NCBI GenBank assembly: GCA_008632985.1
Contig: QPGO01000096.1
Coordinates: 1 to 64,000 of the forward strand
DNA length: 64,000 bases
From: Psammoneis japonica
Taxonomy: Eukaryota
Direction of reading: 5' to 3'
Numbering within the stretch: position 1 is the first letter of the stretch; each line of letters begins with the position of its first letter. The notes beneath the pieces are model-generated. The model saw only the letters and a program-made list of their open reading frames with translations, was not told the origin of the DNA and searched no databases. The translations under genes were made by a program, and so were the position numbers. Positions 1-64,000 of this stretch are shown one piece after another.

Positions 1-185
1 ACGGAACGTTTGTCTGAGAATGATGGACATGCAGTCTTTCAAACTCCGTTATCAAGGATCTGCTCGAAGGCGAAGAACACGAGACGTACACTCAAGTGAA
101 TGTAGCTCTTCCACATTTTATATCACATAACTCCTTCGTATGCTTTCTCAACTTTTTATTTGACAACGCCGCCGGAAATAACAAA

Positions 186-1165
186 ATGGGGTTCGGAAGC
201 ATTACAACGAAACGTACCGCTCTGTAAAGAATAATCACCCGGGCTACGTGCGTTGGGCGCTTGAACAGCATAGCCCCAGCGGTCCTTTGGAACAATTTGT
301 AGATTGGATTAAATTCGTTCGAGGCGGATCCAAACCGGAATTACCAAAGACTCTTGTGCCTATTGCAAAGTACTTTCAAGTCGACATTTGTGTTCGATGC
401 GGCGCTCTCGGTGCACAACAGCAAGATGAGCGCGACGAGGACTCAACGCCATCACCATTTGCCACCAAAAAGATTCTCAAGCCTTGTGGACGGACTGGGT
501 GGCCTCGAGTGCCTGTTGTTCCTGATTGGGATACTGTCACAAAGAACTTTATCCCCTTTAGAAGCAAAGGTGCAGCTTGGAGGGCTGCGTGGGAACTAGC
601 TGATCAAGACCGCAAGGAAACTGGCAGAGTTGTTTGTAGTAATGACAACATGTTATGCCTGGACTGCATCAACAAGGAAGGGTGCTCAAGATGCAAATAC
701 TATGACTGTGAAGATTGCAAAAATGATAATGAAACATCAAAGATATTCGAGGAGTGGCATGAGAGTTACCCTGATGCGAGTTATGAAGATGAATATGGTA
801 GGAGAGGGAATCCTCCCTGTCGTGTCATGAATATTTCACGTTGTTTGAAATGCAGCAGCCGAATATGTGTTGCATGTGGATACGAGTGCCAGGAATGCCA
901 CCGAAAAGCATGTGAACGGTGTAAAGAAGATCTGAATACCTGGTGCGAAGGGTGCCGCGGCACCATTGAGAATAACGACGACTTTGACATTGGGCCCATT
1001 GACCGTGATGAGTATGTCTGCCGAGAGTGTTTTTGCAGGCGCCCCCATTTCTGTGGGTGCGGGGAGCCAAGTTGGGATCCAAATGCTTCTGGATTCAACG
1101 ATGATTTTGTGGACTACTACGAAGAAAACTATGAGGAGGATGACATGAGTGATCCGGGATATTAA
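186..1165 (+). CDS. Cysteine-rich protein with N-terminal FGKH-type motif (one apparent 1-bp frameshift near 196)
   Basis: ATG at 186. Restoring one base gives MGFGKHYNETYRSVKNNHPGYVRWALEQ (resembling the small FGK[HY]..Y..W motif family), joined to the 248..1165 ORF with many CxxC pairs and an acidic tail. Confidence 0.6.
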
Positions 1166-1439
1166 CAATCATAAAAACCACGACTCACGCGCACGGAACC
1201 GGGGTTTGGGCTTTGCGCCGAATGCAGTTCCACTGTACCCTTCGAGTCGCGGGAAATGCCTCGATTGTTCAACTGGTCACAAAGTCTATGTCGAATTACA
1301 TTGCGCGTAAAGGGCAGTCTGTGGATGACATTAAATATAACGTGAGAATTTACCTCCTGTTGCTAGACTCCACTGCATAGTCTTGAGTTGCCAGCAATTG
1401 TGAGCCTCTCAGCCAACCTCCAGGCGACCATTATAGTGA

Positions 1440-2200
1440 AGCTCCAAAGGCAAGGGACAACACGCATTGCGGCAGGGCGTGCGGACATTTCAAGGAAGTG
1501 ACCGTTCGGACAGGAGGGAATGCTTCTTGCAGTTGCGAAGTGTTCATGAAGCAAGGATGGTGCCATGATGCCATCATCTTTAACTTGCTGGGGCTTGAGA
1601 TAACACCACCATCTGAGTGCCGAAACTTTGATGGCATTGGTTCTTGGGACAAGATCAAAAATGGATGGACGACAAAGTCAATGAGAGTGTGGCATTTGGT
1701 GCAGATGGTGAAGAGAACAATGCGCAAGCAACATGCACACATTTTGCTTTCCAGCAGTGGACCCAATGTTTGAAAGCCAATCTGTCATTGAAGCCATGCT
1801 GGTGCCATGGGTGCCAGAACTTCACACCGTTGCAGCACCAAAAACATTGCGCCTCATTCTGTTGCCGCCCGTCTGAGACCAACCAAAAATGAAGATTGCA
1901 AAGGTTGGGCAAACCTTGAGAGGAAAGGTCCTTCCCGGGGACATTGTCACAAAGGTGGGCAATGTTAAAATGTCATCAAGAAGCAGAGATGGAGCCCTCA
2001 TCCCTGGATGCCGGGGCTCAGGACATGCTTGAGATGCTTGAATGCTTCAAGAGAGAGCAAAAGATTGTGACATTTTTTGATGTGCTCAGTCAGCACAGAT
2101 GGAAAATGCTGCCACCCAATCGTTTGTTGTTTCGAACTGAACAAGAAACCAAAATGTGCGCCCATTTGCCGCAGCGAAACAAGGGCTGTCCAAAATTTTC
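1440..2200. mobile_element. TpA-depleted island A: degenerate transposon-like relic with SWIM-like zinc-finger remnant
   Basis: By eye, TA occurs only at about 1581, 1601 and 1966 in 760 bp. The + strand ORF 1498..1773 contains CSCEVFMKQGWCHD, spaced like a SWIM CxC...CxH finger of Mutator-like elements. Confidence 0.5.
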
Positions 2201-2546
2201 GACTTAACATCTCTGCTGGCAAAAGTTTCGAGTTACATAACCTTTGCATGTGTCAAGCAACAGTTGTGTAATGTTAAACCGCTTGCATTGCTCATGTGGA
2301 CGTTGTCCACCCCTCAAACTTTTCACCGTGCTTTCACCACGTGGTTTTGATTTACAACACGGTAAAGTGTTGACGTAGAATTCTACGTATTTTATGTACG
2401 GCATGCTGTGGTTTGAGAGTGCCTTTTCTCGCATCGGCGGCTGCCCTCGTGCTCATGCCGCACTCACAACACCGCATTGCGATAGGGTTCGAACAACAAT
2501 CATCACTCGTTCCCAACCCTTTCAACAAGCTCTAGAGTAGAGGCCC

Positions 2547-3971
2547 ATGTATTCTCGTTTGATACTTCGTCAAACTGTGGTCCAGAGGAGTAACAGAACT
2601 TGGCGCCGAAAAAACGTGTCGCTCATCAGCAGAACACGTCACGGCGGAAAGAATCGGGGGTATGATTCATCTATCCGAGCATCATGGATTGTTGCCGCTG
2701 GCGGTAGTTTGGGTGCAATCTTAGTTGGCCGAGAAATTGAACAAAATTGTCTTCAGTATACTCGGTGCGAAGCGCCTTCCCAGGAAACAAAGATAAAGAA
2801 AATCGTTCCAATAGAAAAAGAGAAGAAGCCCGGTGATTCCAAGATGGGCGTTGAGTTTCGAGAAACACCACATCACATTAAAGCGATAAGTCCTCCTCTT
2901 CATGACTTTTTCAGTAAGCAGATTCTTCTTCGAGGCGGTCTACCGGTGAGATGTCATGAATGTGTATCGGACGCTGCACTGTGGATCGCAGCAGACCGAC
3001 TGTCGTTTATGTTGAGGTACATGCCGGAGAGCGTGATTGAGAGATTGATTCGACGAGAGGCTAGTTTTCATATCATTGGAATTGGGCAAAACACAAGTTG
3101 TTTGCCAGAGCACGCGCACATGAAAGATGTACCAGGTGGATACACCGGTGAAGACTATACGCTTGACGAACGAACTCGAGGCGTGGGCGGCGTCAACTCT
3201 TCTTGCGGCGAAGAGAACCTCATTGACCTTGACGCCGACCCGAGATACTCTGGCAAGGATATTCTTGTCCATGAATTCGCGCATTGCATCATGGATGTCG
3301 GATTACCCATGTCCGTCAGAGATGAAATCAAAGCGACGTGGAAGCAGGCTGTCGCGCAAGGGCTTTGGGAACGGGAGGATGGGACGACAGCATATGCCGG
3401 GACAAATGAGCAAGAGTATTTCGCTGAGCTGAGCATGTGGTACTTTGGCACTCGAGGAGAATACGTCGACGAAAAGAGACAGATACCTCAACCAGGTCCT
3501 GGTGGTCTGAGGGAATACGATAAGGATGGATTTGACTTGGTCGCCAGCATCTATAGTGGGAGTCATCCCGAGTTGAAACAAGAAGAAAGCAGCCATGCGG
3601 TCGCACCGCAGCGTTTACAGCCACTCGACAGAAAGTCAAACACAAAAGACATCACCAAGACACATGTCTCACTGGAATTTGATAATCGAGGCTGTGACTG
3701 TGCTTGGAGGCTCTACTGGATTCCTAAAGATGGAGAGAGACGACCATACGGCACAATACTAAAGAGCTCCATGAAGGTGCAGTTCACGTACCCGGGGCAA
3801 GTCTGGGAACTTGAACGAGATGAAGCTACAACAGCTGCAGACAAGGAAAACAGTGAAACAAGTCCAATCAAGGATGTGTTGCAATACGTGGCAAGCCACA
3901 ATTCTGAATGTGTCGCACCGGTGGCGGAAGATTCCAACTGCAAGTACCCGCGTGTCAGAACGACAAGGTAG
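2547..3971 (+). CDS. Zinc metallopeptidase-like protein (HEXXH) with C-terminal VHL beta-domain
   Basis: 474-aa ORF. ILVHEFAH plus downstream EYFAE (third-ligand motif of lethal-factor-like gluzincins). The C-terminal LEFDNRG...LYWIPKDGERRPYGTI...FTYPGQVW resembles a VHL beta-domain. The N-terminus is Arg-rich and followed by a hydrophobic segment. Confidence 0.7.
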   Translation: MYSRLILRQTVVQRSNRTWRRKNVSLISRTRHGGKNRGYDSSIRASWIVAAGGSLGAILVGREIEQNCLQYTRCEAPSQETKIKKIVPIEKEKKPGDSKMGVEFRETPHHIKAISPPLHDFFSKQILLRGGLPVRCHECVSDAALWIAADRLSFMLRYMPESVIERLIRREASFHIIGIGQNTSCLPEHAHMKDVPGGYTGEDYTLDERTRGVGGVNSSCGEENLIDLDADPRYSGKDILVHEFAHCIMDVGLPMSVRDEIKATWKQAVAQGLWEREDGTTAYAGTNEQEYFAELSMWYFGTRGEYVDEKRQIPQPGPGGLREYDKDGFDLVASIYSGSHPELKQEESSHAVAPQRLQPLDRKSNTKDITKTHVSLEFDNRGCDCAWRLYWIPKDGERRPYGTILKSSMKVQFTYPGQVWELERDEATTAADKENSETSPIKDVLQYVASHNSECVAPVAEDSNCKYPRVRTTR

Positions 3972-4035
3972 TCCCAAAAGTAAACGGTTTACTTTAGAGC
4001 ACTGCGTTTCGCTGTCCTAATTAATCCTGCAGATC

Positions 4036-7000
4036 CTATTTGTCGTTTCTCAACTGTCGCAGCTCATCCTGAAGAGAGGCATTTACCAGCTTCATGGTTT
4101 CCATTTGCATTTCCTTGGCATTGACATATTCAGTTAGATCGGCAACGACACGCTCCAGCTCCGCTTTTTGTTCTAAGGCACGAACAGCTTCACCATCAAC
4201 ATTCGCTCGACTTTGTGCTGCAACGGATTGATCGAATGCCGTTCGATACAGCTCGACTTCTTCCATGGCCTTGCGCTTTTGAGCCCGAAGCAACGCTACC
4301 TCCGTTCGACGAGACTCTTCGTCCTGCACGATTCGTTCCACATCGCTTATCTGGAGTCCATTGCGGCATATCCGTGAAATCTCTTTACCTAAACTATCTG
4401 CTTTTTGTTTAAAGCTGTTGCGCTCTGCCTTTAACCTTTGATTCTCTGTACCAAGACTCGCCAAGCGTCCCTGGCAAGCCGCGTATTTCTTCTCCTCCTT
4501 GGTTATGAGAGCATTCAGTTGATCCACGGTTTCAATCGATTTGCGCAGTTCCTCTTTGGATTCCTTTTCCGACTTGCGAGTTCTTTCTAACTCTTCAGAC
4601 AAGTCTCCGCATTTTTCATACAAACCATTCTGGAGAAAACGAGCGAGAGAAAGCGCGATGTGAGCTTTTCGTGAGGAACCATGCCTGCAAGCGAAGAAGG
4701 GCTGCGCATAGCCACTTACAAATTCAGTCCGGAGAGCCTCGCCCTTTTGCACTTCGGTATTCAATGAATGAACCGATGACTGAAGATCCTCCATCTTCGT
4801 CAGCTTACTATCGCGGGCGTCCACAGCCGCAGATAGCACCGCTTTCTCGTTCTGGAGGGAACGAATCATCTTTTCCATTTCCGCCATCTTTTCGGCCTGT
4901 GATTCTAGCTGGGCCTCCATTGACGAGATGTGTCTTACATGATCGCCTCTTACTCGTTTCAAGTCAGATTCGTGTGTTCTAGTCGAAGACAAAGAAGAAA
5001 GACAAAGTCAATCAAACGAGTTCAGAGCAAGCGCCGGTCATTGATGCTACACCTTGGACAAAACTTACTCTATCCTGCGCTCCGCCAACTTTAGGCATTT
5101 GACAGTACGCTCGTTCTCCTTCTTGCACGACGACAGACTATTCTTGGTTTGCTGCAATTGCGAGTCTGATGAAGCCAGTTGGCGTTGCAAGTCAGACACA
5201 ACCTTGTCCTTTTTTGCCAGTTTGTTTCGCATGCTTTTTAAATCACGTTGCAGCTCCTTCTCCAGTTCTTGCATCCGACCGTTGCAATCAAGACTTCCCG
5301 ACTGCGATAGCGGACTACCGATAGACGCATCCGGCGTGCAATAAATTGATTCGTCCTTGGTTATGGCAGAAACAGTGGAGATTCCAACCGACATGTTCGC
5401 CAGGGCACTATCCGGAGTGTCAGCAGGAGATTCCGGCGGATTTCCCGGATACAGAACAGTAGTGACATTCAAGCGTGCAGGCTTTCCCTTGAAATTAGCA
5501 ATTCCAAGCGCCATTAACAAAGATTCTCGTGTGATGCGATTCGGTGCTTCCAATTGAAACTTCCCGTCCGTGCAGAGAGCCGTTACCATGGACGACGAAT
5601 CGGGCACGCCGGAAGGAAAGACCAACTCAAAGCACTTGGCCTGTGATGGATCCGATTCTGCAGAAACATTCAAAATAGCCTCACCGTCTTCATCGAGAGG
5701 CTGTGACGTATTGCCAGATACTTGGTAGATGGATACTGCATTCGAAATCTCAGCCTTTCGGTTATTGCTGGATCGAGATATTTCCACGCACACGAGAAAG
5801 GTTCTACCCTCCGCGTTACCACGACCCTTCAAATTACCAAACTTGGCTCCTCTCAACAATGCCTGTCTTGCGGCATTGAAAAGCGTCAAGTCTGCCGCGA
5901 TACGCTCTGGAGTATCAAATGTTTCACTGCGGTCCTGGATGCTATCCTCGTCGCTATCCGAGTCTTCATCTTCTTCGTCGGCCAAGGTGACGACGCAACG
6001 AAGACGGTGTCCTACATCGGTTGCACTTGGCTGGTAAACGGCAAACGTCGCATTCGGAAGCATTGTCCATTGAATCTCTGAATCTGAAACGATAGAGCCA
6101 TTCAAGCTCCGTTCACTGCTTGCTTTGCTTCGCTCATCACCACTCGTCCTGCTTCTCGCGTCGCTGCCATTACTTGATCTACTCCGGTCATCCGCAGCGG
6201 GTGCCAAGTCACACGATCGATACCACTGAAAACGATAACGATTCGCAGGACAAGCTTCTGTCTCTGACTCTCGCATCAACAAAACCGACGCCGTCGACAC
6301 CTTTGCGCCACCAACTGCTCGTGTTGCAGGAACGCACGCAAACTGTCCCGACGGCAACTGCAAAAACATGCGACACGATGGTCGGCCAAGTCGCGGTTGT
6401 GGTGGCAAGTGGGCATTTGCCTTGGCCCGTTCCGATGCCTCGTTTGCGGCTGTCTTTACCTTTTCAGAAAGAGTCGCAGCACCAGAAGCAGCTTCGGCAG
6501 CTAGATGGGCCGAGGTGGCTCGTATTTGTGAGGACCACGTTGAAAAGCGATCACCAAACAAATTTCTTGGATCCACCTTGGCTGGATTATAATCTTCCTC
6601 GCAATCACTCAGGCTACTCTCGGTACTCGTGTCGTCGTCGACATTGTCTTTGGTGGTCTTTTTCACCAAATCCTTCTTTGCGGCTGGTATTTCTTCATGC
6701 GGGAGGCTCTGGAACAGCAAAACAATAGGAGTCGGAGCGTCCCGAATCGACGCCAAAATCTCTGTAAAGTCCCTCTCCTTCCACTCCTCTTTGTTTTCGT
6801 CTTTGCAGTCAATCCCCACGAGCACGCTGCCGACGAGGTCTAGTTCTGTAGCAGAGTCTTCCGAGGCGACTCGAGACACGTCCTGTGGATTTGAACCGTG
6901 ATGAGATTCTTTGCTCTCTTCACTTGTACTGCTGGCGACCTCAAGAGACTCGATTTCTTTCTCATCAATGCTATTGACTTTTCCCTCATCCTTTTGTGTC

Positions 7001-7239
7001 TCCAAGTCAATATCTTGGAGAGCACCATCCTTGATCGATGATAATTCTTCTGCAGAAACATTTTCGTCTGCAACTTTCTTGTTGAAATCATTTTGATTCT
7101 CCTTTCCGAGCGGTGGAGTATACGATGCAACTACGGCTCCCAAACCCTCCTCCTCGACACGGGGAAGAAGAACGACACGTGTCTGAACGTCGACAAAGTC
7201 TTGAAAAATCACTCGAACCGGAGCCGAAGCAGGCATCAT
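4036..7239 (-). CDS. Protein with AIR9/SCAB-type Ig-like domain, PH-like region and long C-terminal coiled coil; 3 exons
   Basis: ORFs 5065..7239 and 4036..4992 are joined by GT-AG introns at 4979..5068 and 4630..4719. Motif YRFQWYRS...ATFAVYQPSATDVGHRLRCVV; heptad-rich E/K/L C-terminus. Confidence 0.7.
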
Positions 7240-7701
7240 GGCGAAAAAAGAAAGTTCTGGGTCTGAAACGACACTTCCTTCAAGAATCGGGTGCTATTCT
7301 CACACACTAACGACGACTCCCACTTTTCAACAAGGTCAACACCAAAGTCCCTTTGCTTATATGTTGAATGCGACTGGGAAAAGAGAGCATAAACTGTTCG
7401 TGTTGTTGCTGATAACAGTGTGACGAGTTTTGACCACTCGCTCACTTTTTTCGCACTCCTGGTACTCAATCTCGTAGATTCCTACGTACGTGGCGATTTT
7501 GAATCTTGTCTTTGTGTCCTTGGCGAAATCATTTAGTATCCAGACTTGAAGATTATGGATTACACGTTGGGTGCCTTTTCTGATAGCTGGCAAGACTAAA
7601 TATATATGCATGTATACATTTTACTTACAATTTTTAGACTGCGCGCGATTTTCGCGCAAAAGAAAACTGGCCGAGCTCCGAGCTCACAAAAAAGATGAAC
7701 C

Positions 7702-9000
7702 ATGGCGTTACATCGCGAGATGCGAGATCTGAAACTGATTGGAGATGCAACCATGGCGAGTATAAGAATGCCAGCAGAGTGGGAGCCTCATCAGGCATGT
7801 CTCATATTGTATCCGCACAATCCATATGTGTTTCGATCCGACTGTGTACCAGCGAAAAATCAAGTCAAACGTATGATCCAGGCGATTGCTCATGACGGTC
7901 GAGAAGATGTATTGGTATTTTGCAAAGACAAGCAACAAGCTGAAGCATTAACAAGAGAATTAAGGGATGTACCGATTGGAAAGAACAGCAAGATTCGAGT
8001 TTTGGTTTGTCCCAGTGATGATACTTGGGCACGTGACACGGGTCCGACGTTTTGCATCAACAAACAACAAGACGAGTTGGTTGGATTGGACTGGGAGTTC
8101 AATGCCTATGGCGGACCAGACGATGGATGTTACTGGCCGTGTCACTTGGATCGATTGATTGCTTCGAAAATGTGTCAAGCTCTTGCATTGGAATATCCGT
8201 CTGTCTCTGTTTCTGTTTCAAAGGTAAAACTAGTTCTGGAGGGCGGATCGATTCATACCGATGGAGAGGGAACGCTCTTGACGACCGAGGAATGTTTGCT
8301 TCATCCCAATCGGAATCCAAAATTGTCCAAGGATCAAATAGAACGCACAGTGTTGCAGTCCTTGGGATGTACAAAGGCTATTTGGCTACCGTTTGGTTTG
8401 GCGGCAGACGAAGATACCAATGGGCATGTCGACAACATGGCCTGTTTTGCTAGACCCGGACATGTCGTTTTGAGTTGGTGTGATGACGAAAACGACAAGG
8501 ACAATTTCAGTCGATGTCGACAAGCATTACACGTACTGGAACAAGCAAGAGATGCCAAGGGAAGATCACTGGTGATTCACAATTACATCTGCCGCCGCCA
8601 ATGGTACGTTTGTTTTGATCATCTTTTTCACGGTGTATTTATTCACGACCTCCAATGACTTAATCCAAATACCTGTTTCCCATACCTACAGTACTATACT
8701 AAAGAGCAAGTCGAGACTTTGGCAGTCGACAAGGGTGGAGTTGCAGAGCGTCGAGCGGGCGAAAGATTAGCAGCTTCGTATGTCAACTTTTACATTGCGA
8801 ACTGTGCAATCATTTGTCCTCAATTTGGACACGCTAAAAGTGATACTCGAGCAGTAGAGACACTCGCAGGCCTTTTTCCTGAACGCAAAGTAGTGCCAAT
8901 ACCGTCCCTGGAAATACTTCTGGGAGGAGGCAACATTCACTGTTTCACGCAGCAAGTGCCCTTGCTTCGACGAGCAATCTCACAGTCTAGCGAAAAATAG
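7702..9000 (+). CDS. aguA: Agmatine deiminase (agmatine iminohydrolase)
   Basis: Family motifs MPAEWEPH, DDTWARDTGP, LEGGSIHTDGEGT, DTNGHVDN, ASYVNFYIAN and GGGNIHCFTQQVP. Intron 8604..8691; 1-bp frameshift near 8581. Confidence 0.93.
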
Positions 9001-10019
9001 GGCCTTTCTCACTTTGTATCCAAATGTACTTCTCAGCTCAAGCTACCAACTTTGGATGCACTAGCTACTTCAAGAAAGATTGCAATTTTACCTCGCGTAA
9101 CGTTGTCGTCTACAGTCCGTGGTGGAGGGGGGAATCAGTACGTACTGTAGTTCACATGTATGTATCTGTTTTGATCGATCGGCGGTGAAACGCATTGGAG
9201 GACAATGATGTGAAGCTTCTCTCAACGTCGCGACGCCCAAGTTTGCGGTATCTGCAAATGACATTAACTTGACTCTCTAGCTTGTCATTCCGTAGCCGAG
9301 CACATGCCGACAGCACGGGAGGCCTTGAGCCATGGCAACGTACGCATTCTAAACTAGAGAAGGCGTCGAGCCGTGCAACAGTTGAGAAGCAAAGCTCTCT
9401 GACATGTTTTCGAGAAAGCAGCACATACCTAAGGCAGTTTCGTGGGTGACACTGCTTCCTCAACTAGGCAAGGATGATGATGAGACAATCGCGCTCAATA
9501 GTACATCGGTCGCACATTCGCGATGATAAGCGATTAAGCAGGATCGCACTTGAAATACAAAAACAGAAACGAATCAAAGCGAAGAGCGCAATGGATAGTT
9601 GCATTATGGTGACTCTTGGTGGACACAATGATGACGAGGGGTCTTCTAGCAGTAGTGGCACTAGCAACGGGAAGAGTGATTCATTACCCCGCGGTGACGA
9701 GGATACTCGCGGCAGCGCAAATGTAAAGGCTCAAGAAGACATGGCCCTGACAATGATTCGGAAAGGCTTGTAGCTACCGTGTTGTATGAGAACATGGGAG
9801 AACGTTAGATTCCTCTCGTGTGTCCCTGTGCTAGCAGAATGCGCTCTAGTGGTGGCTGAATCTTCATCCCAATAGATGTTAGACTCTTGTGGTTGACTAG
9901 ATTAGAAACACTTCGCACGCAAAAGCTCTACACCATGTCTGGCGATGCAAGATGAGACCAACTGATTTGAATGAAACACACCGATACACAGTGAAACCCA
10001 GGTCCTGCCAACATGTTGC

Positions 10020-13000
10020 TAGATGCCACGGAGGAACCGCCATCCTTTGACGTCTGATTCCGCTTTGTCACTCACTGCGCTGCACATTCTCATTTCTCCA
10101 CGTTCATCCACAAAGTCACAGGGGGGTGGTCCATTGACCTCCACGGGTCTTGAGTAGATGCAAACAGAGTCTTCGTGTTGTTGAAATCTCAACCATGCCT
10201 GGCACACTTTTTGTTCCAAAGAACACAAGTCGCGGGGTGGCACCCACTGTCACTTGAACCTTGGCATTTCAACAAAGACTGTGACTGTCGCATCATTTCA
10301 AGTCAGGCTGTCAAACCGGTTGAAGGGTGTGTTCCCATGGTGAAATGTTGATTGAGAGCAATGTCAGTGCACAAACCCCAATTGAAAACAAACAGATGCA
10401 TGAAACAGACTTACGTTGGGGGCACACTCAACAGTTGTGTCTCAAAAGGAGCGTGCCCCATGGTTCATTGAATTGCACGGCAAACTTGTGCAATGTTGCC
10501 CAGTCTTTGATGTGCACAAAAGCTTTGTTGTGTCATAAAATGGAGTCAGGTGATGCCATGCACACTTAATTTCCAATGACACAAAACAAGCAATCCATGA
10601 GCCTGGCGGCAACTCATGATCCTGTGGATCCATGTGTGACACGCCCGGTGTGTTGGAGAAAAGCAAGATGCTGCCTGTTGCTCTGCTGAGCCTGTGCAAG
10701 CTTCTCAAACAAGGGATTGGTTGCACCTTTCTCCTTGACAATGGCAGGAATGACTTCCTCCATGGCTGCAGTGTTGTCATTGCCAGCAATGCAGGATTGC
10801 CAACAGCTTCCCAATGAGTGTGTTCACCAGAACAGCTTCTCTGCAGCATCAGGATTGTTGCCAACCATCACAGGAGGATCAACAACTGGTTCTTCCATGA
10901 TGCACCATGTCAACAACCATTGCAGGATCAGTGGCAGCAGATCCATCATCAGCAGCAACACCAGCAGGATTGCCAGTGGCTTCCCCAATGGACAAATCCA
11001 CTGGAGCAGCTTCCACTGCTGCAGCGCGCTGCTGTCACCATCAACATCCACAAGAAGATCAGCATCTGGCTCCTTTCAACAAATTCATTCTCATCAACAG
11101 CCATTGCAGGAGCAGCTGTTGGTTCTCAACAAATGCACCCCCGGAATGGCTTCATCCACAGCAACAGAACCAATGCTTTCCAGCTCCAGGTGGGACCTGC
11201 TGAGCTGTGACATCCACAGTTTTTTGGATCACACCGCGTGTCACACACGCACATTTCCTGCATGACTTGTGTTGAATTTTTGTCATTTTGTGTTGTGCAC
11301 TTGTTGAGCTGCCCATCCATTCAAGGGCAGGAGCATTTTTGGCAAAAACATCAAGTGGCAAGAGGCACAGCAGTTGCATCACAAACTTGGTTTTTTGTTT
11401 GATGTTCAAGACAAACATGTCCATCCATCAAATTCTCACACCATCATGGGTCCAATGTCACATGGAGTCCCACCCAGAGCTGGAGCACATCAACCATCAC
11501 CCAACAGCCACAGTGCAATCAGCAATGGGCTCCTCAACCACTTGGCTGCTGGGGTCTGCACCCATCCTCAACAGTGATCATGTCTCAGGTGAGTTTGACA
11601 TTCATGAACAAACAGGTTTTATTTCCATTCAAACTCAAGCAGTGTCACGGCCAATTGCTGGTTGGCTCACTCAGGTCAAAGAATGAGTTTGGCAGTCATC
11701 TCACCAGTGTTTGGACTGCAGGAAGGTTGCCAACAAAGATTTTCTCCAGCAATTCTTTGCCCAGCAGCCACTCTAAATGGTGCTGACAATGCTGCTGAGC
11801 AAGCTTGTCTTGCCTCTCATTGACTCATCTCAATGCAAAGTCCAGCCTCTGATCTGAGAAGCGCAGGAATCTCAGTCATGTGCTTTGGATCTCAAAGAAC
11901 TTTGAAAGCAACCACAACAGTTGGGATGGCATGACAGTGGACTGCCGCGCAGGTTCTGCAGTCTGGCGGGTCTCCAGCCATCTGACACACTCCCATGACA
12001 TAAAAGCATTTGCATTTAAAGAACAGCAGCCAAGGGACAACAAGCCAAAAAGCAACACAGGTCATGCAGAAGAGCCACACAACCATGCAAGCCACAAGTG
12101 TGGCCACAATGGCATTGCAGGCTTGATCGCACAGAAGTGTGGCAAAGTCATCAATTTCCACAATTCGGCAGTCCAAGAAATGGACATTTGCACCAATCAG
12201 CTTCAGCAAGGAGCACACGAACACCACAGCAAATGCAGTGAGGAGAGCTGGGCTGCAGACCACAAGGACAAAGAATGCCACAATTGTTTGATCATGTGGA
12301 GAATCTCATTCACAGAAACACACAAGAAAAGCTGCAAGTTCCAAAAGAAACCACCAACGATTCAGCTGTGGTTCTGCTTGCCATGAAATGTGCACAGCAT
12401 GAGATTGAAGAAGAGAATCCGCAGTGCAATGCATGCAATCACAATGGGGGTGATGGTGTGACGTCAACAAAGATGGATTGGCAAGAGTGTGCTTCAATGC
12501 AAGCAAAACTTGAAACCAATTGTGTGGTGAGCATGCAAGATGCGGTCACTCGCCAGTTGCTGAGGCCAGCCCAATCGTGAATTTGCAGAACATGCACTTG
12601 GAAAAGCCCTGGAAAATCCAACCGAGTCCTGCTCATGATTTTTGATTTCATGGGATGTTGGCAATTTGCACTTGGTTGCTCGCTCTCTCTGCTCTGGAGG
12701 TGGAATCAATCAGAGGCCAAGACTGGCGTTGGATGCATTCACAATGAACACGATCCATTTTGGAGCTGTTCTCTGCAATCACATTCTGACAGAGCCCATT
12801 GCAAATGCACTTCAAACATGTGAACAACGCACTTTGCCATGGTCGCCAGTCAATGACCAGCCTGCAGATTGTCGTGGCTTGTTCTTCTGCAGCACATCAG
12901 GCCTCAAATTTGTTGAATGAGCCTCCTGAAGAGGGATGGTGAGCTTGACAAGACTGTCTTTCTCTGTCTCAATCATTGAGGAATGGCCTTGATCTGTCCC

Positions 13001-14150
13001 ACAATGATGTCTGTTGTGTTGCCTTCGAATGCATCAACTCCATTTGGATTGAAGGTTTGCAGCTGCCTCCAAGACTTGTGCCCATTTTGCCATTGTGCAG
13101 CCACAGTGCCAGTGGAGATTGAGACATGCATCAAAACACAAATCCTCTTTTGAAACAAAGGAGCAAGGAGGATTCAGGATGCTTCAACGTGCTCCAATCC
13201 CAACATGTGCAACAGTTGGCATGCCTTCCTCCACATGTGATTGACAATGCTCGCAACAAATCCCACCAACATGCACCCAAGAATTGTCAAAGAACACATG
13301 ATCAGACTGCAACAGCACTTGCTTGCATGAAACTCCAACCAGAGTTTGACTGGAGTGCAAGTGTCGGCTTCCACCAGATGACCCATTGAGAATTCAAACA
13401 GAAGCCACCTTGCTTGACAGACTCACTTTCATCCATGCTCGAATGCAGCAAAGTCGGAATGATGAACTCAAAAGAGATCAAGCTTCACCAGTTCAACAAG
13501 CTCATGTTGAACAAAAACCAGCCATTGTGTGGGCAACAGAGCTGACCTGAGCCGGAAATGACCCATCGTTGGCCACTCATGGCATCAAAAAAGAGTTTGG
13601 AGATTTGTCCTTGAGACACCAGAAAAGGGTGCAGGTGTTTCTTGTGGTGCATCTCTTGATGTCATTGGTGCAAAGTGCAAAGCTCCATGCGCTGCACTGC
13701 TGCATGTGTGGCATGGCACATGCACTTGCTCTCATCAACTCACATTGTCTTGTTTTCCCAAGTTCCACCCGCACCCCATTTTCATTTGTCATGCCATCCC
13801 CACCACAATGCAACCAGGTTCGCCTGTTTTACACTGGCGTGTGTGCTGCAGTCTTGATCCAAAGGTGCTTGGTCCACACAGCCTGCTCTCTCGTGTTTCG
13901 AAACGAACTTGAGTCCGCTTGACTCCGGTTGATTCAAGTGGCCACTGAGCTCATCAACTTGCAAACCGAACAAGACAACCTCTCCTGTGCACCTGTCTTC
14001 ATCCACCGACTTGGACTCCATTTCATGCAAAGAACCTTTCATTGGGTTTCCGACAACCGCCCTTTCTGTTTCCAGTGTGAGCCGTGTTTTCGGTTTGAAA
14101 TGCTTCTCCGCACGTTTGACAGTTGACAGACGAATGCTTCAGCCACCCCA
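10020..14150. mobile_element. TpA/CpG-depleted island B: hypermutated transposon-like relic
   Basis: By eye, only 5 TA in 10570-14150 (11620, 11774, 12001, 12017, 13830). Many overlapping Tyr-poor, Cys/His/Gln-rich ORFs. The minus strand near 12780-12850 reads GDHGKVRC-(fs)-TCLKCICNGLCQNVI, a SWIM-like remnant. Confidence 0.6.
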
Positions 14151-14519
14151 TACATAGCCATGCTCCCAGCCAGGTCGCGCAAGCAGTCTATCTCGGGCAG
14201 CGCATGGATGCGCGTCCTTTGTCCGTGCCCATCTTATGAATATCATCTACTTTAGATTTATGACAAAATGTGTTACTTCGACAAAGCCCATGCTATTTAG
14301 GCCTACTCTAGGGCCCTACGCTTCAAACATTCGAACGCACTTCGTCACCAACCGAAGTCAAATCTCCACTAGGCCTCACTAAATCAGACATCCCAAGATC
14401 GAAGACTGTCGAGAATGCAAGCAACGTGTCATTTACTAGTTCATCTCTCCAGTATTCTCTTCTTCACGAGCTACAAAAACAAAGCTACATAGTCTTCTGT
14501 GGCTCAGGGTAAACTCTAA

Positions 14520-16453
14520 TTAGCTGTCAAAACTTGGTGGTCTTGACCAAGGCTTTAGTTCGAGGTAATCTTCCTCTTGAGCAAGGGACGCTGCCTTCCA
14601 GTCGTTGCGAAACAAAAGAACAGGGCGCTGCCATCGATCTTGAACAATCATAATACCAAACAGCTTACCGTCAGCATCTGCCTTGTCTACTGCGTCCCAT
14701 CCTCCATCTGCCCACCTCGCTATACTGTACCCGAGTGGTTCCATTATGCTCTCAACGCCATACTCATTTTCTAGACGAGCTTGAACAACTTCGAATTGCA
14801 ACTGTCCAACTGCTGCCAGAATCAGAGGACCACCACCATCATCATTCCGTTGTCGTAGCGCCTGCACGGCACCCTCATCGAGCAACTGGTCCAAGCCTTT
14901 GCGAAAAGCTTTATAGTCTGACGGATTGGGGCTGCGAATGTAAGAAAATTTCTCAGGACTGAATGAAGGAATGCCCGGAAACGCAACCTTGGAGTTACCC
15001 GTGAAGAGAGTGTCACCAATGGCAAAATTACCGGGATTGTTAATGCCAATCACGTCTAGTTGAGTTGCAAGGAGGTATTGCCAAACAAAATTGTGAGAAC
15101 CCATAGATACAAGGTATCAACTTGTGACATGAAATCAGAATTTACCTCCAGGGTAGGCAATCTCGACGGCACTACGGTCATTTCCAAACAAGGCTGTGCT
15201 TGAGCTAGGTTGTACTTTTTCCCACCCTTGGATCTGGAATGTCCCACCTTCATTCCCTTTTCATAAACCCCAGATACAATGCGTACATAAGCTAGTCGAT
15301 CTCGGTGCTTTGGGTCTAGATTTGCCTGTGTTTTGAAAATGAATCCCGTAAACTCTTCATGCTGCGGAGGCACTAGCTCTTCTTCAATTTTCTCTTCTGC
15401 TTCTTGTTTCTTCTTTTTCGAGGGTGCATCTGCTTTGAGCGAAGCCAATCTGCCCACGGGTTTCGTTCCCATGTCACAAAATTTGTCGAGAAACAATTGC
15501 ACACCAAAGTTTGTCATGGCAGAACCAAAGAACAAAGGACTCTGAGTAGCAGCCATAACCCGGTCCATATCCAGGGGGTTTAACAATTCCGTCAAGAGTT
15601 CTGCGTCTTCGTATAGTTTGTCATACAGTTCCTCGTCATCGATTAGCTCCTTGAGCTTTTCCTCGTCGTCCAACGGAACTTGGATCACTTCGGCTTTTCC
15701 TCCACGCTTGGTTGGCTTTTGATAAATGTGAACAATATTTTCGAGACGATCCAGCACTCCCTTGAAGCGGTCTCCATCGCCAATGGGCCAAAGAACGGGA
15801 TGCGTCTCCAAGCCGAATTCAGCTTCAATCTGGTCCATAATTTCGCATGGTGTCAGTGCCGGTCTATCTAATTTGTTGACAAAAGTAAAGAGCGGCAGAT
15901 TGCGCATACGACAAACCTCAAAGAGTTTGCGTGTCTGCGGTTCCAATCCCTTGGCTCCATCCAACAACATGACTGCATTGTCTGCTGCAGCCAGAGCGCG
16001 GTACGTATCCTCCGAGAAATCCTGATGGCCTGGAGTGTCCAAGATGTTGACCCGAAGTCCATTATAGTCAAAGTTCATGACTGTGCTCGAAATACTAATT
16101 CCACGTTCCTTTTCCATCTCCATGAAATCGGACGCTGTTGCTCGTTGTTCCGCCTTTTGCCGAACGGCACCCGCCTGTTGCAAGGCCCCTCCGTACAGCA
16201 ACAACTTTTCAGTCATTGTGGTTTTTCCCGAATCAGGGTGACTTATAATTGCCAAATTACGGCGGCGCTCAATTTCATTTGTCGGAGCTTGAAAGGTGGG
16301 TGCAGCGTCAGCGGCACTGCTCTGCAAGGCCGTTCTCGATGACGACAATTGGGATGTGCATGTGAAGGCACAGGTTCTCGTAACGAGACTGAAAAGTGTG
16401 ACTGTCAGTACGAAAAGGAAAATCGCATGATTATTTCGACCTAGCTCTGACAT
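14520..16453 (-). CDS. prfC: Peptide chain release factor 3, plastid-targeted
   Basis: Motifs RRRNLAIISHPDSGKTTMTEKLLLYGGA, DTPGHQDFSEDTYR, NKLD and AVGQLQFEVV. Signal peptide ending TCA-F. Intron 15056..15145; 1-bp frameshift near 15195. Confidence 0.93.
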
Positions 16454-16969
16454 GTTCAAACACAAATACCCTCTCAGCCACTTGCCAAACAAATTTCTTT
16501 GAGAGTGGTGAGGTTGTGCTTTTGTTCTTCGCGTCGGAGGGAGTTTTGTGGCTTGGTGGCACTTTCCTGTAGAATCCACATCTGAATAGTACCTGTCGTA
16601 GAGCCCGTACTCAACACACGTACGTGTGACTTACGTCATTAGTACGAACGTCCATCCGCCGACCGCAATCTGCGCAACGGCGCAACGCCGCGGCACGCAC
16701 AACTGCATCCATCCTCAAATCCGACACTGACATTGAACATGACCTGATCGGTAAACAATCACCTGAATAGTCCAGAGAAAATTAGGTAGGCTACTAGCTG
16801 ACACTTGATTCTACTCGCTTAGGGTTCTCTTCAGTCTCTGTGACTGGAAAAGGAAATCGGAGTTCTAGCGTTTCTTTTTTCCAAGCGGAGCATATCGTGC
16901 GAGATCAACAACTTCTGCCTGGTCGCAAAGCGAACTTTTCCGCTGCAAACTTCCAACGTCGGAAAGACC

Positions 16970-18415
16970 ATGACTGTTTCAGACACCAAATTGATAACCA
17001 CTGCAGTTGCTGCTGCAGCAGCAGGCGCAGCTTTGGCCATTGTGGCTATGAAAATGATGAAAAAAGAAGAAAGACCTAACCGCGCTGCACTCCGCCTCAA
17101 CAAGACGTCATTTATCATCGGTGAAGATGAATCCATGACGGACCGAGAAAGGGTGCTCATGCCACACAACCACGAAGAAAAAATGCGCCGGAGAATTGCA
17201 GCTCGAGTGGCTGTGGAAGAGGACAACATGACGCCCAGAAATTCAGTCACTGTTCGTGTCCCTGCGACGTCTGCCAATGTTGGACCCGGGTGTAAGAAAA
17301 TTAAAGTTCGTTCTTGTGTTGTGTTTTTAGAGGGGCCGAATCAATATTACTCACCCGTTATTTCTCTATTTACCCTTTAAAATAATTCATAGATGACTGC
17401 ATTGGAATGGCTGTAGACTTGTGGTCCGAAGTGACGGTAGAGCGATCCGAGGTGTTTGAAATTACAGCCGAGGGTGAAGGTGCCGAGGAAATGCCAAAGG
17501 ATGAAACCAATCTAATGGTCACAGGTGTCAAGGCAGCTTATGAGGCGGCAAACAAAGATATGCCAATCCTTAAATACCACGTCATTTCTCGAATTCCCTA
17601 TGCTCGTGGGTTGGGAAGTTCAAGTGCTGCAATTGTCGCTGGAATCATTGCTGGATTAGTCCTTGCAGGACATCGATTACCCTGCTGGGGATCGGAAGCG
17701 CTTTTGCAGATTGCAGCTTCTATTGAGGTGAGAGCGAAATGTGTTGTAGCTGGGTTTTATTGCCAAGTAGCTCCTCCTTACAAAATTTACATATTGTTTC
17801 ATTCAGGGCCATCCCGACAATGTCGCTCCTGCTATTTATGGAGGTATTCAGGTTGGTATTCATAACGGGACACGGTGGGTCACAGAGCGTCCTCCCACCC
17901 CGGCAGGATTGCAGTTGGTCATGTTTATCCCGGACTTTGTCGGCAAGACGTCGGCTGCTCGAGCCGTTTTAACCCCGACGATTACACGGGAAGAGGCTGC
18001 CTTCAATATTGGTCGGGTCGCTTTCTTGATTCATGCGTTGTGTGTCGGAAACCTGGACAATTTGAAATGGGGAGCTCAAGATAAAATGCATCAACCGCAT
18101 AGAGGACAGAAATTATATCCTTATCTTTTCCCCATGATTGAAGCGGCAGAGAATGCTGGTGCATGCTGTGCCTATCTGAGTGGCGCTGGTCCAACCGTCA
18201 TGGCTTTGAGCAGTGGCGCTTCTGGAGATATCTTTACGCAGCGCGAGAAGGAAAGGACAGATTCTGCTGTGGCCAAGGCCATGAGGGAGATCGCCGACTC
18301 ACTCGGTATTCATGGAAAAATCTACGTGACCAACGCCGCCAATGAGGGCGCACGGGTTGTCAAGGTCGAGCCGCCCTTTTCTTCGGGAGAGATTACTTAT
18401 CGAGACAACATTTAA
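16970..18415 (+). CDS. thrB: Homoserine kinase (GHMP family); 3 exons
   Basis: VRVPATSANVGPGYDCIGMA, IPYARGLGSSSAAIVAG, EGHPDNVAPAIYGG and YLSGAGPT, assembled via introns 17292..17392 and 17728..17806. Confidence 0.93.
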
Positions 18416-18520
18416 GAAATGAGGCTTCACTGTGCTTGGCATCCATAGGAACTACTGTAACTTTTTGAACTACACTACAAACCTACACACCATGATGTCA
18501 TTAAACGCTTTCTCTAGAGA

Positions 18521-19289
18521 TCAACGTTTTAGTACTACGAACTTCAGCGGAACTTCGTATCCGCCTTCCACCGATAGCTTTGCTAGGAATTCCCCAAGCT
18601 GCTTAAGTTTGACTTGGCACTCCTCCTCAGTTGATATTTCCTTCATGAGCGATTCTTCTTGTTCCGCAAAATCGTCGTGAGAAATGACCCTATCCAGTAT
18701 ATGAACCTGTTCCGTTTCATCCAATCAATCATGAGTTGCTTGGACAGCTTATCTTTAATGTTCTGAGCCGTTACAACGCCTGGATGAACCGCATGAGTAT
18801 TGGGATCGACTGTACGCCAGATTTTAAGCTGCGCCACGAGAGGACGGGTTTCAGTTGAGACAAACCAGAAAGAACTCATTATCATATAGTATGATGTCCA
18901 GTACACCACTTACCACTTTGTTCCGCAAGTAATGCTTTAGTAGCTCGGCTGCTTTGAGTTCCTCTCCACCAGCAGCAGCTCTTAATCGCTCTCGTTCCAA
19001 TCGCTCTCTCTTTTCCTCCAGAGTTTCCACATCAGGATCTTTGATACCAAGACGACTAAAGTTCTCCGGTGTTGCATACAATGCCATTTTCTCGGAAAGA
19101 GCATATTGCGAGCATAACCCGCTTTTACAGATACCACATCACCCTCGTACGCATTTCCCGACGGCAAATCCTCTGTCAAAATTACACGAACCATGTGACC
19201 CATGGCTCTAATCTGCACCAATGGTGCCGCCTTGTCCCTGCGGCACGACAGAAAGTAGCGGAGCTCTTTGTGATCAACATGGACGCCAT
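18521..19289 (-). CDS. rplI: Ribosomal protein bL9, probably mitochondrial
   Basis: VRVILTEDLP...GDVVSVKAGYARNMLFP..MALYAT is the L9 N-terminal signature. Intron 18829..18913; several 1-bp frameshifts. The N-terminus is rich in S/T/R and lacks acidic residues. Confidence 0.85.
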
Positions 19290-19986
19290 TGTGCTCAAAT
19301 CAGGGAGACCACAGGACTGGCACTTCGATGATAAGATAGGTCTTGTGACAACAACAACAACAACACAGAAAAAGCAAGAAGCGCAAGTGCGATGCAGGAT
19401 GCAGAGCTGGAGAGCGAGAGGTAGGACGGAGAGACCGAAACGTGCGAATGAAAGACCGCATAAGTTATCGCGCGCGCGATCGAGCGATCCTTCACAAGTT
19501 GCAAGGGCATTACAAAATGTTCGAAGTCATTTCTCTTTTTAATTGTTCAGCAACTATTATTGGAATATAAGCATTAAATGAATATTTTTATATTAAAAAT
19601 TGAAATTTAGCTTCTTAAGTGTGCCAACGCTGGTGCGCCACATTGTAATACCGTATTCGTCACATTACTGCCCTCTTTCTTATTGGTCATTAACGAATGA
19701 CTTTTTTGTCTATGTCGAAATTCTCTCATTCGTTTCGTCCATGGCGAACGCGACATCCCGTTTCGCGTTTTTCGTGAAATCGCGACGCATGTCGTGAATG
19801 AGTTGAACCTTTCTTCTTTTATTTTACTCGAACCAAGAACGATCGCAGAGTGTGTCTGTTTGAAAGAGCCACAGCATTTGCATCGTCAAGCTTACAAACA
19901 AGTAACAAGTGTTGAAGCTCCAGAATTTCAACCGCTGTCCGGGACTTGAGAAAAGGCTGAGTCTCACCCGTGAAAGCAATAAGATC

Positions 19987-22323
19987 ATGTATTTGCAACC
20001 AATATCTACGAGTCCTCCGCCACGTCGTGCGGCAAGGCTGATTCACCGCCACCCACAACACTTTTGGGTTCTCAACAAACCCCGACACTATCAACACATA
20101 CACAACGTGCAGCACTCGTGACACCGCCACCTCCGCCGCCGAGTCGTCGACGTTCTTCAGGCCATCGTAGAAAATCATCTCCAGGAACGGATTCTCCTCA
20201 ATTAGGTGGTTCCTCTTCTAGCCGGTCCAAAATGACAGTGTCGCAATTTTCTTCCAAGTCGCTGTCGAAGAAGAAGAGTTCTCGAGAAGCAGCCTTTCAA
20301 AACGAGGTGATGCTGAACCCGTGCCAACGCAACTGCAATCAAGTCGTAGTAGCAGACGCAGCCCTAAGGATGGTACAGCGTCAGTGACTCCGCAGCCTCG
20401 ACCGCATCGACGATCCAAGCACTCATCCCGGAAAGAACTGTTTTCTGACGTGTCATCTCCTCGGATCACCCGACATGCCTCCAGTCGACAAGCTCCTCCC
20501 AGTCCGGGATCTGATTCAACCCCAAAACGACATAATTCAGGTCGTAGTGGAGACGACTGTTTGTCTTTGCCAGCAGAATACATTGTAAGGCTGGATGGCG
20601 CTGATGGATCTACCTACAGTCGACCCCAGAATGACGGTTCCCAACCTGTTTCTCAGCCCCGACGAAAATCATTCTCTCACAAAAGTGCATCATCATCTGG
20701 TGGTGTCAATCCTCTTGTGTCACGCAACAGTGCCCCCCGAATGACCATGGAACTGGATGACCTGAGGCGTGCTTCCTTGTCGGGAGCACTGCAAAAAGGG
20801 GCAGCACCAAAGTCATCTCTATTTCTAGAAAAACTACCGTCATATTCTCGAAGGAAAAATGGCCGATCAATGAGCTCTCATACTAGAGGAAGTAGAAGCA
20901 GCCGTGGCACAGAAAGTAATAAAGACAGTGGCGTGCCAGCTGTCTATCGGCATGCGTCGAAACAGGAGTGGAGCGAAATGATGAATGCATGTCGTCGACA
21001 CCCCGAGAGCGCTTTGTTTGTGAATCCTGCAGACGGCACAACTTCGTTGCATCTGGCTGTAATGAGTCGAACGGGGTATTCACCATCCCCGCCACCACCG
21101 CCTTCCAATCGTCAAGAGCAGGAAAGTAAAAATCAGGACAACACCCAGCCTCAGCCTGCTTCATTGGATGATATCGAAGAACTGATACAGCTTTGCCCGG
21201 ATGCCTCCAAGGTTGTGTGCAAACTTTATAGTTATACACCTCTTGCCTACGCATGTTTGGTTTCTGGAGAAGAATGGAATTTGGAAGATTCGGCTGCAAT
21301 GGTGCGTTTGTTTCTAAAGCACGCACCCGACTGCTTGTCGGTGTTTACAGAGGGAGGATTGTCAGCACTGGATGTTCATATCATCAGTTTCAGCTACAAG
21401 AATCGAGAGCAGCAAGTCGAAGAGAGCATTTTGTCGGGTCGTACTAGTACTGTCGTGTTAAGAACATTACTGGAAGCGGACCCTTGCTAGCGCACGTGAG
21501 GATTCGAAAGGACAAGGTGGGAGGGCCAGTTGAGTTGCTCTACCGATGCAACTCCGGTGCGTTTTTGGATGCGGTCGAGTTGGATGATAAGTCCTATTTG
21601 AAGAAGAAACCGTCTTCAGACCAAACCGAGAAGTCAGTCATTGCTACAATTACCAAGTGGTGGGTTTGGAAGTGGACTATTCTTTTGTTAAAGTACGGCA
21701 CAGTTCCATACAAAAAGAAAGGAGCGCCGTTTCTTGCTGTTCAAGCGGCAGCTGCAATGGTCGGGTGTCCTTTACCTGTTATGACATTGGCGATAAAGGC
21801 GTTTCCCAAGCAAGTAAGACTGCGAGATGAAATGCAAGGAGTAAAAGGCAATCTCCCACTACATGAAGTGGCGTCTTGGCCCTGTCAACAGGATTCTGAA
21901 TCCACCGAACCGGTGATATCCTCTCGTAAGGGAATGGCGATATCCGCGTTGCTTCAAGAATTTCCAGGTGCTGCTACAATTGTTAATAATTTGAATCAAA
22001 CACCCTTGGAATTAGCAGTGGCGTCGGGAACAACATGGGATGGTGGTGTTCGAAAGCTCGTTCGGTCGAATCCCGGTGCGGTAGCACAGCCCAGCCCTAC
22101 TTCCGGTTTAGTCCCTTTTCTAGCTTCAGCTGCTGTCGCCTTGCCGCCAAATCCGGAAGAGATTCCGAAACAGCAGGTAGAACGAGCTTCGTCGTCGCGG
22201 AGGTCTTTGTCTATGCATCACAGATCTGTGGCTAAGAGGGATGTGCAGACAATTCGGACAGTATATGGACTGTTGCGCGCTGACCCCTCGGTTTTATCCA
22301 AGCTGGCTTTTCCCGATGTCTAG
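19987..22323 (+). CDS. Ankyrin-repeat-like protein with long Ser/Arg-rich N-terminus (frameshifted in this assembly)
   Basis: ORF pieces 20064, 20321 and 21484 overlap. Motifs DGTTSLHLA, YTPLAYAC, GNLPLHEVASW and NQTPLELAV. Confidence 0.7.
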
Positions 22324-22381
22324 AGTGAACAATAAAACAAGCAGCGAAAAAGCACGTCGATAAATGATTCCCAACTACTCA

Positions 22382-24224
22382 TTAGGGCCCTAGATCTTGT
22401 TCCGTAAAGGCGGAAAGACAAACCAGAACCATATTGAAAACACCAAAACATAGGAGTAATATCAGTGCCATGATCATTTTACCATTTTTCCTCAAGAGAG
22501 GAACTCCAACACGCTCCCGCGCTTTGATGTATAGAATGGGCGGCAACAGAAAACCCGCGAAGCTCAGTCCGATGCCTCTTACAAAATTCATCTGGGTCGA
22601 GATCAATTCCTCAAGGGCCCCAAATACGCAAACAACAACTGCGAGAGTAAATCGTACTATAAAATGCTGCTCAAACCTTGAGTGGGACAGAGAATCGAGT
22701 GATTCCACTTCTTTCTCGGCTGCTTTTTGTAGAGGCTCGCCCGCATTGGTCGTTTCGGGTACACTGGCAGGAGCATTCGTGTCGGCACTATCACTTTCGC
22801 CGACGACAGGGTGATGCCACTTTTCACCAAATGCCTCCAATGTGTAAGAATTGTATTCACTGTCGTCAGATTGCTGTTGTTGCTGTTTTCGCCTTTCATC
22901 TCTCTCGGTGGCCCAAATTTCAAGCATCTCGGTCGACGGATACAATATTACAGGCAGCGTCAACAAAAGCGCAATACTCAGGGAAAGCTGATAGGTGGAC
23001 TGCACCGATTCTGAATATAGACAGTAGGACAACTCACGACAACCATCCTCCCCGTGAACCGTACCTGGTCCACCTCCCATACCTCCAATGTACCCCATCC
23101 AAGCTACAGCCAGAGTCAATAGGCCATAAAGAATGACAGCGGCAAAGAGGAGTGGAACAGCACGTTGTTGTTGTTGATCGTCCAGACTGTTTGCCGTTGG
23201 GAGTGCCAGGTTGATTCCCTCAATGGCGTAAACGGTTGAAGCCACAAACACTGGAATGCCACTCCATTTCCATTCCCACATGTCATTTGGTGCATCCGGA
23301 CCGCCACGGTCTTCGTCTGATCTGGCAAAGGAAATTGCAGAAAAAATCATTGAACCCACACAGCCGACAAGGTAAACGATGAGACCAGCAGCGCTAATGA
23401 AGAACATCTTTTTCAATGTCGACACTTGCAGGAGTATAGCTGCAACTGGAAACAAGAGAGCCGTCAATGCCAGTCGAGCTGCACCCTCTGGGGTACTATC
23501 GGGTCCTGGTTCTGCTTGCCATCCAAGAAAGGCTGACAAATTGTTGATCGCTCCCGAGTACATTCCAGATGCAAACAGTATATGAAGTAAGATGATTATC
23601 CATGAGACGATAAAGCTCATACTGCTCCCCATCAATTGTCTTGCCAAATCAGCATATGTAATCAGGCGACCTTTGACCCCAAAGGCGGTGCCGTATGAAG
23701 AATTGGTTTGAATGCTCATGAATTTCCTTAGACTTTCAGTAACAGAGGCAAGTTTTTCTTCTTGCGGCTGCTTGTCGTGCGACAATGACGCTAATTCAAC
23801 CGCCACGGACTTACACGGAGGCATGGCTGCCATGGATCGCGCCTTGAGTAAAAGATAGCAAGCAAAGACACACGCCGCAATGATTGTAATGTGCACCAGC
23901 GTTCCCAAAATTAGACCCGTCTCTCCGAGGATTCGAGGCTGAGAGAGGAGGCTCACGCCAAAGAGGCCTTTAAAAAGGTTACAAACGCTGACACCCATGA
24001 CGTTCTGCGCGTTCTATCATGCGGATCGCAGGAGCTGATGGAGAACGCAGACTCATCACGCGAATAATTCGATGACGACGTCTCCGCTGGCTCACTGCTC
24101 TGTGTTGTCGGTGCCGGGTATGGGATATGCTCCGTTCTCGAAGACTGATTACGCAAAAGCTAGTGGAAGTCTCTGGCTCACTGCTATATGAATGCTCTGG
24201 GTATTGAAAACGCTCTTTGCTCAT
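22382..24224 (-). CDS. Amino-acid transporter (AAAP / Aa_trans family)
   Basis: About 10-11 hydrophobic segments; CNLFKGLFGVSLLSQP, TYADLAR, VYAIEGINLALP and AGFLLPPILY. The 5' part is frameshifted. Confidence 0.85.
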
Positions 24225-24614
24225 TGCTCATTGCCGCTTCTCGTTATTGGATCATTCGTCCCCTACTATAAAGTCTAGGGTAGCCTCTGCGCCGCCAATG
24301 CCGTCATTGTGAGCATATGAAGAAAGAAAATAAGAAACGGAAACCAGGCACTAACCACGAACCCAGAACAGACACACGGACTCCCTCCGAGCTAGTAACG
24401 GAAATCTGAATTATCAAAGTTGTGAATATCCACATACATGCATGAAGGTAAGCATTATTGGCCAAAAATTCCAAACGTCACTCGCCCTCTCACACCCCCC
24501 TTCGCATTCCGGAGTCACAATTCCGCCCATGACAAAACCATAGAGACCAATTTGCGTTTCTGTACGGCCTCTGTTGTCACGAGCATCATTACATCACATA
24601 AAAATAGAACAACC

Positions 24615-25873
24615 ATGCCGTCAGAGACACCTCTCAAGAAAAGTCAAGGGTCATCCTTGCTATACAAATTGGCAGTACAAGAAAAATGGGTAGACGTACA
24701 AGAACGTGTGTTGGACGTCCCAGAGGAGGCTCAGTACACACACCCAATTGATAATACCACTCCCCTTCATGCTGCGATTCAGGCTCATAATTCTGGCTCT
24801 ACTTCTACAAGTGTGCGTGAAGAACGGCTCGCTGCTATAGGGGCTCTCATTGCTGCGTATCCAAATGCCGCTTGTGTTAGAACGCGTGACACGGGAGATT
24901 CACCGCTCGCACTAGCTTGCATTACAGCGGATGATAACCATCAGGTTTTGCAAGAGGACGAAACGATTATCAGAATGATATTGGATCACAAGCCAGAGTC
25001 TATCAAGCTCTTGACGGCTGACGGATACTCACCGGTCGATCTACACATTATGTCTTATTCCGAGATAATGAGGCTTCGCAGTCTGTTTGATCCTGGTGTA
25101 GGTGCCGGAAACGTAGATACGCGACGACATCAATCTTGAAGCTTTTGTTGAAACATTTTGAATATAAAGATGATGGCAAGACAAGAATCATTTCGAGGCA
25201 GTTGGAGTTGTTGTTTGATTGCAATTCGCTGGAAATTCTTGAGAATATCGCTTTGGAAGAAGCGGAAGCATCATCCTCCAAGCTACAAGCACGTCGACTA
25301 GCGAGGTCTCGCCATGCTTTCGAAGGATCCAGCGTGAGTGGTGGATCTGTTTACTCGGCGGCATCTACTCACTTAAAATCCTTTTGGGTCTGGGAATGGG
25401 CGACACTCCTCATCATGAGCTACATTGAGAAAACAAAGACAGAACAGACTTACAACACAGTAGGTTCGTCAAGCAGTATCATGCACGCTGCTGCGCAGGT
25501 GCCGGATTGTCCGCTTCCGTTTCTCATCATGGCAATGAGGGCATATCCAGAAGATGTCCGAACACCCGACCCAAAGACTGGCAACTATCCCTTGCATTAT
25601 GTTGCATCTTGGGAAGATTCGTCTTCTCGTAGTGACGAAACGGAAGAATATCACTCGTCTTTGGCATGCCGCAAGTCCATGGCGCTTAGTGCGTTGATCT
25701 CGGAATACCCTGATGCGACGCACTACAAAAATAAAAAGGGACAGACGCCAATGACTCTTGCGCTAGTCACTGGAACACCGTGGGAGTGCGGCATGAAGAA
25801 ATTGACGGCTCAAACAAGCAGTCATCAGAACATGGCAATACACGCAAATTTAACCGACAACAGCATTGGCTAG
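24615..25873 (+). CDS. Ankyrin-repeat-like protein, paralogue of the 19987..22323 gene
   Basis: Shares in order DxTTxLHxA, PLAxAC, WVWxW, CPLP, GNxPLHxVASW, RKxMAxSAL and QTPxxLA..GTxW. Frameshift near 25125. Confidence 0.75.
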
Positions 25874-26489
25874 CAATTTGTGTGTGGCAGGATGAATGAT
25901 ACCATGTACCAACTAATGATGGATTGCGAAAATTGAATTCGGGAATCGTGGGCCGCTGCAACAACTCGCATTTTGCTCCACGCAAACGTGCAGGGGGGTC
26001 GGACGTGTTGCACAATGGACATAGGCAGGAAACAATAGAGAGAGAATGAGACCAGGGGCATTTTATTAAATATGGGGGTCAGACAAGAGAACGTGAAGAG
26101 GGGCATGTTCTCTTAGGCAGAGCTATCGAATCTAGTTCAACGTCTAATTACCGATGAACTGAACAAAGACAACATCTCATCGTGCACGACACTACCAGTA
26201 TGATGCTACAATCTAAGGTAGACTCATTTTGCCATAGCCAGCTCTCCTCCATTCTTTTTCTAAAGCTTTCTAATACACTACTTTAAAAGGTAACAGCAAG
26301 CCAAATGACGATACATTCCTGTTCCACATTTTGTTGAAGGAACGTAAGGCGGGGCGGGACCGCTGCGATGGATCTACATGCGGTGGTCTAATTTAAAATA
26401 GCTCGTACTTCCCACACTTCACCGTGTTATTTTGACCTGCTGCCCGGCCGCATGATGTGTTCGTCAAGCCCTCATCAGGGCCATTAGAC

Positions 26490-29400
26490 CGTTTGCAAGA
26501 GCTGCACATTTGATGCTTCAAATGCCACTTGTCCCCCTGCACCCGGTTGTCAGGCTGACAAAACTGCTGATTTATGCTGAAATCGGCCGGCGTGTGTGAG
26601 ACGCAACTTTTTGGGACCCATCATCTGACAAGCGGCACTTGATTTTGCTGACTGTTTGCATGTCTGCATTTGCTGAGCCAAACAACATGCACATGTGGCC
26701 ACAGTCATTGTTGGTGCATTCTGTGATGACTTGCATTTGTGTGGACAAAGCTCGCCACCCATCTCTGGCTCTGAAATTTTCTGTGTTGGCAAACACACAC
26801 ATCATGTTGGCAAGATTTGTCCTTTTTTCAAAGAGTCACAAGCTCTCAAGAAGCAGACTGCAGTGTGCAGATCCATCCTCAACACCAGTCAGAAAAGTGT
26901 CATTTTAAGAGAATTTGGCAACCACACATGTGTTCACAGCCAGCTCCCAAAGACTTTGTGACCACATGTGGCCTTGTGGCTAATTTCAAGCAACTCTCGT
27001 TAATCAAAAGAAGCGCCATGCTTTGTCACAGGAAGCAGAGTTCCTGCACTCCCTCTGACATGAGATGCTGCTGCAGTTCTTGGCATTTCTTCCTTTTGTT
27101 GCCTTCTGCAACATGCTTGTTGACATGTTGGGTGACAATGTCCATGGCTCCTGCAAAGAGAGAAGCTGACCATCACTCAGAATGACCAGACAGCAAGTGA
27201 CGGCACAACCAAGAAATTTGAAAAAGAGGCAAAAATGAGAAGAATGCAAAGCTCTGAGTGGCAGTGAGAGAATGTTGACAAATGCCAGAGTGCAAGAATG
27301 AGCTGGCAAGTTTGTTCCTGTTCCCCCCGCAGCACGTTGATCTCAGTCAGTTGAGTGCAACACCAACCAGTTGCCATTTTTCAGGAAACAAGCCATGCAA
27401 GAATGCTGCCAGGAGGACAAACCATGATTGCTGTGGGATGAACCCAGCACTTGGCCATTTGGTGCTGTGCAAACAATGCTCAGATTGGATTTTTGCACAC
27501 AGAGAAGAAAGATGAAACAAAAACTCAGTTTGCTGGCTGCCAATTTGTTGCTGCCAGGACAAGCAGGCAGATGCTGTTGAGACTGGCTGGAGAGCCCCAC
27601 TCGTTTGATCCAAGTGGTCTCCAATGCAAGAAATCCAATCTTGCCAAACTGCAGCCCATGGCAATGATCCTCTCAACTGCAAAGGCAAGCCTTGGATCAC
27701 CTTGCCCTCTGTGTTGTTTGCTTGATTCTTCCATCCATGTCCCTCTCATGTGTTTGCAAGCAATGGCAGGTTGCTTTCCACACCTGAGTTGCTCCTTGCA
27801 TGTGTCCACACAACCAAAACCCACTTTTTTAATGCAGGATCCTCTTTTTGCCAAATCAGACAGCAAACAGAGAGGACACAAAAAATGTGGAGCTTGTCAC
27901 CATTTTGCTTTGCAATGTCGGCTCAGCTTCACCACGAAAAATGTGCGCACTTGCACTTGGCTGATTTTCACATGGTGAAGTGCTGCAAAAAAGAGGGAGT
28001 GCTGTCTTGAGTTCTTGGCAGCTGGTGGAGCTTTTGGTGCTGGACTTTTTGGCTGGAAAATTCTCTGCTTTTCTTCCACAAAAGCACCTGGCAAATTGCT
28101 GGGTGTGGCACCATCAACAGCCGGCATTTCTCTGTTGTCTGTCTGTTGTCTTTTTGAGCAAGCATTCTGCCACAGTGGGTCATTTTCTTTGCAATGTGGC
28201 CTCAGCTTCACCACAAAAAATGTGCGCACTTGCACTTGGCTGACTTTCACATGGTGAAGTGCTGCAAAAATGAGGGAGTGCTGTTTTCTGAGTTCTTGGC
28301 AGCTGGAGCTTTTGGTGCTGTGGTTTCACAAACAGACTGACACTCCCAGCTGGCTTCTTCTTTGAGTGAGGAAAGTGGCTCCTGACTTTTTGGCTGGAAA
28401 ATTCTCTGCTTTTCTTCTGCAAAAGCACCTGGCAAATTGCTGTGTGTGTCACCATCAACAGCCAGCATTTCTCTGTTGTCTGTCTGTTGTCTTTTTGAGC
28501 AAGCATTCTGCCACAGCAGGCTGTGCTGGATGCAACGCCTTGGTGGAGGTGGAGGCAGTTTTCACCATGGGAAAATTGCACAAAAACAACCTGCTTTCAG
28601 CAGCTGCTTGATCACAAACAAAGTGTGGGAACTGGTCCTTTGGGGGTTGGGGGGGCACTGACCACTGGCTTCATTTTTGGGGGGGGGGGGAGAAGGGCAG
28701 ATGCGGAGATGTGTGCACCACACGGATGTGAGCACACGTGTGTGCGAGGGCTTTGTGGCAGGGAAGGAATGGTGGTGTGAGGGTGCAATGGGGAGAAAAC
28801 CTCAAATGACCATGATGCAAAGAGGAAGAAGCCATGCCTTGTGCTCTCATCAATGGCATGGCTGTCCTGCATGGCAGCACAGCATTGCTGCATCAACATG
28901 GCACCAGGAGGGTGGAGAGCGATGACTTCAGGGTCTGTTGCAAAAACTCACTTTGGGCAGTGGATGCAAATGGACACAAATTTCATTGTTGTTTTTGTTG
29001 TTGCTGCTGCTGTTTGTCACATGTCAGGTGTTTTGAAGCAAAGCTTGGAGCAGGTGCCACAATCAAGTTTGCTGTTGAAATGTTGGCCTGTGCAGCAGTT
29101 GGCTGACAAGCACTGGCTGGCAGCAAAGAGTGGGACAAGCACCAGAATTTTAGCCCATCAATCAACCATCAAAACACCCAAAAGACAAAAAACCCTGCCA
29201 TCAAGTTGAGCATGCCACCTCAGTTGGCGCCCATCAAGAAGCACCTGCCTTCTTTGAAGGTCAAAGCAATGACAGTGTTGTGAATGGCCAAGTGTTCATG
29301 GTGTGCTGGCTGTGGCAGCTGTGATGTTTGATGTGCAATGCAGAGACAGCAATGTTCAGTGAGATTGGGAAGTGTGCTTCTTGTGAGACAATCTTTCAGT

Positions 29401-32400
29401 CCATCAGAGTGCATTTGTCCTGGCTCTGTGATGAGAACATCATTTGGCGCAGCAGTTTTTTTGCCCCCCCCCTTTTGCCGGGACTCTCAGTGGAGTTGCA
29501 GAGGGCCACCACCAGAGTGGTTTGTCAAAATGATTCAATCAACCTGCAAAGGGATCACCTGAGGCACAAAGATGTGGCAGCTGACATCACAAAGTCAATG
29601 TGCATGCAGAAGCACACTGTTCTGGGCTCCCCGTTGGACATGGGAAAGACACCACTGCTTTGGCTGGTCAAGAAGGAGGGTTGTTGCAACAAAATGCACA
29701 TTGAAGCAAAGGTGCTGCATTGCTGTCTTGCAAATCTTGTCAAAGTGGAGAAAGTTGTGGCCAAACTGGGAAAGCTTGGAATCCAGGATGATGAAGACAG
29801 CACCAGCAGGAGGACAGAAAGGGTGCTTTTGAGAGATGCAATGCACATGCCATGACACATGGATTGTCTTGGGTGAGTGCTGGAGTTTTTGGCAACACAT
29901 CATGAAGCACTTGCCTGTTGTTTGCAGCAAAACACAAAACACTCTGTGTCATCATTGCTGCCACCTGTGATCTCTCCACCCACCACACTTCCCCCCCACA
30001 GTTTGTCACCTTGGAACATCACCAGCAACAAACAGCCATCCAGGAAAAAGAAGTTGAACAACTCTGCCAGATGCGTGTCACTGAAAACAAATGAAAATGC
30101 AGACTTTTCATCTGGATGACCTTGAAAAACTGAGCAAGCTTGGAGACAACCAGCATCACATTGATGAGGTTCTCTCCCCCCAAATGACACCTTGCTGGGA
30201 CCTCAAGGGGTTTGTGCATTGCGTCTGTCCAGTGCAATTGCCAGCACTGTTGCAGCTCCCCCAAAGCACCACCAAAGATGACCTTTTCCATGACAAAAAG
30301 GGAAAGTGCCATTTGCAAACCCACAAACTGAAAAAGAGCATTGCCAGTTGCCAGTTGGCTGCAAGGTTGAGGCAAAGGAACACATGACATGGAGAATCAG
30401 CAGTGTGACCTTGATGGGTTGGCCACAGAAGCACAGAAGATGGAAGCTCTCAATCAAAGTGATGAGACTGTGCCAGGGAATCCACCTGAAGCAGAGCAGC
30501 ACAGCTCTCTGACAACCGATGGCCAGCTTCATTTGCAAGCTTTGAGGGACAACAGCAAAACCAACACCATGTGCATTTGCCAAAAGCAGCGATTTGTTCA
30601 CAGCGCCAGCAAAGCACCCTCTCCAGCTCCCATCACACAACACACTCACAGAAGGCTGGATCTTTAAGTGCCTCAGCATCACAGGCATGTGGTGGCCTCT
30701 GCTGCCTGCACTGGAAGCTGGCGGGTCAACGAGTTGAGATGGTGTCATGGCTGATGGTGGCATGTCTTTGCACCGCTTTGTGAGTCAGAGTGGCATGCTC
30801 TCGCTCTGTCAGTTTGAGCAGCAACAGGAGCATCAAAGAAGGGGCTGCAAACAATGCCACTTGAAATTGTCTGGGTGGACATCTGATCATGGTGGCAGCA
30901 CCTCTCCACCGGCCAGGCATGCTCTGGACAGTTGTCATTGGAGTGCAGCTGCATTGGGAGCTCAGCTCATCTCACATTTGCTGCGAGAATCTTGCCCCCA
31001 TCCCCAAAGGGTTTCCTGGTGAAAAGTCATCAAAATTTCCTTTGTTGGTCTTTTGCTCTTTGCAAGACACTTGTTCCCTCAGTGGGGCACTCTTCCCTCC
31101 CTGCATTGTTTCAACAATGGGCTCCTTTGCTCATTTTCCTTGCGCCAAGGGCAGTGTTGGTGGTGCTGTGGTGTGTGGGGTGCTGTCCAAAGATGCCTTT
31201 GCCTTTTCATCTTTTCTTTGCTTGTCCTCAAATTTGGCAGTCTTTGTCAATGTCTGAAGCAAAGTGCTGGGCCTCACTTTCACAGGACCCAAGAGCCCAA
31301 AAACAGCTGGGCATGAGGAGGGGCAAACTCCTGCCAACAAAGGGTCTTTGACTGGCCCAGCTTGCAGCACAATCTGTGGTTGTAAATTTGTCATCAGGAT
31401 CCATCTCTTGAATGCCAGCAAGACAGTCCTCTGAGAAATTGGCTGCTGCATCTGTTTGGCATGCCCTTCCAGTGTCTGTGTGTCAAATGGTGGGGTTCCT
31501 CTGGTTTGGTGTTGTTGGAGCCTGTCTTTTCATTGCCATTGTCCAGTTCATTGATGCTTTCAACCTCATCTCTGGACAGGCTGTCATCAGAATCTGCATG
31601 TGATTGTCGTTGCCTGACTCCAAAATGTGCTCGATGCTTTGCAAACTGTTCTTCGCCAATGATCTGAGGCGCGCCCTCCTGTTGCTGATGTCATGACCAT
31701 CCAACGCACTTGCTGGAACATCAGCTGCACAGAAAAAGTCATGTTGGTGTTTCTTCTTTCTCCTTTTGCAGCTCATCATCAAATCATGGTGACTTGTCTT
31801 CAAGATTTTCTTCCTTTCAGTGGCTCCAAGGCAGAGAAATTGACCCACAATTTTCTCATTTTGTGCATTTGAAACACCCAGCCCAATCTTGTGTTTGTGC
31901 TCCAACAGCTCTTGGTTGTGTTTCCAGCACAACAGCTGTGAGCAGCAAAGAAACAACACAGGAGGAGCCAGCTCCCTGTTTCTTCATCACCCGCTGCTCA
32001 ATCTTCAAAAAATTCATTGGGCAAAAATCATCTTTTGAGTGTTGTTGCAACTCATTTGCTGGGTCAGAGACTATGGGAAAATCAAGCAAGTGTCATTTTT
32101 GGCATGCTTTTAGCTCATGTGCAGCTGGAGCATGTTGCCACTGAATGATGATCCATCCTCAATTTCATGACCAACGGCGGCCATGGCTCTTGATTGGCAG
32201 AGCATCAGCGTCAAAAGCCAAAGGGGCCTGCTGGAGCATGCGCCAAAGTGGCCGAAGTCGATGAGCCTGTGAGGACCACACAATGTGGATGACAAGAAAG
32301 ATGACAGTGAGATGCCAATGCCAGTGTGGGCTGTGCGTCATGTGCCAGAGCCATTCAAAATCCTCACAAAAGCCTGCTGCACTTTGAACTTGTGGCAATC

Positions 32401-32530
32401 CTCTGTTGGCCGGCACAGACAATGCGAACCCTTGCATGCAATCAACCAAGCACTACACACCCGAAGCAACTGACACGAGAGCCCTCCTGCTCAGGGGTGG
32501 GCAATCGCAGTGAACGCATCGCACCTCCGC
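26490..32530. mobile_element. TpA/CpG-depleted island C: hypermutated transposon-like relic
   Basis: By eye, only 4 TA in 27003-32070 (27830, 29151, 30665, 31383). The minus strand near 26670-26730 gives ECTNNDCGHMCMLF, like a Ulp1-type protease QxNxxDCG motif. Contains an internal tandem duplication. Confidence 0.6.
27901..28517. repeat. Imperfect tandem duplication (about 280-340 bp unit) inside island C
   Basis: 27901 cattttgctttgcaatgtcggctcagcttcaccacgaaaaatgtgcgcac... recurs at 28181 as cattttctttgcaatgtggcctcagcttcaccacaaaaaatgtgcgcac...; both units end ...gagcaagcattctgccacag. Confidence 0.9.
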
Positions 32531-32666
32531 ACCCATCTACCGGTACGGTATCCATAACTCCATCACCCATTGAATGATGAACAGCAGCAACAAATCGCTC
32601 CTCGTATTCTGACGGCCCTATTCCGTTCAAAGTGGTTTCCAATCGAATATGATAGTCTTGTCGACA

Positions 32667-33689
32667 ATGAGAATATCTATCCTTAATTTTCTAGCTGTGT
32701 TCTTCCTTGCACAATTTCCCTGCGTGATATCCTGGACAACCACCAGTCGGCACAGAGTTTGTCGGATTCCAATAAGGCTTGCCTCGTCAACGATGAACAA
32801 CCCTCAAACAATGTCGAACACTGAAAGAGACAGTGCTATTGATAACTCAAAATCAGTTGCATCATTAGAAAAGCAGAAACGCGTGCGCAAACTGCAAGGC
32901 AAGCTCCTCAAGAAAATGCGCAATACCTGCCGAGACTACGACATGCTTCAAGACGGTGATCACCTCATGGTTTGTGTATCGGGTGGAAAGGATTCTGCCG
33001 TACTTTTGTATCTACTCAAAATTTTGCAGGAACAGCTTCCTGTCAAATTTGAAATGACAATTGTGCACGTGGACCAGAAACAACCTGGCTATGATGGACG
33101 AGAGCTGGTGGAGTGGCTTGACAATGACATGAAAGTTCGGTACAAGATTGTTGAAGAGGACACTTACTCCGTGGTGAAAGACAAGACTAGTGAAGGGAAG
33201 TCTTATTGTACCGTGTGTAGTCGACTGCGTCGTGGCATTCTCTATTCAACGGCCTTGGAGCTTGGGTGCAATAAGATTTGTCTAGGTCATCATGCGGATG
33301 ACTGTTTGGAAACGCTCTTTCTAAACATGATGCATGGCGGTCAGCTCAAGGGTATGCCAGCCCGTTATACCAGTAAGCGAGGAAACTTGGGTGTTCTTCG
33401 ACCTCTTATGGAGTGTTTTGAAGATGACATTGCTGAGTATGCAGCACTGCAAGAGTTTCCAATCCTCCCGTGTAACTTGTGCAAAAATCAGCCCGACTTG
33501 CACCGGCCGCAAGTCAAGCTTTTGCTGCAAACGCTCGAGGCCACTTTCACTCCGACGGCCAAGCAAAATATGCTTCGATCTTTATCAGATATTCGGCCAA
33601 GCCACCTGCTCGACCAATCTTTACGTGAACAGTGTGGAATGGATCCAATTACTGGCGAGGAGACTTCCGACGACCACGAACCACTGTAA
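32667..33689 (+). CDS. ttcA: tRNA 2-thiocytidine(32) synthetase TtcA, with N-terminal targeting peptide
   Basis: SGGKDS PP-loop, CTVCSRLRRGILY, LGHHADD, MPA...RPL and PILPCNLC. Hydrophobic signal peptide ending VIS-W, followed by a S/T/R-rich transit-like stretch. Confidence 0.9.
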   Translation: MRISILNFLAVFFLAQFPCVISWTTTSRHRVCRIPIRLASSTMNNPQTMSNTERDSAIDNSKSVASLEKQKRVRKLQGKLLKKMRNTCRDYDMLQDGDHLMVCVSGGKDSAVLLYLLKILQEQLPVKFEMTIVHVDQKQPGYDGRELVEWLDNDMKVRYKIVEEDTYSVVKDKTSEGKSYCTVCSRLRRGILYSTALELGCNKICLGHHADDCLETLFLNMMHGGQLKGMPARYTSKRGNLGVLRPLMECFEDDIAEYAALQEFPILPCNLCKNQPDLHRPQVKLLLQTLEATFTPTAKQNMLRSLSDIRPSHLLDQSLREQCGMDPITGEETSDDHEPL

Positions 33690-34329
33690 AAGGCGTCGTC
33701 GGACAATGCAATGATTTGATGATCCACGCTTGCAATTGCTGCTCTCATAACGATACAATTTCGAAATAAGACATGGAAGTCATTGTCTTGCTGCATCTGA
33801 TATCAAATCTCTACTCATGGCCTACACATGTATCTTAATTGCAGAAGTCTGTTCCAAGGCAGTCTTTGCAGTTTTAGTGCTTGAAGTGTAATATTAGCTT
33901 GTTTGCGCTGTCCGTCTGAATGAAAAGTATCCATGGATGACATTTCGCCCGATGTTGCTCTCATCGTTGCCCCGAAGAATCAATCGCAATAACGAAAAAA
34001 GTGAGCATGAAAGTCCAACGATGAAACTATCTTCCTATCCGTACGGATGTCTGTGTGTATTTGTCGTAGGCCCTGTTCAGCAGAAGTAACTCATTGGCCG
34101 ACTCTCGCAAAGGCTCAGCATTGTCTTCACCACCCTCCTCCAATTCGCGGACAGCATTGGCATCGCCAGGATCCAATGAAACTGCATTCTCTGCATTCTG
34201 AGTCGCAACGACATTCTTTGAAATCATCAATGGCAGCACGAGGGAAGAAGACCCCCCAAGGCCGTTCCACCTGTACGACAAATCCAGGATGGTCACAACA
34301 GACCCTCCTGCTCTTTTCGTATGACAGGT

Positions 34330-35355
34330 GCAACACAATTTGCAGCAAAACAAATTCCGCTGTCAAGAAAAACCTGCGCATCCTCGCAACCCTCGCGGAC
34401 TGCTGCTCTGACTGACGGATCCAGGATGCTTCTAGCGAGTGCTCAAAGCGGCACAGATTTCGACTGGTTTTGGCTCAGACCCACATGTTTTCTCATCCCC
34501 CCCCCCTTTTTTTTGTTCCGGCATCGCACGGGAAAGGACGGCAGTCCAAAACAGCATTTGGGTCTGCCAGCTGGAGATGTTTCTTGGCGTCGCAGGTCCA
34601 CGCACTTAAATGTTGAGATTGTTTGCTGTCACGGTAAAATCGCTGCACGACTCACTCAGCAGTTGCTGCAATGGGGCTCACTCAGGTGAAAGAAGAGGAG
34701 CTCGACTCTGGCTCAAAGAGCAGGTTCTTTGCAACAGCACGTGACGACGACACAAATGCTCAACTTTGTGCGAGCGCTTCGGCCTCCACTGCAGGCGGGC
34801 TTCTTCTTCCCTCTTTTAGCTTCTGCTTGCGTTGACATGAGCAGTTGCTTCAGTCGATGAACAATGTTTTTGGAAGGCGTGTGATGCTTTCAGCTCACAT
34901 CTCCCGCTTTCTTCTGGTGATGATTTCGTCGCTGTCATCTCAGACGACGGGTGTTTTTGCTTGCAGCTCTGGGGTGCATGCGGTTCCGAAGAAGACCAGT
35001 CGCTCTGCACACCAGAACAACCAACAACACGAGCTGTCCTCGACAATGGCCTCATCGTTGCATGAGCCATCACACACTTCCGCAATCACCGCAAGGTCAG
35101 ATCTCTTCAGAGAACGAGGAATCGCACAGCTTCTCGCCCCTCCGATCGGAACTGTCACATCGTTTGCCTTGTTGCTCATTCTGCGACGGAGTTCTTGCTG
35201 TGATTCTTGCTTGGGACACGCATGCGTGTGCAGATGATGATGATGAACATGACCTCTCCTGCTTTTTGTTAGATCAATTGTTTCTCTTTTGGGGCCGCCA
35301 TTCTTCTTTGAAGTTTCATCGACGGCCTGGAGTGGGCACTCACAACAACGCACTC
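34330..35355. pseudogene. Island D: TpA-depleted but CpG-retaining relic of an unidentified minus-strand gene or element
   Basis: By eye, 5 TA in about 1 kb (34433, 34607, 34635, 34817, 35270) while CG is frequent. Broken, Tyr-free minus-strand ORFs. Confidence 0.5.
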
Positions 35356-35447
35356 TAGCAGCCAGCTAGCCCAAGCTCTCTAGCTACTAGCTAGTAGCCA
35401 CAGCTCTACCGGTGCTGTAGGCCTCTCTAGCTAGCTAGCTAGAGCTA
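35355..35447. repeat. CTAG/TAGC-rich low-complexity tract
   Basis: ctagcagccagctagcccaagctctctagctactagctagtagcc...ctctagctagctagctagagctat, immediately adjacent to island D. Confidence 0.8.
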
Positions 35448-35864
35448 TCGCGGTGTTCAGATCGGTGTTCGGTTCCCTTTCAAAAAGGTTTCCATTCGAT
35501 GGAACCATCATGTAGTAAGAAATCGGTGATTGGTTGTTAAATAAAATGCATCAATACGATATTTTTATTTAGGCCTTCTATTCTTCTTCGCTTTTAAGTA
35601 ATCACTTTAGTACGACGAACACGTTTTGTCGTCGCGACTTCGCAAAAAGTTCAGACTCTGGTTTTGCTGCGCGCTTTTCTCCCTTCTCCCTCGACGGACT
35701 CTTCAACATTTAGGTTACAGGTTACAGTCTACCTTACTCCGAAGCTCCGCGTCAGGAAGAAACGGGCACGAGGAGAGGCTGTCAACTCATCAGCATTGCG
35801 TTGGTCATGAGCTTCCCCCATGTCGGCTTGGGGGGGCTTCCAGGGGTTTACGGTTGCGCAGACG

Positions 35865-38800
35865 ATGGCATCGATCGAAGCGCCTTCTCACAATAACGGC
35901 AGAAGCTGTGGTTGCTCTGCTCGGAGCCGAGCCTGCGTCATTATATTGACTTATACTGTGCTCTGGGTTTTGCACTATCTACTTGTTCACTTCTCTTCCA
36001 CCGGAAGCCAGCTTGGTAACATTAAGCCGGCACTTCTTATTCTCGCAGTTGAAATGCTCAAATTCGCCTTTGCTGGCGGATTGTTGGCTGCAAACACCAA
36101 AGCTCAGATGGGTACCGTTAAGACTTTACTCAACCGGCTTCCAATTATGCAGTCCCTTCTGAAAGCTTATCTACCTATTGCGGCTATCTACGCAATATAC
36201 AACAACCTAATGATCGTCAACCTCCGATACTTCGATCCTACGACATACCTTGTGCTCTCCAGTTCTCGTCTTGTGATGACCTCCTTTGTGTGGCAATGGG
36301 TCTTCCAACAAAAGGTCACGCCAGTTCATTGTGGATCTTTGACCTTAATCACAATTGGAGTGCTCATCAAAGGGTTGGTTCCTGCAATGATCAATCATGA
36401 AGAGGACCGGGAGCAGTTTACACTACAGCACTCATGCCACGTATTGTTGGTTCTGGCCCAAATGGTTCTTTCCGTCGTGGGGTCTGTTTACAATGAAAAG
36501 ATTTTAAAGGAACGTGCGAACAAAGACCCGCACTTGCACAATGCTTGCCTTTATTTGAACTCAATCGTAATCAATGCTGGCATCGTGTTTTTCACTGTGC
36601 CGTCGACAACGGCCATTGCAGACATGATCAAGGCTACGTGCTCCTCTGCCAGTGGTCTGGGGATCATTCTCACGCTTGCTTCCGTGGGAGTTGTCACGTC
36701 TTTGTTTCTCCGTTATGTTGACTCTGTCACCAAGGCTGTCGCATCAGCAGCTGAGACTGCGCTTACCGCGGTCATTGGGCACTTTGTCTTTGGTTATGAA
36801 ATGACCCCATTGGCTTCAGTATCGGTTGTCCTCATCTTCCTCGGTTCATACTTGTATGCACGACCTCAGCAGTCATGTTTACACAGCAACCGACGCGGTG
36901 CACTCAAAAGTGGAATTCGGAAGGCTAGACTCTGGTATATGGGCGTGCTCGTTGTCTCAGCCCACGTTGCTTGCATCGTGAGGACATCTATTCACATGAA
37001 TTCTCGATTTTTACCAGCTAGCAAAGTGCCGACTACCGTTATGGAGAAGGAGCAATGGCTTGGATTATTGTCTGATTCGGTTGTTTCTCCAAACGAAATG
37101 CCCTCATGCAGAAACCCTAAACTTGCGAAAGAGGTAGATCCTAGAGGGCACAAGTCGGCAGCGTTTGAAGCTGCGATTCAAGCGTTTCAAGAGATCGACG
37201 CAGATTATTTTCTTACCGCCGGAACTCTTCTCGGCTTTGTTCGTGAGTGCCGAAATTTTGATAAAGACGTCGACTTTGTTGTATCTTTGGACTGGCTTAA
37301 GAAAGAGAACAACAGTAAAGTACTGGATCATGCGTTTCATACTAAAGGCTTCAAAAAGAAAAAAGTCTTTCCGGGTGTCGATGGCACTGAGAAATCGCTG
37401 GGCGGCGAGATAGTGTTCCTCCTGAACTCCGCCAGAGTCGATCTCTTCGTTGGCACCTACAGCCCAAGCTATTACGTAAACGGGGTATCGCTGTTCAATT
37501 GGACCTTGGCATGCCCCAAACCAATGTCTAGTGTTGAAGACTTTATCTACGGAAACTTGACCGTCCGCGTGCCCATGCCCTACCATGACGTTCTATTGGC
37601 ATTGTACGGTGATGACTACATGGTTCCAAAAATTCGATTTGGGGAACAGTGGGAAGATAAGGCCTTTAGGTATATTAGCGAGGGTCGCTGTGTGGTTGTA
37701 CGAGAGGGAGACAAGCCTGAATTAAACACAACGGAAGTTGCAAGTCGCAATGGACGTGGGATCGTTGCGTGTCTGACCGATCGAGCATCTGTGGCACATG
37801 CATTAGCTTTAGTTGATGGTATGAGCGAATTGGTCGCTCCACCCAGATTGGAACTCTACCACATTGGTGCACTCAGCTATTTCCTAAAGGCTCAGTTTGA
37901 GAAACACTCTTTTGTGACCGTTACGGATCTGACGAGTGGCCCACTAAAGAGCTTGCTAAGTAAGGCTGACAAGACAGACGAAGAGCTCGCTACCCACTGT
38001 CATCGTGCCGCCATTAGAATGAGCAAGCTCCGATACATTGTACTTTTGCGGCCGTCAATCATCTTCCTTCAAGATCCTCTGAACTTGGTGCGCACTACGG
38101 AATTCTATCACATGTATCATCTTCGTAACTCGTCTTGTCCTGTTGGGGCATATGTCACAGCTACGGATTGGGAACTGGCAGAGAGTATAAGGCCTTTGAC
38201 TAAAGGCTTGGCTTCTGATGCGCTCTGTCTGGTTCGAGCTGCATACAATCATTCCACCCCCAGTATTGAATCGAAATCAAGCTCCCAGAGCCTCGCCTTT
38301 GTACATGAAGCAGCCCACCGTATTGGCCTATGGGCGTACCCTTCCATTGAGAATCCTTTGTGGATAAGACACCATATGGATACAGAGAAGTCTCACATGG
38401 TTCTTAATACAAACAGAAAAAATGGTACCGTGTTCCTTCCTCAGGAGTATCAAGATTCGTTACTTTCAAGCTGGCGTCGGTATTTGGACGCAACAGCCAC
38501 CATTATGATGGACAGACCAATAGACTGGGTTGCCTTCGATGGAGGCTTCCACTTCAATGTAGGCACATTAAACTCCATTGCGGCAGCGAAGAAATCCACT
38601 ACTCTTGGTTCTTCTATCGTGAACATTGATCTGGCGCTTACCAAGGACAGGAGGCTGGTCGCCATTCATAACGACAACTCTTTCTGTCCATTTGAATATC
38701 AAGGAAGCTCGCTGTCCAAGCCAGTTTCGTCCATGAGGTTTGTTGAAGCAAGAAAGCATACAAATCCTTGTATACCTGAAGACATGTCTCGTCGATGGCT

Positions 38801-40478
38801 TGATAGTAGTAAACGAAACACGTATCGCTGCATTTCTGAGAAGATGGCACTCGGAATGGAATTCCTGCAATTGCTCCCTCACTCTAACTTTCTGTTCGAC
38901 CTGAAAGCACCAACCGAAGAGCTTCAAGTGGAGCAAGCGCAAATGCTTGATTCATTTATGAAAGGTACCAAGATGCTGAAAAGAAAGCATGGTTCAATCT
39001 CAGCTCGCTTCTTTTCTGTTTCAGAGCAGAAAGATCTAGTTGCATCAATCATTCCACAGCATGCTTTGGACGCCCTTCAATCTGATCCTTCCATAAGCCA
39101 ACTGCAATATTACGTCAACGTTCCAACTTCGTTGGCCTGTTCTCAGATATATTCATGGATAAAGAACAAGGAAAGCTTTCTGAATAAAAACATTCTTGGA
39201 TGTTTCGTCGTACTCAATCATGCTCGAATGGAAAAGAGCTGGGATTCGTTTGTCAAAAGGAATCGGGTTCCACTCGATGTTGACACTCTTGATGGGGTGC
39301 TACCAAAGAAGATTTGCGATGTCCCGAGAAAACAAACAGAGCCCGATCAGCTTTTATGGAACACCGGTTTCAGGCATTGCGTCAACGAAGGATTTGAAAT
39401 AGTACACCATCCATTTTCTTTCCCAGTTGAAACCGATTTGAAGGCGATACCGATGCTGGAGGCTATTCCCAATTTTGATGAGAACACTTTCCAGACAATT
39501 CAGTCCCTTCTGACGAATGCAATGACAGATGACATCTGGCTTCGATATGTTTCTCATTGGGGATACGTCTCTCCATCCAGCTGGTCAACACGGCGTCACT
39601 GGTGGTTCGAAGGGAACAGAACCGTGGCTTCAATTCCACCTGGAAGCAACGAGGATGCAGTTTTTCGCTGCGTTACGAAAGTACTAGTCGTTATGCTCTT
39701 TTTTCGATTGGAAGAGCTCAAGCTGATAAGCCTTGACGATGTGGTTTTGGTGGACGAGAAGCAGAAAACCACTTGGAGGCATATCTTCTCCAACAAGGCC
39801 GGTGTCGAAGAGAGTGACGAGAAGAGATCTTTTGTCTACTCGAACGCAATGTGGACATATGTAAGCAAATCAATTCACACTGCAACTAACTTGCACTTTG
39901 TGAACGCAATGCAGCACTACATCTTGGATCCAATGGGAATTGCGGGCTCATTCGATACGAAAACATCATACCCTCCTTATACCGCCCGTGGTTTTGTCGG
40001 CCCACTCGATGATCTGCTACTCATAGGAAGCACGTTGGCAAGCCAGGGAGTGTCGTCGAAGACACGCAAGCGAGTCATTTCCGCCGCGAGCGTCAAACTT
40101 ATGCTACGTGACTCAACCGCAGGAGTGAAAGGTTCGTTCTCGAAAGACGTTGTAGTGGCATCGATGAAGCGATTTCGCAATCCCAGTGATACTTTCAATT
40201 TCACCCATGGAGTTGTAGATGGATACGGTATGGGACTATGGCGAGTGAAGGGGTGGCGCTCAGGCCCGTTGGGTCAACCGATTCGCGGATGGCTTTCAAT
40301 GGGAAGTAGTGAGGCTCTGGTTTACTTTGACACGACTGGTCTGGTTGTGGCGATGCATGCCTCACGGCAACTGCGGTATGAATTGACTTCTTCATTTGCC
40401 CAGGTAGTCCGCGGTGTTGGAGAACATATTTTGAAAGGGTTGCGCCTCAATTCTGACAATGCTGCTTTGGTAGGGTGA
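35865..40478 (+). CDS. Multidomain fusion: SLC35A-type nucleotide-sugar transporter + LicD/fukutin-like nucleotidyltransferase + degenerate GT71-like region + GDPD-like + beta-lactamase-like domain
   Basis: Single uninterrupted ORF. NST: IYAIYNNL...FDPTTYLVLSSSRLVMT. LicD: YFLTAGTLLGFVRE...DKDVDF. GT71-like: GRGIV...LELYH...IIFLQDPLNL. GDPD: IDLALTKDRRLVAIHND, FDLK. Beta-lactamase fold: FRCVTK, ISLDD, TWRHIFSNKAG, FVYSN, ILDPMG, GYGMGLW. Confidence 0.8.
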   Translation: MASIEAPSHNNGRSCGCSARSRACVIILTYTVLWVLHYLLVHFSSTGSQLGNIKPALLILAVEMLKFAFAGGLLAANTKAQMGTVKTLLNRLPIMQSLLKAYLPIAAIYAIYNNLMIVNLRYFDPTTYLVLSSSRLVMTSFVWQWVFQQKVTPVHCGSLTLITIGVLIKGLVPAMINHEEDREQFTLQHSCHVLLVLAQMVLSVVGSVYNEKILKERANKDPHLHNACLYLNSIVINAGIVFFTVPSTTAIADMIKATCSSASGLGIILTLASVGVVTSLFLRYVDSVTKAVASAAETALTAVIGHFVFGYEMTPLASVSVVLIFLGSYLYARPQQSCLHSNRRGALKSGIRKARLWYMGVLVVSAHVACIVRTSIHMNSRFLPASKVPTTVMEKEQWLGLLSDSVVSPNEMPSCRNPKLAKEVDPRGHKSAAFEAAIQAFQEIDADYFLTAGTLLGFVRECRNFDKDVDFVVSLDWLKKENNSKVLDHAFHTKGFKKKKVFPGVDGTEKSLGGEIVFLLNSARVDLFVGTYSPSYYVNGVSLFNWTLACPKPMSSVEDFIYGNLTVRVPMPYHDVLLALYGDDYMVPKIRFGEQWEDKAFRYISEGRCVVVREGDKPELNTTEVASRNGRGIVACLTDRASVAHALALVDGMSELVAPPRLELYHIGALSYFLKAQFEKHSFVTVTDLTSGPLKSLLSKADKTDEELATHCHRAAIRMSKLRYIVLLRPSIIFLQDPLNLVRTTEFYHMYHLRNSSCPVGAYVTATDWELAESIRPLTKGLASDALCLVRAAYNHSTPSIESKSSSQSLAFVHEAAHRIGLWAYPSIENPLWIRHHMDTEKSHMVLNTNRKNGTVFLPQEYQDSLLSSWRRYLDATATIMMDRPIDWVAFDGGFHFNVGTLNSIAAAKKSTTLGSSIVNIDLALTKDRRLVAIHNDNSFCPFEYQGSSLSKPVSSMRFVEARKHTNPCIPEDMSRRWLDSSKRNTYRCISEKMALGMEFLQLLPHSNFLFDLKAPTEELQVEQAQMLDSFMKGTKMLKRKHGSISARFFSVSEQKDLVASIIPQHALDALQSDPSISQLQYYVNVPTSLACSQIYSWIKNKESFLNKNILGCFVVLNHARMEKSWDSFVKRNRVPLDVDTLDGVLPKKICDVPRKQTEPDQLLWNTGFRHCVNEGFEIVHHPFSFPVETDLKAIPMLEAIPNFDENTFQTIQSLLTNAMTDDIWLRYVSHWGYVSPSSWSTRRHWWFEGNRTVASIPPGSNEDAVFRCVTKVLVVMLFFRLEELKLISLDDVVLVDEKQKTTWRHIFSNKAGVEESDEKRSFVYSNAMWTYVSKSIHTATNLHFVNAMQHYILDPMGIAGSFDTKTSYPPYTARGFVGPLDDLLLIGSTLASQGVSSKTRKRVISAASVKLMLRDSTAGVKGSFSKDVVVASMKRFRNPSDTFNFTHGVVDGYGMGLWRVKGWRSGPLGQPIRGWLSMGSSEALVYFDTTGLVVAMHASRQLRYELTSSFAQVVRGVGEHILKGLRLNSDNAALVG

Positions 40479-41286
40479 CTGCTTGTCGAGAGTGATAGAG
40501 GGAAGTTGTCGATTGGGAATACGATTTGTCTATTGTAGCGCTAGTGTTGTTTCGAGAGTCAACGTGTCTGACAGAATCTTCTACGTACCGATTCGTTCAA
40601 AGCGAACAATGAATTATCCTTGAGCATTCAATAATCAGAAGCTCTGCAAAAAGTATGGATGTGGTGTTGAATATTTAAGACGGATGCTGTCGCAGTTAAG
40701 GATCGTCCACATTTTCCTCCGCTTTGTTTCGAGCTTTTGCGTAGTCAATCTTGCATTTTGATTATTGATCTTTGGTACCTGTATAAGCGTGAGTGCTAAA
40801 CATAGAAGGACTCCTCTCGTCTACGTGAGTCTCCTTTCGGGTCTAGCTAGGTGCCTGAAAAGTGTAGCTCGTGCATTTGATGAAATGAGACTTCTATCGC
40901 GTTTTAATTTCTAAACTCTTCCGCCCGCTGTTATGCTCTGCCATCGTGCTCCCCTGAAGAAATAGAAACCAACACCCAAACCGCAAAATTGAAAAATCTA
41001 AAAAAAGTGAGGGGGGTGCGGTATACCGTACCGCCCGTACGGTATGATGGCGGAGCATGTTGAAGTACCGTTATAAAAGAATCCTCACATCTGAATAATA
41101 TATTTAGCGACGAGACGTGAAGCGGATGCCGCGGTGTTGCGTGTTGTGCGTGCATGCGTGCCATCATCCACAACACTACTGTATGAATACCCACAACAAC
41201 AAAACTGCACAGACGAAGAATCAGGGGAAGTGAGTGTGTTAAGTTGTGTTCCCCTTTCCCCTCTACGAGTACTGAGCATAAGAACA

Positions 41287-42356
41287 ATGGCAAGCACCTT
41301 CTACCTTCCCGATTGTCTCTCCCGAGAAGGGCGTATGGTGTTTTACAAGAAGTTTCGCGTGCCCAAACTTTTTCGGTATGCCAAGAATCTTGAGTGGAGC
41401 AAGATTTGTAAGCGCTGTCAAGAACACCCTCGAATAGCGGCAAAGGAAGCGGGCTTTCAGCACGAGTACGCTCCCAACGAGACTCCTTTACACGTCGTAC
41501 TGCATCCGTTTTTCTTACTTGGGCACGTAGTGGAAGAGACGCAAGAGAGACAAGATGTGGAGAACTTGGTTCAAGAACGGCACTTGGCTGCCGCTGCTTT
41601 ACTGCGTGCCAACAAGGACGCTTGTATGAAAACGTGCTGTCTTGGAACATGTCCTCTTACTTTAGTTGCTATGGATCCTTATGGATTGATTGAAGACGTA
41701 GATATGCTTCTTTCATCCAACCAAAAAAGTGCCCTGGTACAAGATCTGGAAGGACGCACTCCTCTTCATTATGCGTGCATTAACAATCGTTCCAATGAAT
41801 CCATGATACGGGCGATACTGCGTGCTTGCCCGAAGCAGTCATGTTGAAAGAAAAACAGGAAAGACTACCATTACACTATGCTTGTATGGCAAGTGTTAAT
41901 CCCGCAGAGGTTACTCGATCAAACGCGATTGCTTTTGGCTTTGAAGAAATGCTCGCCAAGCAGACAAAGCCTATTTGCACTCGTTCGGTCGTTTCACTTT
42001 TGCTCGACGAGAATGATAAGGCTGCGTGTGTTTTAGATAAGGAAGGAAAGGCGCCCCTTCATCACTTGTGTCGATACATACAAACACTTGAAAGCAAAAG
42101 GGCAGAGGTTCTCGCAACGACAGACTTGGTTGCTGTTTTATGTTTGCTCGTGGAGAGGAATCCAAAAGTTGCCCACCAACCAGACAAGGATGGATTTGAA
42201 CCGATGAATATAATTCGTGAACTGTGTGACGAGTTAGGCCCACAGTTTCCAAATGCCGAGAAGTCTAATGAAGAGCAAAACGACCAAGAACTACAAGCAG
42301 CACTACGGAGAGTAGTGAATGTCGTAGGTGGGAGAGATCCTCGTATAGCGCAGTGA
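41287..42356 (+). CDS. Ankyrin-repeat protein (frameshift near 41830)
   Basis: NETPLHV, GTCPLTL, EGRTPLHYAC, ERLPLHYAC and EGKAPLHHLC. Confidence 0.85.
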
Positions 42357-42540
42357 CGACTTCGCCCGATTGTAGCTTTGTTCGCACAAACACTCATGGA
42401 CGCTCACAATCACAACGGGCGGAACCAGTGGCATTCGCCATCGTCGTTCAGATCGCTTGATTCATCATCAAGAGTGTGGAAATTGTAGACAGTACGTATC
42501 AAGTTAATTAAAATTTGTTTCTTCATCAATGATCAACTCG

Positions 42541-44268
42541 CTAGGCTGCTGACACAGTTTCGGCAGACTTAGAAACTGGAGCGCTTTCCAGGTATTCCTT
42601 GACCGTCTTTGCATGATTGTATCCAAATGTAACGCAGTCTGGGAAAGCCACACCAGTTCGGTAGTTTCCGCAAATCCACAAGCCAGAGATTTTGGATTCT
42701 GCCTCTTCCAGTTCCTTTATAATTTCTGAATGACCCAATTCGTACTGGGGAATAGCCGTCGGCCAAAGTTTGAGTCCAATCACCTTTGGCTCGGGGGCAT
42801 CAGGTTTCAGCAGCACCTGTCGACAGCCCTTGTCGACTTCTGCAATGAGCTCTTCTTCGGAGAGGTCAGCAATGCCAGTGTCGCGGGATCCCCAATGTAG
42901 TTCAGCAGGAGGTTGTAATCCTTGGGAGCACGTCCTGGAAAAAGAGACGAACTCCAAAGTGTTCCTAACGTTCTCACCCCCTCGGTACGAGGATTCAGAC
43001 TTCCAAATCCAGGAAGGTCCTGCAGATTTCCAAACCCATTGGGTAGCTCGACATCTTTGAAGGACGACTTTGGGTATGCGACAGTTACAGCTGCAACAGG
43101 AGGGTAGTAAACACCGATACGATTAATCTCAGTGCGGACCTTGTCTACCAGACAGCTGGCTTCCGGAATGACAGGATCCAGGACTTTGCCCAGCGCGTGA
43201 GCAGGAGCAGTTGATACAAAGCTCTTTGCAGAAACCTTTTTGACTCCTGAGGGAGTGTCGTAGGTGGCCACAAAACCTTCCCCGTTTCTACCCTTTTCCA
43301 ATTTGGTCAGTTTCCACTGCAACTTAACTTTGTCGCCCAATTCCTTCTCAATGGCGTTAGGAAGTGTCGAAAGTCCTACTTAAAGGATCCCGGATTTCCA
43401 TACTCGAATTCGGGCCATTCTGGAGCCGGAGGATCGGCTTTGCGCTCTTTGGTGAGTTCGATCTGCCTCTTGAGACCGCCGTAAAAGATTGCACCGAATT
43501 TGTTCCAATCAATCGAATACGAAATATCTTCAATTCTCGCAATTTTCGGCAAGGCTGATTTCATTGAAAGGGTTTCAGGATTACCGGCATAGACTCCAGA
43601 GACAAATGGATCAATGCATCGCAAGAATACTTCTTCCCCAAGAATTCGCGTCACCCATTCCCGAATAGTCTCATCCTTGCCCTCGGGAGCTGCGGCGTGC
43701 CCAAGAAGGCACCAATTCCAGCACGAATCTTACCCGGCCAGGACAATAATTCGCCCAAGAGAGCAAACTTCAAAACACCATTTGGCCCAAACACAAGTTC
43801 GATTTGTCCAGCAGCTCCCTTTCCTCCTTGTCCCTTTGGGAGAGGATGAAGCTTTCCGTTGTGATTGACCCAGGGCGGCAGAGCTTCGTCGGCAAACACC
43901 AATTGATCCGCAATACCCAGTTCGTATGCTATGCGAACAATACTTGGCTGTGTCGCAAAAGAGTTCGGTCCCTCCTCCCAGATGAATCCATCCTCTGTCT
44001 TGTGAGAAATGACATTGCCGCCGAGGTAATCGCGGGCCTCGGTCAATAGGACGTTTACTCCCTGACGATTCAGGTTGTGTGCAAGCGTTGACCCCGAAAT
44101 ACCTCCACCCACCACGATACAATCGACTTCTTCCGGAGACTCGGATTGGACACTGCTGAATAAAGTTGTTTCCATCCGTCGACTTGCAATTGTTCTCGGT
44201 GGAGCAAATGCAGCTGCTCCATCAAATGCTAGCGTGAGCAACAACAAACTTAGGATGGGCTGTTTCAT
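42541..44268 (-). CDS. PPOX: Protoporphyrinogen IX oxidase (HemY/PPOX type), plastid-targeted
   Basis: Signal peptide plus AAA-FAP. VVGGGISG, WEEGPNSF, DPFVSGVYAG, RTLGTLWSSSLFPGRAP, AIPQYELGH and GNYRTGVA. About three 1-bp frameshifts. Confidence 0.93.
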
Positions 44269-44749
44269 TTTTTCTATTTTGCCGTCAGATAAAATGACAA
44301 AAACTTCTTTGTCACCAACCGGACTATAACTTCGGACCTAACGTTGGAAGAAGGATAGAAGAGAGTAAAAACAAAGATCCACGTTGAATAGCCATCTCTC
44401 GCATCGCACACCTCCGCCGTCGCTTTGTTGGTGGCGCATCATGGGGATGCGTGCCAAAACCTCAAGTTCCGGGTGCTTTTTCAACATCATGATGGCGTCA
44501 CCGGATATCTACTCCCGGCCGTTAGTAGGTACCGTACAAACGAAAGGAATCGATGAACCATAGCACATCGGCTCCTCAAGATGAAAGATTACTACAAAAT
44601 CAGAGAGAGGATAGTAAAATTCAAATTTGTTAGCTCTGGTAGCTCCATGTTCAATTTACTAGCTCGATCAATTTGGGATTTTCAAAAGAGTTCTAAATTG
44701 CATTTGCGCTACGCTAGCTCTCTCGTTATTGTTACATGTAATTAGCTTT

Positions 44750-45462
44750 TTATAGTTTTTGCCATGCATTTCCGTCTGGGAACATGAGTTTCCCATTCTT
44801 GAAATTGGCAGGCAAATCTTTCGGACCACCCTTGGGGCTAAAATCGATAAAAGGTATCCCTTTTGGCTCTTCATCTTTCCCACAAGTTCAAGGACTGGAC
44901 TGTCTGGATCATCTTGCAGCTCAACACACACCTTTCCGTCTCTCAATACCTTGACGACACGGTAGCCCTTCGGGTGCTGCGGGTCGTTGTACACGCCATC
45001 AATCCCTTTGGCCTTGGGCCACACATTGCCATCCGAAAACATTATCTTGTCATTTTTGAACACGCCCTTGATGTCCTTGGGACCTCCCTTTGGACTGAAA
45101 TCAATCTTGAGAGCGACCTCACCCTTCTTCTTGTTCACCTTGGCGTTGGCTTTCAGAGTGAAAATCTCCCCCTTTGGTTCGTCTTGAAGCACAACGACAG
45201 CTCCCTTCGGAGTCTCTCGCACTACCCGGAAACCTCTTGGGTGATTAGGATCTGAATAAACTCCAGAGTAGGAAGTCGTTGTCGCCACATCTTTTGCAAA
45301 AGCCGGGGATGCAGCAACCAACGGGGCCAACGCGATGCCGGCAAGAATGTCACGGCGAGACGCCGCTTGCAGCGCAACCACAGAGGCTTTCGATGAAGCC
45401 GAACGTGGTGCAAAAGCAGACGCGGTAGCCGCAAATGCAAAGAGAAGAGAAAACGATCTCAT
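44750..45462 (-). CDS. Thylakoid-lumen-targeted protein with two copies of an approximately 80-aa domain of unknown function
   Basis: ASAFAP presequence, then SRRDIL...AFA (twin-arginine lumen signal). Duplicated GVYxDPxHPxG(F/Y)RVV...IDFSPKGGPKD...DGNxW. Frameshift near 44850. Confidence 0.8.
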
Positions 45463-45786
45463 GGTTTCAAATGTGTGTCAAAGTCAGCAATGACGGAGTC
45501 GGATCCCTCGGTTGGTGTGTTGTGATGTATGTACTGTACTGAGTCACACCTCCTTTTGTGGTGGGCGAGGTGGCGACCTGAAAATGTGAGTGGAACTGAC
45601 TCATGATTCGTGAGTGGGTTGAGTCCCGACTGGCACGGGATTCGATGAACCCTTTGAGTCCCGAATCTCGAAATTGAATCAGCCAGCGCAGTCGTCATCG
45701 CGAGCTTCTCCAGCATCAGTGGTTTTCCGTACCGGTACCGGTATGGTAGTGTACAGCGATACACGAGAAAAGGTGGACTGAAGCCT

Positions 45787-45787
<1 letters not shown>

Positions 45788-45823
<36 letters not shown>
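45788..45823. repeat. (AG)n microsatellite
   Basis: Uninterrupted AG run of about 18 units. Confidence 0.95.
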
Positions 45824-45825
<2 letters not shown>

Positions 45826-46077
45826 GCGTCCTGTCACCAAGTCACTCATGCTAGCAACAAACTGACTTGGCGTCGCGCGTCAAGGGAAAGAGAAGTTACC
45901 AGAATTTTCAAGGCACTCGGTAGTTTCTTGCAAATATCCGGCCTCAGAGCACTCGACAAAAGAATATCCTGTGCTTCTAGCTATATCAAGAGGTGCCGTA
46001 CTGTAATAAAAGGTGGTTGAAAGCGTCATTTTGCCATAGCCCGTCAGACGAACCGCGTTTTTAAGCTCCTTAATAAA

Positions 46078-49000
46078 CTACGATGACTGATCCTCCGACA
46101 ACCACTGTCGTAATGACTTAGCAATGGCTTGAGTATCCTTGTGCTCAGGTCCAAAAAGCATTGTGTACATCTCTAGAGCTTCTCGTAGATGAGAGATGGA
46201 TTTGATGTGCGCATCCTTTCCTTCAAGCTGCCGGTAAATGGTTGCGCATTTGATGTGCGCTTTGGCCTTCTCCGTCGCGAGGCAGTCGGGCTGTTTTCGT
46301 CAACCTCATTCAGCAACATCACGTACATTTCCAGAGCACCCTCAATATCTCCTTGCTTAAGTTTGAGAGATCCAATGCGTCCCAAGGCTGCAACCAAATG
46401 CTTGTTATGAGAATGAGACCGGCCGACGTCTCCAGACGAAGATTCTAGTTTCTTTTGCGCTGCTTCATGCTCACGCAAGCCACGGACACCCTCATTGTAA
46501 GATTCGATTGCTCCGTCCAAATCACCCTTCTTCGACTTGATTGACGCAATGTTCAAATTAATCAAAGTGACATCGTACATGCATTTGAGCTCAAACTCGG
46601 GGTCCTTCACGGTCGAGGGTTGCACGGCGGCGTACGTCGCCTTGGCAGACTCGTAATGTCGCAGTGCCTCGTTCATACGCCCATGTTTCGCCAGAAGAAT
46701 GGCGTAACTGTTGATGGCCTTCGCGACAGATGCATTAGCCTCTCCGTAAACAGCCTTCTTCATAGCCACAACTTCAAAAAACTTCTCTTCCGCCTTACTC
46801 CATTCTCCAAGCTCAACCAAAAGACTTGCCATATTCTGCGCATTCGCGATCGAATCAAAATGCAGAGAGGCCTCACACGCGTCGTATATCCTTGCTGCTT
46901 CACCAAACTTCAAGAGAGCCACTCTCGTTTCTCCAAGTTTAACCATGGCCTTAGCGACCGAGTGCAAAGATCTTGCAACTTCAATATGAAACGGTCCCAA
47001 CAAGCCGCGATAGATTCCAACAGCCTCTTCCAGACGCAACATAGCGTCCCGTGGTTGACGGCATTTGAGTAATCCCTCTCCCACGCAGGATAGACAAATT
47101 GCCATTGTGAGTGAATCAGACGATCCAGAGGCTGCGTTGGCGACACGATAAACTTCGTCAATTACAAGGTGCGAACCCTCTCGTAAGACTGCAACAGCAT
47201 CAACATTGATGTTATCGGCAAAATCCGAAATCGTCGGAGATTCTGGAGAGTTAGGGGTCAGTGGTGCGTCGTGACCGTGAGTTGGTGAAGCTGGCGCATC
47301 AATCGCATTGCGTTTTGACTTCTTTGGACTGGAAACAGAAGCTTGGCCACCAGCATGCGCTGACTTGCCAACCACACGACGTAATTCCAAAAGGTCGGCC
47401 ATGTGTCTTCTTGTTCCCTCAATTGCTCCAAGCGCGGCCACACGTCGGCTGATAAAATGACTATCGACAAGCAATTCTGCCGTAGCTGGAAGAGCCTCGC
47501 TTGCATAAGATGGTCGGCACAAATGCAGCCATGTATTCCTCCAGCTTTTCACCACCGTCGACAGATAGTATCCCTGATCTTGTTTCTTCGTAAGAGTCTG
47601 TAACAGCACTCTGGGAGATGCTACCTTTGATGTCCAGCAGTGAAGCTACAACGAGTTCGTGTACTTGGCGCTCGTCCATGCCGCTGCCTTGACCGCTGTT
47701 CGCCAACTGTCTAGCGAGGTATCGGAACGGCGCAGACCACAGTCGTCCAGATTCGAGGCTCGCCTTTTCGGCCTCAATTTCGTCGGCAAACGACGTAAAC
47801 TCGTCTGGTTCTGGCAAAAAGGATTGAGTGCTTCTTCCCGCCATTTCCTCCGCGATTGCTTTAATCTGAAATTGGAAAGAACAACAAAAATCAACTGTTA
47901 GGGACTTGACGTGACTATCCTTCGTAACGAACGTATACGCATTCACTTACCGAGTCCTGCATGACAAATGAAGGCGTCTCGAGAACACTATCATGGATTG
48001 ACGTATGATGGCGACTCAACGAGAAATCCTGAAGACTGTCATCAACGCTGACGGGTCCTCCAGACGGGTTCAACGTTCCAGTAATGGGTTCGTCCATGGA
48101 TGTGTTGGGACTATCATCGTCAGCGGCTGCGGAGGCGGTAATGGCTCCCGAAATCCCGTGTCGAGCGCGTTCCATCAAATGCACAGCTCCAGCATCTCGA
48201 GAACAAATCGAGGAGACACTTCTTGTTCGCTCGAAGTTATGACCGTCTCAAACAGTCGAAGCACCACGGCTTGCGGAATACCTCTCCCCAGCAATACCCA
48301 GTCATTGTCATGAAAAGCCATGGCAAACATAACAAAGCACCGTCTCATCGAAGCACGGACAACCCTTTCTTCGGTCGTCATAAAGCTGAGTCTACAATTC
48401 GACCAGCGGAATTTACAAAGCTGCGAAGCCGCGACGCTTCTTCCAAATTGAGCTTGCACTGAGTCATGAGTGATGTCCACGTCGGCGACGATAAATTCCA
48501 GTTGCGATTACTACGGCGCAACATGCCGCCAGCAATGCGGACAGCCAGAGGCGAGTTTCCGCATCCCTTGACAATGACACGAGCTTGATTAAACACGGCA
48601 GAGTTCTTTCCGCCATAAGGGCGTCGTCCGGCAGACGAGAGGAGGAGTTTGACAGCTTCTGGTTCTGAAAAGATTCGGACAAACACTTCCTGGACTACTC
48701 CGGCTCCCAGCAACGCCGGCGTGCGTGTCGTCAAAAGAATTCTGTACGGATACGGTTCATCTGCTGCTGTCGATCCAAGGGAGCGGCGACTATTGGGTCC
48801 GCTGTCTGGAGATTTCGTATCAAAGATAAACCATTTTGCATCCTCTACTCTCCAGACATCGTCTAAACAAATCAAGACCTTGCGTTTTGACAAGATTCGG
48901 CCAAGATCTTCCTTGATACCATCAAGATCCCCATTGTGAAATCTCCTGCGACTCTCTGCGAGCTGTCCAAAGATCGAGTACCGCACAGCCTTGTCATCTT

Positions 49001-51548
49001 CTTTCGGAATCCTATCAAGACTCGCGAAACTAGACTGTCTAGAAATCGGTTTGCCGGAGGAGCTCTTGCTGCTTTCTTCCTCGTCATCTTCGTCCTCCTC
49101 GTCCGAATCTTTCATTACGAGTTGTCTGTACAATTCTTCGTAGAGTCTCCGAATGTCCTTTTCTCCGAGAGGAGCACGACCGAGCTGTACCCATGCAATC
49201 CCATCCGAGAAGCGTTCTCTAACTTCTACAGTCTGAATGGCGGCAACAGCTAGTGTCGTTTTCCCGTTTCCTGGCTTGTCGCCGTGCCGTGATGTAATGG
49301 AGGTAATGAATGTGTTTGTTGGAACCTCTTCATCCATATCTCTTGGTCCAGCTCCGCTCCGTTCCAACAAGCAGCTCACAACTTGCTTCATTAGACGATG
49401 GCGGTGAATATATTCCGGCGGGAGTTTGGGAACAGAGGTGGGAATATCTGCCTTGGGTTGCCAATTTGGTTTCAAAGCTGCCAAGTCACTACAGAATTCA
49501 AAACGCAAACAAACAAAGAGTGTCAGCGCATGAATACATCAAAAGCATAGCTCGGACAACGCATATGGGGGCATACCTATCTACAGTGGATCCAGCACTG
49601 GCTCCTTCCTTGGTTCGATTAACTTTTCAACACGCAATCCTCGAATCACATCCACAAGTTCATCCTTGGGTTCCATTGGCTTGACAGGCGCCAGTTGCTG
49701 TTTCGGAGGAGGAGCCGGTGCAGGCATTCCCATCTTGTTGACCTGCGGCGATTCGTTCGCCGCCAATGATCGCTGCAGCATTGCCAAGTTTCCCTGAGTA
49801 ACGGGTGCCGTCACGGCAGAGTATCCATCCTCGGCAGCCACCGCATCCGGTTGCGCTGTTCCCTTGCCTCGCTTTTTCGCAATGCGGGGTTGGTGTGGCG
49901 CGTCGTGCCCTGACTCGTCCAGCGCTCGGGAGCAGCTGTCGACCACGAGAAAACATGCCCGAGCGGCCACTCGTGGACGATGCACTCGTGGAAGCCGAAG
50001 TGACGCTTTCGTCGTCCGTCTCGTCTCGAGCGGAGCGGCTATCGGCAACCGCCCCCACAGCCTTTTCCACCTTGGCATTCCACGATTTCATTTGGGCAAT
50101 CTCCTTGGTTTCAATAGGTTGGACGAGACGGATGAATAGAGTGTATCGTCTCTCGCGGCGAACCAGCATGGCTTCTAGTATTTTGTTGCACTTCTTAATA
50201 ACGTCCCGAAGACACTTGAACGTAGTGTCGTCCTTTAGTGCACCGCGTGTGGCAGTGTCGATGCTACTTCGTCTACAAGAGCAAGAAGCTGTACATAATT
50301 GAAAGTGAGGTACCTCATACGTATAAATGTAAGTACAGGATGCAAACCAATCACAGGAATGATACTTACAAAGTCGATATTTCCCATAAATTCCCACAAT
50401 ACCATGCGACCTTCAAATTCTTCAGTCGGCATCTTTGGTTGTCCCTCAACTTGTTCTTCTGGTTTCGTCGGTGTCTCACCCACGGCAGCATATGCATCCT
50501 TAACACCCACTGCCAACTCATGGAAGAGCTTGAGATTGGAGGGCGCCTTACGAGGCAGCTTTGAAGTCGACCCAGGAGCCTTTTGATTGTAATAAGCATC
50601 AGACCGACACGATGTGACAGCAACCAAAATAGGCTTAATCTCCTCCGTGTTCTTTCTAGAACGAGATCGAGACCGTGATCTGGATGCGGATCGAATCCTC
50701 TGTACAATACCAGGCCGCGGCGGTCTTGATCCGTTGCTTGCCGATGAATTCGATTTGACCGGCGTTTCTTCGCTACCAAACGAGACATTATCATCCAACG
50801 ACGAGTATCGATGTACCGTTTCTCTCCCACGTGCCGTATCAGGTCGTACTTTGTTCTTAATAGGCGCCGAGTTAGATCGATTGGAAGACGAAAGAGAGGC
50901 TGACGAAGAAGAAATCGATGACACTTCTGCTTTTGCCGATGATTCTTGCGCTGCATCGTCTCTCTTTTCTAGCGTTTCTTGCTGCCGTTGGAACTCTTCT
51001 TACGAAAGAGTCCTCTTCGCTTGCTCGAACTGTTGCTGGGCATGGTTGCTGATTTACTCGCCATTCTGTTTGTCATGGGCGTTGCGAACTTTCCTCCACG
51101 TTTTCTGCGAGCAGCCTCTAAAAGTTCAGGCGATATGAAGCTTCGACTCTGCGCCGTCACGTTCTCGAGCTTCTCCAATACAAATTCCTCGTCAGAGCTG
51201 TCGTCCTCACTATTCAACGACGACTGTTGCTCAACAGATTGATTTGATTCAACGCTGTGTTCCTTCAGAAAACGTCGATCAGGCGATGCTTGCTGTCGCG
51301 AGGATGATCTCAACAAGTCCGACTCTGATCCGTTACGCAACGATGATTCTTCGTCTCGATAATTGATAACACGAGCTTCTCTGGCATCCAACACGTCTCT
51401 ACACTTTGCTCTGCCCTCTTCTCATGCAACACAACAACAACGTCGTCGTCCTCCTCCGCTTGTGGTGTCGTCGTCTTTGGTCGTGACCGCACAACAACAC
51501 ACGATGGTCACTCTCGGCTCGCGTACAACCGGTAGCAATGCCACTCAT
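46078..51548 (-). CDS. NLR-like STAND protein: low-complexity N-terminus, helical (MLKL/CC-like) domain, NB-ARC and TPR repeats; start uncertain
   Basis: P-loop GDKPGNGKTTLA, Walker B VLICLDDVW, RNBS-B ILLTTR, GLPL-like CGNSPLAVRIAG. Kinesin-light-chain-type TPRs (LGPFHIEVARSL, YGEANASVAKAINSYA). Introns 50289..50369, 49489..49576 and 47866..47950; several frameshifts. Confidence 0.85.
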
Positions 51549-52377
51549 TCGTCTCGTGTATGGTGAAAAAATTCGCACTCTGATCTATTGTATGGGAGAT
51601 TCAAGTCTTGGGACCCTTAAGCTATATAAATAAACTAGAAATGGAAATATTTATGCTTTCTTCAATAACGTAGCTTGAACAAATGCAACAGTCAAAATTT
51701 GATTTGATTTTTCAAAATATAAACGTCTTTGATAATGGATAACAGATGTGATCGGACAAACGCTCGCTCACAAAAAAAAGGGCCTGGTTGACGGCACCAA
51801 CGGTTCAATTTTTGTGAGTCAGTACGGTTCACAATGGCGCACCTTTGATACTTCAACTACTGTAGACGATGGTCGTTGCAAGGATATCAAAAAGAAAGTG
51901 TCGTAAATCAGTAACGCCGTCGTATAGTAACTTTTAAGTTGTCGTTAGAGATCAGTAGGCTTCTTTGATCGTCTCAAAGCTTTTTTGTCTCAATCTCACA
52001 CGAACAAGTCGTTGTTCAGACCATAAAGTTATCGAAACAATTTTGAGAAGCACTGAGTAGTAGAATAGTGCTTGCATGATACATGATCAAATCGTTTTGG
52101 CAGCGAAAAGGACGCCATCGTGGACGCTGTTGCGGAGTATTTTCGTCAGTTGGAGTCTCATTCATATATTCAAGTATGAATAATGAACATTCCTGAATGA
52201 TTTCGCTCATCGTCTGCCTGTCTTGCGTCCGACAGATCGCGTTCACTTTTTCAGCGAGCGACACCTGTTGCTTTTCCCAAAGATATGTTACTCCTGCTAC
52301 AGTACCGCATTGTTGTTTGTTGTGCAACGATTCTTCCCAAATAGAGCAATCGATAACGAAAAGAATTAGCAAGAGCA

Positions 52378-52727
52378 ATGACTGCTGACGAATTCATTTG
52401 GAAGGAAAACTCAAAAACCATGTACGACAAGGTAGGTTGTAAAATTGTTCTTGTCATTTGTGCTCTTTTCCACCTTTCACCCACTCAAAACCCAATTCGC
52501 CAATCGTCTTAATAAAACCATGTACGACAAGGTGTGTGCAGCTCCGCCCTTTTTTGTACGCCACTTTACGAGAACGCTATAAACAAGGGGCTTCGTGCAA
52601 GAATTGTGGAGATGTTACCGAGGCAATCATGTATGATGTCGTCAAGGAAGTCACGCCAAAAGCTTTTCTGGAAGACACACTCAAGATTCTCGATGAAAAC
52701 AGGACGACACCAGTAGCTGAGGAGTAG
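52378..52727 (+). CDS. Small protein resembling PCP_red / DUF2621-like helical domains; 2 exons
   Basis: Splicing out 52432..52531 and restoring two single A's gives MTADEFIWKENSKTMYDKVCAAPPFFVRHFTRNAINKGLRAKNCGDVTEAIMYDVVKEVTPKAF..., matching the W...PFFVR...VTE..M pattern. Confidence 0.55.
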
Positions 52728-52848
52728 GAAGTTTGTTGTGGAGCGACTGAGGTTTGCATCACCACTATTCTAGAAACGGCATTGTCCTACTTTATCTACA
52801 GTACCACAATTGTTACAGACGCGTTGCGTGCAGAACGAGCATACTCGC

Positions 52849-54173
52849 TTACTTCTCATGAGGTTTCTTCTTTCTCATTTTGGCCTCCAGCTCAGAAAAG
52901 ATTCCAGCACAAGCCATGCAATACCAGACCACCCAGTAGCGGACAAACTGTGGCCCTTGAGAAAGATGGAAAGCAACACGGAAAATACTTTTCTCGTGGT
53001 AGTAATGGTGGCCAACACAAGCGGATCAAAGTTGGCAATCGTGAAAAAGATAAACGACTGGCCAATGGCACTGCACATGGAAAACTTGATAATTTTCGAC
53101 ATGATTTCTGGGTTTTCCGAACAAAACGATATTCCAGAGGCAACCTCCCCGAGAGCTCCGGCAATCACAACTGCGGTCAAGCACATGAAGAGGTTGGTCC
53201 AAAACATAAAGTCATAAGGCTTTGGCTTGACGCCAGCCTTGGCTGTTTCCACCTTGAGCCGTTTTTGAAAGCCAGCCGTCACGCCATCCAACACGAGACT
53301 CGCGCAAATGTAGGCAACGCCCATGACGGAGTTGCTCGCGCCCGAACCAGACTTTTTCTTGCCCATACTAACGATAGCGGTTCCCATAATGATGGCTGCG
53401 ACTTGAAGGTATTCACGCACCGTGTACGTGGCACCTCCCAGAAGAAGAGATCCAGCCATGACGGGTGCCATCTTTCCGCTCTTGGCCAATGTCGCCACGG
53501 GAAAGCTAAGTCCATTGGCCAGAGCAAGAGACGTGCATGCCTTGGCCGATACCTGCGCCGCACCCGAAATACCAAACATGCGTTTCGGAATGCCCGCCGT
53601 GGGACCCGAGAGTTGCATCCCCAAGAATCCAACAATTACATTTGCCATTGCTTCCAATACTTGCAGGAACCATGCTTGTTTAAAGGTAGATCCGTCTTGT
53701 GCCGTGTACCGAAAGACGTCTTCTTGGAGTGAACCATAGTAAAGAAATGCGCCGTAGATACCACCAGCTCCAATGAGGAGCTTGACAGAATCTGGGAGGC
53801 CTGTTTTTTCTGCTGCAACCGCAGTTGTCATTGCTGTACTTCCGCCTGGATTTAAGGGAGGAAGACCACCACCACCACCGTTTGAAGAGGAGTCTTCGTT
53901 TGTCTGTTTCGTCAGTGCTACTGTTGACGGAAGAGCTGATGGTGGGAGAGGACCAAAATAAGGAAAGTGCGAACAACAGAAAGGGTAGAAAAAAATAAAG
54001 AAGTTCACGAAGACTCACCTGATTTGGGCTGGTGGCGAATCGAGAGACACCGGCGGGTTATTGGATTGAACTGTAGCTGCGGCACTAGCTGAAGAAGCAG
54101 AAGTTTCTGTAGTTGCAGACAAAAAGAGTACAAGAACGAAAGCAATCAATTTGAAAGGATGGAACTGCGGCAT
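52849..54173 (-). CDS. SLC35B1/HUT1-like nucleotide-sugar (UAA family) transporter
   Basis: GIYGAFLYYGSLQE, SFPVATLAKSGKMAPVM, SLVLDGVTAGFQ, GQSFIF and ITTTRKVFSVLLS. Probable intron 53936..54018; frameshifts near both ends. Confidence 0.88.
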
Positions 54174-54584
54174 GTGAAACTGAAGCTGCTGATACTGCTC
54201 TCAAAATGGTTTCGGGAGTTTACCCAACACCGCAAGCAGAGACTCGAGTAGAGGTTTGGATGTCGCCCCCGCTTCGAACAACCATGAGATTGAAGATTGC
54301 TCACTGCTCACCTCTCGCATCGGCAAAAAACGCCGCAGTCGCACAAACACGCACGTGCGGTGGGTCGATCGCGGTGGTCATTTTCGCGCGCTTTTTTTAT
54401 TCCACGTGTTTGGGTGCATCAGCGCAACGGTTATGAGTTGCCGAAGGAGAGAACGAAGATAAAGGAAAAGAATAAAGCATCGAAAGAACGCAACGGAATG
54501 GCCAGTAACGCCGTGAGTGTTTGTTATTTGGTGAAGCGGCTGTTACAGATAGTGCGGGAGCAAGTTGAAATTCAAATTTTAAAA

Positions 54585-54961
54585 ATGGGATCAAATCAGA
54601 GTAGCACGACGACACGACCAGAATCGTCTTCGGGCGCAAATAATGTTGTGTCAAATAATAGCGACCCTGCAATAAGACGAATCGTGATGCAGACAAACCA
54701 CAAACAAAATTGACTGGGTTTGCTCTTGTACAGAAACAATGTCGAAAACACAAAAGAAAATACGACAAGTGCTATGCATCGTGGTACAGTGGTAGTTTTG
54801 TTTCTGGAAAGGACGTCAACTCTCGGCAAGAATCATGCGATGACTTATTTGACGAATGGAGGGAATGTATCCTTCTTGGAATGAATCGAGATCGCAAAGA
54901 ACGTGGTTTGGGTCCACCTTCCGAAGATAGCATTCTGGGCGAAGTGGCAGATGAAGAGTGA
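54585..54961 (+). CDS. TRIAP1/Mdm35-like twin CX9C protein
   Basis: CRKHKRKYDKCYASWY...CDDLFDEWRECI. The N-terminal MGSNQS part is joined by a frameshift near 54690. Confidence 0.75.
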
Positions 54962-55373
54962 ATAAAGAAGGAGTCAGAACTCTCTCTCTCTCCCAGGCAG
55001 GTGTTGGACTCGTAGATTTATCAAGGACCGCGAGTGTCGCTTTCTTGGGCAGCTTTCGGGCTGCCTGGGAGCTCGGGTTTCGTTCCAAGTTCAAGTCTTT
55101 GAAAGAGTTGTACTATGCTTACACTGCCGCTGAGAGCAATCGATGAGAATTGAACATGCGAGCGGTACCGTAGTCTAGGCAGGGATGGGTTCGGATATCC
55201 AAAGTCTTCACTCAGCAGCTCCAAGCGAGAGTATCCATCAAGTACCAATATGCTAATTGAAGCCAATCAGGGAAATGCTTTCCATAGTAGTGCTTTTGGA
55301 ACAAACATCATTGATGCCTACAGTGGCTTTTTTCTCAAGAACTATTGGACGAAAGAATGACCGTTTTGACGCG

Positions 55374-56751
55374 CTACTCCTTCGCCGTAGTCCTACACAA
55401 TAGTCTGCCGTTGGATTCTTCAAGAAAACTACAAGGTCGACGTGACTTGTGGCATTTCACGTGAAGGGTTACCGGTTTGGGAAACAAAAAGGAAGATGGC
55501 TCGCAACAGTTTGGTTTGGATTTCTCTTCCTCTGCCAACTCGCACCTCGAACATGCTTTACTCTGACAATAACAAAAAGTACAGCACCACCACTCTGATA
55601 CATGATGATGCATTTCTTCGCCGACCCTACACGGCTGAGTCTTGGCCGTCATGTTCAACAACAATTGCGGCAGAGCATGCTTTGCCAGAGATTTCTGAAA
55701 GCCCTCCTCCTCCCAACCCTTCAGAAACGCAAACCTCTTTTCAACACATCATCGTGCGAAGAGTGCATGAAATGCACCGTGTGCAGTTCAAATGCCACTG
55801 TGTGTGTCCTGCTGCAATAGTGTTCTCGGCTTTCAGAGCTTGAAGAATGTGATGGCAGCAGGGAGGAAGCTCGGCTCGTCCCACCCATAACCCCCGTCTA
55901 GGTTCGTGACTTTGAATTGCATTTGTTGGTACCTCGGCACTGTTGAGAAGCCTTTGCAGACGAAACTTGGGTCGGCGGTGAGAGAAGGCCGGGATTTTTT
56001 TTTCGGGCGTCAAAAGTTGAATAGAACTTTGTCACAAAGCATGCTGAATGCCACGGCTTCCCAAGTCCTGAAAGCTTCACTGCTTTCATCATACTCGGAA
56101 CGAGTAAATACGTCGCATGTGGTCGATCCTGCTCGAGCATGTAATCGATTCTGATATTTTTGGTTGCGGGCTATTGGTTCTGTAAAAAATGAACATAGGT
56201 TTGCCGATGCAACACAATGATTTCAGTCGAAGCTATCCCCTGAAGAAGTAATGGCGATTGCCTACCAGTCGGGACATGCTCACACCGGTTCTAACTTTGG
56301 GGCTCTTTAGGTAAAGGTGACGATCAATCTGGAGACGGGGGTTGTAAAGGTGGCGATCAATCTGGAGACGGGGGTTGTTCGGGCTCAATTTGCATTGGTA
56401 GGAGAATGATGCACCCAATCTGAGATATAAAGCGTCAACGTTGCAATTCGCGAACCTCGTAGAAACTGGGCTTGTTTGACGGCATGCAATGACGGACATC
56501 TTTCTATCGTGGGAACATCTTGATGCGAATACATCAGAAAATCCTTCGCCAGATATTGAGGCTGATGATCAATCCATACTTTCTTTCCCCTGGAAGTATG
56601 GCCACTCCGCTAGCATGCGGACTCCATCCCGTTGACTGTTCTCAGAGGCCGTGGACATACCGGCAGCAAACCAAGTACCGTACATAGTATTCGCTCTGTC
56701 GCAATAGCTATCCCCGTGCCATCTGTACCAGTTTGGTTCAAAATCCATCAT
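55374..56751 (-). pseudogene. Disrupted unidentified gene relic with local TpA depletion
   Basis: Chain of short minus-strand ORFs with stops. No TA seen between about 55630 and 55817. Confidence 0.3.
56311..56376. repeat. 33-bp tandem duplication
   Basis: gtaaaggtg(a/g)cgatcaatctggagacgggggtt x2, one mismatch. Confidence 0.95.
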
Positions 56752-57312
56752 ATTCAGGACTAGTCAGTAACTAGTTCTAGAGTAGAGAGTGAGTGGTGGC
56801 CTACAGTATGCTAAAACGAGAGAGAGGGGGAATAAATTGAAAATGTGACTGAGAACTGAGAGGCGACGACGACTCCAACTCGTTTCAAAACTCAAACTGA
56901 CGTAATCATTGATATTCATCTTTTTATTTTATATTTGAAGAATACAAAATCTTCATTCTTTATTACCAATATGGACCAAATATTTCAAAATTACTATCAA
57001 ATTCCAACTCAAACTGATCGTGAAATTTCTTTAGCTTGATCAATGAATACTGATGATTTCAGTTCGTGAGTCTTGGCTTGGTTTTTTTGTTGTTGCATGA
57101 AATTCGCGTCGCGGTTACTCATGACACGAAACGATTACCAACAGCGCTACATTACAATTATCTCATAACATTTCCCGCTTGCAACACTCTTCCATATTGA
57201 AAGCTCTACAGTTTGAATTATCGAAACACTTGACGTGGGAGACAACGACGGTGCCGTCAAAGCCGAGTATTGATAGATCACATTTCACATTTCAGATTTT
57301 CGTCGAGTAGGT

Positions 57313-59043
57313 ATGAGAAGCAGGCAACAGCGACGAGTGACCCCGCCGTCTTCGACATCTTCCCGTCGTGTTCCACGCTTTTCGCCATCACCAGATTCGA
57401 AAGATTCGTCGGCTTCATCCTATGCCAGTTCCTCGCCACAGCCTAACTCGCCAGATGCCAGAATTTTCAAAGGAGCCGAGATTTTGCGCTCCGAGCTCTT
57501 TTCACCCAAAGGAGACTTATGGTCTGTGTCAGAATCGAATCACAGCTTCAATGACGACAACTGGAGCGATCCTTGGTCAGTTCCAGAAGGACATTTCATG
57601 ACATCGAGTTTTCATACGTCTGTAAGTACGGGTAGCAGTCGCTCACAAGAAGCTGCCGTTGTCAGCTCTTCGGATTCTTCCGACACGTCTCCTGCAACGA
57701 GCAGTACTTGGAATCGCCGTAGTAGTCAGAAAAAGCATCGAGAAGCGGCTCTGCTACATTCGCCTGATGCGTACGAACCCTCGCCAGCTACGAGCAGTAC
57801 TTGGAATAGTTTTAGCAGTCAGAAAAAACAACAGCGCAAGTCATTGCCGATCGATGAAGATGGGGTACTGACGGATGAACAGTCATCCGTCTCCTCTCAC
57901 GAGGACCCCTCCATGCATCTGCCACCGCGTCGACGATCAACTCTCGCAGCATCACAGGACAACTCTGTAGTCTCTTCAGATTCTGAGCCACCGCCGCCAC
58001 CAGCAAGACCGCCACCAGAGCCATCATTGGATGATTTTTCGGAGTTTGGGTCGGTACGAACTGATGATACACCAACCACTACTATGGGCCGTGATAGCAG
58101 CCTTCGATTTAAAACTGTCACTTATCTCGTGGAGTCCAGCTTGGATGAATTGACCGTCGACGACGAGAATGATGACGCCTTGTTTGATGATGCACGTGAC
58201 CAGGACGATTGTGATCAAGAAGTCGAGATTCACGTGGAGAAGTCGGGATACGTCCCGTCAAAGTACCACAATGAGAGGGGCGGCAGTTTGCGTTCTGCTT
58301 CGTCATCAAAATATTCTTCGACTTCTCTTGGTTCAACCTTTATGAAAGAGTATGCGAAACTGCGGAAAGATCCTGCATATGTACATGCCCGGAATGCCGG
58401 TGTGGCTTGGCAAACACTCGTGGGTCAGCATGTGAAGTTTCCAAAGACTTGGTGGGACGGAGCACGGGGTCCTTCTTTGGGTATGGAAGATGCTTCTGGT
58501 AAATATTGGCAATACATTGCTCGACATCGAGTCTTTGGCAATGAGGCTCTCAAAGCTCACGTCAGAACTCGAAGTTCCTGTGGACGGCTTTTGCTGCACA
58601 TTATTGTTAGAGATCTCTTGACATTTGTTCCACTCCAAGATATTGTCGTCGGTTGTCTTCATCCCAACGCCCGCGGCATCCGGGAAACTCCTCGACCCAA
58701 AATGAGCGATGAAGACTGCAGGGAGGTTTGGATGGCCATTCGAAAACGACCTGCCGCTCTCGACAAAAACGCGGCGCCATCTTTGATTGATCCACTCTTG
58801 ACAAGGGGTTATGATGTGGACGAAATTGCAAACGACTCACCGCTTGGGAGTAAGCGGAAAGTCAACAATACCAACATGAGAGCGGTGTTTGGGGAAAAAC
58901 CGCCTGTTGATACACTCTTTATAAACGAGTCGGAGCTTTACGAACGATTGATTACAGCGGAGGAATTGGATTCGTTTGCTGCTCCGGCTCTTGTTCTTTT
59001 GCAAGAATTCCTACATTCAGGGTTAGCTAGCAAAGCTTTATAG
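57313..59043 (+). CDS. Uncharacterised protein with Ser-rich disordered N-half and globular C-terminal domain
   Basis: Intact 576-aa ORF. Internal repeat SPATSSTWNxxSSQKK x2. The C-terminal half has normal globular composition. Confidence 0.8.
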   Translation: MRSRQQRRVTPPSSTSSRRVPRFSPSPDSKDSSASSYASSSPQPNSPDARIFKGAEILRSELFSPKGDLWSVSESNHSFNDDNWSDPWSVPEGHFMTSSFHTSVSTGSSRSQEAAVVSSSDSSDTSPATSSTWNRRSSQKKHREAALLHSPDAYEPSPATSSTWNSFSSQKKQQRKSLPIDEDGVLTDEQSSVSSHEDPSMHLPPRRRSTLAASQDNSVVSSDSEPPPPPARPPPEPSLDDFSEFGSVRTDDTPTTTMGRDSSLRFKTVTYLVESSLDELTVDDENDDALFDDARDQDDCDQEVEIHVEKSGYVPSKYHNERGGSLRSASSSKYSSTSLGSTFMKEYAKLRKDPAYVHARNAGVAWQTLVGQHVKFPKTWWDGARGPSLGMEDASGKYWQYIARHRVFGNEALKAHVRTRSSCGRLLLHIIVRDLLTFVPLQDIVVGCLHPNARGIRETPRPKMSDEDCREVWMAIRKRPAALDKNAAPSLIDPLLTRGYDVDEIANDSPLGSKRKVNNTNMRAVFGEKPPVDTLFINESELYERLITAEELDSFAAPALVLLQEFLHSGLASKAL

Positions 59044-59179
59044 TTCCTGCTCATTACTACTCACGCCGAATGCACCATGCGTTTGCAAAATCATTTGTCA
59101 AGCCATCGACTTGTTTCTCCGTGGATCCGCATTTCATTTTTTCGAATGAGTAGTAGATTGTGTTACAATAACAGGCGTT

Positions 59180-59690
59180 AAGAGGTTCGCCCAGCCGCCA
59201 TCACCAAGAGGAAACGAAGGAAGACCAAATTGGCATTGGTCGCGGCAAAGCATGACTCCGTACCCAAGGTACGCCTGGAAACAAGATGGACTTCAAAGAG
59301 AGACGAGAAATATGATTTTGCAGTCGTGAGGTAATTCTCACATCGAAACATGGACATCGGAGAAAGGCTTGGATATTCTGGGTTGCGTAACGTAAGACCA
59401 ACTCAAGAGGCTCGAATCTCGATCAATGTTCCAACACTGGCTTTCCTATCGACGAGGTCTGAGTCTCCTGAGGAAACTTTGAAAGGTGGACAAGCTTTTG
59501 CGGCCGTGTGTTTGGCCATTCATGGTCAATGACTGGGGGTGAATTGAGAGTCGACCACACCTGCGATACCTTCGCGGGTCACTCGGGTAGTAGCTTGATT
59601 GATACGGAAGACTATGTCAATGCCGTGCATGTTGCTCGTTAATCTGACGTCTCTGGAAATATTGCTGTGCTGCTCAACCGCTTTCTCAAT
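59180..59690 (+). pseudogene. Fragment of a trypsin-like (V8/glutamyl endopeptidase-type) serine protease
   Basis: DEKYDFAVVR*...IGERLGYSGL and later HTCDTFAGHSGSSLIDTEDYVNAVHVAR*...NIAV (catalytic Asp and GxSGS regions). In-frame stops; the catalytic His region is not seen. Confidence 0.6.
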
Positions 59691-59900
59691 ACCATGTAGT
59701 GCGCTGGAGTGGTCGTTCGTAGTTACTCTGATATCATATGCACTCTGGAAACAATGATCACGGGAAATAGCAGCTGAAGAGTTGAAATCCCTCTAATCCG
59801 AGGAGAAAGATGACTTAGGGCGTAGCAACTGGTTCGAGATATGTAATTTTAGGATATGTTTACAAACGTGTGTTGCTGTGAGTTCAAGTACAGTCCAAGG

Positions 59901-61310
59901 CTAGAGGCAAACGGTGATCACCAGAGACAATCCAACCACGACAAAAATAACTGTGTGCGTCACAAGTACTAGCGGTGGCAGGAGTGATGGACAAGATGAT
60001 GCCTGCGTTGGCGATATTGTTGGAAAACTAGAGCTCTTTGCTGCTGCGTTGGGGTGATCTCCGGAATTAAGTAGAGATGGTGCCAGTGTCGAAGGCTGCG
60101 TCGGAGAAGCGGTTGGTACTCGGGTTGGTGCTGCGGTGGGTTCCAGAGTTACTGGCATCGAGCTTGGTGTACGAGTTGGTGACGCTGACGAGTCGAAATT
60201 TTGATACGGCGGGCAATCGATAACTTGAGCCGGGTCATCATAGTCCATCGTGGTGTATATCATGGGAGGAAGGCATCCATCGCATTCAGATATTTGCAAT
60301 GTTTGGTCACCATCCGGTGTCCATGCAATGGTTTCAATTTGACCGGTTTCACCCGACGAAAAGCCATTGGACCAGTCAAAGCAAGTGTTCGCCCCGCCGG
60401 TCAAAGACTCAGCGACACTAGTTCCAGGACACCTTGGAAACAAATGGATTCGTTTGGTGCTTCTCAGTGCAATGAGAGTACCATCCAGAAGCATATCGGC
60501 CCCGGTCCATACCTCACGCAATAAATCCCCGCCTCTATTGTAAACTCCAACAGCAGAGGGAGAGTAAACAGACGTTACATCTTCCCATGCCGATGCAGGG
60601 ATGCGAAACAATCGAGCTTTTGAGGATTCGTCCTTTGTAAACTTGGTGACAATGTACACATCGCCAATTTCGTTCCCATCTCCCCATCCTGTGTGGTCGA
60701 GAAAAATGGCTTCAGAGTTGGCGAATCGTGTTGGTGACAATTCATGCAGATAATCATATTCTAAGACCATGACCTCAGATGGAGGGATTTCGTCATTGTC
60801 GTTCACATCTTGAAGAATTGGCTCGGGAAACTTGATGATTCGGCAGTTGTCTCCTCCTCGCCTTGAGTTTGTACCACCCGAGTTCATTGCCCAATTATCA
60901 CCAACATCGCCTATATAAATGCAAGTCTGACTCACGTTGCTCCGTCAACAGGATCCTATTGCAATTGATTCCCAATCGGTTGCTACAGGCACTGCACTAT
61001 CGAGTTTCAGGGTCGCCAGACGTTGTCCTGTTGAAGAATCGAAAATCCCCAATCTGCTCCCGCCGCCGGAGTCATTTTGGCCATACAGCAGTGGAGCACC
61101 AGTAGCTGGAGAACGTTGAAACGGCGACATTGCTAGACCGGATATCTCAGTAAAGCTCTGGCCATTTGGATCCTGAGGCTGCAGACGATTGTTCATGTTG
61201 ATTGACCCTTTCCTCGGGCAAATCAGCTCGCTGCCCGAGGCGCTGCACAGCATTAACGACAAAAGTACAAGGAAAAGACATCGGCTCGTGGACCAAAATC
61301 GAAGCACCAT
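59901..61310 (-). CDS. Secreted/surface-anchored beta-propeller-like protein with Ser/Thr/Pro stalk and hydrophobic C-terminus
   Basis: Signal peptide; EISGLA, NDSGG, DWESIAIG, YIGDVGDN, YIVTK and TGADM..DG..IALR. PTAAPT stalk; terminal hydrophobic (GPI/TM-like) segment. Frameshift near 60940. Confidence 0.75.
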
Positions 61311-61454
61311 GGTTGAGGTTTGAACAGGTATGACTATCGTACCGGCGGTGAGATCATCGGGCTCATGTCAATTTTTGCGGATTTGAAGCGTTGATGCGGG
61401 GCGCGTTGAATTTGAAATTTGATAATAATTTGTATTCGTAGCAATGGATTTTAT

Positions 61455-64000
61455 GTCAAAAGTCACACAACGGAAAAAAATGAAGGAGCTGCCAAACGGT
61501 GGGCGGCCACGTGGTCCCTTGAAGAAGAGAGGAGGACGCCGAGGAAGGAACAGGGCCCTAGAGCGAGAAGGACCAACTCTTCGGTCCTCACCAACACAAA
61601 ATTCAACAAAACCTGCGGTGATCTGTGCACCACCAAAAAACCCGGGCTGAGAGGAGACGTTGCATGTGGCTGGCATTTAAAAACATCGGCACAGGAGATT
61701 TGCCAACAACAAAGAAGAAAAGACCACAAGAACAAGAGCATTTTCAGAAATGTCCAAGAAAAGAGCATTGGTGTGTTTTGCATGAACAAAACTCACTGGT
61801 TCTGGAGAACCACACCGCAGCGCATGACAAATGACCTGTGCAAGATGCTCAACATCTGTGGGCTCTCTGGGAACTGCCACCCAATGTCTCTGCTGCCTGC
61901 AAAACACATGCACAATGAGCGCTCATTCTCCTGCTGCCAACCAGGATGCATGATGATCATGGCTGTCAAGCAAGCCAGCCACCAAGTTGTTTCCAAAGGC
62001 AACAATCCACCCGGCATTGGATGCTGGGCTTGGGCATGACTTTCTTGAGGGGAAGGTGTGAGCGATGCTGTGCATCATCACAGCAGCATGTTGGCCAGCC
62101 ACCCTGCATGAGGCCAGCAATTGGGCGCCAGGACAGTCCACACCAAACAATGATGCCATCTGGAAGACAATGATGAAAATCACTGTCCAAGAGCAGCTTT
62201 GCTCAAGGATGTTGCACAAGAGATGTTGCCAAACTGGATCCAGAGGGTGGCAACCAAGCAATCCTCACTGGCAATGTCAACAAGGAGTGTGTTTGCTCTG
62301 AAGAAACCACCAAGGCATTTGAAGGAGCAGTGCAGCCAAAATTTTTTTGTCAGAGAGATGCAGCAAAGACACACTCCTTGCCATGTGAGCTGCAGGATCA
62401 GAGCCCATCAATGAAGTGTGGCCACAAGAGGCATTGCCGTCAAACAAGGCAGCTTTCTCCCAATCATCAATGGAGTCAGAGGGTCAGAAAACTGTGCAGC
62501 CTGCTGGATTGACATTTCTTGCCAGACTGCTTTTGGCACTCTGCCACCTGAAGTGGAAAGTGACCCAGCCCCGTGCACAAAACTCAACAATCTGAAAGTT
62601 GTGGACAGATTGCCTTCAACAAGCTTCACAAGGAACGTGCACTGGAGCACAATCTCTCCACAGCATCAGGGACAAAAAACAAGTGTGACCTGTCCTCCAA
62701 CCAAGCCACAGACCAACAAGTGGGAAGCACTCAACTGTTGTCAAGCAGACAGTGTGTGGAAAGCCATTGGCAAATCCAGAAAATTGTGAATGGGTGGAAG
62801 GCCATGGTCTCCCAAACTCAAACATGCACCCAAGAGAATTGATCTGCATCTGCCTCTTGCCAGGAAGAAGCCAGCATCAGCTCCAGCAGAGCATGCACAT
62901 TTTGTTGGGGTGGTTCTGGTGTGTTTGACTGTGCAAGGGGGGGTGGAGACAGTGACAATTTTTTTGCCACAGATGGATGGCTGGCTGCTGCAATTGTTCA
63001 CAAGCTGAATCATGCTGCAGCACTTCATCATTCTTTCATGTGCACGAGACTTCAAAGGTGCCAACAGAGACAGAGGCTCCCAAAATGACATTTGTGGCAA
63101 GCATCTGTCAGATGGTCTCACCCCATTGGGCATCATGTGCATCAACATGGGATGGCTCAGGAGCATGTCCAAAAGGTTGGAGATTGCCATGACCAGCTCA
63201 GCAATGTCAAATTCATCCATGATGCACATGTCAAACCCAAAATGCCACAAGCCCAATTGTCTTGTGTTGCAGCACAATTTGGAGTGTGCAAGACTGCAGA
63301 GACATCAAAAGAGACAGCCCCCCCAAGATGGCAGCATTTCCTGCAAGCATCTGTTGGATGGTCTCAGGTGAGCATGACATTGCCAAAACCAGCACACCAA
63401 CAACATGGGATGATCCAGTGTGTCCAAACAAAGGTGCAAGATTGCCATGACCAGTGGCGAGGCGGGCAACTCAAAATCCATTTGGTTGTCATGCCATTGT
63501 GCATCGTGTGTTGCGCCATTGTTTGTGATGGCATGTTTTTGTGGAGAGCATGAAAAAGAACCAACCAATGGTGGCATGTGTGCCTTCATGAACCAAGGAC
63601 AAGTGCCAGCCCAAAAACCAAAAACATGGTGAAGGCAGAGAGCACCTGCATTTTAGAAACCTTGATTGTGACAAGAGATGCGCCAAAGTGCTTGCCCCAT
63701 GTGGAGCCACCTGGTGTGAACCTTTGATTGATGAAACATGAGGTGGATGCACAGATGGCTGGTGTCAACAGGGCAACAGTTGGAGGAACAGGCCACTGCC
63801 ACTGACGCAGGAGATGGCTTTGAGGAGGAGAGAGCAGTTTTGGTGGGGTCTGTTTGACAAGCACTGTTGCTGACAGCCAACACATCTCCAGCAAAAGTGT
63901 TTGCATCATCATTCAGTGATGGGACAGAGTGATGGAATTGTGCTGCAGGCATGACTGATCAAGAGGAGCTGTGGGAGAAGCTGTTGCTGCAGAAGGAGAA
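61455..64000. mobile_element. TpA/CpG-depleted island F (runs off the window end)
   Basis: By eye, only 2 TA in 61562-64000 (61678, 63654) and about 10 CG in 62100-64000. Dense Tyr-free ORFs in all frames. Confidence 0.55.

What the first reader, a model, noticed from the sequence alone, without database searches (positions are those of the whole stretch)
26490..32530. Targeted TpA-erasing hypermutation ('anti-RIP') in sharply bounded islands: candidate undescribed genome-defence system
Seen: TA falls from roughly 2-3 per 60-bp line in genes to 4 in about 5.1 kb (27003-32070), 5 in about 3.6 kb (10570-14150) and 2 in about 2.4 kb (61562-64000). AT, AA and TT stay common and TG/CA is abundant. 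TAA/TAG stops and Tyr codons vanish, which explains the dense, Tyr-free, Cys/His/Gln-rich ORFs in all six frames. Established: 5mC decay explains CpG->TpG/CpA but not TpA loss, and fungal RIP creates TpA rather than removing it. Inference: A->G transitions at 5'-TA on both strands, confined to transposon-like DNA. Candidate mechanisms are a TadA-like DNA adenine deaminase (TadA favours a 5' U/T), a mutagenic base modification at TpA, or error-prone repair linked to methylation. I know of no named system for this.
Basis: partly seen in the sequence, partly recalled or inferred. Interest (0 to 1): 0.93.

Follow-up and report, generated by a model that had tools for sequence, protein, structure and literature searches.

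The report
TpA- and CpG-erased DNA islands in a diatom
A diatom chromosome segment holds several sharply bounded non-coding blocks from which nearly every TA and most CG steps have been converted to TG/CA; no described mutation process that I could find accounts for the TA loss.

Summary
Three blocks (10020-14151, 26486-32537, 61452-64000) and two islets (1601-2205, 34087-35270) have TpA at about 1% of expectation. In the three blocks CpG is at about 17%.

TG+CA gained (84/kb) equals TA+CG lost (81.5/kb), equally on both strands. Converting TA and CG to TG/CA in the window's own flanking DNA reproduces the island k-mer spectrum (r 0.96-0.98 against 0.72-0.75).

Contigs of a public run, most likely short reads, carry the same sequence at single-copy depth and bridge both borders.

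TA loss and CG loss are separable. Block margins and one islet have lost TA but kept CpG.

The few surviving TAs sit mostly in TTAA or TTA/TAA contexts (p about 1e-4). Surviving CGs favour GCGC. Both point to context-dependent mutation processes.

With 0.9 TA/kb beside 230 TG+CA/kb, the TA loss must be ongoing or very recent.

Not supported: the "transposon-like" label. The blocks are non-coding, mostly single-copy and unrelated to each other. No unmutated homologue was available, so the TA-to-TG/CA direction is inferred, and the enzyme is unknown.

My literature searches found no description of this.

The parts
26486..32537 (.). Island 2, the flagged one. TA-depleted domain with 11 TA in 6052 bp. 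The CpG-depleted core is about 26634-32174. The margins 26486-26633 and 32175-32537 are TA-free but keep CpG.
   Evidence: read-contig support
10020..14151 (.). Island 1. TA-depleted domain with a core at 10570-13820. The left edge is graded (10020-10567) and the right edge is sharp at 14151.
61452..64000 (.). Island 3. TA-depleted domain that runs off the end of the window. CpG is kept up to about 61687.
1601..2205 (.). Islet with one TA in 604 bp, CpG 22-29/kb and TG+CA 188-219/kb.
34087..35270 (.). Islet that is TA-poor (longest gap 453 bp) with normal CpG (48-57/kb). It shows TA loss without CG loss. No period-3 signal.
27901..28516 (+). Tandem duplication inside island 2 (about 27901-28175 and 28181-28516). 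The copies differ by two CG-versus-CA sites. They also differ by two adjacent TG-versus-CA doublets: 28077-78 CA against 28409-10 TG, and 28176-77 TG against 28517-18 CA. The second doublet lies at the edge of the repeat.
26367..26533 (.). Short multi-copy segment straddling the left border of island 2. Summed word depth is 1521 against about 55, and many partly fitting contigs lie here.
32442..32500 (.). Short multi-copy segment near the right border of island 2 (summed depth 363 in its bin).

Best explanation
The blocks are non-coding nuclear DNA of a diatom that has undergone, in place, two separable context-specific transition processes. Both end in TG/CA.

(1) C to T at CpG. This is most simply deamination of 5-methylcytosine in a methylated core. 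It is most efficient at TCGA and least at GCGC.

(2) A:T to G:C at TpA, on both strands. It goes almost to completion, reaches 150-460 bp beyond the CpG-depleted core, and also acts alone in one islet. It is hindered when the TA is flanked by T on the 5' side and A on the 3' side (TTAA).

The TA process must be still active or only just stopped. Its borders are set by something sharp, such as the limits of a sequence element or a silenced domain.

Shown: the composition, its bounds, the mass balance, strand symmetry, the separability of the two losses, the context bias of survivors, and the reality of the sequence.

Inferred: the direction of change, in-place action, current activity, methylation of the core, and any enzyme.

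My most likely chemistry for the TA step is enzymatic deamination of adenine to hypoxanthine at 5'-TA. It would be fixed by replication or by thymine excision opposite hypoxanthine. Oxidation of thymine at TpA by a TET/JBP-type enzyme is second. Neither is tested.
For: - Mass balance: the islands lose 36.5 TA plus 45.0 CG, 81.5/kb in all, and gain 84.0 TG+CA/kb. TG (110.9/kb) is about equal to CA (119.4/kb).
- Simulation: converting 98% of TA and 82% of CG to TG/CA in the window's own non-island DNA raises the correlation with island k-mer frequencies from 0.75/0.745/0.72 to 0.98/0.97/0.96 for k = 2, 3, 4.
- Adjacent non-coding DNA (4616 bp) has 47 TA/kb, so this is not a genome-wide bias.
- Separability: the five margins together (1536 bp) have TA at 5.9/kb, 16% of background, but CG at 42.3/kb, 77% of background. 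The islet 34087-35270 is TA-poor with normal CG.
- Surviving TAs are not random. 7 of 24 are in TTAA against 89 of 1913 in the background. 19 of 24 are in TTA or TAA against 749 of 1913. Both give p about 8e-5. TAs newly made from island TG/CA would be TTAA in only 6.8% of cases.
- Surviving CGs: GCGC is 3.6-fold over-represented and TCGA is at 0.36-fold, chi-square p 1.5e-6.
- Recency: 0.9 TA/kb beside 230 TG+CA/kb means less than about 0.4% transition divergence can have accumulated without erasure. This is my own arithmetic.
- Current CpG mutability: 7 of the 14 transitions listed between the window and the X1 contigs inside the island are CG versus TG/CA.
- The duplicated copies inside the island show TG-versus-CA doublets, as expected if an ancestral TA or CG resolved independently in each copy.
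- A real sequence, not a modified base misread: contigs run 1.5-2 kb at flank-level depth. Neither would be possible if each strand read differently at every TA.
Against: - No unmutated homologue was found, so no TA-to-TG/CA substitution has been seen directly. The doublets could all descend from CG.
- None of the 18 listed allelic differences in the island is a TA versus TG/CA difference. Only 40 of 86 differences were displayed.
- Borders are sharp to within tens of bases at 4 of 5 edges. That fits an inserted element with its own composition better than a spreading chromatin state.
- Some residual misfit to the model remains. The GC dinucleotide is 75.9/kb against 60.5 predicted, and GA/TC is 60 against 69.
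- Only one 64-kb window was available. No genome, methylation, chromatin or RNA data could be obtained.
- 0 of 2290 600-bp windows in 80 environmental loci around homologues of a flanking gene show the pattern. It is therefore not general among relatives, and it cannot be cross-checked elsewhere.
Confidence: 0.55

Rival explanations
1. Inherited composition. The blocks are insertions of mobile, viral or otherwise foreign DNA that was already TA-free when it arrived, for example because its own replication cycle erases TA. Only the CpG loss in the methylated interior happened in place.
For: Borders are sharp at 4 of 5 edges. CpG depletion begins 150-460 bp inside the TA-free domain, as expected if methylation fades towards the ends of an element. 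Short multi-copy segments lie at both borders of island 2. The islets could be short unmethylated elements of the same kind.
Against: There are no terminal repeats, target-site duplications or coding remnants. The blocks are unrelated to each other and island 2 is single-copy. The k-mer spectrum is that of local host DNA after the two conversions. An 82% CpG loss needs far more time than the less than 0.4% divergence that the near-absence of TA allows, unless TA erasure continues in place. No known element is natively TA-free, as far as I recall; this was not searched separately.
Confidence: 0.17
2. A by-product of repair or replication in a special chromatin state, not a dedicated system. One example is error-prone patch repair around deaminated 5mC, in the manner of non-canonical mismatch repair with polymerase eta, which is mutagenic at WA motifs. 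That comparison is recalled, not checked.
For: TA loss surrounds the CpG-depleted cores and extends a few hundred bases beyond them, a patch-repair scale. CpG sites are mutating now.
Against: AA/TT is not depleted (80.1/kb in the islands against 78.4/kb), although polymerase eta also targets AA. The islet 34087-35270 lost TA without any CpG loss nearby. The edges are sharp, not graded. Near-complete erasure, more than 250-fold over the reverse rate, is far beyond known repair-associated biases.
Confidence: 0.13
3. Selection, not mutation. The blocks specify something, such as long non-coding RNAs that must avoid UpA-cutting nucleases or DNA that must avoid a TA-reading nuclease or transposase. 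TA-containing variants are then removed.
For: TA is kept out very effectively although 23% of positions could produce it by one transition. The surviving TAs are context-biased.
Against: The blocks have about six-fold more allelic differences than the flanking genic DNA: 32 in 5170 bases against 2 in 2076 (table 8). They contain an unconstrained-looking tandem duplication with indels and are unrelated in sequence. Selection on every one of about 40 sites per kb over 14 kb is implausibly costly. No Rfam family matches.
Confidence: 0.08
4. Sequencing or assembly artefact. Modified bases at TA and CG are misread as TG/CA.
For: Dense base modification is expected in silenced algal DNA. The library type of the supporting run is not on record, and the run may come from the same sample as the assembly.
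Against: Contigs of run X1 reproduce the TA-free sequence in 0.5-2 kb pieces at the same depth as the flanking genes and bridge both borders. Their statistics indicate short reads. A base misread on each strand would give conflicting TG and CA reads at every site, and both contig length and depth would collapse. X1 differs from the window at about 0.6% of island positions, so it is not a copy of the assembly.
Confidence: 0.03

Closest known systems
Repeat-induced point mutation (RIP) of Neurospora and other ascomycetes
   Same: Regional, saturating, dinucleotide-specific transition mutagenesis with sharp limits. It leaves non-coding wreckage full of one class of dinucleotide.
   Different: RIP changes C to T at CpA, so it destroys CpA/TpG, creates TpA and lowers G+C. 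Here TpA is destroyed, CpA/TpG is created and G+C is unchanged. RIP needs duplicated DNA, whereas these blocks are unique. The organism is a diatom.
TpCpG hypermutation of repeats in Pucciniomycotina (Horns et al. 2012, PMC3318451; abstract and passages read)
   Same: C to T at CpG with a preference for a 5' T. Here TCGA is the most depleted CpG context and GCGC the least.
   Different: That process is strictly TpCpG, acts in repeats, and has no TpA component. Here all CpG contexts are depleted and TA is erased as well.
CpG decay by deamination of 5-methylcytosine in methylated DNA (vertebrates, plants; diatom transposons are CpG-methylated by DNMT5, PMC9998398, passages read)
   Same: CpG O/E of 0.07-0.32 with matching TpG/CpA excess. 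CG versus TG/CA makes up half of the listed allelic transitions.
   Different: It does not touch TpA. TA loss is stronger than CG loss and occurs where CpG is intact.
A-to-I editing enzymes with a 5' U preference (ADAR hyper-editing; TadA/ADAT-derived mRNA editing in fungi). Recalled, not tested.
   Same: The net change is A to G next to a 5' T/U.
   Different: These enzymes act on RNA. A DNA footprint would need reverse transcription and would be confined to one strand. Here TG is about equal to CA, and there is no sign of a retro-element.
Aberrant base-excision repair of hypoxanthine:T by thymine-DNA glycosylase (Talhaoui et al. 2014, PMC4041421; abstract read)
   Same: A documented route that fixes a deaminated adenine as an A:T to G:C change in a dinucleotide-specific way.
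   Different: It is described for the TpG/CpA context, giving CpG, in mammals, and as a weak bias. It is not regional erasure of TpA.

Membership tests
RIP (ascomycete type) | TpA/ApT index raised (above about 0.89) and (CpA+TpG)/(ApC+GpT) lowered (below about 1.03). Thresholds are recalled. | tested here: not met
   From, TpA/ApT = 0.9/57.0 = 0.016 and (CpA+TpG)/(ApC+GpT) = 230.3/108.5 = 2.1. Both are at the opposite extreme.
RIP (ascomycete type) | Acts on duplicated sequence | tested here: not met
   No similarity between the blocks or to the rest of the window, even in the purine/pyrimidine alphabet. Island 2 is at single-copy depth apart from short edge segments. Older, now unrecognisable duplication cannot be excluded.
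RIP (ascomycete type) | Lowers G+C | tested here: not met
   G+C is 0.487 in the islands against 0.479 in the background.
RIP (ascomycete type) | Depends on a RID/DNMT4-type enzyme in a sexual phase | not testable with these tools
   No genome is held. DNMT4 relatives are reported in 31 of 60 diatoms with unknown function (PMC9998398).
5mC-deamination CpG decay | CpG deficit with an equal TpG/CpA excess | tested here: met
   The excess also has to absorb the lost TA.
5mC-deamination CpG decay | The DNA is CpG-methylated | not testable with these tools
   No methylation data. Indirect support: 7 of 14 listed allelic transitions are at CpG.
5mC-deamination CpG decay | Accounts for the whole pattern | tested here: not met
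   TA loss is not produced by it, and TA loss occurs where CpG is intact.
Pucciniomycotina TpCpG hypermutation | C to T restricted to TpCpG | tested here: not met
   All ten symmetrised CpG contexts are depleted. TCGA is only the most depleted.
Footprint of RNA A-to-I hyper-editing in a retro-copy | A to G on one strand only, in a reverse-transcribed element | tested here: not met
   TG 110.9/kb against CA 119.4/kb. No reverse transcriptase or other retro-element domain in the 150 of 155 ORFs scanned.
   Only short multi-copy segments at the edges of island 2.

The most novel reading that the evidence does not exclude
This diatom has a targeted DNA mutator that converts A:T to G:C specifically at TpA on both strands of chosen domains. 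Candidates are a natural DNA adenine deaminase or a thymine-modifying enzyme. It would work beside CpG methylation as a second, irreversible silencing layer. That would be a genome-defence chemistry with no known counterpart and the mirror image of fungal RIP.
Probability: 0.3. Interest if true: 0.95.

Novelty: new variant of a known kind. Interest (0 to 1): 0.82.

Why it matters
Regional hypermutation as genome defence is known only from fungi (RIP and RIP-like C-to-T), and from editing of retro-elements in animals.

A process that erases TpA would be a new mutational chemistry in a major group of marine primary producers. It would make TAA and TAG stops and tyrosine codons impossible in the affected DNA. 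It could also point to a natural enzyme with A:T to G:C activity on DNA and a two-base context, a kind of activity I know only from laboratory evolution (recalled; not established).

The pattern also matters for annotation. These blocks produce long spurious ORFs in all six frames, and they make up about 23% of this window.

Tried and rejected
- Whole-genome look-up: no genome is held for this window.
- tRNA and Rfam scans of the window and of the multi-copy left edge found nothing.
It was replaced by 150 of the 155 stop-free ORFs of 60 aa or more. The five left out lie in 63367-63958. The best hits were DUF6636 (E 2.6e-4) and DUF1067 (E 4.3e-4), both below their curated cut-offs and in Cys-rich junk-like ORFs. 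I treat them as compositional.
- Protein search with the ORF across the multi-copy left edge (26396-26620, minus strand): no candidate at all. The organism's own proteins seem absent from that database, since the best hit to a flanking gene is 81-86% identical. I therefore did not spend further protein searches on island ORFs.
- Exact 20-mer of the multi-copy edge in metagenome contigs: 0 matches.
- 80 environmental loci around homologues of the flanking RF3-type GTPase gene (497,551 bases; many are GC-rich non-diatom contigs): 0 of 2290 windows meet the island criterion, against 58 of 318 in the window. This does not show that the pattern is absent from other diatoms, because such contigs are mostly genic and short.
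- No RNA holder was listed among public runs. This says nothing about expression.
- Earlier notes of this scan: nothing on this genome or on this pattern in eukaryotes. The phage CA/TG cases listed there concern different biology.
- Literature searches found no description of regional TpA erasure in diatoms or elsewhere. Papers outside the held library could exist.
- TG-versus-CA imbalance along island 2 in 250-bp bins is only mildly over-dispersed. I drew no conclusion about strand-wise tracts.
- Joints with sides of 22-35 letters (for example 26440 to 31166) were disregarded as repeat-induced.
Full report
**What the window is.** The flanking genes are eukaryotic and almost intron-free. They include a nucleotide-sugar transporter, an amino-acid transporter, a PP-loop ATPase, an agmatine-deiminase-type enzyme, and NB-ARC and TPR proteins. 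The RF3-type GTPase ORF at 15056-16579 (minus strand) has its best matches, 81-86% identical, only among diatoms such as Attheya, Extubocellulus, Chaetoceros tenuissimus, Seminavis and Nitzschia. The window is therefore nuclear DNA of a diatom that is not itself in the protein database. No whole genome is held.

**The observation.** It is correct to the base.
- In 1-kb windows, three regions have TA O/E 0.00-0.08 and CG O/E 0.07-0.32. TG/CA O/E is 1.73-2.01 and G+C is unchanged. Elsewhere TA O/E is 0.21-0.74 and CG O/E is 0.53-1.32.
- The TA-poor domains are 10020-14151, 26486-32537 and 61452 to the window end. Two smaller islets lie at 1601-2205 and 34087-35270.
- Together they make up about 14.5 kb, 23% of the window.
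- Tyr all but disappears from six-frame translations (0.02% against 2.19%). C, W, Q and H rise 1.6-1.7 fold, and 533 of 549 stop triplets are TGA. This explains the crowd of overlapping ORFs.

**Is it an artefact?** I consider this largely excluded.
- One public run (X1) holds 83% of the sampled words of 25500-33500.
- Its contigs number 657,387 records with 140.7 M letters. That is typical of a short-read run, but the library type is not on record, so this is my inference.
- They cover island 2 in pieces of 1491, 2023, 175, 915 and 566 bases. Word depth is 51-63, the same as the flanking genes (51-58). Pieces bridge the left border (25500-26525) and the right border (32451-33500).
- They differ from the window at 32 of 5170 island positions, against 2 of 2076 flank positions. 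They therefore represent another haplotype or strain and not a copy of the assembly, and that haplotype is TA-free too.
- A modified base that polymerases misread would give conflicting TG and CA reads from the two strands at every site. Such contigs and depths could then not exist.

**What the blocks are.** They are non-coding.
- 150 of the 155 stop-free ORFs of 60 aa or more gave no credible Pfam match and no transposon or viral domain.
- The period-3 signal is at noise level (0.3-2.7) against 4-11 in genes.
- There are no tRNA or Rfam matches.
- The blocks share no similarity with each other or with the rest of the window. This holds even when purines and pyrimidines are collapsed to two letters, which would reveal copies hidden by saturating transitions: the best real score is 77.6 bits against 81.4 for the reversed control.
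- There are no terminal direct or inverted repeats.
- Island 2 is single-copy by depth, except for short segments at its borders. The 26301-26567 bin has summed depth 1521 and the 32442-32708 bin has 363.
- The label 'transposon-like' is therefore not supported. Very old or non-autonomous elements cannot be excluded.

**What happened to them.**
- Against the rest of the window, the island cores lose 36.5 TA and 45.0 CG per kb and gain 84.0 TG+CA per kb. TG (110.9) is about equal to CA (119.4).
- I applied exactly that change to the window's own non-island DNA: 98% of TA and 82% of CG, each going to TG or CA at random. The correlation with island k-mer frequencies rose from 0.75, 0.745 and 0.72 to 0.98, 0.97 and 0.96 for k = 2, 3 and 4. 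It also rose for words that contain neither TA nor CG.
- Non-coding DNA directly beside the blocks has 47 TA/kb and 52 CG/kb. The cause is therefore local.
- A tandem duplication inside island 2 differs at 14 substituted positions. Two are CG versus CA. Four form two adjacent TG-versus-CA doublets, one of them at the repeat's edge. Such doublets are what independent resolution of one ancestral TA or CG would leave. They cannot tell which of the two it was.

**Two processes, not one.**
- The TA-free domain is wider than the CpG-poor core at all five edges, by 148, 363, 459, 330 and 236 bases.
- These margins together have TA at 16% of background but CG at 77% of background. Their TG+CA excess matches.
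- The islet 34087-35270 has lost TA with normal CpG.
- TA loss is therefore not a side effect of CpG loss at the same sites.

**Context dependence.**
- Of the 24 TAs left in the three blocks, 7 are in TTAA (background 89 of 1913) and 19 are in TTA or TAA (background 749 of 1913). Both give p about 8e-5.
- None of the 24 is ATAB or GTAY (5 of the 16 flank contexts), which hold 36% of background TAs.
- TAs newly arising from island TG/CA would be TTAA in only 6.8% of cases.
- TTAA is the one context in which both strands present T-T-A. This fits an activity that acts on each strand and dislikes a T two bases upstream, or equivalently an A downstream.
- The 112 surviving CGs are enriched in GCGC (3.6 fold) and CCGG (1.9 fold) and depleted in TCGA (0.36 fold), p 1.5e-6.

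**Timing.**
- With 230 TG+CA per kb, each one transition away from TA, only 0.9 TA/kb is present. Unopposed transition divergence can therefore be at most about 0.4%. That is less than the 0.6% difference between the two haplotypes or strains compared.
- An 82% loss of CpG needs much longer than that.
- TA erasure must therefore be continuing or have stopped only very recently.
- CpG is mutating now: 7 of the 14 listed allelic transitions in the island are CG versus TG/CA. None of the 18 listed differences is TA versus TG/CA. With almost no substrate left this is not informative, and only 40 of 86 differences were displayed.

**Mechanism.**
- The CpG part is ordinary in kind. Diatom repeats are CpG-methylated, and DNMT5a loss removes that methylation in Phaeodactylum. 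RID-related DNMT4 enzymes of unknown function occur in 31 of 60 diatoms (PMC9998398, passages).
- For the TpA part I found no described process. A:T to G:C at a two-base palindrome, on both strands, regionally and to completion, suggests an enzyme.
- I rank adenine deamination to hypoxanthine first. It would be fixed by replication or by thymine excision opposite hypoxanthine, a route shown in vitro for human TDG in another context (PMC4041421, abstract).
- Oxidation of thymine at TpA comes second, and error-prone patch repair third.
- Patch repair by a polymerase-eta-like enzyme fits poorly. AA/TT is untouched, and TA loss occurs without CpG loss.
- None of these can be tested without the genome.

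**Rivals.**
- An inserted element that was already TA-free explains the sharp borders and the inward offset of CpG loss. It does not explain the host-like k-mer spectrum, the lack of any element features, or the timing conflict.
- Selection against TA is unlikely, given the six-fold higher diversity than in flanking genic DNA, the sloppy internal duplication, and the unrelated sequences.
- An artefact is largely excluded.

**Comparison with known systems.**
- The pattern behaves like RIP in being regional, saturating and dinucleotide-specific. It fails every compositional criterion of RIP and runs in the opposite direction: TpA/ApT is 0.016 and (CpA+TpG)/(ApC+GpT) is 2.1, both computed.
- Its CpG part resembles 5mC decay, and in its 5' T preference it resembles the TpCpG hypermutation of Pucciniomycotina (PMC3318451).
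- Eight literature searches and the notes of this scan gave no account of regional TpA erasure.
- In 80 environmental loci around homologues of a flanking gene, none of 2290 windows shows the pattern, against 58 of 318 here. It is not a general feature of such contigs, but that sample is short, genic and partly non-diatom.

**Verdict.**
- The pattern is real, extreme and reproducible, with an internally consistent mutational reading and measurable context rules.
- The direction of change, the targeting and the enzyme remain inferred from one window.

Noticed in passing
window 35340-35450: A dense cluster of CTAG-based palindromic words (ctagctagctagctag and variants) lies directly after the TA-poor islet, upstream of the 1552-aa ORF. 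Its nature is unknown; it could be a repeat end or a promoter element.
   Followed up: no
window 35820-40478 (+): A single 1552-aa ORF joins an N-terminal nucleotide-sugar transporter domain (E 1.3e-18) to a long C-terminal part. That part has a weak beta-lactamase-fold match (E 4e-4, below the Pfam cut-off).
   Followed up: no
window 46173-49508 (-): Adjacent ORFs carry an NB-ARC domain (48378-49508) and TPR repeats (46173-47609). Together they look like an NLR/STAND-type gene, possibly one gene split by an intron or a frame change.
   Followed up: no
window 26367-26533: A short dispersed repeat is present in roughly 25-30 copies by summed contig depth and straddles the TA-normal/TA-free border. 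Other copies diverge strongly just inside the TA-free side, mostly by transitions. This comes from the loose-end consensus lines, which have low agreement (0.71-0.78).
   Followed up: partly
window 26504-32461 against flanks 25500-26525 and 32451-33500: Differences between the window and the X1 contigs are about six times denser inside the island (32 in 5170 bases) than in the flanking genic DNA (2 in 2076) (table 8).
   Followed up: partly
window 28640-28695: Long G runs (G6, G7 and G12) inside island 2. A 2-base length difference at 28690 is seen in the run's contigs.
   Followed up: no
window 14520-16579 (-): The RF3-type GTPase ORF covers only about 79% of its homologues. The rest probably lies in the overlapping ORF 14520-15104, which suggests a short intron or a frame change near 15056-15104.
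   Followed up: no

What the first reader, a model, noticed from the sequence alone, without database searches (positions are those of the whole stretch)
34330..35355. Island D has lost TpA but kept CpG, so the two processes are separable
About 1 kb has only 5 TA (3 in TTTA/TAAA) yet abundant CG (e.g. cctcgcggac, gtgacgacgacac, ctccgatcgg). TpA loss is therefore not a by-product of CpG decay and appears faster or earlier. This is probably a recently hit locus and the best one for reconstructing an ancestral sequence.
Basis: partly seen in the sequence, partly recalled or inferred. Interest (0 to 1): 0.75.

Follow-up and report, generated by a model that had tools for sequence, protein, structure and literature searches.

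The report
TpA erasure outpaces CpG decay
A 1.3-kb patch of diatom DNA has had most TA steps rewritten to TG or CA while its CG steps are only starting to decay, a mid-stage snapshot of a fast TA-directed mutation process that I found described only in one unrelated alga.

Summary
The island spans 34088-35355, with 7 TA against 42 expected and CpG o/e 0.81, versus 0.17-0.30 in islands B, C and F. But CpG is not spared. Contigs of one read set differ from the assembly at 13 sites in the island's right half: 8 are CpG transitions (8 of 38 CpGs, against 2 of 187 in the flanks) and 2 are TA>TG. None restores a TA, so most TA loss predates the haplotype split. Across 664 kb of this pennate-diatom genome, 41% is TA-poor, 9 of 47 such segments look like D, and strong CpG loss was never seen without TA loss (0 of 332 TA-normal kb). 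A gypsy copy pair gives TpA conversion 10-20 times faster than CpG decay. The mutated A follows a rule TAT>TAC>TAG>TAA, with no ApA effect. So there are two chemistries on one shared target, not two independent targets. D has no paralogue, no homologue and no TA-intact allele, so it is a poor locus for ancestral reconstruction. Closest known: TpA hypermutation in Bigelowiella natans (bioRxiv 2026). This scan has already reported the same process on other DNA of this genome.

The parts
34088..35355 (.). Island D: TA-poor, CpG-nearly-normal, single-copy segment of unidentified origin
   Evidence: HMM segmentation; 7 TA vs 42.4 expected, 68 CG vs 82.2; one match in G000
34656..35301 (.). Polymorphic right half of D: 13 differences from X1 contigs, of which 8 CpG transitions (34740, 34772, 34856, 34879, 34906 lost in the contigs; 34979, 35222, 35250 lost in the assembly), 2 TA>TG (34818, 35271) and 3 others
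34088..34597 (.). Left half of D: no difference from one X1 contig (32451-34597, depth 57.7); 3 TA, 26 CG
34433..35271 (.). The five surviving TA of the finding, all in slow 4-mer contexts (CTAG, TTAA, GTAA, TTAG twice)
34494..34513 (-). Purine run A8-G10-A followed by TG, about 407 bp from the left edge of D; resembles a polypurine tract before an LTR, or an element terminus (weak hint)
34943..35341 (-). Stop-free 133-codon frame, rich in Cys and without Tyr, possibly a rewritten coding remnant; no homologue found
35356..35450 (.). CTAG-rich cluster that marks the sharp right edge of D; TA intact
32613..33689 (+). Left host flank: TtcA-like PP-loop gene, TA normal; named top relatives are pennate diatoms
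35811..40478 (+). Right host flank: 1555-codon frame with an N-terminal nucleotide-sugar transporter domain, TA normal
10021..14150 (.). Island B (comparison): repeat with TA-intact family copies elsewhere; TA o/e 0.03, CpG 0.30
26486..32537 (.). Island C (comparison): repeat-derived; TA o/e 0.03, CpG 0.17
61453..64000 (.). Island F (comparison; continues to C98:74712); TA o/e 0.02, CpG 0.18
1435..2204 (.). Island A (comparison): TA o/e 0.06, CpG 0.49

Best explanation
D is a silenced, probably mobile-element-derived or foreign fragment at a middle stage of a two-speed mutational process that works on the same marked domains. (1) Shown: a fast process converts TpA to TpG or CpA on both strands of genomic DNA after insertion, with a rate set by the base 3' of the A (TAT > TAC > TAG > TAA). 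(2) Shown: in the same domains CpG goes to TpG/CpA about 10-20 times more slowly, but well above background. (3) Shown: in D the fast-context TAs are nearly gone in both the assembly and the read contigs, slow-context TAs are still being converted, and CpG decay is under way. (4) Inferred: the fast process is enzymatic adenine deamination (A to inosine, read as G) by a TadA/ADAT-type enzyme. (5) Inferred: the slow one is deamination of 5-methylcytosine laid by a DNMT5-type enzyme, and both follow one silencing mark. The processes are chemically separate but not independently targeted.
For: At TA sites of intact family copies, island B has CA or TG (for L005: 37 CA, 23 TG, 0 TA of 73 in the main alignment). 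D-like hit copies: TpA 51/109, CpG 36/220, TpT 9/198 per base; old copies 40/89 and 81/199; intact controls 19/346, 49/603, 18/593. Gypsy pair L105/L106, 95% over 6186 bp: 67 CA-versus-TG sites, 44 TA polymorphisms, 73 of 446 CpG changed, 54 other changes; rate ratio 10-21 for 134-250 ancestral TA. A four-rate strand-additive model fits the ten 4-mer retentions with R2 0.99 (2.64, 1.75, 1.00, 0.35). D alleles: 8 CpG transitions, 2 TA>TG, 3 others; CpG 8/38 vs flanks 2/187, p=1e-5. Nesting: 0 of 332 TA-normal 1-kb windows have CpG o/e under 0.4, and 168 of the 174 such windows have TA under 0.15; residual TA and CpG correlate over 43 untruncated segments (rho 0.67, p=7e-7). CpG transitions relative to other transitions: 6.5-10.6 in 3 hit pairs vs 2.1-4.1 in 4 intact pairs. 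The genome has cytosine methyltransferase and TadA/ADAT-like domains. The same TpA spectrum was measured directly in Bigelowiella.
Against: No methylation, enzyme or mutation-accumulation data here. D's origin is unidentified, and its TA>CA/TG history rests on composition plus two allele differences, not on an intact homologue. The CpG deficit in D alone is not significant (p=0.06). One 8.5-kb segment (C5:235552-244103) has CpG o/e 1.02. In Bigelowiella GC>AT was 175 times rarer than AT>GC in the hypermutable region, which fits independent targeting. The allele data come from contigs of one run, possibly the assembly's own sample; contigs drop variants, so counts are lower bounds on both sides. 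The deaminase hits are an ordinary small set (5 loci). The lesion could be on T (RTA) rather than A (TAY); sequence cannot tell.
Confidence: 0.6

Rival explanations
1. Independent targeting, the first reader's strong form: TpA editing recognises new or foreign DNA by its own signal, before or without methylation, and CpG methylation is recruited separately and later.
For: 9 of 47 TA-poor segments have CpG o/e of 0.7 or more, one at 1.02; pooled, they keep CG at 0.98 of background per base with fast-context TA at 0.10. Bigelowiella shows TpA hypermutation with almost no GC>AT change.
Against: Even the CpG-normal C5 copy has lost 31 of 446 CpG since its split from C81, 6.5 times the other transitions. 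D has 8 CpG allele differences. No CpG-poor, TA-normal window among 332. A 10-20-fold rate difference alone predicts D's composition.
Confidence: 0.25
2. By-product: error-prone repair of T:G mismatches from 5mC deamination (polymerase eta-like patch synthesis) mutates nearby TpA, while most CpGs are restored.
For: Both changes are nested in the same domains. Non-CpG, non-TpA transitions are also raised relative to transversions in the hit pair (40 vs 14, against 17 vs 37 in an intact pair).
Against: Polymerase eta favours WA (recalled, not from a call), yet TpT/ApA transitions are 9/198 in hit copies vs 18/593 in controls, and TpA transversions are 2/109. Surviving TA are not in CpG-poor surroundings (ratios 1.03-1.09 vs 0.93-0.98 in normal DNA). 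Conversion is near saturation when only about a tenth of CpG is lost.
Confidence: 0.08
3. D keeps CpG because it is small or edge-like and weakly methylated, not because it is at an earlier stage.
For: CpG o/e is 0.63 in the first 250 bp of large islands vs 0.29-0.42 further in.
Against: Segment length does not predict CpG o/e (rho -0.19, p=0.23); 756- and 952-bp segments have 0.32 and 0.21. CpG turnover between D's alleles is high.
Confidence: 0.05
4. D is natively TA-poor sequence, or an assembly artefact, and was never mutated.
For: No homologue shows its earlier state.
Against: The lowest TA o/e among 262 TA-normal windows is 0.30 (those windows were selected as normal). The CA+TG excess of 40 matches the TA and CG deficits of 35 and 14. 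The five survivors of the finding sit in the slow contexts. Two TA>TG allele differences exist, and read contigs confirm the sequence.
Confidence: 0.02

Closest known systems
TpA hypermutation of integrated NCLDV and virophage DNA in Bigelowiella natans (Mettrop et al., bioRxiv 10.64898/2026.01.13.699255; parts 1-3 of 5 of the text read; term search; supplements not seen)
   Same: TpA>TpG/CpA transitions on both strands, confined to bounded regions; a single-copy region can be hit; TA-poor sequences enriched for RT and DDE domains; ADAT2-like deaminase proposed.
   Different: Here it is a diatom; 41% of sampled DNA is affected to near saturation; targets include retrotransposons; CpG decay runs in the same domains; a 3'-base rule is seen. 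The preprint's main text has no occurrence of 'diatom', 'CpG' or 'trinucleotide'. It measured rates directly; here they are inferred from copies and alleles.
Repeat-induced point mutation (RIP) of ascomycete fungi (search listing and abstract starts; otherwise recalled)
   Same: Dense, dinucleotide-specific transitions on both strands of repeats, with sharp borders to host genes.
   Different: RIP makes C>T at CpA and creates TpA; this removes TpA by A:T>G:C. D has no detectable second copy.
DNMT5-dependent CG methylation of transposons in Phaeodactylum tricornutum (Hoguin et al. 2023, PMC9998398; abstract and outline only)
   Same: Gives the likely source of the CpG>TpG/CpA decay seen in TA-poor domains.
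   Different: Cannot remove TpA; methylation was not measured in this genome.
TadA/ADAT2 and ADAR adenosine deaminases (ADAR 5'UAG hot spot from a passage of PMC10661471; TadA's UACG substrate and the TA preference of adenine base editors are recalled)
   Same: A>G change with T/U on the 5' side.
   Different: These act on RNA or engineered DNA targets; here both strands of genomic DNA are changed, and the favoured 3' base is T then C, not G.

Membership tests
Bigelowiella-type TpA hypermutation | A:T>G:C transitions restricted to TpA | tested here: met
   TpA 51/109 vs TpC 8/285, TpG 8/224, TpT 9/198 in D-like copies; in D itself 2 TA>TG allele differences plus composition
Bigelowiella-type TpA hypermutation | Both strands hit (TpG and CpA products), acting on DNA after insertion | tested here: met
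   37 CA and 23 TG opposite TA of an intact copy; 67 CA-versus-TG sites between two copies; hit and unhit parts within single copies
Bigelowiella-type TpA hypermutation | Confined to bounded regions, host genes spared | tested here: met
   Flanking genes TA o/e 0.56-0.57, D 0.10
Bigelowiella-type TpA hypermutation | Almost no G:C>A:T change in the same regions | tested here: not met
   CpG transitions are raised in D (8/38 vs 2/187) and in hit pairs
Bigelowiella-type TpA hypermutation | Target of viral or other foreign origin | tested here: inconclusive
   D unidentified; a D-like segment on C5 is a retrotransposon with RT and RNase H domains
Bigelowiella-type TpA hypermutation | Rate about 1000-fold above background, active in some lines only | not testable with these tools
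   Needs mutation-accumulation lines
Bigelowiella-type TpA hypermutation | ADAT2-like deaminase as the agent | tested here: inconclusive
   5 PF14437 matches, three showing an HAE..PCxxC motif; presence alone says nothing on function
Fungal RIP | C:G>T:A at CpA/TpG, creating TpA | tested here: not met
   CpA>TpA 5/263 in hit copies vs 36/772 in controls; TA is lost, not gained
Fungal RIP | Needs a second near-identical copy | tested here: inconclusive
   D has one match in G000 and single-copy depth; a partner could have been lost or missed by the search
5mCpG deamination decay | CpG>TpG/CpA transitions above other transitions | tested here: met
   8/76 CpG bases vs 3/566 other bases in D, p=3e-6
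5mCpG deamination decay | 5mC present at the CpGs | not testable with these tools
   No methylation data; 27 PF00145 matches in G000
Polymerase eta WA signature (recalled) | Raised mutation at ApA as well as TpA | tested here: not met
   TpT 0.045 in hit copies vs 0.030 in controls

The most novel reading that the evidence does not exclude
Diatoms share with Bigelowiella a RIP-like genome defence built on a DNA adenine deaminase of the TadA/ADAT2 kind. It reads the same silent-chromatin mark as CG methylation, needs no second copy, and has rewritten about two fifths of this genome. Its TAT>TAC>TAG>TAA rule is the enzyme's fingerprint, and the fast TpA and slow CpG clocks together date when each locus was silenced. 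D shows both clocks still running between two alleles.
Probability: 0.35. Interest if true: 0.85.

Novelty: new variant of a known kind. Interest (0 to 1): 0.6.

Why it matters
If right, a natural TA-directed DNA mutator reported from one chlorarachniophyte preprint also works at genome scale in a diatom, on transposons and single-copy DNA. D and its alleles give a measurable relation between this mutator and CpG methylation decay (shared targets, 10-20-fold rate gap) and a sequence rule that can be used to screen candidate enzymes. The process removes Tyr codons and TAA/TAG stops, so dead elements keep long frames (the C5 element has a 1476-codon frame with 9 Tyr and 61 Cys) and can mislead gene prediction and repeat dating. 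D itself is one of many such patches and is not special.

Tried and rejected
Identity of D, all blank: Pfam on ORFs and on six frames (only sub-threshold hits); word-index protein search with one minus frame; phmmer against 1.84 billion representatives with the same frame; ESM Atlas on one 133-aa frame; Rfam; own-genome DNA and protein searches; local blastn/tblastn against the 664-kb sample and loci; earlier notes by sequence. Only one of six frames went to the large protein searches, so a homologue in another frame is not excluded. A reduced-alphabet comparison gave only noise. The purine run + TGA..AAACATGT look-alike at C98:90372 is the only other match in G000, but the pattern was drawn from both places, and that region has no copies and no inverted end: kept as a weak hint only. 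No TIR or LTR pair was found in D. No RNA holder listed. Runs X2 and X3 do not cover D. Islands B, C and F were not Pfam-typed (searches gave no scan); six frames of an intact B-family copy gave no family. Size or edge effect, polymerase-eta signature and CpG-proximity were tested and rejected or weakened. Literature: searches listed no description in diatoms; Maumus 2009 (PMC2806351) has no 'TpA', 'CpA', 'RIP' or 'dinucleotide' (term search only); a passage for TadA's context rule was not found. The library lacks most subscription papers.

Full report
Setting. The window is G000:C98:1-64000 of a 91.4-Mb assembly in 597 contigs. The gene left of the finding is a TtcA-like PP-loop protein. Its named close relatives include Amphora coffeaeformis, Nitzschia inconspicua and Fragilariopsis cylindrus, plus truncated labels that I read as Asterionellopsis, Pseudo-nitzschia and Seminavis, so the host is a pennate diatom.

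Observation. The TA-poor stretch starts further left, at about 34088, and ends sharply at 35355 next to a CTAG-rich cluster. Over these 1268 bp there are 7 TA against 42.4 expected, 68 CG against 82.2, and 221 CA+TG against 181. The CpG level is far above islands B, C and F and only slightly below background (p=0.06; 17 of 262 TA-normal windows are as low).

Direction of change. Islands B and C are repeats (57 and 44 matches, lower bounds). Island B's family has TA-normal copies, and opposite their TA the island has CA or TG. I polarised changes at sites where two or more TA-normal copies agree. In the TA-poor parts of three copies with D-like CpG (L006-L008), transitions per base were TpA 51/109, CpG 36/220, TpT 9/198, TpC 8/285 and CpA 5/263. 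In the TA-normal parts of the same copies they were TpA 8/97 and CpG 4/117. In four old copies they were 40/89 and 81/199. Each dinucleotide is counted on both bases, so 0.47 per base is about 94% per site. The process is TpA-specific, makes transitions on both strands, and can stop in the middle of a copy, so it acts on DNA in place.

Context rule. T>C occurs mostly after a purine (A 20/42, G 27/39, C 2/14, T 2/14), that is A>G in TAY on the other strand. In 275 kb of TA-poor DNA, retention runs from 0.005 (ATAT) to 0.27 (CTAA) and 0.44 (TTAA). A model with four strand rates (TAT 2.64, TAC 1.75, TAG 1.00, TAA 0.35) fits the ten values with R2 0.99. All five survivors in the finding lie in the slow contexts; the two TA of the left extension (34274, 34320) lie in fast ones.

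How special D is. I took six blocks totalling 664 kb (the window plus 100 kb of C98, and 100 kb each of C1, C5, C25, C50 and C75; picked without looking, 0.7% of the assembly, all from large contigs). Forty-seven TA-poor segments cover 275,443 bases (41%). Their CpG o/e forms a continuum from 0.08 to 1.02; 9 of 47 are at 0.7 or above, D among them. Residual TA and CpG correlate (rho 0.67 over the 43 untruncated segments). Segment length does not predict CpG (rho -0.19, p=0.23), although the outer 250 bp of large segments keep more CpG (0.63 vs 0.29-0.42). Of 664 one-kb windows, 174 have CpG o/e under 0.4; none of these has TA at 0.45 or above, and 168 have TA under 0.15. CpG loss is nested inside TA loss; the reverse case was not seen.

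Rates. The most CpG-rich segment (C5:235552-244103) is a retrotransposon with RT and RNase H domains (I call it gypsy-like from the RT-then-RNase H order), with a second insertion on C81, 95% identical over 6186 bp. The pair differs by 67 CA-versus-TG sites, the mark of independent conversion of one ancestral TA, by 44 TA polymorphisms, by 73 of 446 CpG, and by 54 other changes. With 134 (the minimum) to 250 ancestral TA, TpA conversion is 10-21 times faster than CpG decay. CpG decay is itself raised: CpG transitions are 6.5-10.6 times other transitions in three hit pairs and 2.1-4.1 times in four intact pairs (pairs picked by me from the 90 rows). Against transversions, by hand from the same call, the ratios are 9-19 and 1.1-2.7. 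A 10-20-fold gap predicts that a locus with D's TA retention (0.17) has lost 9-16% of its CpG; D's estimate is 17% with a wide error.

D's own alleles. Logan contigs of run X1 cover D at single-copy depth. One contig matches 32451-34597 without a difference. In 34656-35301 there are 13 differences: five CpG present in the assembly are TG/CA in the contigs, three TG/CA of the assembly are CG in the contigs, both TA of that stretch (34817, 35270, each TTAG) are TG in a contig, and three are of other kinds. Two clear bubbles show both alleles (27 of 49.1 and 36.6 of 71.6 depth). CpG differences are 8 of 38 sites, against 2 of 187 in the TA-normal flanks (Fisher p=1e-5); TA differences are 2 of 2 against 0 of 167 (p=7e-5). 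No difference restores a TA and none is CA-versus-TG, so the roughly 35 lost TA were converted before these haplotypes split. Limits: one run, perhaps the assembly's own sample; contigs merge or drop variants; I cannot tell whether 34598-34655, with two TA, is covered away from contig ends; 40 contig records were not shown.

What D is. Unknown. It has one match in the genome and no family or homologue. It lies between two ordinary host genes. A minus-strand frame is Cys-rich and Tyr-free, as expected of coding DNA after TAY>TGY, and a purine run followed by TG lies 407 bp from the left edge. A truncated retroelement or other foreign fragment seems likeliest to me (about 60%), a dead host gene less so (about 25%); both are inference. 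With 221 CA/TG sites, about 35 of them former TA and 14 former CG, and no intact relative, D is a poor locus for reconstruction.

Mechanism. Shown: two transition processes with different contexts and rates in the same domains. CpG decay cannot remove TA, ApA is not affected, and surviving TA are not in CpG-poor surroundings, so the by-product model has little support. Inferred: A-to-inosine deamination of DNA by a TadA/ADAT-type enzyme for TpA, 5mC deamination for CpG, and one silencing mark upstream of both. The genome holds five PF14437 matches and 27 PF00145 matches, which makes this possible but is no evidence for it. The data do not separate 'same mark, different rates' from 'TpA editing first, methylation soon after'; I put these at 0.6 and 0.25.

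Known context. Mettrop et al. (bioRxiv 10.64898/2026.01.13.699255; I read parts 1-3 of 5) measured TpA>TpG/CpA mutation at about 6e-7 per site per generation in integrated viral DNA of Bigelowiella natans, with GC>AT at 3.9e-9 in the NCLDV region, which is single copy, and proposed an ADAT2-like enzyme. Its supplements were not visible and may bear on the context rule. My searches listed no description in diatoms. Earlier notes of this scan report the same process, including 'TA lost, CpG kept' cases, at other places in this genome; they are unchecked AI notes and are not counted as support. I found the preprint by my own search before seeing it named in those notes.

Verdict. Real feature; a diatom variant of Bigelowiella-type TpA hypermutation, differing in scale, in targets and in running alongside CpG decay. 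It was wrong that CpG is spared and that D is the best locus for reconstruction.

Noticed in passing
L105:1415-5845 (G000:C5:235552-244103) and L106 (C81:324263-328714): Two insertions of one retrotransposon, 95% identical, both TA-converted independently; the C5 copy keeps a 1476-codon frame with 9 Tyr and 61 Cys. A far better locus than D for measuring rates.
   Followed up: yes
L006:1-2007, L007:1-2214, L008:371-2342: TA loss stops in the middle of single copies of the island B family, so the hit domain need not follow element borders.
   Followed up: partly
L130 (C301:34166-37723) and L131 (C297:3633-7190): C-5 cytosine methyltransferase domains lie inside TA-poor DNA (TA o/e 0.07 and 0.10, CpG 0.73-0.74); possibly methyltransferase-carrying mobile elements or viral insertions.
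   Followed up: no
L123:319-1791 minus (C79): One open frame joins a zinc deaminase motif to DIOX_N and 2OG-Fe(II) oxygenase domains; may be a fusion or two genes in frame.
   Followed up: no
L121 (C41) and L122 (C317): The same deaminase frame (324 aa, same motif) on two contigs; duplicate or uncollapsed allele.
   Followed up: no
L105 vs L106 alignment: Transitions outside CpG and TpA are also raised in the hit pair (40 transitions vs 14 transversions; several C/T in CT or CC context), unlike intact pairs.
   Followed up: partly
window 35811-40478 +: A 1555-codon frame joins a nucleotide-sugar transporter to weak GDPD-like and beta-lactamase-like stretches (both under cut-off).
   Followed up: no
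window 32400-32510: The right end of island C is a high-copy terminal sequence (contig depth above 1000 in X1; many 90-100 bp matches in G000).
   Followed up: no
window 45043-45730: Weakly TA-poor stretch (o/e 0.22, CpG 0.93) without a clear CA/TG excess; not called by the HMM.
   Followed up: partly
window 34483-34513 minus and G000:C98:90358-90390 plus: A G-run followed by TGA..AAACATGT occurs at these two places only, each in or beside a TA-poor segment; meaning unknown.
   Followed up: partly
window 35616 and 37431: Both transition differences from X1 contigs in the TA-normal right flank are also at CpG.
   Followed up: no
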